From: Mobula birostris | Lineage: Eukaryota | NCBI RefSeq assembly: GCF_030028105.1 | Contig: NC_092381.1 | Coordinates: forward strand, 62,026,505 to 62,090,504 | Reading direction: 5' to 3' | DNA: 64,000 bases | Part shown: piece by piece, positions 1 to 64,000 of the stretch | Position numbering within the stretch: position 1 is the first letter of the stretch | Layout of the letters: each line of letters opens with the position of its first letter | The notes under the pieces: generated by a model | Seen by the model: only the letters and a program-made list of their open reading frames with translations | What the model was told of the DNA's origin: nothing | Database searches by the model: none | Program-made: the position numbers and the translations under genes

Positions 1-99
1 AAATGTGCATGCTTGTGAACTGAGCCAAAAAGGTACTTGCCAGTAAATATAAATCCTCTCTATGCCTAACTGATCATTATTACTAACGGGCAATCCTCG

Positions 100-880
100 T
101 AACACAACCTACTACCATCTCTGCTTCCTAACTTGGAGCCAATTTTGAATCCACCTAACTACAGTAGCTCCCCCTGAATTCCATTATGCCTAACGTTCCA
201 GGCCTACCTCCATGTGGGACCTTGTCAAAGGTCTTGCCCATGTCAGAATAGACATCTACTGTCCTATCCTCACCTACCATTTTGGTTACCTCTTCAAAAA
301 TGTTGAAAGGTTAGTCAAATACAACTTCCCATGAACAAAGCCTGCTGACCTCCTAATTTGACTCTGACTATCCAAATCGTGGTAGATCCTGTCCCTCAGA
401 AACTCAAGTAACTTCCCCAACACTGATACCAGGCTGACCATCCTGGGATTCCCTGCCTTGACCTTACTACTCTTTTTTTTTAAGCTATCTTCCAGTCTTC
501 AGGAACATCGCCACTGGCTAACGATAAAGCAAATACTACCATCCTGGTAATATGCCTTCCAAAACATCTTCACTTGATTCTTTTACCTGCTGAGCAACGA
601 CTTTCGCCTCAGTAAACAACAAGAAGTATTTAGATTAAAATCCCATCACCTCCTGCAGGTGGCCCTGCTAATCTCGAAGGGGCCCGACTCTGCAGGAACC
701 TCTTGGGATTTTCCTCACCCTTCCATGCCAGATCCATCTCATACCCTCTTTGTTATCTTGATTTCCCACTTACAAGTATTTCTAATCTCTTTAAGGTCAT
801 CAAGGGATTCACTCAATTGCGACCTCCTAAACAAAATATATGACTCCTTATTTTTGCTGGCCAGAGCCTCAGTACCTCCC
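100..880 (-). mobile_element. Decayed CR1 LINE ORF2 fragment
   Basis: Reverse complement resembles the VD.Y.D..KxFDKVPH RT region (ccttgtcaaaggtcttg...gacatctactg) seen in the intact CR1s; boundaries approximate. Confidence 0.65.
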
Positions 881-929
881 AATAGCCAAGGTCCTGGGTG
901 GAAAGGATCAGAATTTAAAACCCAAGTCC

Positions 930-1830
930 GTTCTGAATGCAGTCTGAAGGGAACGTGCAAGTGGCGGTACTCTCACGCTCCTGCTCTTCTTGTGCTTCTT
1001 ATTGGTAGAGTCTGTAAATTTGGGAGCGACTGTCAGAATAACCTAGGGAAGTAACTCCAATGCATTTGGTAGATGGTACACTCTACAGCCAGTGGACTGG
1101 TGACAGAGAGAATGAATGCTGAGGGTGGTCAATGAGGTATGAATTATGTTACTATTTTCTGGATGGTGTTAAGCTTCACAAGTTGCTGAAACTTCCCTGA
1201 TCTAGGCAAGCGGAGAGTATTCCATGATTCACTTAACCTGAGCCTTGCAGAAAGTGGAAAAGTTTGCGGAGGTAAGTCACTCACTGTGGAATACACAGAC
1301 TCTGACCTACTTTTGTAACCAATGCTATCTATGGCCAGCCCAAATGAGTTTCTGGTCAATAGTGATCTGCACGATGGTGCTGGTGTGAGCTTTGTAATGG
1401 AGATACTACTGAATGGCTAAGGTAGGTGATGAAACTCTATTGTTGGCTGCCACTTCTGTAGCACAATTGTTTTCTGCTTGGATCAGTTTGCATCCAAATG
1501 TTATTTGTGCCATGCTGAATGCAGGATAAGGAGTTTTGAATAGAATCAAATCCTGTCCAACTGTCAGTGAACATCTCTAGTTCTGACATTAATAAGGAAG
1601 GAAAGTCACTCATGAAATAGCTCATGATGCCGTCCTGCTGCTGTAATGTCCTGGGGTTGTGAGGATTGACCTCAGCAACCTCAACATCTTTCATCATTCA
1701 GGTATACTCCAGTTCCTGCAGTGCTTTCCTCTTGATGCCTATTGGCTAATTCTACCACATCTTTCTGATACCACGCGTAATCAAATGTTACGTTGATGTC
1801 AAAGATGAAACAGTCTCTATCAAATGTATC
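930..1830 (-). mobile_element. Old CR1-group LINE fragment (different family)
   Basis: Degenerate RT remnants FDINVTFDYAWYQ (cf. LDIKAAFDRVWH) and LVKLNTIQ; boundaries approximate. Confidence 0.55.
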
Positions 1831-2004
1831 TCTGAATACACAGGACACTGAAAACACCTGCAAAAATATGATGGGTATGAAAACCAGCTAAATTGGAGAC
1901 TTTGTTTAAAAGTAATCAAAAACCAATGAGCAAATTAGGCAATCACTCAAATCCGTTTACTAAGACTATTTCAAGTTAAAAACATAATTTAGGAGAAATC
2001 TTGC

Positions 2005-2091
2005 CTGCTTTCAGCATTGGTCAGGTTGCCAGTACATTCATTCACCTCCAGGGGGCACTCACAGGGGCACTCACATTCATTTTGTTCCATT
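2005..2091 (-). CDS. CACHD1: CACHD1 exon 21 (87 nt), GC donor
   Basis: [28 protein letters not shown] followed by AG|gcaaga. Confidence 0.92.
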
Positions 2092-5000
2092 CTAAATAAA
2101 ACAAAGTACATGTTACATGAGAACATAATTGATCGCCTCTCACCAACTTTTCATATAGATACATTTCTTCCTTGTGCTCAATGAAATAATAAAACACTTC
2201 CTTTCAGTTATGTTAACACTCTCCCCATCCCCAAAATCCTGGCCAAACTTCTCCAAAACAAGCTTATAGAATTTAACATCAATTATTGCTTCAAAGAGGA
2301 TAACTCACTTGCTGAATAAAAGCCTTATGTGCAACATCACTGTTGTCCCATTGTTCCCCCATGAGAATTATAAATTTAAACTGCGCTTTGAAGCAGTGTA
2401 TGGCAAATCAGGAAAACATAACAGCTCTAGGTTCAGTGGGCCAGAGAGGATTGAAAGGTGCAGCATCCCACAACTTATTGTACAACTCAAATCCAACAAG
2501 CATCCTTACAATCTGTCATGTAAAAAGATGCTGAAGGTGAAAACAGTAATCAATGCCTCTAAACATTCCTCAGTTCTCAGCATTTACCTTGAATTAGAGA
2601 TAGGCATTTTCCAGCAAATTCAATTACTTTAACATCCATCTAAAGGATTCTATGTTCATTATATGAGTTGGGATATTAATATTTCATAATAACATAAAAG
2701 GCAACTGTTCAATCAACTGAATCTCTGCTACCTCACAGAACAATCTCAACCCCCACTAAATTTCCCTGTAACCAATTCATCACACATTTCCAAAAATTCT
2801 ATTAACCCACCCTACATGAGGAGTAATATACAGTGGCCAATCAACCCTCCAGGTGGCATGTCTTTGGATTATGGAAGGAAATTCATGCAGTCACAAAGAG
2901 TTCTCATAGAAAAGAGAAGTGAGTTGGGACTAAACCCAGGGCACTGGGCTGTGAGGTAGAAGTTCAACTAAGTGCACCAAATTGCCTTGTTCTCCATCTT
3001 TCTTCCCCTCTACCACCCCGTTTCACCTCCACCTGCGAAATTGACCATGGACTTCATAAATAGCATAAATAATTGAAGGACCAAAACACTTCCTGAAGAA
3101 CCATTACTTATTAAATAAAATTAACTCCAATCTTCACTTCCACAAGTGATTTGATGTCTCTGTAAAGTAGTGGTCCCCAACCACCGGACTGCAGACCGGT
3201 ACCGGGCCGCAAAGCATGCGCTACCGGGCCATGAGGAACAATATGATTTGGCGATAGGAGTCAGCTGCACCTTTCCTCATTGCTTGTCATGCCCACTGTT
3301 GAGCCATTACGCACGCGAGGTCATTACCCGCGCATCACCCATGTCAGCGCGGGAAGAAGATCAACTCCTTGAGCTTGCAAATGACGGCGCGCTGAAAAGT
3401 ACGTTTGACATAACACCTCTGCCAGCATTCTGGATCTCAAAGTCAAGGCTAAATATCCTGAGATAGCCACGAAAGCACTGAAAACGTTGCTTCCAATTCC
3501 AACATATCTCTGCAATGAATGCAACGAAAACCAAATTGTGTAATAGACTGGACATAAGGAACCCCGTTCGCTGTCTCCCATCACCCCTCGATGGGACCAT
3601 CTTGTTTCAGGGAAACAAGCATTCAGCCCAGGGCTCCCACTGATTCAGCGATATTGGTGTGTTGCAATGATTTTATATGTTCATACGGGGAAAATATGTG
3701 CTGTGTTTAATATCCAAACATTACTTAAAATGTTATGATGCTATTGACTTACTTATATAACCATATAACAATTACAAGCCACCTCTGCCCTTCTAGTCCG
3801 TGCCGAACGCTACTCTCACCTAATCCCACCGACCTGCACTCAGCCTATAACCCTCCATTCCTTTCCTGCCCATATACCTATCCAATTTTTCTTTAAATAA
3901 TATCGAACCTGCCTCTACCACTTCTACTGGAAGTTCGTTCAACACTTACTTCAAGCTCCCCTGATAATTGACTTATCGCTATATTCATGCACTATATGTT
4001 TAATATTAAATTCGTTAGATAAACCCTTTTAGAAATGAAATTGAGTGTATTAGCCACTTATCACCTATATTCCAGTCATGATTAACATCCCCCGCCCCAC
4101 CAACAGAATCGCCAAAAGTGATTTGTAGAAAACATCGGCACGTACACGCATACGCAAAGCACGCATGCGCACTGGTGCCCGCGCAAGGCTTCATGGTCAT
4201 TGTAGTCTCTCTGTGTAAACAACGTATTTGGCCCTACTCTTGTCCGTTGGCAACCCTACCCCCCGCTCCCCCCGGGTCGGCCGGTCCGCAAGAATATTGT
4301 CAATGTGAAACCGGTCGGCAGTGAAAAAAAGGTTGGGGACCCCTGCTGTAAAGCAAGGTTATTCATAAATAGATAGCCTCATCACTACACATTGGGATGA
4401 ACACAGTGGAAAGTTACCCAGTAGGGATCATCTTTACAAGAGTGCCCCTGATGGGGCAAAACAATGTAGGACATAACATTAGACAAGAAACAGCTCACTA
4501 AACAAAATTTTTGCCTTTTGCTTAATTTCAATGACAGGCTTTACCAAGTCTTCCTCTTGCTAATTGCCAATGTTTACTGAGCAAACCTTGGAAATGAGCT
4601 TTTAATCATATAAAGTAAGCTACAAACACATAAGGAACTAAAATGTAGTGTCCTTAGAAAATGTCAGGGCCATGAAAGTAATCGCACAGAATTCCAAACA
4701 ATTTACTAATATTTCCAAATACTTGTGTTCACTATTTATGGCAGGGAGAGTTTTTCTTCCTTCTCCCGTCTGCGTGAGATGTGGGACATTTGAGAGACTT
4801 TGAACTTTTACTGTGCTCATGGACTTCTTCATCAAGTTATGGTATTGTCGCACTGTTGTAACGATATGTTATAATTATGTGGTTTTGTTAAGTTTTTTTT
4901 CAGTCTTGGTCTGTCCTGTGTCTTGTGATATCACACCAGAGGAAATATTGTATCATTTCTTAATACATGCATTACTAAATGACAATAAAAGAGGACTGCA

Positions 5001-8000
5001 TGTCTTCATAATCTAATCTAATTCTTATTTCTATTGCATACACAGCTTAACTTTGTTTTATATGACAATTTCAGATAATGCTCATTTCCATTTTTTGCCA
5101 ACATAATGCCACGCTATCTTCAATTATGAATGGCACAGAAAATCTACTAACTTATTAACCTCCTTATGATGTTAATGTACAATTCTAATCCAATTTAAGT
5201 GACACAACACTGACCTGTGACAGTTCAGGCAAAGTCTGTCCACCATGCTGCAGGCACAGAAAGCAAGTGCATCACATGTTTCATTGACAATTCCAAGAAA
5301 TGCATTGGTGCCAGGAATCCTGGTCAATCGGTACTTCGAGCAATGGCTACCATGAACAAGATTTGTCAGATCACCCTATCAAAAGAAAATGTACAGTAAT
5401 ATCATGGAAAGAAAACAGTTTCAATAAACTGGGTTAAAGATTATATTACTGCATTCAATCTGAGGTTCATGTGATCTTATCGGGGAGCTAAAATTAACCT
5501 CATTATTTCTGGTTGAAAAGGAAGGTGAGCATGGGATCTTAACGTTGGCTGGTGTAATCCACACCAAATGGTTTGTGAAAAATTCTAGACAATTTCCAGA
5601 CTTAATTCATTCGTATTGCTTCAGGCTGAAGTTTAAATGGCTGCATTTTGCATACCAATGTGTAGAAAACTGCAGGCAAATCCAGCACAAGGAAAAAGGA
5701 ATACTTGGAGGAACATTGACACACAAATCACTTGTGAGACTAATGGAAAGGAATGAAAAAGAGAAAACTTGCATACTAATAACATGACAATGCAGCATTA
5801 ACACCCTGGTGAAGAAAACTTGCTGTTTACGATGATTGGAAGATATAGCTTGTGTGCTACACCATCTCCAGAAGGCAGTACTGAAGCATGGTGTAAGAGA
5901 GTGAAGCAGAGCTTCACAAATGAGGACAGCAGGTGTATGACTTGATAGCAAACCCAGAGGTGATCATTCCCTCCACTCACTGTTACATATTTAATGCAGG
6001 GCTGTTAACATAATGGCACTCCAAAATTACTTTTGAAGCTTCTTTTGTACAGAGGAGCCTGTGTCTACAGTAATCACCTGCCAAAATGAGGTACATTTCT
6101 CTTTGGTGGCAGTGACAGCTATAAAACCAACAGTCATAAGGCACAGATCATCTCTTCAAAGTTAAAGCTGGGTTCATTGTTGTATGCACAGGCGCAATGA
6201 GAAACTTGCAGCAGCCTCACAAGCACACTGTATTGGAAACAGTGCATTCACGTAGAAAACATATTAAAACAGTTCAGGACGGCCCTGGAGAGAGTGGAAC
6301 TTTGCTGGCAGTTAGCAGCAACATGCCCTGATCGTACCTGCTCTGTTTGTGACCTTAGTTCATTTTCCTCCACTAAGGAGGTTCTCATTATTGACGAGCA
6401 ATATGACCAAAAGCTACAAACTAACCGAAGTCATCTTGCCAGAACATTAATCTTAACCTTGGCTCCGTATCAGGATTTTACCACCTGAAGCGAGAATGTT
6501 GTGGTTTCAGGTCACGCTTACTGGATTTAAACACAAAAGTTCAACCTGATTAACCCAGACCAGTTTTGAACAGTTAGTTCATCCTCAATACTTGCAGGTG
6601 GAAAGCAAAGGCCTCACCTGCCTTCTCAGGTGGAGGGAAAAGTTCAAATGGCAGTATCTGTAGGGCATTCTCTCCAATGCCCTGGGCACTATTTGCTACT
6701 AAACTGACCCTGTCCAAAGTTACAGTTAAAGAGAAGTTCTTCCAGCATTAAATCCCTTTACCTACTGTGTGTCAGGAGAAATAAGAATGTTACAACACAC
6801 AATAAATTAGGCTTCTGTGCCCACAAAGTTGAGCTGCTGTTTGCATTGGCTTGCCAGCAGAGAAAGCTTATTCCTCAAATGTGGCAAAACCCCCAAGCTT
6901 CTTCCAGCAACCTGGGGCAAAGATTTCCGAATAAGGATTGAAAAAAAATAATTAGCACATAATTCTATTTAGTTGCTGGTGCTGTGAAACAAGGGCACTT
7001 TACTACGGATGGCAAGAAGCCAAGTTGTCTTTTCAATAATATTTAAAAATCGTGCTGAATTCGTATAAGACATTGTTGAGGCCCAACTTGGAGTATTGTG
7101 TGTAGTTTTGGTTACCTACAGTACCTACAGGAAAAATGTAAACAAGGTTGAAAGAGTACCGAGAAAATTCACAAGGATGTTGCTGGGACAGGAGGACCTG
7201 AGAAAAGAATGAATAGGTTCACCCCAGTTTGGATGATTTGAAGGCAATTTTAAGTTAAGAGTTATAATTTTACACATGAACAGCATTCAATTTTCTGAAA
7301 ATTGCAGATGGATTTAGTTCAACCATTGATGTATTTAGAATTTCCAGACATGTGTGCCTATCAAAGAGCACATTTTGATTTGTCTGGTTACAGAACTTTA
7401 TTAAGATCACGATCTTTAAATGAGATGACACATTATTGCACATGCACCGTGCATTTCTCGAAATAGCCTCCTCCTCCATACTTGGAGGCTACTGAAGCTG
7501 CAGTGACATCAATTGGCTTAAGTCACATGATCTTTCACCATGAATTTGGTTTAAAAAGGCTAAGCAAGCATACATGTGTGGAGATTTAAACAATGCTCCT
7601 ACTTATTGCCAGCAACCCAGGCACTGCAAAATCACCCAGGATAGGTCACTTATCCCTTGGAATCTGTTCCTAGTTTCTCCTAAAGTGACAATAAGGCTCA
7701 GAAACTTCTGTTCTGATTTGCAATGTCTTTAGACAAAGTATGCCTTTGGAGTTTTGGAATAATTTCTAAATCGTGGTGTTTAAAGACAGACTTACTACAA
7801 TGCTGGTGTTAAATTTGTAGAACCGCTGCACTGTTCTGTCACTGAAACTGTTGCAAAGATTTTTCTTCACAAAATTAGGATGATTTAGAATGTCATTTGC
7901 CACCAGAGGTTCCTGATTAAAAAAAATAAAGAAAACATTTAGTTTCAATTCTATTAAAATGTTACAATTGCATAGATCTTCAACTCTCTGACAGCACAGC

Positions 8001-11000
8001 AAGAAAAGACGTACACTTCATGACTGCATCCACACGCTGAAGAATTGTGTCATTATTTACTATTTTAATTCTTACAACTCAGAAATCCATTCTAATGGCC
8101 GGTATCTGAATCAAATTGCTGGCTTATGCATATGCCTTCATTTGTCTGATATAGGCATATGGTCGCCTTTTGGAACACATTCCATTCTCATACATTATGA
8201 TGGGGTTAATTAGCTCTCATTATTCACAGGGGCCTGCAGGAGCTTGGCTATTTAAATCACAAAGGTCATCAGCACAGGACACTCATCCACCTAGGGTCAC
8301 TTAAAAATGCAACAGTATTATCCAATAACAGATACAGCAATGGAGACACTGTTTTAGCACCAATTTCAGCGGAATTCCTTGCAAACAGCACAAATAACAC
8401 ATCATAATCTAAGAAAAGTGGGCACCACAATCGATAAAAACAAATGCATATTGAGCTGGCAAGCTTACCACTTTATCACAAATTACAAAAATGTTGAAGT
8501 GAATATGGACATGGCCTACAAGTATGAGCATTGCAAACGTGCTCTATGGCTATATTTATTAATCAGAAAAGCAATCGATCCTATCTAGATTTCCTGTCTG
8601 GCTGATAGCTAAGTCACTGAGTTACAATGAATTATAAAATTGGATTATTCAAAGTCACTCAGAACATACAAGTCCTTTTGAGGATCCATCAATTAAACAG
8701 TTTGGGTAGTCAATCATTAACAATGCTCCCAAAACACAGCCATCTGATTCTGGTATCCAGCTATCTTGTCTACCTCAAAGAATCAGATTCAATTTAATAT
8801 TTTATCTCCAGCAAGAAAACACATTAAGAAGCCCAATTACGTCTTTGTAGAAGAAGTCTTACAAATTTAAATAAATTATTTCCGTTTTTTTTAACAAAAC
8901 CTCCATATACCAAGTCAACTAAGAACTAATGGGATAAATCAACCATCCGGTACATTGACCAAGTAGTGAGCAGTTGCAATGCAGTTTGCAGCGAAGTTAT
9001 ACTCTATATTTTTTTTAAATGAACTCTGCAAAGCTACACATTCACGTGATTTTTTTTCCATTACTTTGTGGGTGATGTGTTGCTGCTCCACAGGCGCATG
9101 GCCTTTGGGGTCAATTAGAGTTGGATGTGCCAAGAGATAGCCTTTGTCTTCCATGATAAAGCACCTAATGAAAGAAAGTCAATTAGTTCAAGGAAATTCT
9201 CAGCAAAATAGCAGCTAATGCTTTAATGTAGCAAGAAACAAAAATATAAATTCTAATCAGAAAGCAACATCGAGCAACTTAAAACATGTATGATATATTA
9301 TAATAAAACTCGATCATAAGAAATGATGACCTTCTACCAAGAACAGAAAGACCACTTAAATATGCATCCCTCCCATAGATGTAGAAATATCTTTTTCTTA
9401 AAATAAAAATGAGATCAAATACAAAATGACTTATTTTCTTCTTTAATAGATCCCATGTCATTAGAAAGTTGGCCGTTCCTCAGCTGGAACTACCTGATTT
9501 TGTTGCCTCCATCTTGATTGCAAATGGGTAACAAATCCAAAAGAACCTTGTAAAAGTATCGCAGGGTGAAATCCACTCCCATCACAGCCACAGCATGTCC
9601 TGGTGCCAAAAGAGACCTTGGGGAGAAATTTTAAAAAACAGTACTTTGACATATTTCTTACCAATGTCTGACCTGAAGTTCCTCTAGCTAACTTCAATGT
9701 GCTTCCACAGCAATGCAAGATTCCTAAACTCCAGAAGTAAATGCCAATGAAGGTTATGAAGCACAATTTCTCTTGTCAAAATCTTTTCTGCTGCAACAAT
9801 CAGCAACTTGTACATTCTGAAGCAACATTTACAGATGAACGTCATTTATCAAGTTGAACGAAATAAACAAGGTGATGGATCTTCACATTACCTGGATGAA
9901 TGAATAGTGTGGCTCAGTGTAACAACGTAACCAGCTCCTCCAACATCAAGATATGGGCCAGTGAAGGTAATCAGAGCAGGGTTTGCCATTGCATGCAGAT
10001 ACCTAGCAACAACAGTCCAATTTTTACAGAATTAGAGAACTCTCCAAGGGCGTGATTAAAAGGTTTGAAGATACTCTTGAATACAATGCAAAAGATTATT
10101 TTCCCTAAATTATGTTGTCCCACACCATGCTGCTCTAGGTTTTTACCAATATCATTTAACAGGAAGAAAATGGGAGCCACCTAATTGGCAAAATTTCTCC
10201 ATGTTTCTTCCTGGCAGATTCTAAATAGCTTCAGTGTTACTCCACAATAAACTGAGCAAAGCAGTGACACAAGGACTACATGCAGTCACGAACCCTGGCG
10301 CACTAATCATGTACACTGAATGCTCATATTGCTTTGACCATAGGCACATTCACAACAGCAATAAAGGGGCCTTAATACTGCCCTCAGTGTATGGGCTAGA
10401 GAAGGGAGAGCCCCTTGATAAGCGAACAAGAGAGCTTGATGGCACTGCAGCACAGTTAAGGGGCTCGCTCCCTCACAGAATGAATAGCAATACGAGGTGA
10501 GGGAAATGAAGAAATTGGGAGTGCAAGGTAGGGGAGTGTTAAAATATTACCTTTAAAGCACTTTGTTGAATACAACTGAAACTTCAGTTTTAAAGGAGAG
10601 TGTGTTACTGTTGGGTTACACAGGATGTCCTCAATCACAGAGGAAATACATTCAGTACGCTCAAACAGAAAAACAACCAAGCAATCACTAAGTTCAAAAC
10701 AATACAAACAAACTAACAGACAACTTCAGATGCAACATCATCAAAATGCTTTGTTAATTATACAAACACAAATAACAACATCAATCACTTCAGTGCTCAG
10801 ACAAACTCTGCTCACTATGGTGAGAAGCAAACATTTTTTTTTCTAAGAGACTTTGCTTTAGAGGCTATTTGTAACACTCTTCCTGTGGATCTGTAAAACT
10901 CACCACTGTCTCCTGGTGGGATCAAATGCTTTATCCATGAGAGAGCCAGGGTAAATCCGAAGCACCCCATTGGGCGTTGCTATGTAACGACGGACAATGT

Positions 11001-14000
11001 AACTGTTTAGGATGCTGATTTCCATTTGTGACATCCATTCATCTGTTACGTGACTGGTAGCCATGACTTCGTTTCTGACAGAGGACTACACACAGGCAGA
11101 GAGAAAAAGAACAGGACTACTTAAAGATATGCCCAGAACTTTTCAAAGCTGTGAATCAATCCTGTTAATATGCTTTTTTAATCAGACTGTATAAAATTGC
11201 ATGGACAGCTTCCCTCATATATATAAAATAAAGATTATGTGCGGATTTTAGAGTTTCAATTTATCCAGACAAGGGAAAGATAATAAGCTTAATTTCACAT
11301 GTGAATACCTGAAGGGATTCCCTTTAAGAACTGACTTTAAAAATTGAAAAACCTAATGAAGGATCAGGGGTCACATTGCTGGATGCCAGAGAGGGAGGTA
11401 ACAAAGAGCAGCTCTAGGATCCCTGAGCCTGAGATCATCATTGAATACAGCAAGAATGCAGGAGGGATCAAACATATGTAGGTGATTTATTTTCACTTAG
11501 GAAAAACAAAAAAAAAATTTGATATCTGTCAACATATACACTTCACAAGATTTAGGTGTATAAAGATATTCTTGACAACCAGGTTTTAATTCAGCCCTGC
11601 TCTCCAAACCCCCTGCTGCCACTGGGTTTCCACACTATTGAATGGCTGAGGTATCACCTCGCACTCACTTCACCCTGCAGTTCAATTACTGATTGGATCA
11701 TTTTTATTTCTAGAGAGCACTTTCAACTGAAAGGTACTAGCGAAAAGTAATGGCTGAATTGAAGCACAAAACAAGAACTGCAACCACAACACACTGAATT
11801 GTATTTATTTTAAGTTTTGCTCCCAACTCTAGCTATTGATGCAACACATGAAGGGTTAATGATCACTCCACAAGTCCAGGGAATGTATGAGGCAAGATGC
11901 AAAATGGCTATTAATGCTACAACTAAAGTGAAAAAAATCCCAAGAATACATTTATGAAGGAGTATCTTGTACCAATTTGAAATAAATTTGATTAGAAATG
12001 CTGCTTCAGGACAGACAGATGCATTTTCTACAGTGGAACTATAATTATTTGAAAATCTGTCACTTGCTTCACAGACTTTGTAAAAGCACACTGTGTACAA
12101 CTGCGATCTGTCTGGTCACTTATTTATCTCCTATCTGAGAATAATAAAGCAATATTATTAACCACCCGCACTTCAGAATAAAGGATCCGATTTTGCATTA
12201 CTGCTCAGTGAACTAAGCATAATACTGTCTACAGAATATTATCTCTTCACCTTTGGCTCTGGAAAGAATTGCTGCACCACTTGCCTCTGAGTTCCAGAGC
12301 AGGACTTGTGCTGCTGTGAAATTTCTGCCCCAGTCAGCAAGAGAATGTTATGAGTAGGTGGTTATCTCCGCTTCTCTGCATCACAAAATATGTGAAGGGT
12401 TCAGTTCCTGAGATGCCCTCAGAGATTAAACCAAACTATTTGCAATCTTGACATCTTGTTTGATTGCAAACATGGTTTTCAAACCCCCAAGGCAACATTT
12501 CACCTTCAACAAGTTGCAAAATAAAGTTAAACACATTGATTAAAGTGACAGCACAAAACTTATAGAAATCAAATCTCACTTTGAGTCCTGGATTGGCGAT
12601 GAGGCGTGTGTTGTCACTCAGATAAGCTGTATAATGCTCCACCATTCGTTTGGTCTCTGCTTGACTGAGGTGCTCAAATGGAGATGAAAAGCTGCCTGCA
12701 GATAGCATGACAGTGGGGCTTTCTGCAAGAGACACAAGAATTAAATAAACTCCTCTTAATCATGCTCAGTACTTAATGGCAACTGTTGTTGGCGACGATG
12801 ATACAAACTTAAATCTAAGTTTTGTTTAAATATTTGAAACTCACACCTAATAGACATCGATCAAACTTATACTGAAGACAAAATGTCACACTAAGAATGG
12901 AAATGATGGATGTGAAACCTGTTGTAAAGAACTTTGCCCCCAAGTTTTCTCCTTTTCCCTTGCAAATTCTAGCTCATGTTGGGATAAGGACTCATGGGCA
13001 ATCCTTGGATACCTCACACTGTTGCATAGCTGGATTTGAAGGCCCACTGGTATTAGGAGTTAGACACCTACGATCCTCCTGTGAAAGTTGGCAACTCACA
13101 CTTCAAGATGATAAGGAAGCTGACAACAGGAACTTGGGTTCGAGCTGAAAAGGTTACAGTGGGAGCCTTTATTGAATATTCCTGGACCTGATTCTAATTC
13201 TGCAGAATATGGCCAAAGTATTGAAAGGCAGGGCTTTTATTTTAAAAAGAGTTGATTTATTCTTAAAACAGTGTAATTGTGTGCTATTAACACTTCAGTT
13301 TTAATTTGTAATTGCAATTACTTGTTACAGCATCAACAGAGCTGTTCAACTGCACAAAACCCAATAGAAGTCTTCTAGTTCCTGTTCTATGTGACTCTGT
13401 TCCAGACCATTCTCCTCTGGGAGCTGGAAGCACAACTGGAAAGCACTAAATACAAATGCTGCGGTTTAGGAAATGAGACAAATCCAGAAGTTAAATACTA
13501 CTGTGCTGGGAATCTGAAATCAATGCTGGAAAATCTCAACTTGTCAGGGAGTATCTGTGGATAGAGAAACAAGAGTCACTGACCAGGTCCCTTTGACCAA
13601 CTACTCTAGCACAGTAGTGTTTGGGAAGTTGGCTGGACTGGTGAGAAACAAGTACCATAAAAAAGACATGTATGTTTTATATTTAACAATCCAGTAAAAC
13701 AATCAAAATTGTTCAAAAGAAAAACAGCTGACGAAGACTCTACAATTTCCAGCTCTGCTATACCCAACATGCTAAACCAAAGACTCATATAATTTGACCT
13801 AAAACAGAATTCTTTCATCTATGCTTGAAGATTAACAAATATGTGTGAGAGGCACAAAATGAGTGATGTGTTTCCTGTGGTTTCAGCTTTTTGTTCATAC
13901 TTAAAATATGCATTCCAGTTCATTTTAAATCCTTTTAATTTTGAAAATAAACATCTACTTAAAGTAAAATTTAAAAATTAAAGTTATATTTTTATTGATC

Positions 14001-17000
14001 AACCAAATCAAAGGCCGCCGTATGAATTACACTGCTACATCCAGATTCCACCACCGACCCATTCACAGAGACACTAATTCCTTCAGATCCAGTTCAAGAG
14101 ACACCATGGGGCATCTTATCCTCCATCTTAAATTCTCCTGTCTTTCTAGGCAGTAAAAGTTACACACCAAAGCAATTCATAAAAATTAACATGCTGTCAA
14201 CTCCTTCCCACTAATTTCAGTGGATGGTGTTACAGCAGCAGCACACGTGTGATGTTCTAGCCTACTTCAATAATACACAACACTCTAGTGGTAGTTGCAC
14301 CAGACCTTTGGCACATAACCAATATACAGTAATATCAAGGTTAAATCTATGATCTTCAATAAATGAAATAAATGATTTCTTTACCAAAATTTGAACACTA
14401 TTCATCAATATATCAAATCTTGTAAAAAAAATTGAATAACTCCTCACCTCGATTTACAACAAACTTGCTAAGCTGCCTTTCTTGTGACTACAGTATACCA
14501 TTGCAACTCTTTCCCCGAATGTTCACTTCCACTTATGGAAAAGTGTGCTAGTTAACCTCGTTATTGGGGGCTCCTTTACCCATGCAATTAGGTAAAGTTG
14601 TTAATTTAAACTTATATCCTGTGATTAAGTATTCTTTACAAATTTGGCTCCAGTTCTGCAATTTTTTTAATCTTAAAAAATTTAAACTTTGTAGTTTAAT
14701 TTACCGAAATTACTTTTTTAAGCCTTCTTTGAGTGATCCAATTTTTCTACTTTGGAAAAAGGTATTAATTCTTTTTTGGATTTATTTAAACAAGATAGAT
14801 TGATGTCCTTTCAACAATTAATTGATAAATACTCTCTTTCATATTCACACTTTCTGCAATACCTTCAAGTTAGACATTTTTTACAAAAATATTTAAGTAA
14901 TTTCCCTTACATATTGGAGGCTGACCTGTTAGATACTATTATGAGTATGAATCCTTTGATTAAGGGTTCTATTGGAAGAATTTATAATTTATTATCACAA
15001 TGGGATGTGTTCTTTGTCTAAGATTAAACAGGATTGGGAAAAGGAACTTAATTTGACTTTTATGATGGAGGATTGGATGCGGATATTGAAGTTGGTTAAC
15101 TCTTCTTCAACCAACAGGAATTCTGCAGATGCTGGAAATTCAAGCAACACACATCAAAGTTGCTGGTGAATGCAGCAGGCCAGGCAGCATCTCTAGGAAG
15201 AGGTACAGTCGATGTTTCAGGCCGAGACCCTTCGTCAGGACTAACTGAAGGAAGAGTGAGTAAGGGATTTGAAAGTTGGAGGGGGAGCGGGAGATCCAAA
15301 ATGATAGGAGTAGACAGGAGGGGGAGGGACGGGAAGAAAGACGGGGGGGGGGGGCTCCAGAGAATGGGCAAGGGGTATATTCAGAGGGACAGAGGGAGAA
15401 AAAGGAGAGTGAGAGAAAGAATGTGTGTGTAAAAATAAGTAACAGATGGGGTACGAGGGGGAGGTGGGGCATTAGCGGAAGTTAGAGAAGTCGATGTTCA
15501 TGCCATCAGGTTGGAGGCTACCTAGACGGAATATAAGGTGTTGTTCCTCCAACTTGAGTGTGGCTTCACCTTTACAGTAGAGGAGGCCGTGGATAGACAT
15601 GTCAGAATGGGAATGGGATGTGGAATTAAAATGTGTGGCCACTGGGAGATCCTGCTTTCTCTGGCGGACAGAGAGTAGGTGTTCAGCAAAGCTGTCTCCC
15701 AGTCTGCGTCGGGTCTCGCCAATATATAAAAGGCCACATCGGGAGCACCGGACGCAGTATATCACCCCAGCTGGCTCACAGGTGAAGTGTTGCCTCACCT
15801 GGAAGGACTGTTTGGGACCCTGAATGGTGGTAAGGGAGGAAGTGTAAGGGCATGTGTAGCACTTGTTCCGCTTACACGGATAAGTGCCAGGAGGGAGATC
15901 AGTGGGGAGGGATGGGGGGGACGAATGGACAAGGGAGTTGCGTAGGGAGCAATCCCTGCGGAATGCAGAGAGGTGGGGAGGAAGGATGTGCTTAGTGGTG
16001 GGATCCCGTTGGAGTCTCCGGGTCCAACATATTACCTCACCTACCACCCCACCAGCCTCCGGGTCCAACATATTATTCTCCGTAACTTCCGCCACCTCCA
16101 ACGGGATCCCACCACTAAGCACATCTTTCCCTCCCCCCCCCCCTGCATTCCACAGGGATCGCTCCCTACACAACTCCCTTGTCCATTCGTCCCCCCCATC
16201 CCTCCCCACTGATCTCCCTCCTGGCACTTATCCGTGTAAGCGGAACAAGTGCTACACATGCCCTTACACTTCCTCCCTCACCACCATTCGGGGCCCCAAA
16301 CAGTCCTTCCAGGTGAGGCAACACTTCACCTGTGAGTCGGCTGGGGTGATATACTGCGTCCGGTGCTCCCAATGTGGCCTTTTATATATTGGCGAGACCC
16401 GATGCAGACTGGGAGACCGCTTTGCTGAACACCTATGCTCTGTCCACCAGAGAAAGCAGGATCTCCCAGTGGCCACACATTTTAATTCCACATTCCATTC
16501 CCATTCTGACATGTCTATCCACGGCCTCCTCTACTGTAAAGATGAAGCCACACTCAGGTTGGAGGAACAACACCTTATATTCCGTCTAGGTAGCCTCCAA
16601 CCTGATGGCATGAACATCGACTTCTCTAACTTCCGCTAATGCCCCACCTCCCCCTCGTACCCCATCTGTTACTTATTTTTACACACACATTCTTTCTCTC
16701 ACTCTCCTTTTTCTCCCTCTGTCCCTCTGAATATACCCCTTGCCCATCCTCTGGGTCCTCCCCCCCCCCCCCCGTCTTTCTTCCCGGACCTCCTGTCCCA
16801 TGATCCTCTCGTATCCTTTTTGCCTATCACCTGTCCAGCTCTTGGCTCCATCTCTCCCCCTCCTGTCTTCTCCTATCATTTTGGATCTCCCCCTCTCCCT
16901 CCAACTTTCAAATCCCTTACTCACTCTTCCTTCAGTTAGTCCTGACGAAGGGTCTCGGCCTGAAAAGTTGACTGCACCTCTTCCTAGAGATGCTGCCTGG

Positions 17001-20000
17001 CCTGCTGCGTTCACCAGCAACTTTTATGTGTGTAACTCTTCTTCAATTTGTGCTAGCCATTCATTGATTCAATTTAAAATTGTACATCATTATCATTTGA
17101 CAAAGGAGAGACTTTCTAAAATCTTTCCTAATGTTGATAGTCATTGTGATAGATGTAAAACAGAGATAGCTACACTGACACATGTTTTGGTCTGTTCTAT
17201 ATTGGAACAGTTCTGGAACTCTGTTTTCTCAACAATTTCTAAAGCACTTAAAATTAATTTACAACCTAATAAATTAACTGTGCTTTTTGGAATAATTCCT
17301 CAAAATATTCATGGTATTTCTGTGTCTGACCAACATGTTATTGCATTTGTTACATTGATAGCTAGGAGGGCCTTTGTTACATTGATAGCTAGGAGGGCCA
17401 TTTTGTTGAAGTGGAAGGATACATCAGCTCCCACTTTGTTACAATGGTTCTCTCAAGTGATGCTATGTCTTAGTTTGGAGAAAATTAGAAGTCGAACCTT
17501 TGAACCTTTATTTGATTTTGAGAAAAGATGGGGCTCATTTGCTCGTTATTATCATTTGAGTTAATTGATATAATTTTTCCACGATCTAATTGTAAGTTCT
17601 TTTAGTATATTTTCTTTTCTTGCTGGCGGTTTGATGTTTATTTTTAGAAGCTTTTTGTATGACGCATGGCTCCGGGGTTGTACACCTAATGGGTTCTCTT
17701 CTTTCCTCTCTCACTTTTCTGCTTAGTAGGTTTTTTTTGTTATCACAAAATTTTGTTTTCGATCATTAAGATGATGGTTTTTTTTGAGGCACTGTTAAGT
17801 GTTGTTACTTCGATGTACTCATGTTATTTTTCCTATATATACAATAAAAAGATTTGAAAAGAAAAGGAAAAGTGTGCTAGTATTGGCTACTCTTTTGTCC
17901 CTCCATTGTAAAGATAGCTATGGATTCTTTCTTGCATTCAGTATAATCACTAGCAGGCAAATGTCATTGTTCTACAATAATTTGCAGAAGCATGCAACAG
18001 ATTGCCAAAGAACAATTGAGAAACTGAGAAATAGATAATTCACATCTATGCCACAAACTTGTTAAGAGTTAGCGAAATAGATGCTATAAAAGCCAAGTTA
18101 AAACTTTATCAACCATGAAGAAATAAAGGTACATGACTGCAATCTTATGATAAAGTGGCGTCAATTTGCAAATCAGTATTCAATGAAACCTCCTTGTTCA
18201 GTTGAGTATTAATACAGCATTCGATAAGAGCTGGATAGTCTAATCCTTTGTTCCTTTTCTTGCTTATAGTACAAGTTGGAGTATATTGGAAAGATCATCT
18301 GTGAAAGTTAATTATTCCTTACATAAATAGAAAGAAAATTGACAAAGGGAGTTCAGGTTATCAAGATTCTTCACTGCATGGCTTGTACTCACTTCAAAAT
18401 AAGACTGATGGAGATCTGTGGTATCTAATGTAGTTGGCTTCTTGGTGACTTTGGGTGCACATGTGAGTGTGGAAAGCGAAGGAAATTGCAAATGGAAGAG
18501 CAATATGGAATATTAGAGGCTGCAAACCCTCAACACATTGCTTCATAGTTAGCTTCTTACCTAGTGTTGCCAACTGCTTGAAATGCAAACAGGAGGTAGG
18601 TTGACCCAGAAGATCCAACCGATGGTAGAGAAGCTTACTACTTGGGGCAGTATTTAAATTTTTCAGGTGTCTGACTGGCACTTCAGGTTGGACCATCACA
18701 ATGCACAGAATAAATGATGTGTCTTGCACCTGCATAGGTAAAGGAGTATCAGAATTTTTATAACCAACTTTAAATGTCAGTTCAAATTTCCAGCGACTTT
18801 CTACAAAACTGGTAGAAAGATTTCACTGAACTATCAAGTTCAAGTTTATTGTCATCTGACTGTACCTTTGTACAACCAAACGAACCAAAGTTCCTTTGGA
18901 CCATGATACTCCCACAAAACATATCACACACAGCACATAAACCAAAATAGTACCATAAATAAGTTAATAAAATCTAATTCAAAATATATATAGTGCACAG
19001 CACAGATTAACAGTAAATTGCTGGTTGTCCTAGTGGCAGGACCTTGATGGTGGCAGGGTATTCATTAGCCTCACTGCTCAAGACTAATGGTTTCCATCTC
19101 TGCAATGACCTCAATGACTGAACATAGTATTGTTTTCAGTAATACAGTTAAAAGGGCAGGATTGAGGGGTACAAAATTAGTCAGTGGACAGCAGAATTAA
19201 ATCAAAATGGGGCCAAATTTTTGAGGTCACATCAGTTACACATGTGGAAGCTAAGAAGCAAGAGCTCTAGTTTTGAAACACCACCCAAGCGTAATGCACA
19301 CAAAATGTTGGAGGAACTTAGCAGGTTAGGCAGCATCTCGGGAAATGAATGAACAGTGGAGATGTCAGGCTGAGGCCCTTCTTCAGGACTGAAAGGAAAG
19401 GGGAAGATGTCAGAATAAATGGGTGGGTGGAGGGAAAGGTGGATTAGCTAGAATGTGATAGATGAAGCCTAGTGGCTGGAGAAGAAGAAATCTGATGACA
19501 GAGGACAGTGGACCATGAGAGAAAGGGAAGGAGAAGGAGGGGCACGGGGGAAGGTGATAGGCAGGTAAGTAGAAAAGATAAGAGGCTAGAGTGGGGAATT
19601 GAAGAGTGAAGAGAAAGGGAGAAAAATTACCGTAAGTTGGAGAAATCCATTTTCATGTTATCAGGTTGGAAACTACCTAGACGGAATATGAGGTGTTGCC
19701 CCTCCACCCTGAGAGTGGCAAAAGTAGCAGCCATGGATTGACACATCGGAATGGGATAGGGATAGGAATTAAAATGGCTGGCCACCGGAAATTTCATTTT
19801 TGGCTGATGGAGTGGATGTGCTCAACAAAGTGGTCCCCTAATTCATGCTGGGTCTCACCAGTGTAGAGGAAGCCACAACAGGAGATACAAATGACAAAAC
19901 CAATAGATTCCCAGGTGAGGTGTTGTCTCACCTGGAAGGAATGTTTGGGGCCCTGAATGGCGGTGAGAGAGGAGGTGAATGGGCAGGTGTAGCACTTCTG

Positions 20001-23000
20001 CCACTTGCAGGGGTATGTGTCAGGATGGAGATGAGTTGGGGAGGGATGAATGGACAAGGGAGTTACGGAGGGAGTGATCTCTGTGGAAAGCGGAGGAGGG
20101 GGAAGGGGAGGTAAAGATGCGTTGGATGTGGAGGCTCATGGGGTGGTAGGTGAGGATAAGCAGAACTCTATCCCTGTTAAGGTGGGGGGAAGATGGGATA
20201 AGGGTGAACGTCCAGGAAATGGAAGAAAAGTGGGTGAGGGCAGCATCAATGGTGGATGAAACAGAACACTATTCTTTGAAGGAAGAGGACATCTCTGCTG
20301 TCCTGGAAAATAAATCCTCAGCCTGGGAACAGATACGGCAGAGACAAAGGAACTGAGAAAAGGGAACAGTATTTTTATAGGAGACAGGATGGAAGAGGTG
20401 TACTCAAGATAGCCATGGGAATTGGCCGGTTTATAAAGATATTGGTAGACTGCTTGTCTCCAGAAACGGAGACAAAGAGATCAAGAAAAGGGAGAGAAGG
20501 GTCAGAAGTTAACCAAGTGAAATTAGGGGCAGGGTTAAAGTTGGAGGCAAAGTTCATGAAATTGACGAGTTTATCATAGGTGCATGAAGCAGCACCAATG
20601 TAGTCATCAAAGTAGTGCAGGAAGAGTTAGGGAGGCTTGGAACATGGACTATTCTACATAGTTGGGGCCCATGCAGGTGTGCATGGCTACCTTGAGTTTG
20701 GAAAAAGTAGGAAGAGCCGAAAGAGAAATCGTTTAGCGTGATTTCTGCCAGACCGAGGGTGGTGGTGGTGGAGCGGGGGAACTGGTTAGGGCTTTTGTTG
20801 AGAAAAAGCAGGCAGCTTTAAGGCCTTTTTGGTGGGGGAATAGAAGAATATAGGTACTGGACATCCATGGTGAAAATGGGAACTGAAAGTTGTTGATGAG
20901 ATCAAGAGCATGTGAAGTGTTGCAGATATAGGTGGGAAGGGACATAACCAAGGAAGATAGGGGCATCCAAGAATGCCCATGAGTGAGGATGAAACAGAAT
21001 TCAGAGAATAGTTCACACCACCCACTTCCTTTCCCCAGAGAAGTCTGTGTTAGTAGAAGCACAGAAGCACCTCAACTCGGCCTTGCCCCTGCGCTTTGTA
21101 AGAACCACGTAATCTTGAAAGTAACACTGAGCAAAAATAAATGGACCTGCTCACATTGACACTATTTATATTCAAGAGGCACATCTTAAAATGTCCTGGC
21201 TTTTGCAGTACTCTCGAGTTCCCAGCATTTGGAGCTTTGATTTGACTAAAATATCTTACAAGCAAGCACAAGCAAATCTGTTTCCGCACAATGGACTGCA
21301 GAAGGTTTCTACAGTGGAATGAGAGAAATACGTGCAGCATTGGATCACACAGGCAGGCAAGTTATCACCCTGCCAATGAACGGGAACGGCGACTAATGGT
21401 GGCCCTGGAACTTGTGCTTCTGCTGCCCTTGGGAATCTGATGCCATTAACTGAAAATGGACAGATCAACCAGCTCTGGCGCATCAGGAAGCAGCTGTTTA
21501 CCTTTCACAATCAGACTCCTGGAGACAACAGTCGTATGATAAGTAAAATCAGAAGACGAGAAGGATTGCTGCTGCCTGAACTTCTACATTGCAAATGCTT
21601 CAGAGAAGGAACCCTGCTTCAAGGATTTTTAAATCCTAAAAATAACTCACCAAATGCAATCAGCCTTTCATTCATCAGCATTCCCAATTTTAAAAATGTT
21701 TAACTCCGATTAAATCTAATTCAAATATTCAAATACTTAGTGGTCAGCCATTAATGAGGTAAATAAATTGAGCACTTGTGAAAAGCATCCTTGATTAAAA
21801 ACATTCTTCTGGTTTAAAAAACACAATCCTATACATCTTAACAGATCAAAGGAAAACAAAATTTAATGGCATACTTGGAATAACACAACCTACCAACTTC
21901 CAGGCATAGCTGACATTGTAGGCGTCCTTACTGGTTTCTCGCAGCCGATTTATATGCCAAGATAAAGAGGAATTTACGGGTACAGTAATAACTTGACTGC
22001 CCAAGGGGAGACTGCACAGAGATGAAGGAAGAAAAACATTATTTGCATGTCTATAATTTACACTGCCACAAATTCTAACTTTCAAAACACGTCTGGCAAA
22101 GTTTACAATGATGAAATGTACCCTGGACAATTTAAAGACAATGAACAGGACTACTGGGAACACTTATTTTTGCTCACAATACTTAATCAAAGAACACTAA
22201 CCTGAAGTGTTAAACACTTCTTTCCATACATTTGAGCAATTTCAACATTTTCTTTTTTAAAATTCAGATTTCCAGAATCTGCTGGAATTGCTCAAATTTT
22301 TGCTTTTATTCAAGGTTGTTGCTTGAAGGTAAAAAAATAATCCTTGTTGAATGGAAATCCAATGCTTCATTCAAGCGATTAAATCGTCAGGCAAGAAGGA
22401 CCCAACAACTTCTGCTGACTCATTACTATAGGGATTCAAGTTCATGTTCAAGTTTAATTTTCATTCAACCATACATGAAAATCGCCAAACGAAACCACGT
22501 TCCTCCAGGACAAAGGTGCAAACTGCACACAGCACATAAGGTTACGATAGCAGAAAGTATAGTCACAAAAAAAATATACAGTCACCCAAGCCTCTGAATA
22601 GCATGGCCTGTAGAACAGACAATTTCGAATGAGGTTCGAGGCGACATCGGATGCATAGCAACTCTGGCAGGGTTTGCAAGACATTACTTCCTACAAAGCG
22701 AAACCCGATAGCACGAATGGCAGCAATGCTTCATTACCAGATGAACTCAGCACCTTCTATGCCCACTTTGAAAGGGAGAACACAACTACAGCTGTGAAGA
22801 TCCCTGCTGCACCTGATGACCCTGTGATCTCCGTCTCAGAGGCCGATGTTAGGCTGTCTTTAAAGAGAGTGAACCCTTGAAAGGTGGAAGGTCTCGATGG
22901 AGTACCTGGTAAGGCTCTGAAAACCTGTGCCGACCAACTAGCGAGAGTAGTCAAGGACATTTTCAACCTCTCACTGCTACGGGCGGAAGCTCCCACTTGC

Positions 23001-26000
23001 TTCAAAAAGGCAACAAGTTATACCAGTGCCTTTTTGAATAATGTGAGCTGCCTTAATGAGTATTGCCCAGTAGCACTAACATCTACAGTGATGAAATGCT
23101 TTGGGAGGTTGGTCATGACTAGACTGAACTCCTGCCTCAGCAAGGACCTGGACCCATTGCAGTTTGCCTATCGCCACAATAGGTCAACAACAGATGCAAT
23201 CTCACTGGCTCTTCACACGGCTTTAGACCACCTGGACAACACAAACACCGATGTCAGGATGTTGTTCATCGACTATAACTCAGCATTTAATACCATCATT
23301 CCCATAATTCTGATCGAGAAGTTGCAGAACCTGAGCTTCTGTACCTCCCTCTGTAATTGGATCCTTGACTTCCTAACCAGAGGACCACAATCTGTGTGGA
23401 TTGGTGATAGCATCTCCTCCTCACTGATGATCAACACTGGCACACCTCAGGGGTGTGTGCTTAGCCCACTGCTCTACTCTCTATATACACATGACTGTGT
23501 GGCTAGGCATAGCTCAAATACTATCTACAAACTTGCTGACAATACCACCAATGTTGGTAGAATATCAAGTGGTGATGAGAAGGTGTACAGGAGTGAGATA
23601 TGCCAACTAGTGGAGTGGTGCCGTAGCAACAACCTGGCCATCAATGTCAGTAAGACGAAAGAGCTGATTGTGGACTTCAGGAAGGGTAAGACAAAGGAAC
23701 ACATACGAATACTCATAGGGATCAGAAGTGGAGAGAGTGAGCAGTTTCAAGTTCCTGGGTGTCAAGATCTCTGAGAATCTAACCTGGTCCCAACATATTG
23801 ATGTAGATATCAAGAAGGCAAGACAGCAGCTATACTTTATTAGGAGTTTGAAGAAATTTGGCATGTCAACAAATACTCTCAAAGACTTCTATAGATGTAC
23901 TGTGGAGAGCATTCTGACAGGCTGCATCACTGTCTGGTATGGAGGGACTACTGCACAGGACCAAAAGAAGCTGCAGAGGGTTGTAAATCTAGTCATCTCC
24001 ATCTTGGGTACTAACCTACAAAGTACCCAGAACATCTTCAGGGAGCGGTGTCTCAGAAAGGCAGTGTCCATTATTAAGGACCTCCAGCACCCAGGGCATG
24101 CCCTTTTCTCACTGTTACCATTAGGTAGGAGGTACAGAAGCCTGAAGACACACACTCAATGATTCAGCAACAGCTTCTTCCCCTCTGCCATTCAATTCCT
24201 AAACGCACATTGAACCATTTGGACACTACTTCACCTTTTTTAATATACAGTATTTTTGTTTTTTGCACATTTTTTAATCTATCCAATGTATACTGTAATT
24301 GATTTACTTAATACTTCGATTTTTTTCTCTTCTATATTATGCATTGTATTGAACTGCTGCTGCTAAGTTAACAAATTTCACATCACATGCCAGTGATAAT
24401 AAACCTGATTCTGATGATGCATAGGCTGTTATCCTGGTCAAGCTTGCTCTTCCACTGAGCAGACACCAGAGGGCAGCACCGAGCGAACATAAGAGAGCAG
24501 CACTGGCAGGAAGGGACAGCCCCAACCCAGCACGGGCTCCGGTGCAGTCACAGAGGCCTCTGCTCTCTCCCACACCACCTTGGTGTCTCCTCTCCTGTGT
24601 GGCTGCAACAGGCAACTTCATGGTCCGAGGGCCTCGTCCTAGCCACAACTGAGGCAACACAGTTCATCTGCGGTTGGTCTCACCAAAGAGCCAGCGAACC
24701 AGATTTAGAATGTCCACAGTGCCAACGTCCAAATGAGTCTTGCAGTCACAAGAAAAATTTCCAAGACAATCACTCGCACCTTTTTTGGGACCACACACAC
24801 CTCAGCACAATGGCAACAACACAAATACAGTACATAATAAGTCCAGCTCCATCACCACTGAGCAACTTGCTGAAGGGTGCTTGATATTGTTGATAACTAG
24901 TAGCATCTTGCCATCATAAAACGACAAGCAGTGCCACCTTTGGTTGGACTCAGAATGTCACTGTGTCCGAACGCGCCCCCATCTAACGCACCATCAGAAC
25001 AACGTATATGGTGGAAGGAAACATCATCAGAAAAATATCGCTGACAACGTATGTATCATGACCTGCCAGCCAGTATGAAGCTCCTATGCTACATAACTTT
25101 GAGCTACACATGATAACTTTCCATTTTAATGAGCTCTGGGAATATAGGATCAAAATGCTTACTGGAACACAGTGAGATCAGCTAACATAGAGCAGGCGAT
25201 CAATTCAGGTGATTTCTGAGCACCAGCTGTTCACACTGGATAATTAAGAGCAATTTACTCTATTTAATAGTTGACTCATAGCTTTTGTTTTTACCTTAGG
25301 ATGTTCTGCCTGACAAGCTGAAATCTTGGAATGTTTTCATAGTGAATTATATCCGTGTGGAGTGGTGGCTCTGTGAGAAGATATGGCCGAGTCAAGGAGG
25401 GATGCATTAGGGTGTAACCTGAAATGGAAAGGGAAAGTATCTAACAACATCGTATTCAAAATCCTGTACAATTTTCAGACCCATTTCCAGTATTCCAATA
25501 GGGAGACAATCAATTAACAAACAACAAGTGAAATGAGAACATTAATTACAAAACAATCAAATTCACCCTGGTTCTATAGTGCTGGTTAAGTTTGGAACAA
25601 CCACTTCAAAATGACCTTTCATACCCTTTTCCTGTTTGGGTAGGTCTGATCTCTTACATTTTGGAATTCAGTCAGTTTGCTGTGTGACGGGTAAAACATG
25701 GAAATCTCTGCTTCACAGATAATGCTGGCCTGAAGCTCTAATGCTGTTACTGGTTAAAAAAAAAATCACCTTCTCACCTTTATTATCTATTAAGAACGTG
25801 TAGGAAGCAGATGAATCGCGGTAGTAAGTTACGTCCTCCAGAATATAAGCCAAATTCACATCCACTCCCACAATTCCCAATAGCATGTTTCCAAAATAGC
25901 ACGGTTTACTAACAGTCATGATCAATCCTGTGAAAGTACATTTTCAAAAAGGTTAAAAGAATTGGAGGATTGCATAATATTATTTTGGTCTCATGAGGCA

Positions 26001-29000
26001 TGCAGGTTCCAGCAGTATAGATACATTTTGGGAACGGGGCCCTGGATAACCAGAACTCCTCCGCAACTTGCATGAGGCCAGACTGAGTGCTGTCCAGTTG
26101 CTCATGGAATACCTCACATTCAAACTCAGTATTGCCTTATCTAATGACCAAGCACATGCCCATTTCACTCTTTGCTCAGTGGTAACGTCCTCAGAGTTAA
26201 GGTGTTCACAAATTACTCCAAAAACATCAGCACATAATGCAAGCTTACATTTAAAGGCAGCACTGAGAAGCTGCTACACTGTTGTTGGAGATGCCATCTC
26301 TCAGAAGAATTATCAACAAAAGACCCCAATACACTGAAAGGGGAATATATTAATAAAATCCAGTAGTATTCACAATTGTTCTGGGCCACATTTATCTAAC
26401 AGCTAATATTGCAAGAGCTTACCCAGTTACATATCACTGTGTTGATTCCAGAGACAACTTAACCCGTCTATTTCCCGATGCAACAGTACCCATAAAAATT
26501 GCCATGAACTACCTTGGAACATCTTAAAAAATTTTGAAAAAAGGTTTTTTTTTTAAAATGCTGGATTTTTTCCCCCTTTCTCATGGAATCTGAGCCTTGA
26601 TTGACTTTACCTCCTCACATAGTTGAACACTTCCGTTAAGTTCAGTAAAACACAGATGAGTTTCAATATAGATACTTTTCAACCTCATAATTCATTGCTG
26701 GTTCATTTGACATACAGTAGCCATGAATTTTTAAACAGACCTTGTGGAAGATGCATACATTGCTGCATTGATAATGCAACGGCCATTTGCCAACGAAATG
26801 AAAGAGGTACACCATTTTTGATAGGGATGCTAATAAGAAACAAGGGAATATTGGGAAGAGAAAACACAGAAAACTTCAAAAGGAAAGACCAAACCTACCA
26901 TCACCCATTTCATCCGTGTATGGTAGACTAAACACAGCTTCATCTATCATTCGGTTTGGCAGGTTTGTGTAAAACCGTCCTACAGTGGTCTCCAAGTTAC
27001 TCAACTGGTTCAATACCATCATTGTTCCTTTTACAACAGGGAGCGACGTGCGATCAGGAACTCCGTATTTTGCTGAATTCTGTTCTGCTAAATCTCGAAG
27101 AAAGGCAAGCTCCTTCAAACCAGTTATGCCCTCTAAAATAAAACAAATAATATTAAAGCTGGAAATAGTTGTGTTACTGACAAAACAAATGAGATTCTGC
27201 TCTATTTAATGCATATTTGACAGGAAAGCAAAATGGAAAAGTATTTTGAAAACCCTCTACTATACTACCATAGCTCCCCCCCCCCCCACTGCTAAAGTCT
27301 GTGTGTTTTGCATTCTCTTGCAAGGCATTCAGAGGATCCTCAAAAACAGGCCAATGTACTAGAGATGTACCCATTCTTTTTTTTTAATCACCACCTTATC
27401 ATCTTATACATGTCATCTCTGGTAGTAGAGTGAAATAATGCTTAAGATGCTAACACAAGAAAATCTGCAGATGCTGAAAATCCAATGCAACACACAAAAT
27501 GCTGGAGAAACTCAGCAGGCCAGGCAGCATCCCTGTTAAAAGAGTAAACAGTTGACATTTCAGGCTGAGACCCTTCTGCAGATATGCCGTTAATTCTCAA
27601 AAGTTCATTCACTCAAGTTAATAATGATAGCCGATAAATTGATATGGCAACTAATTCTTTCATAATTTTAATTACTCCACATACCCACTCTACCTCCGAA
27701 TTCTTTGATCAATCATATGTATCATTGCTTTGAACATTTCCAAATCATTTAACATGATCAGACAATATCCTTCAAACAAGTTACCAGCGGAAGCACTCTA
27801 TCATGCTGTTATGAAACCTGTCCAATTTGCTTTCAAATTGCTCTGTGGTATAGATGATAGTACAAACTTTGACATTTTCTTCAACACTAGGATCTCCCTG
27901 CCAATTCAATAATCTCCATCATTATTCAAAGACCATAAGATATAGGAGCCGAATTAGGCCATTTGGCCCATCGAGTCTGCTCCACCATTTCATCATGGCT
28001 GACCCAATTTTCCTCCCAGCCCCAATCTCCTGCCTTCTCCCCGTATCCCTTCAAGCCCTGACCAATCAAGAATCTAACTACTTTATCCATTCTTCTGATA
28101 GATATTCAATTCGAGCATAGTACACACTGGAGTGGCTGTTCAGCCCATGATGCCATGCTGATCTTGATGCCAATTTACACTAAATGTCCTCCTCCTGTGT
28201 ATCATCGATATCCTCTATTCCCTTCAATACGTGTATGTCTATCTACAAGCTTTTTAAACTGCCGGCTTCCACTACCACCCCTGGTAACTCATTCCAGGCA
28301 TCTACTACTCTTTGAGTGACAAAACGTGCCCTCCATGTTGCTTCTAAACTTCCCACTCCAACCTTAAAAGCATGTCCTTCTCTCTGAGAAAAAGAATCTG
28401 ACCATCTATGCCTCTATCAGATCTACCCTCATCCTCTAATGCTTTAGGCAGAACCATTCAAGTTTGTCTAATCTTTCCTTATAGCTCTAATCCAGACAGC
28501 ATCTTGTTAATCCTCGTTCGTGCCCTTTCCAGTCTCCATACCATTCCTAAAATGGGACAACCAGACCTGCACGCACTACTCTCCAGGTAGTCTGACTAAA
28601 GTTGCACATAGCTCCAGCGTAACTTCCTTACTCATACTCAACCCCATCAATGAAGGCAAACGTGCCATACACCTTCTTTACCACCTTATCTACTTGCACA
28701 GCCACTTCTAGTGAACTATGACCCTAGACCCTAAGATACCCTTGTACCTCAATATTATTGAGAGGTCTACTATTAATATTCGACTTCACTAAGTGCAACA
28801 CCTCACACTTGCACAGATTAAACTCCTGTGCCTATATCTGTAACTGATCCACATCCCGCTGAGTTCTTTGATAGCCTTTTACTCTGTCCACAATATACTA
28901 ATCATGGTGTCATCCACACTCTTGTTAAACTACTCAGCTACATTTTTCATCCAAATCCTTGATAAATGGCGTTGCCCCATATACCTTAGGTCAACCACTT

Positions 29001-32000
29001 GATGAGTTCTTTCAGACTTCACATACCAGCAATCAGCCTTCAGACCCCACATTACATCGGTAACTGTTGGTACCAGAGCCTTCCCACATCATTATTAAGC
29101 TACTTTAACCTACAGTAGTTTTCAATTCTTGAAAGACACATGGTAGATGTTCATTGCCACTTGAGCACTAAGCATATCCGATGATTATAGTGGTGAGAGT
29201 GAAGAGTGTCATTTCGTCTCACTGCTTCATCAGTAGCCCACCTGCAAGTTTCTTCCATTGTCCACTAGGTCTAAAATCATACCATCTAAATGGCAGCATG
29301 AATTTCCTTCAAGCTTTCGTACAAGTTTTAGCCAGGGTATTGATCTGTGACATGTCACTTCAACAGAAGAAGACTACTTTCCAATTGCTCCTGAACCCAA
29401 GAGTTGACTCTTTCAGCTCTTGGATGGGCTTCTGGTCAGCAAATTGGAATATCTGCTGACCTCAGCAGACTTAGCCCACTGGTTAAGGTCTACTCCTTGG
29501 GGGAAAAGTGGGAATCAAATTGTTTTTGCACTTCTACCACTGGGGCAGAGCCATCACAATTTTGACCCAGTTATGTTAGTTGAGATTTGGCAAAAAATCT
29601 GTGATGAAGGAAAGGAGAAACCAAGGATTAAGAGTGACTCATCTCATAATTCAGCCTGGACAGCTGTGGAGGGTCAGTCACAGTCTGTGCATTCAAGGTA
29701 AGGGACATTTTAGGTTTCTGAAAACAAGGATAGTGCAGGAAAATAACAATGAGAGAAGACTGCTCACAATCATGGTAAGTGATGGAGCAAAGAATCAAAT
29801 GATATACTCCTACCCCTACTTCTCTGCTCTTTAGCTCTTAAATCAATAAGACTCCAATGGTTGCATGACCAAAGGCAGTAGATATTCTAGTCAACTAATC
29901 AGAAGCTCAGGCAAGGGCCGAGAGTAAAGAGTGAAGTTTTCACTCCTAAAGAAATAGGAAAGTAATTTTAGCAGTTGGAGTGTCACCTCCAAGAGTGATA
30001 CCCAGCGTGAACCTCAAAGAAAGCACTGTATCATTGCAGTGAAGCCAAGAAAAACAAAGATCACTTTGATAAATGCCAATAGCTGATTTCAATTTGGCCA
30101 TCTGAAACATGATTGTCTTCTAAACAATTACATTAGAGCTTTGATGGCAAGAATAACTCATTCAAATTTACTCAACTTTATATCTGTGCTCAAAATGCAC
30201 TGCCAGAATAAGAAAATCAGTATCTTACCATTCATGAGAGCATATGTAAGGATCATCACAGAGTTATTGAGATGTCTGTTTTCCTCACTAATAACACTCA
30301 GGGTCGCCTTTTTCTCTTCTTCTGAGGAATCCTTTGAGGTGATGCCAGATGACAAGTAGATGATCACCATGTCAGTGGCTATGATTTTAAAATGATATCT
30401 TTAGTAATGATTCCATTCTGCATTTTAGTTTGCTGCTACTCTTCTAACCATGTTATCATATGGCTGAAGGCACAGTGTTATGTGCAAATCACATAGTACA
30501 ACCCACAGAAACAAACAGAACCAAATGATGACACACTTGAACTCTAACCTGTACCAAACTAGTTTTTTTTTTAAGCATGTCATACCGGACATTCAGCCAT
30601 TCTTGTCTGGCACGTGGATTAACCGGGTCACGATATGAACGTTCCTGACTCGACCCTTTTTTTTTTTAACGAGGCCGAGTGGCTAGCTTGACACTCAACC
30701 CGGCATGGATGGAAAGTGTGCTCAGGGGTGGCCCAACCTGGATTCGAACTTGGGAACCTTCGCTCCAGAGTCCGGCACTGATCTCACTGCACTACCAAAC
30801 TAGTTAATCCCTGTTAAAGCTTCATAATTAAAACTGTCCTCAGATCTATTATATCACTGCAGCAAATCATCTTTGACTCTTACCGGATAGTCTGTATTTG
30901 CATGCCGTTACCTTTCCTGAATACCTCCATGTTATTGTTCGTCATATACCACCTTCCTGCAATTACTAGTGGTCAGGAGTCTGAAGTCCCACACCAGCAG
31001 GTTGAAGAACAGCTATTTTCCTTCAGCAACTCAGTTCTTAAACCCACCTACACAGCCCCAAGGACTATCTGTACAACAACACTATGACTACTTTAACCAT
31101 TTTGCACCACAACATTCATTTTGTTCTAATTGTGTTCTTTCTTGTACAAATTGTTTATAAATTATGCTTATCACGTGAATTCTGCTCATCTCATACTATG
31201 TGCCTATGCTGCTGCTTCGGCAAGTTTTCCTTAGTGCAACTCTGCACACATGTACCAGCATAAGTGAAGATAAACTCTGACTTTGACTTTGCAGAGAAAC
31301 AGGACCTTCTACCCACTTGTCCATGCCTTCCGGAGCTTGTGCCATTTGCCTGGATTTGACTTAATCCCTCTGAACTTCTCCTCTCCATGAGCCCCTCTAA
31401 ATGTCTTTTAAATATTGTAACTGTTTCACCCACTTCCTCTGGCAATTCATTCCACATACTCACAACTCTCCTGGTGAAAAAACTTTCCCAAGGTCCTCTT
31501 TAAATCTTTCCCCTCTTACCTTAAACCTTTGCCCTTTAGTTCAGGATTCCACTATCCTGAAAAAGGTCGGCGACTATCTACTCCTATCTATGTCCGTCAG
31601 GATTTTGTAAACCCTCACTCCTCAGCTAGGGCAAACAGTCTCTGATTATCCTGTTCTTCAGTGCTGGCAACATGCTAATAATTCTTTTTCACAACTTTTC
31701 CAGCTAAATTACATTGTTCCTTCAGTGTCATGACCAGGATGCACAATCTTGTCCAGGTGCGGGCTCAACACTTTGTATGGCTGTGATATGACAACCCAAC
31801 TTCTGTACTTAATGCCCCAAACAATGAAGACAAGCATGCCATACACCAGGGGTCCCCTTTTTTGCACTGAGGACCGGGGGGCAGGGGTGAGGGTAGGGGT
31901 AGGGTTGCCAACGGACAAGAGTAGCAGTCAAAACGTTGGGTTTACCCCGGGAAAAGACTGCAATGACCATGAAGCCTTGCGCGGGCACCAGTGCCCATGC

Positions 32001-35000
32001 GTATTCATGCCAATTTTTTTTCTGCAAATCGCTTTTGGCGATTCTTTTCCGGGGGTGTTAATCACGACCGGATTATAGGTGATAAGTGGCTAATACACTC
32101 AATTTTGTTTCTAAAAGGGTTTATCTAACAAATTTAATATTAAACACACAGTGCATATTTTTCTCGCATGAATATAGCGATAAGTCAATTATCAGGGGAG
32201 GACAGGGGAGCTTGAACTAAGTGTTGAATGAACTTCCAGTAGAAGTGGTAGAGGCAGGTTCGATATTATCATTTAATGAAAAATTGGATAGGTATATGGG
32301 CAGGAAAGGAATGGAGGGTTATGGGCTGAGTGCAGGTCGGTGGGACTAGGTGAGAGTAGCGTTCGGCACGGACTAGAAGGGCTGATATCACCTGTTTCCA
32401 TGCTGTAATTGTTATATGGTTATATAAGTCAATAGCATCATAACATTTTAAGTAACGTTTGGATATTAAACACACAGCACATATTTTCCCCGTATGAACA
32501 TATAAAATCATTGCAACACACCAATATCGCTGAATCAGTGGGAGCCCTGGGCTTGTTTTCCTGCAACAAGACGGTCCCATCGAGGGGTGATGGGAGACAG
32601 CGATACTCGAACGGGGTTCCTTATGCCCAGTCTATTCCGCAATTTAGTTTTCGTTGCATTCATTGCAGAGATATGTTGGAAATGGAAGCAACGTTTTCAG
32701 TGCTTTCGTGGCTATCTCAGGATATTCAGCCTTGACTTTGATCCAGAATGCCGGCAGAGATGTTATGTCAAACATACTTTTCAGCCCCCCGTCTTTTGCA
32801 AGCTCGAGGAGTTGATCTCCTTCCCGCACTGACATGGATGACGTGCGGGTAATGATCTCGCGTGCGTTCAAGCTCAACAGTGGGCGTGACAGGGAATGAG
32901 GAAAGGTGCAGCTGACTCATATCGCCAAATCATATCACTTCCTTGCGGCCCGGTAGCGCATGCTTTGCAGCCCGGTACCGGTCCATGGCTTGGTGGTTGG
33001 GGACCACTGCCATACACCACCTTCACCACTCCTTCTACCTATGTTGGTGCTACAGAGAACCAAGTACTTGTACACTTAGGTCCCTCTGTTCAAAAAGACT
33101 ACATAGAGCTTTGCCATTCGTCCTGGCCTAAAATAATTACCCAATTTGCTCTTATCACTTTATTTATCTGGCATGCCCTTCGTTTATCTCATATGAGGAT
33201 TTCAAACACGCCAAATGAAGTTAAATTCCATCTGCCATTCATTTGCTCGCTTTACCAACTGTTCTAGATCCTGCTGTAACCTTAAACATAAACAGCCTTC
33301 TGTGCTGTCCATGCCCGATGACGAGTACTTGATCACCACGTCAACGGCTATGATTTTAAAAGGAAGTCTTCAGTTCACTTAACAATTACCCTATTCTGCA
33401 TTTTAGTCCACAAAGTTCCTAACCATGCTACCTACACTCTCATGCAAATTATTCATGAGAAACAACAAGGGACCCAGCACTAATCCCAGTGACACTCCAC
33501 ATGTCATAGACCTCCAACCTGGAGAAAGAAACTCCACTGCCACCCTTTGCATGCTACCACCAATCCAATTTTGTATCCAACTGGCCAGCTCACCCTGGAA
33601 CCCATAAGATCTGACTTCATGGACCAGCCTACCATGAGGGACCAAGTCAAGGGCCTTGCCAAAATTCTACTTTCTACAATCATCCAACTCATGGTCAAGG
33701 TAAATTAGCCCCGAAGGAGCCTTAGACCAAAACTTCAGAAATGCATTTATTTTCTTCTTATGTCAAAATTCCATTCCAACTTTTGTTTTCCCCACAGTGG
33801 TAAACTTGTTAACCTCACACCAAACTACAAAGCAGTTTTGAACTCTATACTCATTTGGTCAAAAGTGATTGTTAATGATTAATTTTTTTCCATGGTAACT
33901 ATCATTCCACCGGCATGTTTGAAACCCTCATACGAGATAAAGAGCATGCTAGATAAAAACAAATTATAAACTGATGAACACATTTCAAAAGATATTTTGC
34001 AGGGGAAAAAAAACAGGGAAAAAGCATTCACAAATTGCTAATCTGCATTTGGGTGTAAATATATTATCTTCCAAATCTTCTTGTTCTTGTTACATTGTGC
34101 ACTTATTCATAGCCAATCTAACGTAAGCTTCAAAACTGTAAAAAAAAATTCTTAGAGATAACTTCATAATTCTGTGTCCTTCACTAACCTCCTTACTCCT
34201 TATTTACCTTGTTGCATCAAACCAGCAGGCAGGCAGGAAAGTATTCCTGCACTCTGACCTGTGTTGCACACGGCTTGGTGGTTCATTGGCCACACCTGTC
34301 AACAGGACTTACCAATAAAGATGCAGGTTTCCCCCTGAAGTTTATTCAAATTTAACTTCTAATTGATTTGTTTATTAAACACAAATGCCAATTAGTTGAT
34401 ACTGAATTCTAATCTTGTCCAAATAATCCATGCATAGATAAGATGAATTGGTTGGTCCTTCTCCCCAGGGTAGAAAAGATACAGATTTAAGGTGGGGGGG
34501 GGTGATTTAAGGGAAAATTGAGGAGCAAATTTTACACACAGAGGGTGATGGGCATGTGGAATGATCTGCCAGAGAAAGTAATAGAAGACAGGTGAAATTA
34601 CAGCTTTTGAAATTCATTTAGGCAGGTACATGGACAGGAACGGATCAAGGGGATATGGGAGAAATGCAGGCCAATGGGAACTAGCTCAGATCAGCATCCT
34701 GGTTGGCTGAGACAAGATGGGCCAAAGAACCTGCTTCCATGCTATGCAACTCTAGGAAGCTTTAAGAGGGCCAGTCATTCTCTGAAAGCCAATGCTGTCT
34801 AATGAACAATTTTATAATCAATTTGTGGGATATCATTGATAACTATTGAAGCTCAACTTCCAGCTATAGAGAAGTTAAGTATTCAGCTGTATCGACTCTT
34901 CTGTGCACTCACGTGAATGGATCCTTGTGCTGTTGTTTGTATTCTGCAGTAACTGGAATGCTTTATGAAAGCCCAGTGCATGCTGGGTGGCACCATCCAC

Positions 35001-38000
35001 CGACTTTATACTGCCAAGGAATGTGGTCATTTTCCTTTTAGTCTCACTGGTGGCCGGAGACAAGTATGTCTTGTAGCACTGGTCCAGTGAGCATGTCCGG
35101 ATGGTATCTGCCACAGCCAGCACAGAAATCTGTGAACAAAACAATATATTATTATTGAAATTCTTCACTGTATAGCTCGTGTTGAAGTCAACCTATTCTG
35201 TTTCCATTGATCAAATTACAATTACTCAATATTTAAAAATGAATAAGTTTGATCCCAGATATTTTTCCCCTTCAGTTTCCTCCCATTTCTAAAGTATAAC
35301 TTAATTAGCCTGGTCCACCAACCTGATAACTGATGGATCACAAGCCGACACTCTACTTTCATCTCCTAACCAGATAATCTATCACCTTATGTCTAATTAA
35401 GTTGGTTCTGCTCGTTTTGAAGAATTATATTAGATCTTTACTAAGGATCTTAGACTAGATTAGATTATGAGGATACTCAGTCCTCATTTATTGTCATTTA
35501 GTAATGCATGCATTAAGAAATGATACAATGTTCCTCCAGTATGATATCACAGAAACACAAGACAGACCAAGACTAAAACTGACAAAAACCACATAATTAT
35601 AACACATAGTTACAACAGTGTAAAGCAATACCATAATTTGATAAAAAGCAGACCATGGGCACAGTAAAAAAAAGTCTCCAAGTCCCTATAGCCCCATCAT
35701 CTCACGCAGACGGCAGAAGGAAGAAAAACTCTCCCTGCCATGAATCTCCAGCGCCGCAAACTTGCCGATGCAGCAACCTGGAAGCACCCGACCACAGCCG
35801 ACTGAGTCCGTCCAAAACCTTCGAGCCTCCGACCAGCCCTCCGACACCGAGTACCATCTCAGCCAGGCACTTCGACCCCGGCCCCAGCCACCAAGCAACA
35901 GGCAAAGCCAAGGACTCGGGGCCTTATCCTCCAGAGATTCTGGATCACACAGTAGCAGCGGCAGCGAAACAGGCATTTCAGAAGTTTCACCAGATGTTCC
36001 TCCGTGCTTCTCACATCTGTCTCCATCAAATCAGGATTGTGCACGGCACCCTACTTGACAGATGACAGATATTCATTCCGGAGTGGCTGCTGCGCACTGC
36101 GTCGTGCCGCCATCTTCTCTGGAGTTTCTATTTGGATATACATGTATTGAAAAGGTAAATGTCTAAGTATGTGAGTGAGCATGTGTGCATACCTGGGTCC
36201 TTGTTAGACCCAAGAAGTCTAAAAATTGAGAACAGAGTAAGTTTGAAATATTAAAATGCTGAAAATCTGGAGCAAAAACAGGAAATGTTAGAAAAACTCA
36301 ACAGGTCAGACAGCATCTATGGAAAAAATAAGCAGTGAAAATTTTGGGTGTGTGACCTTTTGTCAGAACTCAGTAAGCTCTGCTTCCTTCTCAGAAGCAC
36401 CAATAAAATGGGGACATCTCCCATTTAACATCCTTTGAGGAGGTTTTGCATTTCCAGTTTTTAAATGATTACTAGAGCAGGAACAAACCACCCACCGAAG
36501 GTAATTCATTTGTACTCACGTTATCTGGCCTCAGTACTTTGAAAACATAGATAATATTTCTACACCAGTTGTGTATCGTTTGGTAGGATGACTTGATGTA
36601 GGATAGATTCCACATTTACCATACAGATGGGGCTGAGTAGAGCTTACCTTGTCATGTTCATCAATAGAGGTTAAGATTACTTGTGCAGCATCTTTGGCTA
36701 TTTGAAGCTGTGTGTCTGTGGCTGAAGTCCCATGATCCACCACGACCACAATATGCTTTGATTGTGGCCTCACTGTGGAAACGTATACAGGCCTGCACCA
36801 AAAGAATGTCAAAAAGCTTGTAAGGGAAGAATGGTAGACAATAATTCTTCCACATTTTCCCAATATATAATCAATGTTCCCTCACACCTGATTCACATCT
36901 GTGAAGGTACAAAATGCCTGTGTGCATACAAATGTCACTGCTTCCAGGTATCAATCTGTGATTAATTAGCTTGATCAACTAGTACTTACAAATCAGAAAG
37001 ATCTATTTTCTACTAAGAAATCTCATAACTGGGACCTTGAACTCAGATCATGTGGGGAGGGGAAGAAGAACAGAAAATGGTAGATAGACTCAGCTGGTCT
37101 GGCCACATCTGTGGCAACAGAAAAGAAGCTCATTTTTCAGGTCAATAATCTTCCATCACACCAATGCTGATGACAAGTTATTAACCCAAAATGTTAAATT
37201 TATTTCATACCCCACGATTGCTGCCTAATGGAGTATTCTGTGTGTATTGTAATTTTTAATTTCAGTGCCCCAGAATTCCCCTTACTTTTCTATTTTTTTA
37301 AAATCTGAGATTATTCAAATTTAAGGAAAATAATACCGGGTGATCAGAAATTTAACAGCACATCCCAGAAGTTATTAGAGGGAAATTACACTAAACGTTA
37401 AAAATAATAAATTGAAGATCAAACATCGTTATCTGTTTCTTATTCAGTAATAATCTGACTATAATAGACAAATTATTTATTATGCTGCAGTTTCATCTTC
37501 AGCTGGAGTTCTTAAACAGAAACAAAATGGTTTCTAAAGACATTTCTTAATACATTCATCTATGCATTAATCTAGTAAACCTACTTGATATATTTTTATT
37601 AACATATTTAGTTTAATCAATGTGTTGAAACTAATAAGGTGAAAACTATCGGATAATCAATCATTAAAAAGAAAATGCAAAGCCCTTAAGAGGACAAAAC
37701 TAGAAATTCCCACCTGCTCCGATGTTCATAGCCACCTTTGCAGCGAAATTTATGTGCTGGGAAAATGGTGAAGATCCCTTCTTCTGAACTGAAATATTGC
37801 CACTTAATGCCAGGATTTGACTTAAAGTTGTCAGCAAGAACTGTTGGGTTAAAGAAGTAAGATTGTTTAAAAAATAAATGGAAAAAAATTACTGGGGAAT
37901 CTCATACAATTTTTATGGCAGGCTCAGTGTAATCCTGCCTGTAGAAATTCTGAGAGAGATGATATATGACAAAATCATAAGAAGTAGGCTACTTGGATCA

Positions 38001-41000
38001 TCGAGTCAGCTCTACCATTAGATCATAGCTGAAATATTTTCCTTATCAACCCCATTCTTCTGCCCTCTCCTCATAACATTTGATGTTCTTACTAATCAAG
38101 AACCTATCACCATGAATTAGCCTCCACAGCAGTCTTTGGCAATGCATTCCACAGATTCACCACAATCTGGCGAAAGAAATTTCTCCTCATCTCATTTTTA
38201 AAAGAGATATCCTTCTACTTTGAGGCCCTGCCCTCTGGACCTACACTCTCCCACTATTTGAAAGATCCTCTCCACATCCATTCTATCTGGGCCTTTCAAT
38301 ATTTGTTAGGTTTCAGTGAGATTACTAAAACTCATTTAACTAAAACCCCCGTGAGTACAGACCATTGAACACTTCTCATACGTTAACCATTTCATATCCA
38401 GGACACCATTCTCAAAACCGCCTCTTACCAGCATATCCTTTCTTATATATGGTGCCCAAATCTGCTCACAATGCTGCAAATATGATTCTAGTCCTCAGTT
38501 TTCAAAGCCTTGTCCCCCTACTCTGCGAGTTGACAAAATTTTCAATGCTACTGATCACCTCATGAAATTCTGATGCAATGATTGGATTCAGAGAGAAAAA
38601 TAAACTTTCAACTTTGCAGTAGAAGACAGATGGGGACAAGCAGGATGTTCAAGCTGGGGTTAATAGATGGACCCACACTTATGCTTTCAGCTCTATTTCA
38701 ATTGAGAATTAATTAGTAGCCACAGCCCCTACACTACAAGAAAAATAACTGATTTCAAGATATCAGAGCTGTATTGCCAAGATTCCACCTGATATTTTCA
38801 AATGTAAATTAAAATTCAGTCTAAACAGACCAATTGTGTTGCCAGTTCAAAGCCAAAATGCATGAGGCCAAATCTGTTGAAAGATGGAATTGGACGTGCT
38901 GAACTCTCAGTTTCAAATGCTGAAGATCAACGGCAGCTGTAAGTTGTAAAGTCAGCCCCACACGGCCTGTATCAAGTGACAGAACCTTGGTATCTAATAA
39001 ATTAAAATCCATTTGCCTCTATGAAATGAGATGCGAAAAACAATCTCTCTCCAACAATCAAAATAGAGGGAATAACAAATTGTACAACTGAACTGTTTTT
39101 TTGGGTGACTATTGATCAGTTATCTATTTTCCTATTATACATTCCCAGGAACCTATTTTAATAGGTTTTGGTTATAAAAACATGCTGCACAACTTTACAA
39201 AGCTATGGCCACCTGCTGACTGTACCCAGCATGTGATCACATTCATAAACCTCTGACCATCACTGTGCATAATTCCACATCACCCAGATGTTCTTCTATT
39301 TTAAAAAATAGGGTTTTAGATTTTCACTTTCACTCTCAAATAAACTTTTTGAAAATTGGTTACTTTTCAGCACAATCTGCTACCACCAAGAATGGCAAAA
39401 CGTTATTTTAAAACACATTCTAGCTCATGTAGCCCATAACAAAATAATAGGCCACCTGGCCCTCCAAGTCTACCCCACCATTCAATATGATCATGGTTGC
39501 TCTATGCTGACTACATTTCCTTGATCTTGCAAATATTTATCTGTCTCCATCTCAAGTATAACTAGGGCAGTGTATTCCAGAGATCTGCTGCCCTCTGTAA
39601 GAAGAAACTTCTCTACAGTTATTTTTCAATCAGCACCACCCTATCCCCACCTATCAATCCCCACTGTCCTCTAAAGCAGATCCTAGAAACTCCAGCAGAA
39701 CTGTGTATGAATAAAACACAAAAAAATATGATAAACGTACACTTCATACATACCAGATATCAGCATGATCTTCAGTTGAAAAAAAGGCCAAAATATCACC
39801 AATTCCCAATGCTGACAATCTCTTGTCTTGCTTAACTTTTGACTAGACTTCTCTAGCACAGAATGGAGCAGAGAGAAAAAGTCCCCTTTGCTTTTATGGT
39901 GTTGAGTGATTAACAATCACCCAAATGCATATCCCACAGAGAGAAGTGATTAGAGCTACTACGGAACTACTGATGTATCCCAGGAAAGTAACAGAAATGG
40001 TGAAAGTTAGACATGTTTCTTACCACTTTCCCGCAGGAATACAACTTATTTGGATATTACATTCTTTTTGACACAAACTACAACACAAGTTTAGACTAAC
40101 TAACCTAACAGGTTAAAAAGAATGTTTATATTCCATACAAATTTCCTGTCACCCCACTCCTCATCACCTCTAATCCTTTTTCACTAATGCATCTGTTAAA
40201 CTTCTCTATAAACATGTAATTATACAGTGTGCGTGATTCCTGAAATGCAGGCTTTTGTGAATAAGGAACTTCAGTTATATTGATCAGCGTCGGTAAAAAG
40301 AACTTCACACTGGAGTTGACAGTTTCTAACAGAGCAGTTTGAAAGCTGCAACGAGAAAACTTCTACAGTGTTACATCACAGGTAAGGCAGGTAAATTGAT
40401 TGCTATTGTCTGTGGGCAATTTGAAGTTAACATATAGTATGCAACTAAATTAAACAAAATGATAAATTTCATTAACATTACCTTAAACACACAAAATGGA
40501 GGCAGGACAAAGATGTGTGACTGCTTCAATACGTGGGAGTATGTGGACATTTTTACCCAAGGCAATTACATCTGCACAAATTATCTGCAACTCAGTGGTT
40601 CTGGGCTCCATGTTGAGAAGCAGGAACACATGAATGAGACAGAAAGTTCTAGTGACCATTTGCTCCATAAGGTAGAGGACTGCCCCATCGATTGGTGACT
40701 GTGAACTCGGTCTATAATCAGAGACAGGTGTGTGCAATTGCAAACGGGGAGGCACACCATGATGTTGGCATTTGTCCAAGGCAGAGTCCCCTTATTCAAT
40801 GGAACCTGCAAGTGCTGTTTCAGATATTACCGCACTCAACACTGCTCGCTGAGATGAAGCTGTTGAGTTAGTGCTGGATTAGAGATTACAAAACACTGGG
40901 TTGATTTGATTTGAGGATCGCCTAGATATTATATGACACGTTTTCATCTTATCAGCATTGCTTGAACTTGATTCCAGCATTCAGAGAAGAATGGATGGAG

Positions 41001-44000
41001 GCATGCCTACCCAATTCTTCACAGAGCTTCAAGAATGATTGAATATCAGGAGAGAATGACCAAAGTTTCATCGTAAGATTTTAAAAGGAGTGGGACATTG
41101 AAGTATGAGGGGATGAAAAGGGGGCTTTCGGAAATAGGAGACAACATTTTACAACTGTTAAAGAAGAAGGACAAGTAAAATTAATACTTTTGCCCCATCT
41201 AAACCTTAGAATCAAAAACAAAGCAAATGAATTAAATCCAGCACAACCAAAGAACTAACCTGTGTTTAAGTCACGTCCAGGATTAAATGCTCGGCTATTG
41301 ACAGTCGTAGAAAGTCTGTCACAGCTAATAGTTTTTGAAACATTGGTGTTAAAATTCCCATCAAACCTGTTAAGTACAAAATTAAGATGTTTTGAACTTT
41401 TCACAGCAACATAACCAGGAAATGAATTCTGACTCAATTTCGGAATAAGCAGCATGAACAATGTTCTTCATTTCTAACAAAATCAATTTAACTTAGATTT
41501 GCATGTTTAACGTACTCAGAAGGAAGAAAATAGAAGTTCATTATTTCAGATGAGGGAAAAATCAAATAATAATTAACAATGGTGGTGAAATGGTTCTAAT
41601 CCCATTGCAGCAAATCAGGATGAAGAAATGCCAAAGTGTGTGATGGAGAGCTACTACTTACATGAAATCAATAATTTATTTTCACCACCACCCAACCAAT
41701 TCTCTTTAGAACATATTTTCATAAATGGGCATTCGCCTTACCTTATTGGCAATTATTTATGCATGCATCATATGACATCATAGCCACTGATACTCATATA
41801 ACCATGGCTTCTAGTGAGTATCTGAGAAATTAAGCTTCTGTTTTCTTAAGTTCCTGATTTTAAAGCAAGATACAAAGAGAGTGCCACTTGACGAAGCACG
41901 AGTCAATATTCATTGTGTGAACAAATGAAATGCGGAAAATACACAGCACCCCAGTCTTCAGCAGGCGGCTGGGAAAATTATTTTGTTTTATTGGACTCTG
42001 AAGCTAAACAAACTAATAGACATATTTTTGTGTTTGATTCTGCAACATAGAAGCAGCATAGCTGAAGTGCCAACGCAAGACTAGTTTCTGGTGCTGAAAT
42101 CAGATTTTAATGTCATAGAAATACAGTTATACACATCAAATTTGAGTAATAACACAAAAGATCTGTATATGCATTTCTAGCATCAGTGTTTCAAGCATTG
42201 CCTCTACTGCCTGTGGAACTGTTAGTCGCAGTGCTCCCTTACAGGCACAGGTTTAAACGCACATGGAGATAGCCATCACTTATTAATACGAAAGCAGTAT
42301 TAAAGCCTTCAAAGCCACACTGGCACTCCAGCCCCATTTCTTAAAATCACTTTGTGCTCTCCACAGTTATTCTGTCTACTTGTGAAACCTCTATGCTGTT
42401 GATTGGGGCTTTATTCACAATACCATCCAAATGTAAACTGTTATTGTTACTACACTCGATTGAAAATATATTCTGTAAGGCAAAAAGAAAGCACTGGGTA
42501 TTTTACTATTCTCTGTTTCCCCTGCAAAATGAAGATCCTACTTCACAACAAACCTTTGAGTCAAGTCTTCCAAAATATACATCAGAACACAACAGTGCTT
42601 TTCATCCAAGCTTGTTCATCCACATGTATACAGCGAGGACAAATTCAGGCATGCTTGTTAATGGACCCAAATATAAACTCATGGGAATGGTGTTAAAAAT
42701 AAGAAAAGGCACAGAAAGAGTTAAATGTATTTCTATAAAAGTTGCATGCCATTATTTCTTTAATTGCACACAAAACTACCCTAGTTTGTTTCAACTTGCC
42801 CATTGTACCAAGACTACAGCTGTGATGAGATTCTGCCTGCTCTTGTTGCATGATCAAAAGGCAGAATGAAATTCTGCTTCCAAAAGCAGTCACATTGCTG
42901 CAATTTCCCCCCCCCCCCCCAACTTCTTCCTGGATGGAATTTAATGAACAACTGATCGAAACACTGTCTCCAGAGAGAGACTGCAAGGCCTCAGTCACCC
43001 TCTTTGATCTCATTCCCTTTGGAAATGCCAGTTCAGTCTTCAACTTGCAAGGCACTTACTTGATTGATATATGCTCTGATGTGCTTCAGCACTTTGAACT
43101 TCACATAGTAAAATCCCATTGGATCAACCGGCTTCTATTCAACTGAACAGGATTTGTAAGGGAACTGGGGTTAATGCAGAACATAAAAACTACATACTTT
43201 GGCAGTTCTTTGAATTTTATTTCAAAACCCAGACTCTGAGCAAAGTCTAAATCAACTCAAATCAGATTGGCCTTATCACGCGAAACACATTTTTACAAGA
43301 TGTTTCCTCATATGGAAACTGGAAAGAAAATATATACTCAGACATACTTTCTAAGTCTGCCAGAACAGCTCTTCCCTATTAGTTAACCGATTCTTTTCTC
43401 TCCTCAAGCAATATATGCTGCATTTCGAAACGTTTGACCTCACCTACTCGCTCATTTTCTCTTCTCCCGGAGCATCAACTATATTGCGGTACAGTTACAC
43501 AGCACATTTAAGCTTCAGGCCACATATCCACGCCTACATCAACTGTAAGCTGGCAATTATTATTCTTCCATGTGGGATGTTAGAAGAAAACTAATCTTAG
43601 CTATACCTCATCATGAAACATTCAACCTCAGGCATAACCCAGTTCTTTCTCCCCAGATGTCAACTATAGGATTCCCATTGCTGATCCATCTACGAGCTTT
43701 ACATCACTGCAGCCCAAGCTGTAAGCCTGAAATCTTTCTAATTTGGTTTGTTCAATACCACTCAATCAGTTGTGTGTCCATCAACTGAGCCAATGTTTCC
43801 CTTTTGTCTGAAGTTACCCAAGGCACAAAATACTGACTTGAACTGAGAGGTATTATGGACACGTCCACCCATCCATCCAATACCATGATATGCGTTTTCC
43901 AGCTGATGTGGAAACTGCTTTTTCTTCCCTTCTGCTATGCTCTTGGACAGACTCCAGTTGTAACACTTTCAATGCAACCCAAGACAGCATAGCTCTTGGG

Positions 44001-47000
44001 CAACATACCAGATGGCTGTTATTTTCCCTTTTGGTGAAAGGAACCCTTAGGAGGCAATGATCATAATATGACTGAATCCATACTGCAATTTGAGAGGGAG
44101 AAACACAACTCACATGTATCAGTATTGCAATGGAATAAATGGAATTACAGAGCTACGAGAGAGGAGCTTGTCCAGGTGGATTAGAGGAAGAAACTGGTGG
44201 GGATGACAGTAGAGCAGAGTTGGCTGAAGTTTCTGGGAATAGTTCACAAGGCGCAGGTTAGGTACGTCCCACAGAAGTAGTTGTTCTCAAAAGGCAGGAG
44301 TAAGCAACTGTGGCTGACACAGGAAGGTAAGGACTGCATAAAAGCCCAGGAAAGGGCATATAAAGTCGCAAAGGTGAGTGCCAAATTGGATGAATGGGAA
44401 GCTTATAAAACCCAACAAAAGGCAATGAGAAAAGCTATAAGAATGGAAGAGATGAAATATGAGGGCAGACTAGCCAATAATATAAAGCAGGATACCAAAA
44501 GTTTTTTCAGTTATATAAAGAGTAAAAGGGAGGTGAGATTTGATATTGGATCACTGGAAAATGATGCTGGCTGTCGAGGTAGCAATAGGGGATAAAGAAA
44601 TGGCAGATTAACTTAATGGGTACTTTGCACCTGTCTTCACTGTGGAAGACACTAGCAGCATGCCAGAGCTCTGTGAGTGTCAAGGAACAGGAGTGGGAGC
44701 CATTGCTATTATAAAGGAAAAAGTGCACAGCAAACTCAAAGGTCTTAAGGTGGATAAGTCACCTGGAGCAGATGGACTACATCCCAGAGTCCCAAAAGAG
44801 GTTGCTGAAGTGATAACGGATGCATTGGTCATTCTCTTTCAAGATTCACTTATCTGGCATGGTCCCAGAGGACTGGAAGATGGCAAATGTCACTCCAGTC
44901 TTTCAGAAGGGGCAGGGGGGGAGGGTGGAAGGCAAAAGAAAGGAAATTACGGATCAGTTAGCCCAACCTCAGTGATTGGGAGTGTTGGAATCTATCATTA
45001 AGGATGAGGTTTCGGGGTACTTGGAGACTAATGATAAAACAAGTCAGTCAGCATGGTTTCTGTAAAAGGAAATCTTGCTTGACAAATCTGTTAGAATTCT
45101 TTGAGGAAGTAACAAGCAGGGTGGACAAAGGAAAGCCAGTGGATGTCATTTACTTGGATTTTCAGAAAGCTTTTGATAAGGTGCCACACATGAGGCTGCT
45201 CAACAAGATAAAATTCTATGGCAATATTGGAAAGATACTGGCATGGATAGCAGAATGGCTGACAGGTAGGAGGCAGTGAGTGGGAATAAAGGGGGCCTTT
45301 TCTGATTGGCTGTCGGTGACTAGTAGTGTTCCTCAGGGATCAGAGTTGTGACCGTTACTTTTTCACATTGTGAAATGATTGTCAATGATTTAGATAACGG
45401 AATTGATGGCTTTGTGGCAATGTTTGCAGATGGTATGAAGATAGGTGGAGGGATAAGTAGTGCTGAGGAAGCAATGCGATTGCTTTAGACAAATTAGAAA
45501 AATGGGCAAAAAAGTGGTCGATGGAATATACTGTTGGGAAATGTATGATGATGCATTTTGGTGAAATATAACAATAATACAGACTATTATCTAAATGGGA
45601 GAGAAGGTTCAAACATCAGAGGTGCAAAGGGACTTGGGAGTCCTTGCGCAAGACTCCCAGAAGGTTAATTTACAGATTGAGTCTGTGTTAAAGGCAGCAA
45701 ATGCAGTGTTGCTATTTATTTCAAGGGGAATAGAATATAAAAGGAAGGAGATAATGCTGAGCCTCTATAAGACACTAGTCAGGACAGCACTTGGAGAGTA
45801 TTGTGAACAGTTTTGGGCCTCATATATCAGAAAGGATGTGTTGTCATTGGAGAGAGTCCAGAGGAAGTTCACGATGATGATTCTGGGAGTGAAGGGTTTA
45901 ACATACAAGGAACATTTGGGAGCTTTGAGCCTGTACTCACTGGAATTTAGAAGAATGCCAGGTGATCTCAGTGAAACCTACTGAATGTTGAAAATACTAG
46001 GTGAATGTGGATAAGATGTTTCCTGTGGTGTGGGTATTCAGAACTAGTGGGTACAGCCTCAAAATTGAGGGACAACCCTTTTGAACAGCGGTAAGGAAGA
46101 ATTTTTTTAGCCAGAGAATGGTAAATCTGTGGAATGCTCTGCCACAGACTGCAGTGGAGGCCAAGACCGTGGGTATATTGAAGGTGGAAGTTGATAGTTT
46201 CCTGATCGATCAGGGCATCAAAGGATATGGCGAGAAGGCAGGTGGTATAGGGTTGAGTGGGATCTGGGATCAGCCATGATGGAATGGCGGAGCAGACTTG
46301 ATGGGCTGAATGGCCTAATTCTGCTCCTATGTCTTACGGTCTAAATATCTCAAGTGCACACTATTAGCAGAAGATTAATAAAAAGTTAAGAAAATAATTT
46401 TCCCCAAAGGTTTAGTGAAGTTGGATAACAAGTGCAATAAAATCTTTGTGGCACTGCATGTGTTGCTCTGGTTTTCCAGCATCTGCAGAATCTGTTTTGC
46501 TTACAACTTTGAACTTGCAGTTTCTGTTTTTAAATTAGTTTTAAACTTACTGCTGCATTTAATGATTAACTTTGTGTTCATGTTGATATACTTTCAGTGA
46601 TGAACCTACTTCACTCTTGATCAGTTGACGCGGGCAAAGTAGCTCTTTGAAAGGAAACTGCTGCAACTCCATAAAATATGACTTTGACTAATTGTCCATC
46701 GGGAGGTGAGAATAACCTCGCACTCCATTTCGTGCAACAACTGCAGTTCACCAAAGATACCCATATTTAATCTCCAAGACCTGCTAAAGCTATCCATGCA
46801 GGAATTACATCTAAACAATTACACTAGCTAGATATATGCCTACATATGACCACTTGACAAGTGCCATCAATTGGAACCTTTAACACCGTACAATAAACTC
46901 TGATTTCACTGCAATGCAGAATGCCTTCTTTGCAGCTCCTGATTACCTGAGACAGGGAGTGAATAAAAACAAATCACTGACAAGGCTTCTGGTGCCTTGA

Positions 47001-49768
47001 GCAGCTACAAAGCCAAACAGCTACACCAGTTCTGACCGACAATTTAGTAAATAACGAAACTGAATTTTTTTAAAAACATAAGGCTCTAATTTAAACGGAA
47101 ATTCGAGACAGCATATTGAAATTCTAGTTAACCGGCACCAAAGATGGGAGAAATCAAAGTGAGGCATGAAAGAAACATGAAGCAATTATCCATCAGCCAA
47201 AATAGGGGCAATGGTACTTAATTAGCCTATATACCAGGGACATTTCTAACATGACCATCCCTTTTGAGATTTTTCCAGTTTCCTCCTGAGAATTGAAAGT
47301 GCATTTCAGTATTCCCCAGAAGCTGAACCAAAATAACATGACTGGTCTCCATCAAAGACATGTTCATTCACCTGATTGCCTGGTGTACCTACGCCACTTT
47401 ATGGTACATCGGTGCAGAGATTACTTATCCATGGCGAAGAATTGCCGAGCGACTCTATGGTTCTCAAAGAGTCAGAGACATCTGTGCAGAGATTACTGAT
47501 CCAGATCAAAGAATGACCAAGCTTGGATTCCCAATGGTCAATAGAAAAGGGAAAAAAGAATCTCCTGTAGTGCAGGACTACTTCTCAGTAAATATAATTC
47601 TGTTACCAGTGCTGGGATGTTATGAAGATTATGAAGCATAGATTCTTATTTATTTATTTAGAGATCCCGCAAGAAATAGGCCATTTGAGCCAAGCTGTCA
47701 GCAACTGATCTAACCCCAGCCTAATCAAGGGACAATTTACAATGACCAATTACCCTGCTAATTGGTATGTCTTTGGACTGTAGGAGGAAACCGGAGTACC
47801 CAGAGGAAACCCACACGTTCATCACGGGGAGGACATACAAACTCCTTACAGATGACGTTGGAATTGAACTCTGAACTCCAACACCCCGAACTGTAACAGC
47901 ATTGTGCTAGCCACTATGCTGCCGTAGCACCCTTATCATCAATATGGAGGTCTTGTTCCATTACCAATCCTAGAATACTATTCTGAGATCTGGGTCTGCT
48001 GTACCTTTAGCTTCTAAGTTTAGCACTTCCCCTCTGGCAGTTTGTGGATATATTCTGTTTCGATACTCCTTAGAGAGCCAGGTCTCCTTTATGATTTATT
48101 TATTCCTTTCCCTTAATTTATCCGCATTGCTTTTTTTTCTTATGTAATAATCTAAATATTACATTCCACACAATTACGAAGATAATAGCTTTACCAATTG
48201 ATGTAACACACACAAATACACTCAATGAAGGTGCGTAGCCACTTATTTTAATGTAGCTTTACATGACTTAATTTAACAAAGTGCTTCTCAGAAATGTACT
48301 CTGAGAAGGAGATTGTTTGACACGTTCGCTTAGAAGACAATGCCTTTCAGGAAACTCCAGAGTAAGCAACTTAGATGACTGAAAGTACATGGGAGCAAAA
48401 CAGACTTGTGGCATGTGATTGAAGTAGTACTAGAAGCCATTGTTGGAGAGACTTGGAGAAGAGTGAAAGAAACTACTGAGAAAGATAATTACAGAAAGAT
48501 ATTACTGAGGTCAAACATTACTTAGAGTGGGCAAAGGTACAGATTGTCGAGCTGTGGACAGATTTGAGAAAGAACTGCAGAAGAGAACTGGCACCTATGC
48601 GACACAAAAGCATGGTATTTCACTATTAAATAGGGTGAGGTAGATCCTTCTACACTGGTGGAACAAAATGTGGCCTTTGTGGTGGAATGCAGACCAGGCC
48701 CAACACTCAGGTTATGTACTCTTCAGGTTAAAGTCTCAGGTTATGCAGAGTTCAGGTCAGTCCAAGACAATTTCTTGGGAGATAATAAAACTACTGAAGA
48801 TACAGAAATTATGACTTCATCTCCCTACAATCATCCACTTCTCACAAGACACTCAGCATCTGACCATAAAGATCATTGTGAAGTCCACTTTGGAGGACAG
48901 TGTGGGTACAGTTGCTAGTAGATGCAAGGTGAAAATGTCCACATCTATGATGTGGGCTAAATTCAGGTCACAAGAGACTAATCAAGCAAGTTTCAGATAC
49001 TGAAAGAGGATTTTTCTATATAAAGAAATCGTTATATCAAATAAAGATGAAAAACATCCCCAACATCAAAGAGGGAAACAAGAGTACAAGGAATTAGGAT
49101 GAAAAGTGTAGTGAGGATTGAGTTACGAATTTGAGAAACTAAGTAATGAAGAGAGGAAAGATAAAAGATGTGATGACTGGTTGACAAAGTGAAAAGGAGA
49201 TAAGGATTGAAGCGATGGGCTCTAGCTGCCCACGCTGGCATGGGCAATACCAAATTTAAAGCCCAGTCTGTGCTGAGTTAGTGGATGGAAGCTGTCATGG
49301 GAGTAACAGTACAATTGTACCAATGTGAGCGTGAAAGACAGACAAAACAAAAGCAAAGACTCTGTTATATAGTTAGGCAATATTTAAGTGTGCTGACCTT
49401 CACAAAAAACTACCCATTACACAACAGTGGGCTTTAACAATGGCACTGAGGCAATGGATCAGTACTCTTGCAGGAATCAATGAATAAGGGAGAGCATAAA
49501 ACATGTTGATTTGGTTATCACATCAGAATTGCTGCCCTTCTACCGATAAATTTTCAACATTGTACTGCCACATACAATCATTGTTAGAATCTGCAAATCG
49601 GTGTAAAAAAAATACCTACTCCATCATCGAGGGCGGAATAGTGCAGCAGTCTTGGATAGCCGTCAACGGTGACGTTAAGTGTGCTGTGTATGACGCTTCC
49701 ACTACTTGCTTGTTCCGATTCACTACATCGAGATAGCGATTAAACTTCTCTCTTATCTTTTTAGCCAG
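2005..49768 (-). CDS. CACHD1: CACHD1 partial multi-exon gene (exons equivalent to human 3-21; 2714 coding nt in window)
   Basis: 19 minus-strand exons with AG acceptors and GT donors (one GC) join in one open frame. The translation matches the recalled CACHD1 protein ([16 protein letters not shown]... DHGTS... [11 protein letters not shown]). Confidence 0.97.
2745..2975 (-). mobile_element. Degenerate V-SINE-like element
   Basis: catgtctttggattatggaaggaaa motif shared with the better-preserved SINE at 47650-47932. Confidence 0.5.
3168..4345 (+). mobile_element. Non-autonomous hAT (Charlie/Buster-like) element, copy 1
   Basis: TIRs (t)agtggtccccaacc / ggttggggacccctg; 8-bp TSD ctgtaaag (3160-3167, 4346-4353); transposase C-terminal remnant [22 protein letters not shown]. 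Confidence 0.92.
4731..5021 (+). mobile_element. 3' part of a non-autonomous retroposon with (aatct)n tail
   Basis: Homologous, in inverted orientation, to 35451-35745; ends aataaaagaggactg...ataatctaatctaa. Confidence 0.75.
5215..5375 (-). CDS. CACHD1: CACHD1 exon 20 (161 nt)
   Basis: [53 protein letters not shown]; ag / gtcagt. Confidence 0.95.
6540..6720 (+). mobile_element. Ancient Deu-domain SINE remnant (SacSINE1/AmnSINE1-like)
   Basis: ctgccttctcaggtggagggaaaagttcaaatggcagtat resembles the recalled Deu core. Confidence 0.4.
7055..7220 (+). mobile_element. CR1 ORF2 3' fragment
   Basis: [16 protein letters not shown]-type sequence as in other CR1 copies. Confidence 0.75.
7796..7912 (-). 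CDS. CACHD1: CACHD1 exon 19 (117 nt)
   Basis: [39 protein letters not shown]; ag / gtaagt. Confidence 0.95.
9065..9164 (-). CDS. CACHD1: CACHD1 exon 18 (100 nt)
   Basis: [33 protein letters not shown]; ag / gtaatg. Confidence 0.95.
9494..9616 (-). CDS. CACHD1: CACHD1 exon 17 (123 nt)
   Basis: [40 protein letters not shown]; ag / gtagtt. Confidence 0.93.
9892..10002 (-). CDS. CACHD1: CACHD1 exon 16 (111 nt)
   Basis: [36 protein letters not shown]; ag / gtaatg. Confidence 0.95.
10904..11085 (-). CDS. CACHD1: CACHD1 exon 15 (182 nt)
   Basis: [60 protein letters not shown]; ag / gtgagt. Confidence 0.95.
12580..12722 (-). CDS. CACHD1: CACHD1 exon 14 (143 nt)
   Basis: [47 protein letters not shown]; ag / gtgaga. 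Confidence 0.95.
15207..15242 (-). ncRNA. Minimal type-I hammerhead ribozyme motif (PLE pLTR), left arm
   Basis: AGUC CUGACGA A GGGUC UCG GCCU GAAA C AUC GACU: both core boxes, stem II and stem I present; stem III palindrome mutated (ACGU to ACAU). Confidence 0.75.
16938..16973 (+). ncRNA. Minimal hammerhead ribozyme motif, right arm (mutated)
   Basis: agtc ctgacga a gggtc tcg gcct gaaa agtt gact. Confidence 0.65.
18561..18729 (-). CDS. CACHD1: CACHD1 exon 13 (169 nt)
   Basis: [56 protein letters not shown]; ag / gtaaga. Confidence 0.95.
18835..19085 (-). mobile_element. Rex/Babar-like 3' tail fragment
   Basis: caagttcaagtttattgtca = reverse of aataaa plus a short tandem-repeat tail. Confidence 0.5.
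19293..21045 (-). mobile_element. Older Penelope-like element, 5'-truncated (RT C-terminus, GIY-YIG, pLTR)
   Basis: [18 protein letters not shown] (PLE RT), [15 protein letters not shown]; degenerate hammerhead near 19356-19391. Confidence 0.85.
21894..22011 (-). CDS. CACHD1: CACHD1 exon 12 (118 nt)
   Basis: [39 protein letters not shown]; ag / gtaggt. Confidence 0.95.
22590..24418 (+). mobile_element. Rex1/Babar LINE, 5'-truncated, frameshifted
   Basis: [43 protein letters not shown]; tail aataaacctgattctgat. Confidence 0.9.
25295..25418 (-). CDS. CACHD1: CACHD1 exon 11 (124 nt)
   Basis: [40 protein letters not shown]; ag / gtaaaa. Confidence 0.95.
25778..25927 (-). CDS. CACHD1: CACHD1 exon 10 (150 nt)
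   Basis: [49 protein letters not shown]; ag / gtgaga. Confidence 0.95.
26180..26490 (+). mobile_element. Ancient Deu-domain SINE remnant (SacSINE1-like)
   Basis: gcagcactgagaagctgctacactgttgttggagatgccatct resembles the recalled SacSINE1 consensus; heavily decayed. Confidence 0.45.
26899..27132 (-). CDS. CACHD1: CACHD1 exon 9 (234 nt)
   Basis: [27 protein letters not shown]...[11 protein letters not shown]; ag / gtaggt. Confidence 0.95.
27453..27582 (-). mobile_element. Short Penelope pLTR/tail fragment
   Basis: Similar to 15112-15235 (tctgcagatgctg...gcaggccaggcagcatc...tttcaggctgagacccttc). Confidence 0.8.
27930..28960 (-). mobile_element. CR1 3' tail plus older CR1 ORF2 fragment
   Basis: agaccataagatatagga tail matches 58636 and the reverse of 46320-46342; decayed ORF2 follows. 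Confidence 0.75.
30229..30378 (-). CDS. CACHD1: CACHD1 exon 8 (150 nt)
   Basis: [49 protein letters not shown]; tag / gtaaga. Confidence 0.95.
30565..30796 (-). mobile_element. tRNA-derived SINE with poly(A) tail and TSD
   Basis: Minus strand: A-box tagtgcagtgag, B-box gttcgaatcc, internal A-run, terminal A-tail; flanking direct repeat taccaaactagtt (30552-30564, 30793-30805). Confidence 0.85.
30965..31290 (+). mobile_element. Rex/Babar-like 3' end fragment
   Basis: [16 protein letters not shown] (cf. end of the Rex element near 24130-24190); tail ataaactctgactttgacttt. Confidence 0.7.
31847..33009 (-). mobile_element. Non-autonomous hAT (Charlie/Buster-like) element, copy 2
   Basis: Inverted copy of 3168-4345; 8-bp TSD ccatacac (31839-31846, 33010-33017); [23 protein letters not shown] remnant. 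Confidence 0.92.
33311..33407 (-). pseudogene. Diverged partial duplicate of the CACHD1 intron7/exon8 junction
   Basis: 44 of 51 nt identical to 30342-30392, plus an identical 15-mer attctgcattttagt. Confidence 0.85.
34460..34755 (+). mobile_element. CR1 3' end fragment
   Basis: cacagagggtgatgggcatgtggaatgatctgccagag (CR1 ORF2 end) followed by 3' UTR. Confidence 0.7.
34913..35129 (-). CDS. CACHD1: CACHD1 exon 7 (217 nt)
   Basis: [34 protein letters not shown]...TRIHS; ag / gtgagt. Confidence 0.95.
35451..36119 (-). mobile_element. Non-autonomous retroposon (about 670 bp), AAGATGGCGGC 5' end and (aatct)n tail
   Basis: Minus strand begins gagaagatggcggc; GC-rich 5' half; 3' half homologous to 4731-5021. 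Confidence 0.7.
36648..36792 (-). CDS. CACHD1: CACHD1 exon 6 (145 nt), start of VWA domain
   Basis: [48 protein letters not shown]; ag / gtaagc. Confidence 0.95.
37070..37285. mobile_element. Old short palindromic Penelope-pLTR-derived element
   Basis: ttttcaggtcaataatcttccatca followed by the inverted ctgatgacaagttattaacccaaaatgtt; flanks resemble the PLE pLTR. Confidence 0.45.
37714..37840 (-). CDS. CACHD1: CACHD1 exon 5 (127 nt)
   Basis: [41 protein letters not shown]; ag / gtggga. Confidence 0.95.
37975..38475 (-). mobile_element. CR1 3' fragment
   Basis: cattccacagattcaccac, ctccacatcca; similar to 58636-59140. Confidence 0.75.
41260..41366 (-). CDS. CACHD1: CACHD1 exon 4 (107 nt)
   Basis: [35 protein letters not shown]; ag / gttagt boundaries. 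Confidence 0.95.
44033..46343 (+). mobile_element. 5'-truncated decayed CR1 LINE
   Basis: [38 protein letters not shown]; tail cctaattctgctcctatgtcttacggtct. Confidence 0.92.
47650..47932 (-). mobile_element. V-SINE (HE1-like) tRNA-derived SINE
   Basis: Minus strand: tRNA-like head (gcatagtgg, gttcaattcc), V-domain tgggtttcctctgggtactccggtttcctcctacagtccaaagacat, AT-rich tail. Confidence 0.8.
49620..49768 (-). CDS. CACHD1: CACHD1 exon 3 (149 nt)
   Basis: ag|[50 protein letters not shown]|gtaggt. Confidence 0.95.
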
Positions 49769-51249
49769 CTGTCAGAGGAACACAAAGGCACAACAAAAGA
49801 TGAGATCATGGATGAGCATTGCTATGAGTTTACAATCACTTGCATCTTAAAATTCTTCTAAACCCATCCTGAAGTACATCATCAGCAGATGAATATCTTC
49901 CCAGCATCAATCAAATCAACAGCAGTGTATCTTCCAATATATGTTGGGCCAATACTCTCCATAAAATATTCACAGGAATTTGCTATTTGTCATACCCTCT
50001 GTACATCTATTTAAAATATAGCACAAACAGTCTTAAGTGGTTTTGGGTAAACTGTTTTGTTTAGCACTAGTCTCCAAGTAGAAATTAGCCTCAAATTAAT
50101 TTTTGGAGGATGTTTCCAAACAGCGATGAGTAGACAGATCAAGCACAGATTTACAGTTCACTGCATAGTTGAGAACTTGAACCTGTATCTCGAGATAAGA
50201 CCTCCGCTATGTAACTGATGAACAAAAAATGCCAGACTGATGCTGCACAACCAACCATTACGATAAAGAATCTACCAGTTAATCCAATGATACATAATAC
50301 AGATTTAGTTATGCAAACTGAAAATTCAGTCTTTACTTACACGAGGAGTATCAAAAATGGCCCACTGCTCGTTTTGGCAATTAGATGGCAACTTTTCAAT
50401 TACACAAGTTTGCAATCAAGTCATCACAGCAACACATAAAAAATCTTTGCCTAGTGCAAGAATGTAAACACTGACATCTCATTATTTCAAAAACGGGCTG
50501 CATTTTATTTTTCAAGACATAACAACGTACAAACCCTCTGCCCTTGCAGAGTAAACGAAGGCAGATGAGAAGGAGGCAAGAAAAACAAGAAGAAAATCAG
50601 CCAAGCTTGCTGCTTCTGATTATAGTGTAGAAAATTTTTCTGCTCAAGATGTAGGTGGATACAGATGGATCAGGCCCAGCTGCAGGCTTTCAAGTACTCC
50701 ACTGACACACCACAGCATGAAGAATTACATTTTACACTATATGTAAAATAAACGGAGCACAGAAATGTATGACAGGACACAGCACCTTCAAGTGAAGAGT
50801 CGAAATATGTATTGAAAATACACTATTTTTAAAAGCTAAAATGGCGACAGTCTGAAAAGAACAAAATGCTGTGCACAGAGTATTCAGAATGTAACATCAA
50901 AGCACAAATTAATTTATCTGTGCCTGTATTTGCATTACTAATACAAATAGTTCAAATATGGATATTTAATAAACCGCATACAAGTTTTACTAAGTCTGTC
51001 TCATCTGCAATTGTTACCAGTGATTAAGGCATGAAATTACATGCTTTGAATAGAGCAACCTAAAAATTAATCTGTGGGTCCTCTTTGATCAAGAAAAAGA
51101 CTACAAATTTTCACAATGTCTAATTTTGTTTTTCATCTGTTTGCAAACAATGAAGGAAACCTAACTAAACTGTGGATCCTTCAAAGTGTTAGCAGATTTA
51201 GCATATTGTCGCCACTATACCAGAGGGGGAAACATACTTAAGAAAGTCT

Positions 51250-52815
51250 GATTTGAATTGGATCAGACTGCTCTACAAAGACATCCGTAGTGCAGTCCAG
51301 GTCAACGGGTGGGAAACAGACAGCTTCCCCATCAGGTCTGGAGTCAGGCAGGGCTGTCCCCTCTCCCCTGTCTTGTTTGTCTGTTGCATAGAACCCTTTG
51401 CCGAAGCCAACAGGAGGGATGAGGGCATAAGAAGGGTGACGCTGCCAGGCAGTGGAGGGACCCAAGTAAAAACCTCCCTGTACATGGACGACGTCACCGT
51501 CTTCTGCTCTGATCCGAGATCAGTTCGCAGGTTGATTGGCACCTGCGAACAGTTCGAGCTAGCGTCGGGGGCCAGGGTCAACCGCTCTTCGGCAACTGGC
51601 CCGACCGATCCAGCATCCCCTTCACCATCAGGTCTGACCACGTGAAGGTGTTGGGGATCTGGTTCGAAGGGGCTGAGGCGTGCAACAAGAACTGGCAGGA
51701 GCGGACTGCCAAGGTGAAACAGAAACTGGGACTGTGGGGAGGGCGCTCCCTGTCGATAACGGGCAAGAACCTGATCATCAGGTGTGAGGTGCTCTCAGGG
51801 CTGCTGTACTTGGCGCAGGTCTGGCCCGTCCCCCGCTCCTACAGCTCGAAAATCACCCGGGCTGTCTTCAGATTCGTCTGGGGATCCAAGATGGAGCGGG
51901 TGAGACGGACCGTCATGCACAAGTCCCTGGACAACGGGGGCAAGAACGTCCCCAATGTCGCCCTCACCCTGATGGTCAGCTTCGTATGTGGCTGCATCAG
52001 GTTGTGTGTAGAGCCCAGGTATGTGGGCACCAAGTACCACTATGTGCCCAGGTTCTACTTGTCGCCCTGGCTACGAAGGATGGGTCTGGCCCCACTCCCG
52101 CGCAACGCCCCAGTCAGCTGGTCATTGCCGGCATACCTGTCCCACGTAGCAAAGTTCTTCCAGGAGAACGCCTTTGACCACAGGGCCATCAGGCAGTGGT
52201 CGGCACGAAGTGTCCTGCAGGCACTGCAGGAGAAGGACGTGATGGACACAGTGGGGTGGTTCCCTGAGCAGACTGTCCAGTTCATCTGGCAAAATGCCTC
52301 ATCGCCAGATCTCACCAACAGGCACCAAGACCTCGCCTGGCTGGCGGTGAGAGGGGCCCTCCCAGTCAGAGCCCTCCTGTACGCCCAGAATGTCGTCCCC
52401 ACACCTCACTGCCCACGGGAGGACCGCAGTGAGGAGGAGTCTGTGACCCACCTCTTTGCACACTGCCAGTTCGCAAAGAGGGTGTGGAGGAGGATGGACG
52501 GGCTAGTGTCACGTTTTATCCCCAGCAGCTGCGTAACAGAGGACTCTCTGATCTACGGGCTGTTCCCGGGGACGCACACGGAGACCAACATCCGGTGCTG
52601 CTGGCAGATCATCAACTCGGTGAAAGACGCTCTTTGGTCAGCCCGAAACTTGATGATCTACCAGCACATGGAGATGTCCGTGGGAGAATGCTGCCGACTG
52701 GCACACTCTCGGCTGTAGGAGTACGTGCTGAGGGACGCACTGAAAAGTTATTGAATGGTTTATTGTATATATTTATTTTTGAATAAAGTATATTTTGAAA
52801 TATATAAAAAAAAAT
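51250..52815 (+). mobile_element. Tx1-clade (L1 group) non-LTR retrotransposon, 5'-truncated, GC-rich
   Basis: WIRLLY, SGVRQGCPLSP, LYMDDV, CP..ESVTHLFAHC; AATAAA and A-tail. Confidence 0.88.
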
Positions 52816-52935
52816 ATTGGCCAATAAGTTATTTACAAGATAACTTGTAAATTGTTCTGCTTAAATTTTACAACTCTCTGCCATTCACTTCAACTAAAGT
52901 TAGAGCTCAAAATGATGTTTTCTAACACCGGAAAG

Positions 52936-53510
52936 CAGACATCCCACCCTGCAAAAACTCATTTCAGGGAGGTAGCACCATCAATTTGCAGGAGACTTCC
53001 AGGAGAGGTGGGATGTCTGCAATAGAGTTAATCCTTAGCAGCTAGCCAGCTAGTTTAAATAACATTAGCTATGCTAATGAATGAATGACACCTGTTAAAC
53101 TCACCTCAACATGTCTTTTACAGTCTTAACCCACCATGGGCAATAGAAAAGTCACTGTTGCAAACAGTGCAGTGAGCAACACTGTCATTATTTTTGACCC
53201 CTATTAGGCAGGGGTACACTTTAGTAATAGTCCGGGGTGACGTACGTTTTATATTTCTTTGGAACACTCTGCCATGGTGCGCTCTCTCTCTCTCGTGGTT
53301 GCTCACGCGCTCTCAAGCTCTCTCTTGCGTACTCGCTTGCCTTGGCTCTCGCTCGCGCACGCGCTTCTCTCTCGCACTCTCTCTTGCTTTTCTCTCGCTT
53401 GCTCTCAAAAAAATTGATTTCCGTGATATTGTATATAATTTGCGGGCATCAGGGAGCCACTATTAATATGCGGGAGACTCCCAGAAGTTCCGGGAGAGGT
53501 GGGATGTCTG
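52936..53510 (-). mobile_element. Non-autonomous hAT-like DNA transposon with 6-bp TSD
   Basis: TIR cagacatcccacc / ggtgggatgtctg; TSD ggaaag (52930-52935, 53511-53516); BED-finger-like remnant AHCTVCNSDFSIAHGG. Confidence 0.8.
53280..53406. repeat. (CT/CG)-rich low-complexity tract inside the DNA transposon
   Basis: ctctctcg / ctcgcttg iterations. Confidence 0.8.
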
Positions 53511-53738
53511 GGAAAGTTAGAAGGGCAGAAACTCCATTTGAATGCTAGATGTTTTGCTCATTATTGCACACTGAACACAAGACCTTATTAAAATGCTAAT
53601 CACACACATCCAATTTGGCAAAATCATCCTCATCTTTCATTGCTAACTGCTGACCCCTGACCTGAATGCCATCGTTACCCACAATAATGACCTGTCACAA
53701 TGGAAAGCTCCATAAGCACTTCCTGTACTTTCATTTTA

Positions 53739-56700
53739 TATAACCATATAACAATTACAGCACGGAAACAGGCCATCTTGGCCCTTCTAGTCCATGCCGA
53801 ACTCTTACTCTCACCTAGTCCCACCGACCTGCACTCAGCCCATAACCCTCCATTCCATTCCTGTCCATATACCTATCCAATTTAACTTTAAATGACAACG
53901 TAGAACCTGCCTCAACCACTTCTCCTGGAAGCTCGTTCCACACAGCTACCACTCTCTGAGTAAAGAAGTTCCACCTCATGTTACCACTAAACTTTTGCCC
54001 TTTAACTCTTAACTCATGTCCTCTTGTTTGAATCTCCCCTACTCGCAATGGAAAAAGCCTGTCCACATCAACTCTATCTATCCCCCTCATAATTTTAAAT
54101 ACCTCTATCAAGTCCCCCGTCAACCTTCTATGCTCCAAAGAATAAAGACCTTTCTCTGTAAACAACAGGAATTCTGCAGATGCTGGAAATTCAAGCAACA
54201 CACATCAAAGTTGAGGGTCTCGGCCTGAAACGTCGACTGCTCCTCTTCCTACAGATGCTGCCTGGCCTGCTGCGTTCACCAGCAACTTTGATGTGTGTTA
54301 CCTTTCTCTGTAACTTAGGCGATGAAACCCAGGTAACATTCTAGTAAATCTTCTCTGTACTCTCTCTATTTTGTTAACATCTTTCCTGTAATTTGGTGAC
54401 CAGAACTGTACACAATACTCCAAATTTGGCCTCACCAATGCCTTGTACAATTTCAACATTACATCCCAACTCCTATACTCAATGCTGTGATTTATAAAGG
54501 CCAGCATACCAAAAGCCTTCTTCACCACCCTATTCACATAAGATTCCACCTTCAGGGAACTATGCACCATTATTCCTAGATCCCTCTGTTCTACTGCATT
54601 CCTCAATGCCCTACCATTTACCATGTATGTCCTATTTTGATTAGTCCTACCAAAATGTAGCACCTCACATTTATCAGCATTAAACTCCATCTGCCATCTT
54701 TCAGCCCACTCTTCTAACTGGCCTAAATCTCTCTGCAAGCTTTGAAAACCTACTTCATTATCCACAATGCCGCCTATCTTAGAATCACCTGCACACTTAT
54801 TAATCCAATTTACCACCCATTCATCCAAATCATTAATGTATATGACAAACAACACTGGACCCAGTACAGATCCCTGAGGCACACCACTAGTCACTGGCCT
54901 CCAATATGACAAAAAGCTATCCACCACTAATCCCTGACGTCTCCCATCCAGCCACTGCTGAACCCATTTTACTACTTCAATATTAATACCTAACAAATGA
55001 ATCTTCCTAACTAACCTTCCGTGTGGAACCTTGTCAAAGGCCTTACTGAAGTTCATATAGACAACGTCCACCACTTTACCCTCGTCAACTTTCCTAGTAA
55101 CCTCTTCAAAAAATTCAATAAGATTTGTCAAACATGACCTTCCACACACAAATCCATGTTGACTGTTCCTAATCAGACCCTGTCTACCCAGATAATTATA
55201 TATACCATCTCTAAGAATACTTTCCATCAATTTACCCACCACTGATGTCAAACTTACTGGCCAATAATTGCTAGGTTTACTCTTAGAACCCTTTTTAAAC
55301 AATGGAACCACAGGAGCAATACGCCAATCCTCCAGCACTATCCCCATTTCTAATGACATTTGAAATATTTCTGTCAGAGCCCCTGCTATTTCTATACTAA
55401 CTACCCTCAAGGTCCTAGGGAATATCCTGTCAGGATCCGGAGACTTATCCACTTTTATATTCCTTAAAAGCGCCAGTACTTCCTCTTCTATAATCCTCAT
55501 AGTTTCCAATAACTACCCTATTTGTTTCCCTTACCTTACACAATTCAATATCCTTCTCCTTAGTGAATACTGTACTGAAGAAAAGAAATTGTTCAGAATC
55601 TCCCCCATCTCTTTTGGCTCCACACATAGCTGTCCATTCTGATTCTCTAAGGGACCAATTTTATCCCTCACTATCCTTTTTCTACTAATATAACTGTAGA
55701 AACCCTTTGGATTTATTTTCACTTACTTACCAAAGCAACCTCATATCTTCTTTTAGCTTTTCTAACTTCTTTCTTAAGATTCTTTTTAAATTCTTTATAT
55801 TTCTCCAGTTCCTCATTTACTCCACACTGCCTATATTTATTGTAGATATCTCTCTTTTTCCAAACCAAGTTTCCAATATCCCTTGAAAACTATGGCTCTC
55901 GCAAACTTTTAACCTTTCCTTTCAACCTAACAGGAACATAAAGATTCTGTACCCTCAAAATTTCACCTTTAAGTGACCTCCATTTCTCGATGACATCCTT
56001 CCCATAAAACAAATTGTCCCAATCCACTCCTTCTAAATCCTTTCACATCTCCTCAAAGTTAGCATTTCTCTGATCAAAAATCTCAACCCTGGGTCCAGAC
56101 CTATCCTTCTCCATAATTATATTGAAACTAATGGCATTGTGATCACTGGACCCGAAGTGCTCCCCAACACAAACCTCCGTCACCTGACCTATCTCATTCC
56201 CTAACAAGAGATCCAACACTACTCCTTCTCCAGTTGGTACCTCTATGTATTGCTACAAAAAACTATCCTGCACACATTTTACAAACTCCAAACCATCCAG
56301 CCCTTATACAGTATGGGCTTCCCAGTCTATGTGTGGAAAATTAAAATCTCTCACAATCACAACCTTGTGCTTACTACAAATATCTGCTATCTCCTTACAA
56401 ATTTGCTCCTCCAATTTTCACTCCCCATTTGGTGGTCTATAATACACCCCTATAAGTGTTACTACACCTTTCCCATTCCTCAATTCCACCCAAATAGCCT
56501 CCCTAGACGAGCCCTCTAATCTATCCTGCCAGAGCACCACTATAATATTTTCTCTGACAAGCAATGCAACACCTTCCCCTTTTGTCCCACCAATTCTATC
56601 ACACCTGAAGCAATGAAATCCAGGAATATTTAGTTGCCAATCACACTTCTCTTGTAACCATGTTTCACTGATAGCTACCACATCATACTTCCAGGTATCA

Positions 56701-57995
56701 ACCCATGCTTTAAGCTCATCCACCTTTCTTATAATGCTCCTAGCATTAAAATAAATGCATTTAAAAAATTTTCCACCTTATACTCTCTGTTTATCACTAA
56801 TGGTGCAAACAACTTTACTATTTTCTTTTTCTTCCTTCTCCCCTACATCTGTTCCTACACTCTGGTTGCCCCCCCCCCCACGCCCCACGTATCTAGTTTA
56901 AATTCACTGAAGCCTCTCTAGCAAACCTACTGCAAGAATATTTGTCCCCCTCCACTTCAAATGTAAACCGTCCCCCTGGAACAGGTCCCACCTTCCCTGG
57001 AAAACTGCCCAATTATCTATAAATCTGAAGCCCTCCCTCCTGCACCATGTCTTCAGCCTTGTGTTGATCTGCACTATCTTACTATTTCTAAACCCGCCTG
57101 CATGTGGCACTGGTAGCGATCCTGAGATTGCTATCCTGGAGGTCCTGTCCTTTAACTTGACACCTAACTCCCTAAACTCACCTTTCAGGACCTCCTCACT
57201 CTTCCTACCCACGTCATTCGTCCCTACATGGACCATGACTTCCGGCTGCTCACCCTCTCCTGAGAATACCGAGAACTCGATCCAAGATATCGCAGACCTT
57301 GGCACCAGGGAGGCAACAGACCATCCGGGATTCTCGATCTCTTCCACAGAACCTCTTATCTGTACCCCTAACTATCGAATCCCCTATCACTATTGCTCTC
57401 CTCTTTTCCCTCCTTCCTTTCTGAGCTGAGGGTCCCGTCTTGGTGCCAGAGACGCAATCACTGCAACTTGTCCCTGGTAGGTCATCCCCATCAACAGTAT
57501 CCAAAACGATGTACTTATTATTGGTGGGAACGGCCACAGGGGTGCTCTGCTCATTCTGTCTATTCCCCTTCCCTCTCCTGACAGTCACCCAGCTACCTGT
57601 CTCCTGACTCCTAGGGGTGACTATCTCCCTGTAACTCCTCTCTATTTCTGCCTCTGCCTCCCGAATGATCCAAAGTTCATCTAGCTCCAGCTCCAGTTCC
57701 CTGACTCGGTTTGTCAGGAGCTGCAGCTGGATGCACCTTTTACAGGTGTAGTCATCAGAGACAATTGTGCTCGCCCTGACTTCCCACATCCTGCAAATAG
57801 AGCACTCAGCTGCCCTAACTGCTGCCTCTACTACCTACTCTTAAGGTAATTAGATTTATTAAAGGAACTTACCCGGCCTTACCTCACTTGGAGTGAAGCT
57901 CGTCCTCAGCCTCTGCTCGCTAAAGCCTCAGGAGCCAAAGACTTCCTACTCTGTCTCCCTTTACTCCATCGCCCACTACAACATCGCCCGCTCCA
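53739..57995 (-). mobile_element. Near-full-length CR1 LINE (ORF1 zinc finger/coiled coil plus SGNH esterase; ORF2 APE-RT), inactivated
   Basis: ORF1 CKRCIQLQLL, IGDSIVRG, VHVGTND, DGLHL; ORF2 [30 protein letters not shown]; tail ending gttatatggttata; stops and frameshifts. Confidence 0.95.
54162..54299. mobile_element. 138-bp Penelope-derived fold-back mini-element inserted in CR1
   Basis: Same ends as 15111-17032; inverted acacacatcaaagttg / caactttgatgtgtgt; 14-bp TSD acctttctctgtaa (54148-54161, 54300-54313). Confidence 0.9.
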
Positions 57996-58635
57996 TTAAT
58001 TTTCTCACGTTTAAGTGATTTTACTTGCTCAACAGTCCAGTTTCTGCTCATCAATATTATTCTTTTTGCACATTAATCAGAAAAATGTTTGCTCCAAGAG
58101 AATTACTTTGCAAGCAAAATCAATTACCAAGTATGTACTAGCCAAGTACGAATTAACTGTGTCTGTGGTTGATAAATGTTCTTTGACCATGCAGCTATTT
58201 GTCAAGTGAGGATTTGACATTTGACGCAATTCACAGAAACAACCATACACGGGCACGCCCAGAATTAAGGAATGTACGGCAGTTTTCAATGCACTGAGAA
58301 TATCAATAAGTAAAGGCAAAGGTACCATTTGATCTGTTTGACTATCAGCATTGACACAATGCAGCCACACAAGTCAACATGCTCTCATTTGCCATTTCAT
58401 TGTCAATGCTCTCCACAAAGAGATAAGATGATAAATTGTTGACTACAGAATAATTTTCTGGTCCAGTGCAATGGATGGATTCCCAACCTGAAACAATGCA
58501 CCCCTGAGGATTCACCAGCCAGGATTGCCTCAGATGCAAATAAAATATCTTCACTTTCATTTGCTTTCAGTACAACTATTTTGTTTCGCTAACACTTGAA
58601 GCAGTTCCCTTGTCATTTTGTAAAGTACATATACA

Positions 58636-59140
58636 AGACCATAAGATATAGGAGAAGAATTAGGCCATTTAGCCCATCGTGTCTGCTCTGCCATTTCATC
58701 ATGGCTGATTCAATTTTCCTCTCAGCCCCAATCTCCTCCTTTCTCCCACATTCCTTCATGCCCTGACCAATCAAGAATCTATCAACCTCTGCCTTAAATA
58801 TAAAGACAGCCTCCACAGCTACCTGTGGCAAAGAATTCCACAGATTCACCACTCCCTAGCTAAAAAAATTTCTCCTCATCTCCATTCAAAAAGGACTTCC
58901 CTCTATTCTGAGGCTGCGTCCTCGGGTCTTAGACTCTCCCACCACAGAAAATATCCTCTCCACATCCACTCTATCAAGGCCTTTCACCATTCGACAGGTT
59001 TCAATGAAGTCACCCCTCATTCTTCTGAATTCTAGTGAATACAGGCCCAGAGCCATCAAATGCTCTTCATATGACAAACCATTCAATCCTGGAATAACTT
59101 TTGTTAACCTTTGAACTCTCTCCAGTTTCAGCACATCCAT
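58636..59140 (-). mobile_element. CR1 3' fragment
   Basis: [26 protein letters not shown]; tail agaccataagatatagga. Confidence 0.88.
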
Positions 59141-59282
59141 TATATGTCATTTACGTCCTCATATTAATTTCTGCAGGCATATTCAATAAATCCATAACAC
59201 AATAATAACCCTAATAGAATCAAACTTGGGCATCCAACGTTGCCCGCAGGATGTTGCCTTGGCTCACCGGCGCCATCTTGCT
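59141..59282 (-). mobile_element. Short non-autonomous retroposon remnant starting CAAGATGGCGCC
   Basis: ggcgccatcttg at 59269-59280 resembles the 5' motif of the element ending at 36119. Confidence 0.4.
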
Positions 59283-60049
59283 TTAAGTTCAGATAAAAAA
59301 ATAACACCCAACTCGGCCCACATCTCCTTCGCTTTGTCTGGATGACCTGTACACTGGAAGTAGCCAAGTTCCTGATTTCATTGTTTTCCATTCCAACACC
59401 AAATCTATCAATTCATGGTCCGCACTAACAAACCTCTTGTCCACATTTCTTGAGAATTCACAGATAAAGCAGAATGCCTGGCCATTTTCCTTGCAGGGTC
59501 AGTACATAAGAATGATTTTAGATAATACAGGAATAAAATAACAGTAAAATCAAAATATTCAAACAAATACACCTTGTAATTGATGTGTGGTGCAGAACAA
59601 GCGTGCTGGGAGACACCCGCATCAGCAGCCAGGTGCTACACAAAATCACACGGGGTCTCCTTGAAATACAGTGGGGATACTCTTCCCTCCCACCACCAAG
59701 AAGTTGTGGAGATCTACACCTATATGCAACAACATTGTCAATACGCTGACACATTGTGCAGAAAAACACATGGAAAGTCAAAGACTCCAGGTCACTAGGT
59801 ACTGGCATTCTACTATCCCAATTACTTCTAAACAACAACCAATTGACTCAACTCGAGAAGTTCTTCAGAACGCAGTGTTTAGCTTTGACCAGAACCTGCT
59901 GGGAAATACTCAATTCGGAGTAGAACTATTTCTCAGCACAGTTCCCTATGTCTAACATCTGAACTTGCTGACCAAAGTTCACCAGCGATTTCCCCAAATG
60001 TGCTACTATGCTGCATCTCACAAAGTTCAGCCAGCAGTTGGAAAGCTGC

Positions 60050-63000
60050 CAGTGAGTGAGTGGGCCAGTGAAGGAGTGGAACTTTGAGGCTTTGACTCGA
60101 GAGGCTTCGACGAGAAGAGGCGGAGGACAAGCTTGCTCGCAGTTAGTCTTTACAATGCCTCCTGAGATGGTGATTTGCCTCTCATGTGAGATGTGGCAGT
60201 CTTGGGGGAACGCCCCTCTCCCACAGAGTCACATCTGCCAGAACTGCCTACAGCTGGGAGATCTGGAAGACCGTGTAAGGAATCTGGAGCAGCAGCTCGA
60301 TGACCTTTGACTCATAAGGGAGAATGAGGCAGTCACAGATGAGAGCTACAAGAAGGTAGTCACACCTAGGCTGTCGGAAGCAGGTCATTGGGTGACAGTC
60401 AGAGGAGGGAAAGCGAAGGTGAGCAGACAGGTAGTGCAGAGCACCCCTGTAGCCATTCCCCTGAATAATAAGTTTACAGTCCTGGATACTGTTGGCGGGG
60501 ACGACCGACCAGGTGTGAGCCACGGCGGCAGGGCCTCTGGCACTGAGTCTGACCCAGTGGTGCAGAAGGGTGGGACGGAGAAGAGGAGAGCTGTCATCAT
60601 TGGAAACTCTATAGTCAGGGGAGCAGACAGGAGATTTTGTGGACGTGAGAAGGACCCCCGCATGGTTTGTTGCCTCCTGGGTGCCAGGGTCCGGGATGTT
60701 TCTCACCGGGTGCATGACATCCTGGTACGAGAGAGAAAGCAACCAGAAGTCGTGATATACATTGGTACCAACGACATAGGCAGGAAGAGGGATGAGGTCC
60801 TCAAGTGTGAGTTTCGGTAACTAGGCAGAAGACTGAAGACCAGGACCTCAAGGGTAGCGTTCTCAGGATTGCTGCCAGTGCTACGTGACAGTGATGGTAA
60901 GAATTGGAGGAGATGGCAGTTGAATGCGTGGCTGAGGAGTTGGTGCAGGGAGCAGGGTTTTAGATTTTTGGACCACTGGCATCTCTTCTGGGGAAGGTGG
61001 GACCTGTACAGATTGGATGGGTTGCACCTGAACTCGAGGGGGAGCAATATCCTTGCAGGTAGGTTTGCTAGCATGGTTCGGGAGGGTTTAAACTAATTTG
61101 CAAAGGGGATGGGACCCCGAGCGATAGCGCAGTGAGAGAAGTGCAGAGAGTAAAGCCAGATCTAACATACAGAGAGGCTTTGAGGAAGGGGAAGCAGAAT
61201 AAACCGTGTAAAGACAGTAAGGTAGAAGGGCTGAAGTGTGTGTACCTCAATGCAAGGAGCATCAGGAACAAAGGTGATGAACTGAGAGCTTGAATACATA
61301 CATGGAATTATGATGTAGTGGCCATTACAGAGACTTGGCTGTCACCAGGGCAGGAATGGATTCTCAATATTCCTGGATTTCAGTGCTTTAAAGTGATAGG
61401 GGTGGGGGGGGGGAAGGGGAGGAGGGGTAGCATTAGTGGTCAGGAATACTATTAGAGCTACAAAAAGGGTGGGTAATGTAGTAGGATCCTCTTTTGAATC
61501 AGTACGGGGGGAAGTCAGGAACAGGAAGGGAGCAGTTACTCTACTGGGGGTATTCTATAGGCCCCCTGGTAGCAGCAGAGATACAGAGAAACAGATTGGG
61601 AGGCAGATTTTGGAAAGGTGCAAAAATAACAGGGTTGTTATCATGGGTGACTTTAACTTCCCGAATATTGATTGGCACCTGATTAGTTCCAAGGGTTTAG
61701 ATGGGGCAGAGTTTGTTAAGTGCGTCTAGGACAGATTCCTGTCACAGTATGTGGACAGGCCGACCAGGGGGAATGCCATACTAGATCTAGTATTAGGTAA
61801 TGAACCGGGTCAGGTCACAGATCTCTCAGTGGGTGAGCATCTGGGGGACAGTGACCACCACTCCCTGGCCTTTAGCATTATCATGGAAAAGGATAGAATC
61901 AGAGAGGACAGGAAAATGTTTAATTGGGGAAGGGCAAATTATGAGGCTACAAGGCTAGAACTTGCGGGTGTGAATTGGGATGATGTTTTTGCAGGGAAAC
62001 GTACTATGGACATGTGGTCGATGTACAGAGATCTCTTGCAGGATGTTAGGGATAAATTTGTCCCGGTGACGAAGATAAAGAATGGTAGGGTGAAGGAACC
62101 ATGGGTGACAAGTGAGGTGGAAAATCTAGTCAGGTGGAAGAAGGTAGCATACATGAGGTTTAGGAAGCAAGGATCAGATGGGTCTATTGAGGAATATAGG
62201 GAAGCAAGAAAGGAGCTTAAGAAGGGGCTGAGAAGAGCAAGAAGGGGGCATGAGAAGGCCTTGGCGAGTAGGGTAAAGGAAAACCCCAAGGCATTCTTCA
62301 ATTATGTGAAGAAAAAAAGGATGACAGGAGTGAAGGTAGGACTGATTAGAGATAAAGGTGGGAAGATGTGCCTGGAGGCTGTGGAAGTGAGCGAGGTCCT
62401 CAATGAATACTTCTCTTCGGTATTCACCAATGAGAGGGAACTTGATGATGGTGAGGCCAATATGAGTGAGGTTGATGTTCTAGACCATGTTGATATTAAG
62501 GGAGAGGAGGTGTTGGAGTTGTTAAAATATATTTGGACAGATAAGTCCCTGGGGCCTGACGGAATATTCCCCAGGCTGCTCCACGAGGCGAGGGAAGAGA
62601 TTGCTGAGCCTCCGGCTAGGATCTTTATGTCATCGTTGTCCACGGGAATGGTACCGGAGGACTGGAGGGAGGCGAATGTTGTCCCCTTGTTCAAAAAAGG
62701 TAGTAGGGATAGTCTGGATAATTACAGACCAGTGAGCCTTATGTCTGTGGTGGGAAAGCTATAGATTCTTAGAGATAGGATCTCTGGGCATTTAGAGAAT
62801 CATGGTCTGATCAGGGATAGTCAGCATGGTTTTGTGAAGGGCAGATCGTGTCTAACAAGCCTGATAGAGTTCCTTGAGGAGGTGACCAGGCATATAGATG
62901 AGGGTAGTGCAGTGGATGTGATCTATATGGATTTTAGTAAGGCATTTGACAAGGTTCCACACAGTAGGCTTATTCAGAAAGTCAGAAGGCATGGGATCCA

Positions 63001-64000
63001 GGGAAGTTTGGCCAGGTGGATTCAGAATTGGCTTGCCTGCAGAAGGCAGAGGGTTGTGGTGGAGGGAGTACATTCAGATTGGAGGATTGTGACTAGTGGT
63101 GTCCCACAAGGATCTGTTCTGGGACCTCTACTTTTCGTGATTTTTATTATCGACCTGGATGTGGGGGTAGAAGGGTGGGTTGGCAAGTTTGCAGACGACA
63201 CAAAGGTTGGTGGTGTTGTACATAGTGTAGAGGATTGTCAAAGATTGCAGAGAGACATTGATAGGATGCAGAAGTGGCAGATGGAATTCAACCCAGAGAA
63301 GTGTGAGGTGGTACACTTTGGAAGGACAAACTCCAAGGCAGAGTACAAAGTAAATGGCAGGATACTTGGTAGTGTGGAGGAGCAGAGGGATCTGGGGGTA
63401 CATGTCCACACATCCCTGAAAGTTGCCTCACAGGTGGATAGGGTAGTTAAGAAAGTCATGGGGTGTTAGCTTTCATAAGTCGAGGGATAGAGTTTAAGAG
63501 TTGCGATGTAATGATGCAGCTCTATAAAACTCTGGTTAGGCCACACTTGGAGTACTGTGTCCAGTTCTGGTCGCCTCACTATAGGAAGGGTGTGGAAGCA
63601 TTGGAAAGGGTACAGAGGAGATTTACCAGGATGCTGCCTGGTTTAGAGAGTATGCATTATGATCAGAGATTAAGGGAGCTAGGGCTTTACTCTTTGAAGA
63701 GAAGGAGATTGAGAGGAGACATGATAGAGGTGTATAAGATAATAAGAGGAATAGATAGAGTGGATAGCCAGCGCCTCTTCCCCAGGGCACCACTGCTCAA
63801 TACAAGAGGGCATGGCTTTAAGGTAAGGGGTGGGAAGTTCAAGGGGGGTATTAGATGAAGGTTTTTTACTCAGAGAGTGGTTGGTGCGTGGAATGCACTT
63901 CCTGAGTCAGTGGTGGAGGCAGATACACTAGAGAAGTTTAAGAGATTACTAGACAGGTATATAGAGGAAATTAAGGTGGGGGGGTTATATGGGAGGCAGG
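60050..64000 (+). mobile_element. Near-full-length CR1 LINE (second subfamily), runs off window
   Basis: ORF1 from ATG 60155 (CLSC..ICQNC, IGNSIVRG, IGTND, DGLHL) with in-frame stops; ORF2 [30 protein letters not shown]. Confidence 0.95.

What the first reader, a model, noticed from the sequence alone, without database searches (positions are those of the whole stretch)
15097..17046. 1.9-kb fold-back Penelope insertion: a near-perfect ~900-bp hairpin nested in an L1 inside CACHD1 intron 13
Seen: arms at about 15145-16014 and 16099-17032 are reverse complements, so both strands give 251-aa ORFs with the same start and a GIY-YIG end. One 14-bp TSD brackets the whole structure, so it is a single insertion event. 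Only the left arm has an extra ~35-nt terminal tail. Established: PLEs carry a short 3' tail and often gain an inverted second copy at the 5' end. Inference: the CACHD1 pre-mRNA can fold into a long dsRNA here (ADAR or Dicer substrate), and the DNA may extrude a cruciform.
Basis: partly seen in the sequence, partly recalled or inferred. Interest (0 to 1): 0.7.

Follow-up and report, generated by a model that had tools for sequence, protein, structure and literature searches.

The report
Ordinary head-to-head Penelope retrotransposon insertion
This 1.9-kb hairpin in an intron of a shark- or ray-type CACHD1 gene is real, but it is the usual back-to-back footprint of a Penelope-like jumping gene, repeated at dozens of sampled sites in the same genome; its RNA is predicted to fold into a long duplex, with no sign that this serves the host.

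Summary
The structure is real. Two 5'-truncated, head-to-head copies of a Neptune-type Penelope-like element (PLE) sit inside one 14-bp TSD, in an L1-clade LINE in CACHD1 intron 13. Corrections: the arms are 96.3% alike, with a 64-nt bulge and an 81-nt loop, and the twin 251-aa ORFs are a geometric by-product. This layout is described in print (PMC8557442, PMC3846280) and is routine for the family: in 122 loci, 58 of 60 head-to-head pairs have one tail and 56 of those 58 have a TSD. The scan found it before on other DNA, in this and other genomes. The useful by-product is mechanistic. Neither arm is nested in the other, and both ends show primer-like microhomology. Partner arms share rare variants (13 vs 0.9 expected) yet disagree at 13-18% of subfamily sites. 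This favours priming from both target nicks on related but not always identical RNA copies. A long dsRNA is predicted and editing is plausible (lizard Penelope is heavily edited, PMC5625713), but I had no usable RNA data and found no sign of selection on pairing. A cruciform is unlikely with this spacer.

The parts
15097..15110 (.). Left copy of the 14-bp target-site duplication
   Evidence: single copy in 9 of 9 uninterrupted LINE relatives
15111..15147 (-). PLE 'tail' (36-37 nt), on the left arm only; in tandem copies it runs on into the 5' end of the ORF
15148..16014 (-). Left (tailed) arm: 5'-truncated PLE 3' end with Zn-finger linker, GIY-YIG (RF-motif Arg changed to Ser), 3' UTR with a 64-nt deletion
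15211..15238 (-). Minimal hammerhead-like motif of the left arm; helix III changed (GAAA-CATC vs family GAAA-CGTC), predicted inactive
   Evidence: 137 of 186 arms keep CGTC; motif recognised by eye from PMC4209133, not found by Rfam
16015..16034 (+). 20-nt junction filler, a templated copy of 16056-16075 (19 of 20)
   Evidence: (D9)
16035..17032 (+). Right (tail-less) arm: 5'-truncated PLE 3' end; 16035-16095 is unpaired, 16096-17032 pairs with the left arm; GIY-YIG frame ends at 16639
   Evidence: (GIY-YIG E=6e-4, below cut-off)
16942..16969 (+). Minimal hammerhead-like motif of the right arm; helix III changed (GAAA-AGTT), predicted inactive and antisense to CACHD1
17033..17046 (.). Right copy of the 14-bp target-site duplication
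14553..17865 (+). Host 5'-truncated L1-clade LINE (ORF2 C-terminus with zf-RVT, 3' UTR, A-rich end), split by the PLE; own 16-bp TSD at 14537-14552 and 17866-17881
12724..18560 (-). CACHD1 intron 13 (between the exon from 18729 to about 18560, donor not pinned, and the exon at 12723-12580)

Best explanation
This is one dead insertion of a Neptune-type Penelope-like element, made of two 5'-truncated head-to-head arms inside one 14-bp duplication, likely formed when the element's enzyme primed DNA synthesis from both nicked target strands. Steps. (1) Staggered nicks 14 nt apart in an L1-clade LINE: the TSD is shown, the nicking is inferred. (2) One 3' end primes at the RNA's tail site and the other about 37 nt upstream: the one-tail geometry is shown, the priming is inferred from it and from in-vitro work on an anole PLE. 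(3) Both cDNAs stop early (904 and 998 nt; shown). (4) The two cDNA ends are joined by microhomology or templated end-joining: the 20-nt filler is shown, the pathway is inferred. (5) The arms then mutate independently, with no sign of selection on pairing (shown statistically for the family). The templates likely came from one source locus but not always from the same repeat copy. In the CACHD1 pre-mRNA the arms are predicted to pair over about 840 bp and may be edited by ADAR as a bystander; no host function is indicated.
For: Family-wide (122 loci from four searches): 60 head-to-head pairs, 58 with exactly one tail, 56 of 58 with a TSD (36 of 56 are 13-14 bp), against 0 of 300 mismatched-flank controls. 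The tail-less arm reaches further 5' in 36 of 58 pairs, the tailed arm in 16, and 6 are within 10 nt. In the 36, including this locus, neither arm can be a copy of the other. Overlap between element end and TSD averages 1.5 nt at tailed ends (47 of 57 scorable) and 1.6 nt at tail-less ends (53 of 57), against 0.36-0.37 +/- 0.09. Junctions: 24 overlaps, 4 blunt, 30 with filler. In 48 of the 58 pairs, partner arms share 88 non-majority variants (null 32 +/- 5) and 13 rare ones (null 0.9 +/- 1.0; five of the 13 fall in two tight clusters). This locus's arms share one rare variant and agree at 6 of 8 polymorphic sites. PAc protein cuts and extends both strands, starts at two sites bounding the tail, and is modelled as a dimer (PMC11167929, main text read). 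A tandem relative has a 1042-aa RT + GIY-YIG frame with CX4CX2C and CCHH-type motifs.
Against: No intermediate was observed; the mechanism is read from genomic fossils. [quoted passage not shown] Shared rare variants could also come from later arm-to-arm conversion, though divergence is flat with distance from the junction (2.35, 2.36, 1.92, 2.21%). The loci are top hits of biased queries, so proportions are not genome-wide rates. Pfam scores for RT and GIY-YIG are below the curated cut-offs.
Confidence: 0.72

Rival explanations
1. Fold-back (self-priming): one cDNA, or an antisense template as proposed for Adineta PLEs, snaps back and copies itself; endonuclease resolution leaves the tail on one side.
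For: Proposed in PMC3846280 (Discussion passage) and, for the tail, in PMC8557442. Partner arms share variants. Six of 58 pairs start within 10 nt of each other, and some have palindromic centres. This locus has GGAG-T-CTCC at the left junction.
Against: In 36 of 58 pairs, including this one, each arm holds sequence the other lacks. Partner arms disagree at 52 of 296 polymorphic-site comparisons, or 21 of 159 after dropping three suspect sites, against a background of 0.3-1.5% per site.
Confidence: 0.13
2. Two separate insertions: a second PLE copy landed at the 5' end of a first one.
For: The arms differ by 3.7% plus a 64-nt deletion, and at two polymorphic sites.
Against: There is one TSD around both arms and no second one inside. 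The same geometry recurs in 56 of 58 pairs. The arms share a variant carried by only 3 of 200 aligned arms.
Confidence: 0.03
3. The hairpin has a host function: it regulates CACHD1 splicing or level, or yields small RNAs.
For: Predicted duplex of 844 inter-arm pairs, -1828 kcal/mol, longest helix 197 bp. Penelope is a massively edited repeat in lizard (PMC5625713 passage).
Against: Of 32 substitutions, 12 leave G-U pairs on the transcribed strand and 13 on the other. Paired arms deviate from the family majority as much as other copies (1.21% vs 1.10%). Such hairpins are common in this genome. There is no A-to-G excess in either arm.
Confidence: 0.07
4. Assembly artefact from fold-back chimeric reads.
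For: No contig of four public runs bridges the central junction; these runs may be other species or individuals, so this carries little weight.
Against: The arms differ at 32 sites and 4 indels, which a read artefact would not give. The TSD restores an intact LINE. The same architecture with distinct TSDs recurs in 56 pairs.
Confidence: 0.02

Closest known systems
Complex insertions of EN+ Penelope-like elements: inverted 5'-truncated copy plus 30-40-bp tail at one end (Craig et al. 2021, PMC8557442, passages and Fig. 2 legend; Arkhipova et al. 2013, PMC3846280, first fifth of the text and passages)
   Same: Head-to-head inverted copy, one tail, one TSD around the whole unit, strong 5' truncation.
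   Different: Here both copies are truncated stumps of about 0.9-1.0 kb with no RT, so the whole insert is a hairpin; TSD 14 bp (family mode 13-14) against 8-10 bp in the Adineta examples.
Neptune clade of PLEs (PMC8557442 passages)
   Same: C-terminal GIY-YIG, CX2-5CxxC linker finger (CKRNKCYTC), CCHH-type motif, hammerhead-like motif in the pLTR.
   Different: No RT tree was built, so Neptune versus Nematis rests on motifs.
PAc (Poseidon, Anolis) in-vitro system (Frangieh et al. 2024, PMC11167929; main text and start of Methods read)
   Same: Two reverse-transcription start sites bounding the tail; both strands cut and extended.
   Different: Another clade; the paper does not address how inverted arms are joined or whether they share a template.
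L1 twin priming (recalled, no call; a search for it with PLE terms gave two unrelated listings)
   Same: Both target nicks prime cDNA, giving a 5' inversion inside one TSD.
   Different: L1 inversions copy non-overlapping parts of one RNA; here the arms copy the same region, which needs two repeat copies, two RNAs or re-use of one.
Inverted-repeat ADAR substrates (Porath et al. 2017, PMC5625713 passages)
   Same: Long near-perfect intramolecular duplex from a repeat in a pre-mRNA; Penelope is named there as heavily edited in lizard.
   Different: No editing data for this locus or species were available.

Membership tests
EN+ Penelope-like element | Single ORF with RT and C-terminal GIY-YIG endonuclease | tested here: met
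   Relative L183 has a 1042-aa frame with RVT_1 (E=0.003) and GIY-YIG (E=0.001), both below Pfam cut-offs; L067 RVT_1 E=3e-6. This insertion keeps only the EN end.
EN+ Penelope-like element | Partial tandems forming pLTRs | tested here: met
   L182 and L183 carry an upstream partial copy running through the tail into the ORF.
EN+ Penelope-like element | Inverted 5'-truncated copy with 30-40-bp tail on one end, inside one TSD | tested here: met
   This locus; 58 of 60 pairs one-tailed, 56 of 58 with TSD.
EN+ Penelope-like element | Minimal hammerhead motif in the pLTR | tested here: inconclusive
   Core CUGANGA...GAAA-CGUC in 137 of 186 arms, matching the description in PMC4209133; Rfam gives no hammerhead hit; both arms here are mutated; cleavage not testable.
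Neptune clade | CX2-5CxxC finger between RT and EN plus CCHH motif, EN C-terminal | tested here: met
   CKRNKCYTC and C-x2-C...H...H in both arms and in L183; criteria from PMC8557442.
Neptune clade | RT phylogeny grouping with Neptune | not tested
   No named reference set of PLE RTs was fetched.
L1-clade LINE (host) | APE endonuclease + RT + C-terminal zinc motif, A-rich end, TSD | tested here: met
   L191: Exo_endo_phos E=4e-10, RVT_1 E=9e-15, zf-RVT E=2e-5; TSD and A-rich end. L1 versus Tx1 not resolved.
ADAR/Dicer substrate | Editing clusters or small RNAs in the arms in vivo | not testable with these tools
   Only contigs, no run on record as RNA; multi-copy mapping prevents locus assignment.
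Cruciform-forming palindrome | Near-perfect centre with a spacer of about 10 bp or less | tested here: not met
   81-nt spacer, 96.3% identity; breakage falls 80% by a 9-bp spacer (PMC8053094), and a 52-bp spacer did not stall eukaryotic forks (PMC7999016).

The most novel reading that the evidence does not exclude
Inverted PLE insertions record double priming in which the two arms are reverse-transcribed from two different repeat copies (two RNAs on a dimeric enzyme, or the two tandem copies of one transcript), usually from the same source locus. About a quarter to a third of informative comparisons behave as independent templates, so thousands of such hairpins make the unsolved second half of PLE integration readable from genomes.
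Probability: 0.45. Interest if true: 0.5.

Novelty: new member of a known kind. Interest (0 to 1): 0.22.

Why it matters
As a locus it matters little: it is one of many dead hairpin-shaped PLE insertions. As a family it offers two things. The paired arms are natural records that separate models of PLE integration (fold-back versus priming at both nicks, one template versus two), a step that PMC11167929 leaves unvalidated. The element also deposits long intramolecular duplexes in single events, a predicted load on dsRNA editing in cartilaginous fish, in line with the heavy editing of lizard Penelope.

Tried and rejected
(1) Read support for the junction: contigs of X1, X2, X9, X11 and X1, X2, X10, X15 do not bridge 16015-16034; these may be other species or individuals and records are filtered, so this is uninformative. 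No RNA holder listed. (2) Rfam: no hammerhead at E<=5 in 14000-21000 or E<=10 in L183:5300-5520; the plant-miRNA hits are far below gathering scores and reflect the hairpin alone. (3) ADAR scar written into DNA (lead from e1-9141068): left arm 1 A>G and 2 T>C, right arm 1 and 1; family rates 4.8 vs 4.0 per 1000; rejected here. (4) Twin 251-aa proteins: rejected as symmetry by-products. (5) A subfamily carrying the 64-nt deletion: a search with the left arm's deleted region returned mostly undeleted copies; it looks private, though only 40 of 2250 candidates were scored. (6) Centre-focused conversion: no gradient. (7) A two-class mixture of same-template and different-template pairs: 24 pairs with no discordance vs 21.5 expected under independent sites (P=0.28); not supported. 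One site (aligned index 786) is unlinked to four others and may be a recurrent hot spot; index 936 is biased by my query. (8) The pLTR-tail RNA folds no better than shuffles (z=-0.77). (9) Literature searches for a published test of arm template identity or PLE twin priming listed none; the library lacks most subscription journals, and I read no supplements.
Full report
Observation. A 14-bp duplication lies at 15097-15110 and 17033-17046 and nowhere else on the + strand of the window. It is a true target duplication: 9 of 9 relatives of the host LINE run through the site with a single copy, and public run X1 holds the joint 15096->17033. The paired arms are 15148-16014 and 16096-17032, with 834 matches, 32 substitutions (96.3%) and indels of 1, 1, 6 and 64 nt, around an 81-nt centre. 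The left arm alone has a 36-37-nt tail. The centre is 61 nt of extra element sequence belonging to the right arm plus a 20-nt filler copied from 16056-16075. The arms' differences rule out a fold-back read artefact; I could not get spanning reads.

Setting. The exon at 12723-12580 matches CACHD1 and is identical to shark and chimaera proteins, so the genome (4.0 Gb) is likely a cartilaginous fish. A shark CACHD1 protein gives 27 exon matches on the contig, 13 of them upstream of the insert: intron 13, minus strand. The host is a 5'-truncated LINE on + at 14553-17865 with its own 16-bp TSD; a relative encodes APE, RT and zf-RVT.

The element. Longer relatives carry RT. L183 has an upstream partial copy running through the tail into a 1042-aa frame with RT and C-terminal GIY-YIG (Pfam scores below cut-off). 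The linker CKRNKCYTC and the CCHH-type residues fit Neptune as defined in PMC8557442 (passages); no tree was built. The two 251-aa ORFs are stop-to-stop frames whose first 70-85 residues are mostly antisense of the other arm and spacer. Equal length is forced by symmetry, there is no RT, and the left copy has lost the Arg of the RF motif (its catalytic role is recalled, not tested). A minimal hammerhead-like core is intact in 137 of 186 arms but altered in both arms here (criteria from PMC4209133 passages; no Rfam hit).

How ordinary it is. Four own-genome searches (521-2956 first-look candidates each, 40 scored each) gave 122 distinct loci, 58 of them read at 10 kb. They contain 60 head-to-head pairs, by-catch and this locus included; 58 have exactly one tail and 56 of those a TSD, mostly 13-14 bp, against 0 of 300 controls. 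The main hit is paired in 49 of 122 loci. A miniature with the same layout lies in this window at 54148-54313. [quoted passage not shown] Earlier notes of this scan report the same on other DNA.

Mechanism. The tail-less arm reaches further 5' in 36 of 58 pairs, the tailed arm in 16; which class is larger depends on my queries, but both exist. In the first class, this locus included, each arm has sequence the other lacks, so neither was copied from the other. Both outer ends overlap the target by about 1.5 nt against 0.36 expected (47 and 53 of 57 ends scorable), as primed ends would, though T-rich target choice could contribute. Junctions show overlaps (24), blunt joins (4) or fillers (30), as end-joining would leave (inference). 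This fits PMC11167929, where an anole PLE protein cuts and extends both strands and starts at two sites bounding the tail.

One template or two. In 48 of the 58 pairs (both arms long and close enough to align), partners differ at 2.42% of 19,253 non-CpG sites against 3.01 +/- 0.09% for shuffled partners, and share 88 non-majority variants against 32 +/- 5 and 13 rare ones against 0.9 +/- 1.0 (a first pass on 32 pairs agreed). So partners are usually related by source. Yet they agree at only 244 of 296 comparisons at nine polymorphic sites (chance 179), or 138 of 159 (chance 89) after dropping three suspect sites, while the background change rate is 0.3-1.5%. Seven pairs scored at sites outside their query give 35 of 40 (chance 24). 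The discordance is not concentrated in a subset of pairs (P=0.28), and the two tandem copies of L183 differ at four of seven such sites. Two repeat copies of one source, two RNAs, template switching, hot spots or later conversion could each contribute; I cannot separate them. This locus agrees at 6 of 8 sites and shares one rare variant.

Function. The minus-strand RNA is predicted to form 844 inter-arm pairs with a longest helix of 197 bp. Editing is plausible, since Penelope is a heavily edited repeat in lizard (PMC5625713 passage), but untested: no run is on record as RNA. Against a host role: G-U-preserving changes do not favour the transcribed strand (12 vs 13), paired arms drift like unpaired copies (1.21% vs 1.10%), and there is no A-to-G scar. 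A cruciform is unlikely: breakage drops 80% by a 9-bp spacer (PMC8053094 passages) and a 52-bp spacer did not stall eukaryotic forks (PMC7999016 passages); here the spacer is 81 nt.

Verdict. A real but ordinary member of a described insertion type; interest 0.22. The one lead worth keeping is family-level: partner arms as a readout of how many templates a PLE insertion uses. Searches listed no paper testing that, within a library that lacks most subscription journals; I read no supplements, and of 10.64898/2026.07.22.740005 only a term search.

Noticed in passing
window 54148-54313: Miniature of the same structure: 14-bp TSD (54148 and 54300), tailed arm of about 54 nt, tail-less arm of about 86 nt.
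   Followed up: yes
window 27458-27581, 19297-19390, 19626-20119, 46459-46496: Older, 72-87% similar PLE ends and a GIY-YIG-bearing fragment of related families.
   Followed up: no
window 16820 region (aligned index 786) and about 16988 (index 948): Two polymorphic sites where one allele perfects a local inverted repeat (GCCAA...TTGGC; CAGATGCTG with the tail's CAGCATCTG). Index 786 is unlinked to four other subfamily sites and often discordant between partner arms, as a quasi-palindrome hot spot would be (interpretation by eye).
   Followed up: partly
L183:4594-8983 (G000:C5:205757480-205767479): Partial tandem with a 1042-aa uninterrupted RT + GIY-YIG frame (RT motif reads YIND); its two copies differ at 21 of 707 sites.
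   Followed up: partly
unpaired copies among the 122 loci: 42 of 73 unpaired main hits had no TSD by my search, against 2 of 58 paired ones; tailed and tail-less singles both occur with TSDs (19 and 12).
   Followed up: no
window 17343-17396: 27-bp tandem duplication inside the host LINE's ORF2 end (D4).
   Followed up: no
window 54326-57710 and 60270-63644: Two oppositely oriented CR1-like LINE copies, 68-70% alike (CR1 label recalled from the ORF motifs).
   Followed up: no
window 51202-52718: GC-rich LINE fragment with a 401-aa frame, Tx1-like by eye (label recalled).
   Followed up: no

What the first reader, a model, noticed from the sequence alone, without database searches (positions are those of the whole stretch)
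54148..54313. 138-bp miniature with the same asymmetric fold-back ends and 14-bp TSD: candidate family of Penelope-mobilised pseudo-MITEs
Seen: the insert starts with the same inverted tail (caacaggaattctgcagatgctggaaattcaagcaacacacatcaaagttg), flips, and stops at essentially the same point (...gatgtgtgt) as the 1.9-kb element. Both TSDs are 14 bp, pyrimidine-rich and end in AA. It looks like a TIR-bearing MITE but consists only of PLE pLTR sequence, including the 3' half of the hammerhead. Inference: a stereotyped two-step or twin-priming integration by the GIY-YIG enzyme with a fixed 14-nt stagger yields fold-backs of any size. The older palindrome near 37070-37285 may be another example.
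Basis: partly seen in the sequence, partly recalled or inferred. Interest (0 to 1): 0.7.

Follow-up and report, generated by a model that had tools for sequence, protein, structure and literature searches.

The report
Double-primed Penelope retrotransposon stub
This 138-base mirror-image insert is real, but it is a one-off stub of a very abundant Penelope-type jumping gene rather than a self-copying family, and its two different ends likely record both cut DNA strands each starting to copy the element's RNA at a different site.

Summary
Observation confirmed: a 138-bp insert between identical 14-bp repeats, made only of Penelope-like (PLE) terminal sequence, inside a LINE. It is not a MITE or replicating family: its junction occurs exactly at 2 places in the 4.0-Gb genome, and 52 of 55 sampled miniatures have distinct junctions. 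The parent is a Neptune/Nematis-type PLE with 31,763 exact tail copies. The layout (inverted truncated copy, tail at one end) is published. Measured here: in a tail-independent sample, all 36 fold-backs with two standard ends had one tail end plus one tail-less end (none tail/tail or tail-less/tail-less), whereas single-arm copies split 25:21. Duplication lengths fit a 13-14-nt stagger; fixed 14 is rejected. Target ends resemble the RNA beyond each junction. The 'pyrimidine-rich, AA-ending' target is not general. Likely mechanism: two target-primed cDNAs, one per nicked strand, from the two known start sites, then end-joined. This scan has noted such fold-backs repeatedly, in this genome and at least 8 genomes.

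The parts
54148..54161 (+). Left copy of the target-site duplication (12-14 bp; last AA shared with the element end)
   Evidence: single copy in empty host-LINE paralogues
54162..54213 (-). Tail-bearing (distal-start, 'T') arm, 52 nt; reads on + as cDNA extending from the top-strand 3' end
   Evidence: 98% to the left end of the 1.9-kb element
54162..54196 (-). 35-nt unpaired PLE tail, the stretch between the two start regions; in long copies it runs on into the 5' end of the ORF
54197..54213 (+). Left half of the perfect 17-bp inverted repeat (overlap of the two arms)
54214..54299 (+). Tail-less (proximal-start, 'P') arm, 86 nt of sense pLTR; joined to the T arm with no microhomology
   Evidence: junction read against the element
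54214..54238 (+). 3' half of a minimal hammerhead motif (stem II, GAAAC-GTC, predicted cut after 54234); core missing, so predicted inactive
   Evidence: motif by eye against PMC4209133; no Rfam hit in the 1.9-kb element
54283..54299 (+). Right half of the 17-bp inverted repeat
54300..54313 (+). Right copy of the target-site duplication
53815..55512 (-). Host LINE (reverse-transcriptase ORF; CR1-type by recall) that the insert interrupts; lacks 14 bp just left of the duplication compared with most copies
   Evidence: RVT_1 E=2.6e-23; ORFs
15097..17046 (+). 1.9-kb fold-back of the same PLE family: T arm left, P arm right, GIY-YIG remnant, 14-bp duplication
37069..37287 (.). Old, diverged probable fold-back of a related PLE family (P-type arm left, tail-bearing arm right)
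   Evidence: left arm significant, right arm by pairwise alignment only

Best explanation
The insert is a 138-bp head-to-head pair of 3' ends of a Neptune/Nematis-type Penelope-like element between duplicated target bases, likely made in one event when each of two nicked target strands primed its own cDNA. SHOWN: both outer ends are element 3' ends facing outward; one carries the tail, the other stops about 38 nt earlier; the junction is not shared by a family. INFERRED: (1) the GIY-YIG/RT protein nicks both strands 13-14 nt apart; (2) one 3'-OH starts at the proximal site and the other at the distal site, helped by short imperfect pairing with the RNA; (3) copying often ends near the 5' edge of the hammerhead, likely the RNA's 5' end, which yields the miniature class; (4) the two cDNA ends, here 52 and 86 nt, are trimmed and end-joined, and fill-in makes the duplication; (5) the product would be a dead end, because it lacks the sequence 3' of the tail that a related PLE needs on its RNA. 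Whether both cDNAs come from one RNA or from two RNAs of a dimer is open.
For: End rule: 100 core-pattern hits resolved to 86 elements: 36 P/T, 0 P/P, 0 T/T, 25 single T, 21 single P, 4 others; chance of 36 of 36 under independent choice 1e-11. Stagger: duplications in 89 of 93 P/T fold-backs, median 14; simulation through the same caller fits 13/14 (p=0.94 at 3.5% mutation, 0.02 at 2.5%) and 12-14, and rejects fixed 14 and flat 11-15 or 10-16 at both rates. Empty paralogous sites confirm the duplication exactly in 25 of 42 testable cases. Pairing: the first 8 target bases match the RNA continuation 309 times at P and 249 at T over 76 sites, against 179+/-11 and 184+/-11 permuted and 177-190 simulated. 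5' ends: 58 of 138 short arms stop in a 4-nt window. Arms share a length class in 49 of 56 (Fisher p=3.5e-8) and haplotype (60 of 366 sites discordant, 159 expected). Parent: RT plus GIY-YIG in one frame with a CX4CXXC linker. Literature: an anole PLE cuts and extends both strands, starts at two sites that bracket the tail, is a predicted dimer and needs RNA 3' of the start sites (PMC11167929).
Against: No biochemistry on this family. Two true tail/tail elements, both without a duplication, lie among the 100 tail-anchored hits. About 5 of 30 long fold-backs have arms of different haplotype, against a single RNA in every case. PMC11167929 saw no strand difference in start site and priming without homology, in a different clade. 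A general excess of wobble pairs was not found (28 of 83, 26.2 expected). This copy's own junction is not at the 5'-end peak, so later trimming of a larger copy is not excluded. The unbiased samples come from the first 8.3 Mb of one contig. The RNA 5' end is not shown. The rare 14-bp deletion beside this site is unexplained.
Confidence: 0.72

Rival explanations
1. A replicating non-autonomous family (pseudo-MITE or SINE-like): the 138-bp unit is itself copied by the PLE protein or a transposase.
For: Small size, 17-bp inverted repeat, clean duplication; about 11,000 miniatures by extrapolation (36 of 100 tail hits); one other locus has the identical junction.
Against: The junction 29-mer occurs exactly at 2 sites and at 4 with one mismatch; the second site has another right end, other internal bases and its own duplication; 52 distinct junction pairs among 55 miniatures; the four identical inserts L018-L021 share their flanks.
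Confidence: 0.04
2. Collapse of a larger fold-back: a long palindromic insertion later lost its centre.
For: Large and small copies share the same ends; symmetric loss would also give correlated arm lengths (rho 0.65); this copy's junction is off the 5'-end peak.
Against: Single-arm copies, which are not palindromes, stop in the same zone (13 of 33 within 126-145 nt of the tail end); long fold-backs persist intact. It does not explain the end rule, only the size.
Confidence: 0.12
3. Single priming, then the cDNA folds back and copies itself (snap-back).
For: Arms are more alike than chance; a related PLE lacks evidence for how the second strand is made (PMC11167929).
Against: In this copy the P arm reaches 69 nt further upstream than the T arm, and the T arm holds a tail that the P arm lacks, so neither can be a copy of the other; the P arm reaches further in 28 of 56; some pairs differ in haplotype.
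Confidence: 0.07
4. Two independent insertions or end-joining of free cDNA fragments at a break.
For: Blunt central junction; adjacent 14-bp deletion; the tail/tail elements without duplications may be of this kind.
Against: One duplication frames both arms in 89 of 93; the strict P/T rule; a symmetric base bias outside both nicks.
Confidence: 0.05

Closest known systems
Inverted-pLTR-plus-tail insertions of endonuclease-bearing PLEs (Adineta Pen2a/Pen2, PMC3846280; Fig. 2 legend of PMC8557442; D. virilis form C, PMC2377424)
   Same: Inverted 5'-truncated copy, 30-40-nt tail at one end only, target duplication; in Pen2a the inverted pLTR is 37 bp shorter.
   Different: Here both arms are stubs (52 and 86 nt), with no ORF; duplications are 13-14 rather than 8-10 bp; copy number permits a count, giving 36 of 36 one-tail pairs.
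Anole Poseidon PLE in vitro (PAc, PMC11167929)
   Same: Two internal start sites bracketing the tail, downstream of a hammerhead; both strands cut and extended; AT-rich targets (duplications 67% A+T against 56% in flanks).
   Different: Different clade; here the two ends of one insertion use different sites and target ends partly match the RNA, whereas PAc showed no strand difference and no homology.
LINE-1 twin priming (recalled; only a search listing seen)
   Same: Second target strand primes a second cDNA, giving an inversion inside one duplication.
   Different: L1 arms cover non-overlapping parts of the RNA and end in poly(A); here arms overlap, both are 3' ends, no poly(A).
MITEs (definition recalled)
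   Same: Short, non-coding, inverted repeat, duplication.
   Different: Repeat is not terminal on the left, no uniform family, parent is a retroelement.
Non-LTR retrozymes (bioRxiv 10.64898/2026.07.22.740005)
   Same: Non-coding, pLTR-related, hammerhead-derived.
   Different: Retrozymes are tandem units with whole hammerheads; this is head-to-head with half a motif.

Membership tests
EN+ Penelope-like element (parent family) | One ORF with RT and C-terminal GIY-YIG endonuclease | tested here: met
   RVT_1 E=1e-5 and GIY-YIG E=1e-4 in one 635-aa frame of L248; same in L255
EN+ Penelope-like element (parent family) | [quoted passage not shown] | tested here: met
   ADKGG and [18 protein letters not shown] in P0001; features from PMC8557442
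EN+ Penelope-like element (parent family) | Tail equals the start of the unique 5' region; partial tandem layout | tested here: met
   L267, L271 and L188: tail runs into the ORF's 5' part; unit about 3.5 kb
EN+ Penelope-like element (parent family) | Minimal type I hammerhead in the pLTR | tested here: inconclusive
   Motif fits the PMC4209133 description by eye; Rfam no hit; the monomer does not fold as a hammerhead; activity untested
EN+ PLE inverted insertion form | Inverted 5'-truncated copy, 30-40-nt tail at one end, target duplication | tested here: met
   35-nt tail, 14-bp duplication; 56 of 100 family copies
Neptune/Nematis clades | CX2-5CxxC linker between RT and EN | tested here: met
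   CKRNKCYTC in P0001
Neptune/Nematis clades | RT phylogeny separating Neptune from Nematis | not tested
   No reference proteins were fetched
Penelope/Poseidon clade | Absence of the CX2-5CxxC linker | tested here: not met
   Linker present
MITE | Many copies of uniform length and sequence | tested here: not met
   2 exact junction copies genome-wide; 52 junctions among 55 miniatures
MITE | Terminal inverted repeats shared with a DNA-transposase element | tested here: not met
   Left repeat lies 35 nt inside the end; ends belong to an RT element
Non-LTR retrozyme | At least two tandem units with complete hammerheads | tested here: not met
   Head-to-head, half a motif (definition)
LINE-1 twin-priming product | Non-overlapping arms and poly(A) end | tested here: not met
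   Arms overlap by 17 nt, no poly(A); definition recalled

The most novel reading that the evidence does not exclude
Endonuclease-bearing PLEs integrate by obligatory two-ended priming: a dimer nicks a loosely symmetric site 13-14 nt apart and assigns one strand to the proximal start and the other to the distal start, with a few bases of target-RNA pairing setting the exact end. The 'optional' tail would then show only which cDNA survived, single-arm copies being events that lost one arm, and the thousands of miniatures would be run-offs to the RNA's 5' end at the hammerhead edge.
Probability: 0.4. Interest if true: 0.68.

Novelty: new member of a known kind. Interest (0 to 1): 0.38.

Why it matters
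How PLEs form their inverted structures and one-sided tail is named as unresolved in PMC8557442. A family with over 30,000 young copies turns that into countable rules (one tail per fold-back, 13-14-nt stagger, partial target-RNA pairing, a sharp 5' stop), each testable in the existing in vitro system. In practice, such stubs could be mis-annotated as MITEs or DNA transposons, or as miRNA-like hairpins (one search gave sub-threshold miRNA-family hits on the larger copy). The single insert is ordinary.

Tried and rejected
Rfam: no hammerhead hit, only sub-threshold hairpin families. Poseidon label: my first reading, dropped on finding the linker. Reading the spread of duplication lengths (9-22) as real variability: dropped after simulation showed the caller spreads a narrow stagger. 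ACC as part of the element end: it is target-derived where the left end was visible; genome counts after GTGTT are ACC 626, CCA 275, AGG 12, so not random, but CCA may be inflated by an internal variant (not checked) and a general wobble excess was not found. The match profile is confounded by point mutations and was replaced. Splicing as the cause of the 5' stop: an acceptor-like tract lies 2-3 nt upstream of the peak, but no shared upstream exon was seen. Hammerhead cleavage as the main stop: the peak is about 30 nt upstream of the predicted cut. Expression: no RNA holder listed; four runs were contigs only and cannot show RNA starts. No solved relative. The 102-nt exact count (1,905) added nothing. 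A direct genome-wide count of miniatures was not obtained, so their number is an extrapolation. Searches for a printed statement of the one-tail rule, the 13-14-nt stagger or shark/ray miniatures found none beyond the papers cited; subscription papers (e.g. Arkhipova 2006, not read) and the supplements of PMC11167929 (not opened) may hold it.

Full report
Notation. r = distance from the tail end along a natural 1.93-kb copy (L150) read antisense. T end = an element 3' end at r<=20 (tail present); P end = a 3' end at r28-60 (tail absent).

The observation. The insert 54162-54299 (138 bp) lies between two copies of ACCTTTCTCTGTAA. It is a 52-nt antisense T arm (r7-58) joined without microhomology to an 86-nt sense P arm (r127-42). 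The overlap gives a perfect 17-bp inverted repeat and leaves a 35-nt tail. The 1.9-kb element at 15111-17032 has the same ends, a 14-bp duplication and a GIY-YIG remnant. The host is a LINE RT frame on the minus strand. Empty host copies hold the 14-mer once, so the duplication is real, but most also carry 14 further bases just to its left (24 of 27 non-self hits). The short form exists without any insert at 9 other fetched sites but is rare (11 against 5,581 exact matches): it either pre-dated the insertion or arose with it.

The parent. The genome (G000, 4.0 Gb) holds 31,763 exact copies of a 34-nt tail word and 45,464 of a 30-nt core word. Long copies span about 3.5 kb, the tail running into the ORF's 5' part. 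One frame carries RT and GIY-YIG, DKG, the internal cysteines and a CX4CXXC linker, which by PMC8557442 (passages) means Neptune or Nematis, not Penelope/Poseidon. An earlier scan note (e1-8630582) prompted that check.

Is it a family? No. The junction 29-mer occurs exactly at 2 sites, 4 with one mismatch; the second has a different right end and its own duplication. Among 93 P/T fold-backs pooled from all fetched loci (the pool includes 30 loci chosen for one end sequence), 55 are 300 bp or less and show 52 different junction pairs. L018-L021 are identical but share flanks. Scaling 36 miniatures per 100 tail hits gives roughly 11,000 miniatures; this is an extrapolation from one contig end.

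Census. The first 100 tail hits on contig C1 gave 56 asymmetric fold-backs, 33 single-arm, 6 other inverted and 5 symmetric hits. The 5 are 3 elements: one is an inverted arm beside a 5' pLTR that runs into the body, two are true T/T without a duplication. The first 100 core hits, chosen without regard to the tail, resolved to 86 elements: 36 P/T, 0 P/P, 0 T/T, 25 single T, 21 single P, 4 others. Independent choice of start site would give 36 of 36 with probability 1e-11. P ends spread over r36-53 (mode 42), T ends mostly over r0-8.

Duplication length. 89 of 93 fold-backs have one, median 14, 27 exactly 14, range 9-22. Simulated insertions run through the same caller show that chance matches and mutation spread a narrow stagger: a 13/14 mix fits (p=0.94 at 3.5% mutation, 0.02 at 2.5%), 12-14 fits at both rates, fixed 13 is marginal or rejected, fixed 14 and flat 11-15 or 10-16 are rejected. 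Of 89 reconstructed empty sites, 42 had three or more paralogues; 25 matched with no net length change, 9 within 2 nt, 8 differed more. Targets are A+T-rich (67% against 56%) but not pyrimidine-rich (2 of 52) nor AA-ending (8 of 52). Outside both nicks there is a symmetric bias: A at -3 in 42 and 40 of 76, T at -6 in 7 and 4 of 76, against about 22-25 and 18-23 simulated.

Priming. Over 76 sites the first 8 target bases match the RNA continuation 309 times at P and 249 at T, against 179 and 184 permuted and 177-190 simulated; positions 3-7 alone give 171 and 134 against 95-108 simulated. The signal is clear at P, weaker at T. A wobble excess was not found.

5' ends. Of 261 arms carrying the stem II anchor, 123 run on and 138 stop within 40 nt, 58 of them at r136-139 (the set includes 30 loci chosen by likeness to the miniature, which inflate r128-129). 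This is the 5' edge of hammerhead helix I, and TTAGTCC fits the initiator consensus YYANWYY (recalled) with +1 at r138. An RNA 5' end is the simplest reading; a stall is the rival; no data here decide it.

One RNA or two. Arm reach is correlated (rho 0.65; both short 32, both long 17, mixed 7 of 56) and arms share haplotype at 306 of 366 linked sites, 60 discordant against 159 expected. Yet L162, L163, L177, L179 and L227 have arms of visibly different haplotype. So the same source is usual, two templates occur, and later gene conversion is not excluded. Snap-back fails for this copy because each arm holds sequence the other lacks.

Mechanism. Read from each end of the duplication, the insert is cDNA extending a 3'-OH: T arm on the top strand, P arm on the bottom. 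That geometry is shown. Nicking, ordered use of the two sites, run-off, end-joining and dead-end status are inferred. They agree with PMC11167929 (main text read, parts 1-2 of 4; supplements not opened): both strands cut and extended, two start sites bracketing the tail, predicted dimer, RNA needed to +172, beyond the start sites. They differ from it in the end-specific choice of site and in target-RNA pairing.

What is known. The inverted copy with a one-sided tail is described in PMC3846280 (parts 1-3 of 5 read), PMC8557442 (passages) and PMC2377424 (passages); minimal hammerheads, including pairs 100-700 bp apart on opposite strands, in PMC4209133 (parts 1-2 of 4); retrozymes in bioRxiv 10.64898/2026.07.22.740005 (part 1 of 5). 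Seven searches found no printed count of the one-tail rule or stagger; the library lacks most subscription papers. Earlier scan notes report the same fold-backs in this and at least 8 genomes; they are not independent support.

The 37-kb palindrome aligns to the pLTR in both orientations at low identity, P-type arm left and tail-bearing arm right. Only the left arm is significant (E=6.8e-6); the self-palindrome score of 39 compares with 25.8+/-4.1 in 500 shuffles (maximum 40); no convincing duplication. Probably an old relative.

Verdict. Real, and a known PLE insertion form at its smallest; not a MITE family. The value lies in the family-wide rules as tests of PLE integration. Interest 0.38.

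Noticed in passing
window 54140-54161; L277-L286: The host LINE copy lacks 14 bp (between two ACCT words) directly left of the duplication; this short form is rare genome-wide (11 against 5,581) and occurs without inserts elsewhere.
   Followed up: partly
76 reconstructed empty sites: Symmetric base bias outside both nicks (A at -3, T depleted at -6), suggesting a loosely palindromic endonuclease target.
   Followed up: partly
L107, L184, L245, L135 (arm ends at r95-104): A few fold-backs pair a tail end with an end a few bases 3' of the predicted hammerhead cut site: a possible third, minor priming region.
   Followed up: no
L162 and L163 (G000 C1 about 6.506 and 6.526 Mb): Two neighbouring fold-backs each combine the same two variants (one with a 34-nt deletion), in swapped roles.
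   Followed up: partly
L156, L169/L170: Two true tail/tail fold-backs, both without a detectable target duplication.
   Followed up: partly
L018-L021 (G000 C17, four sites 5-9 Mb apart): Identical miniature fold-back with identical LINE flanks at four places: duplicated segments or carriage inside a LINE.
   Followed up: no
window 19297-19467, 27449-27581, 36245-36370, 46459-46496: Older, diverged single-arm stubs of related PLE families, several also ending near the hammerhead's 5' edge.
   Followed up: partly
window 16900-16936: Polypyrimidine tract ending in CAG just upstream of hammerhead helix I, like the intron end reported for D. virilis Penelope; no spliced copies seen.
   Followed up: partly
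L267, L271, L272 5' ORF region: Proline-rich stretch of about 213 bp present in variable tandem number among long copies.
   Followed up: no
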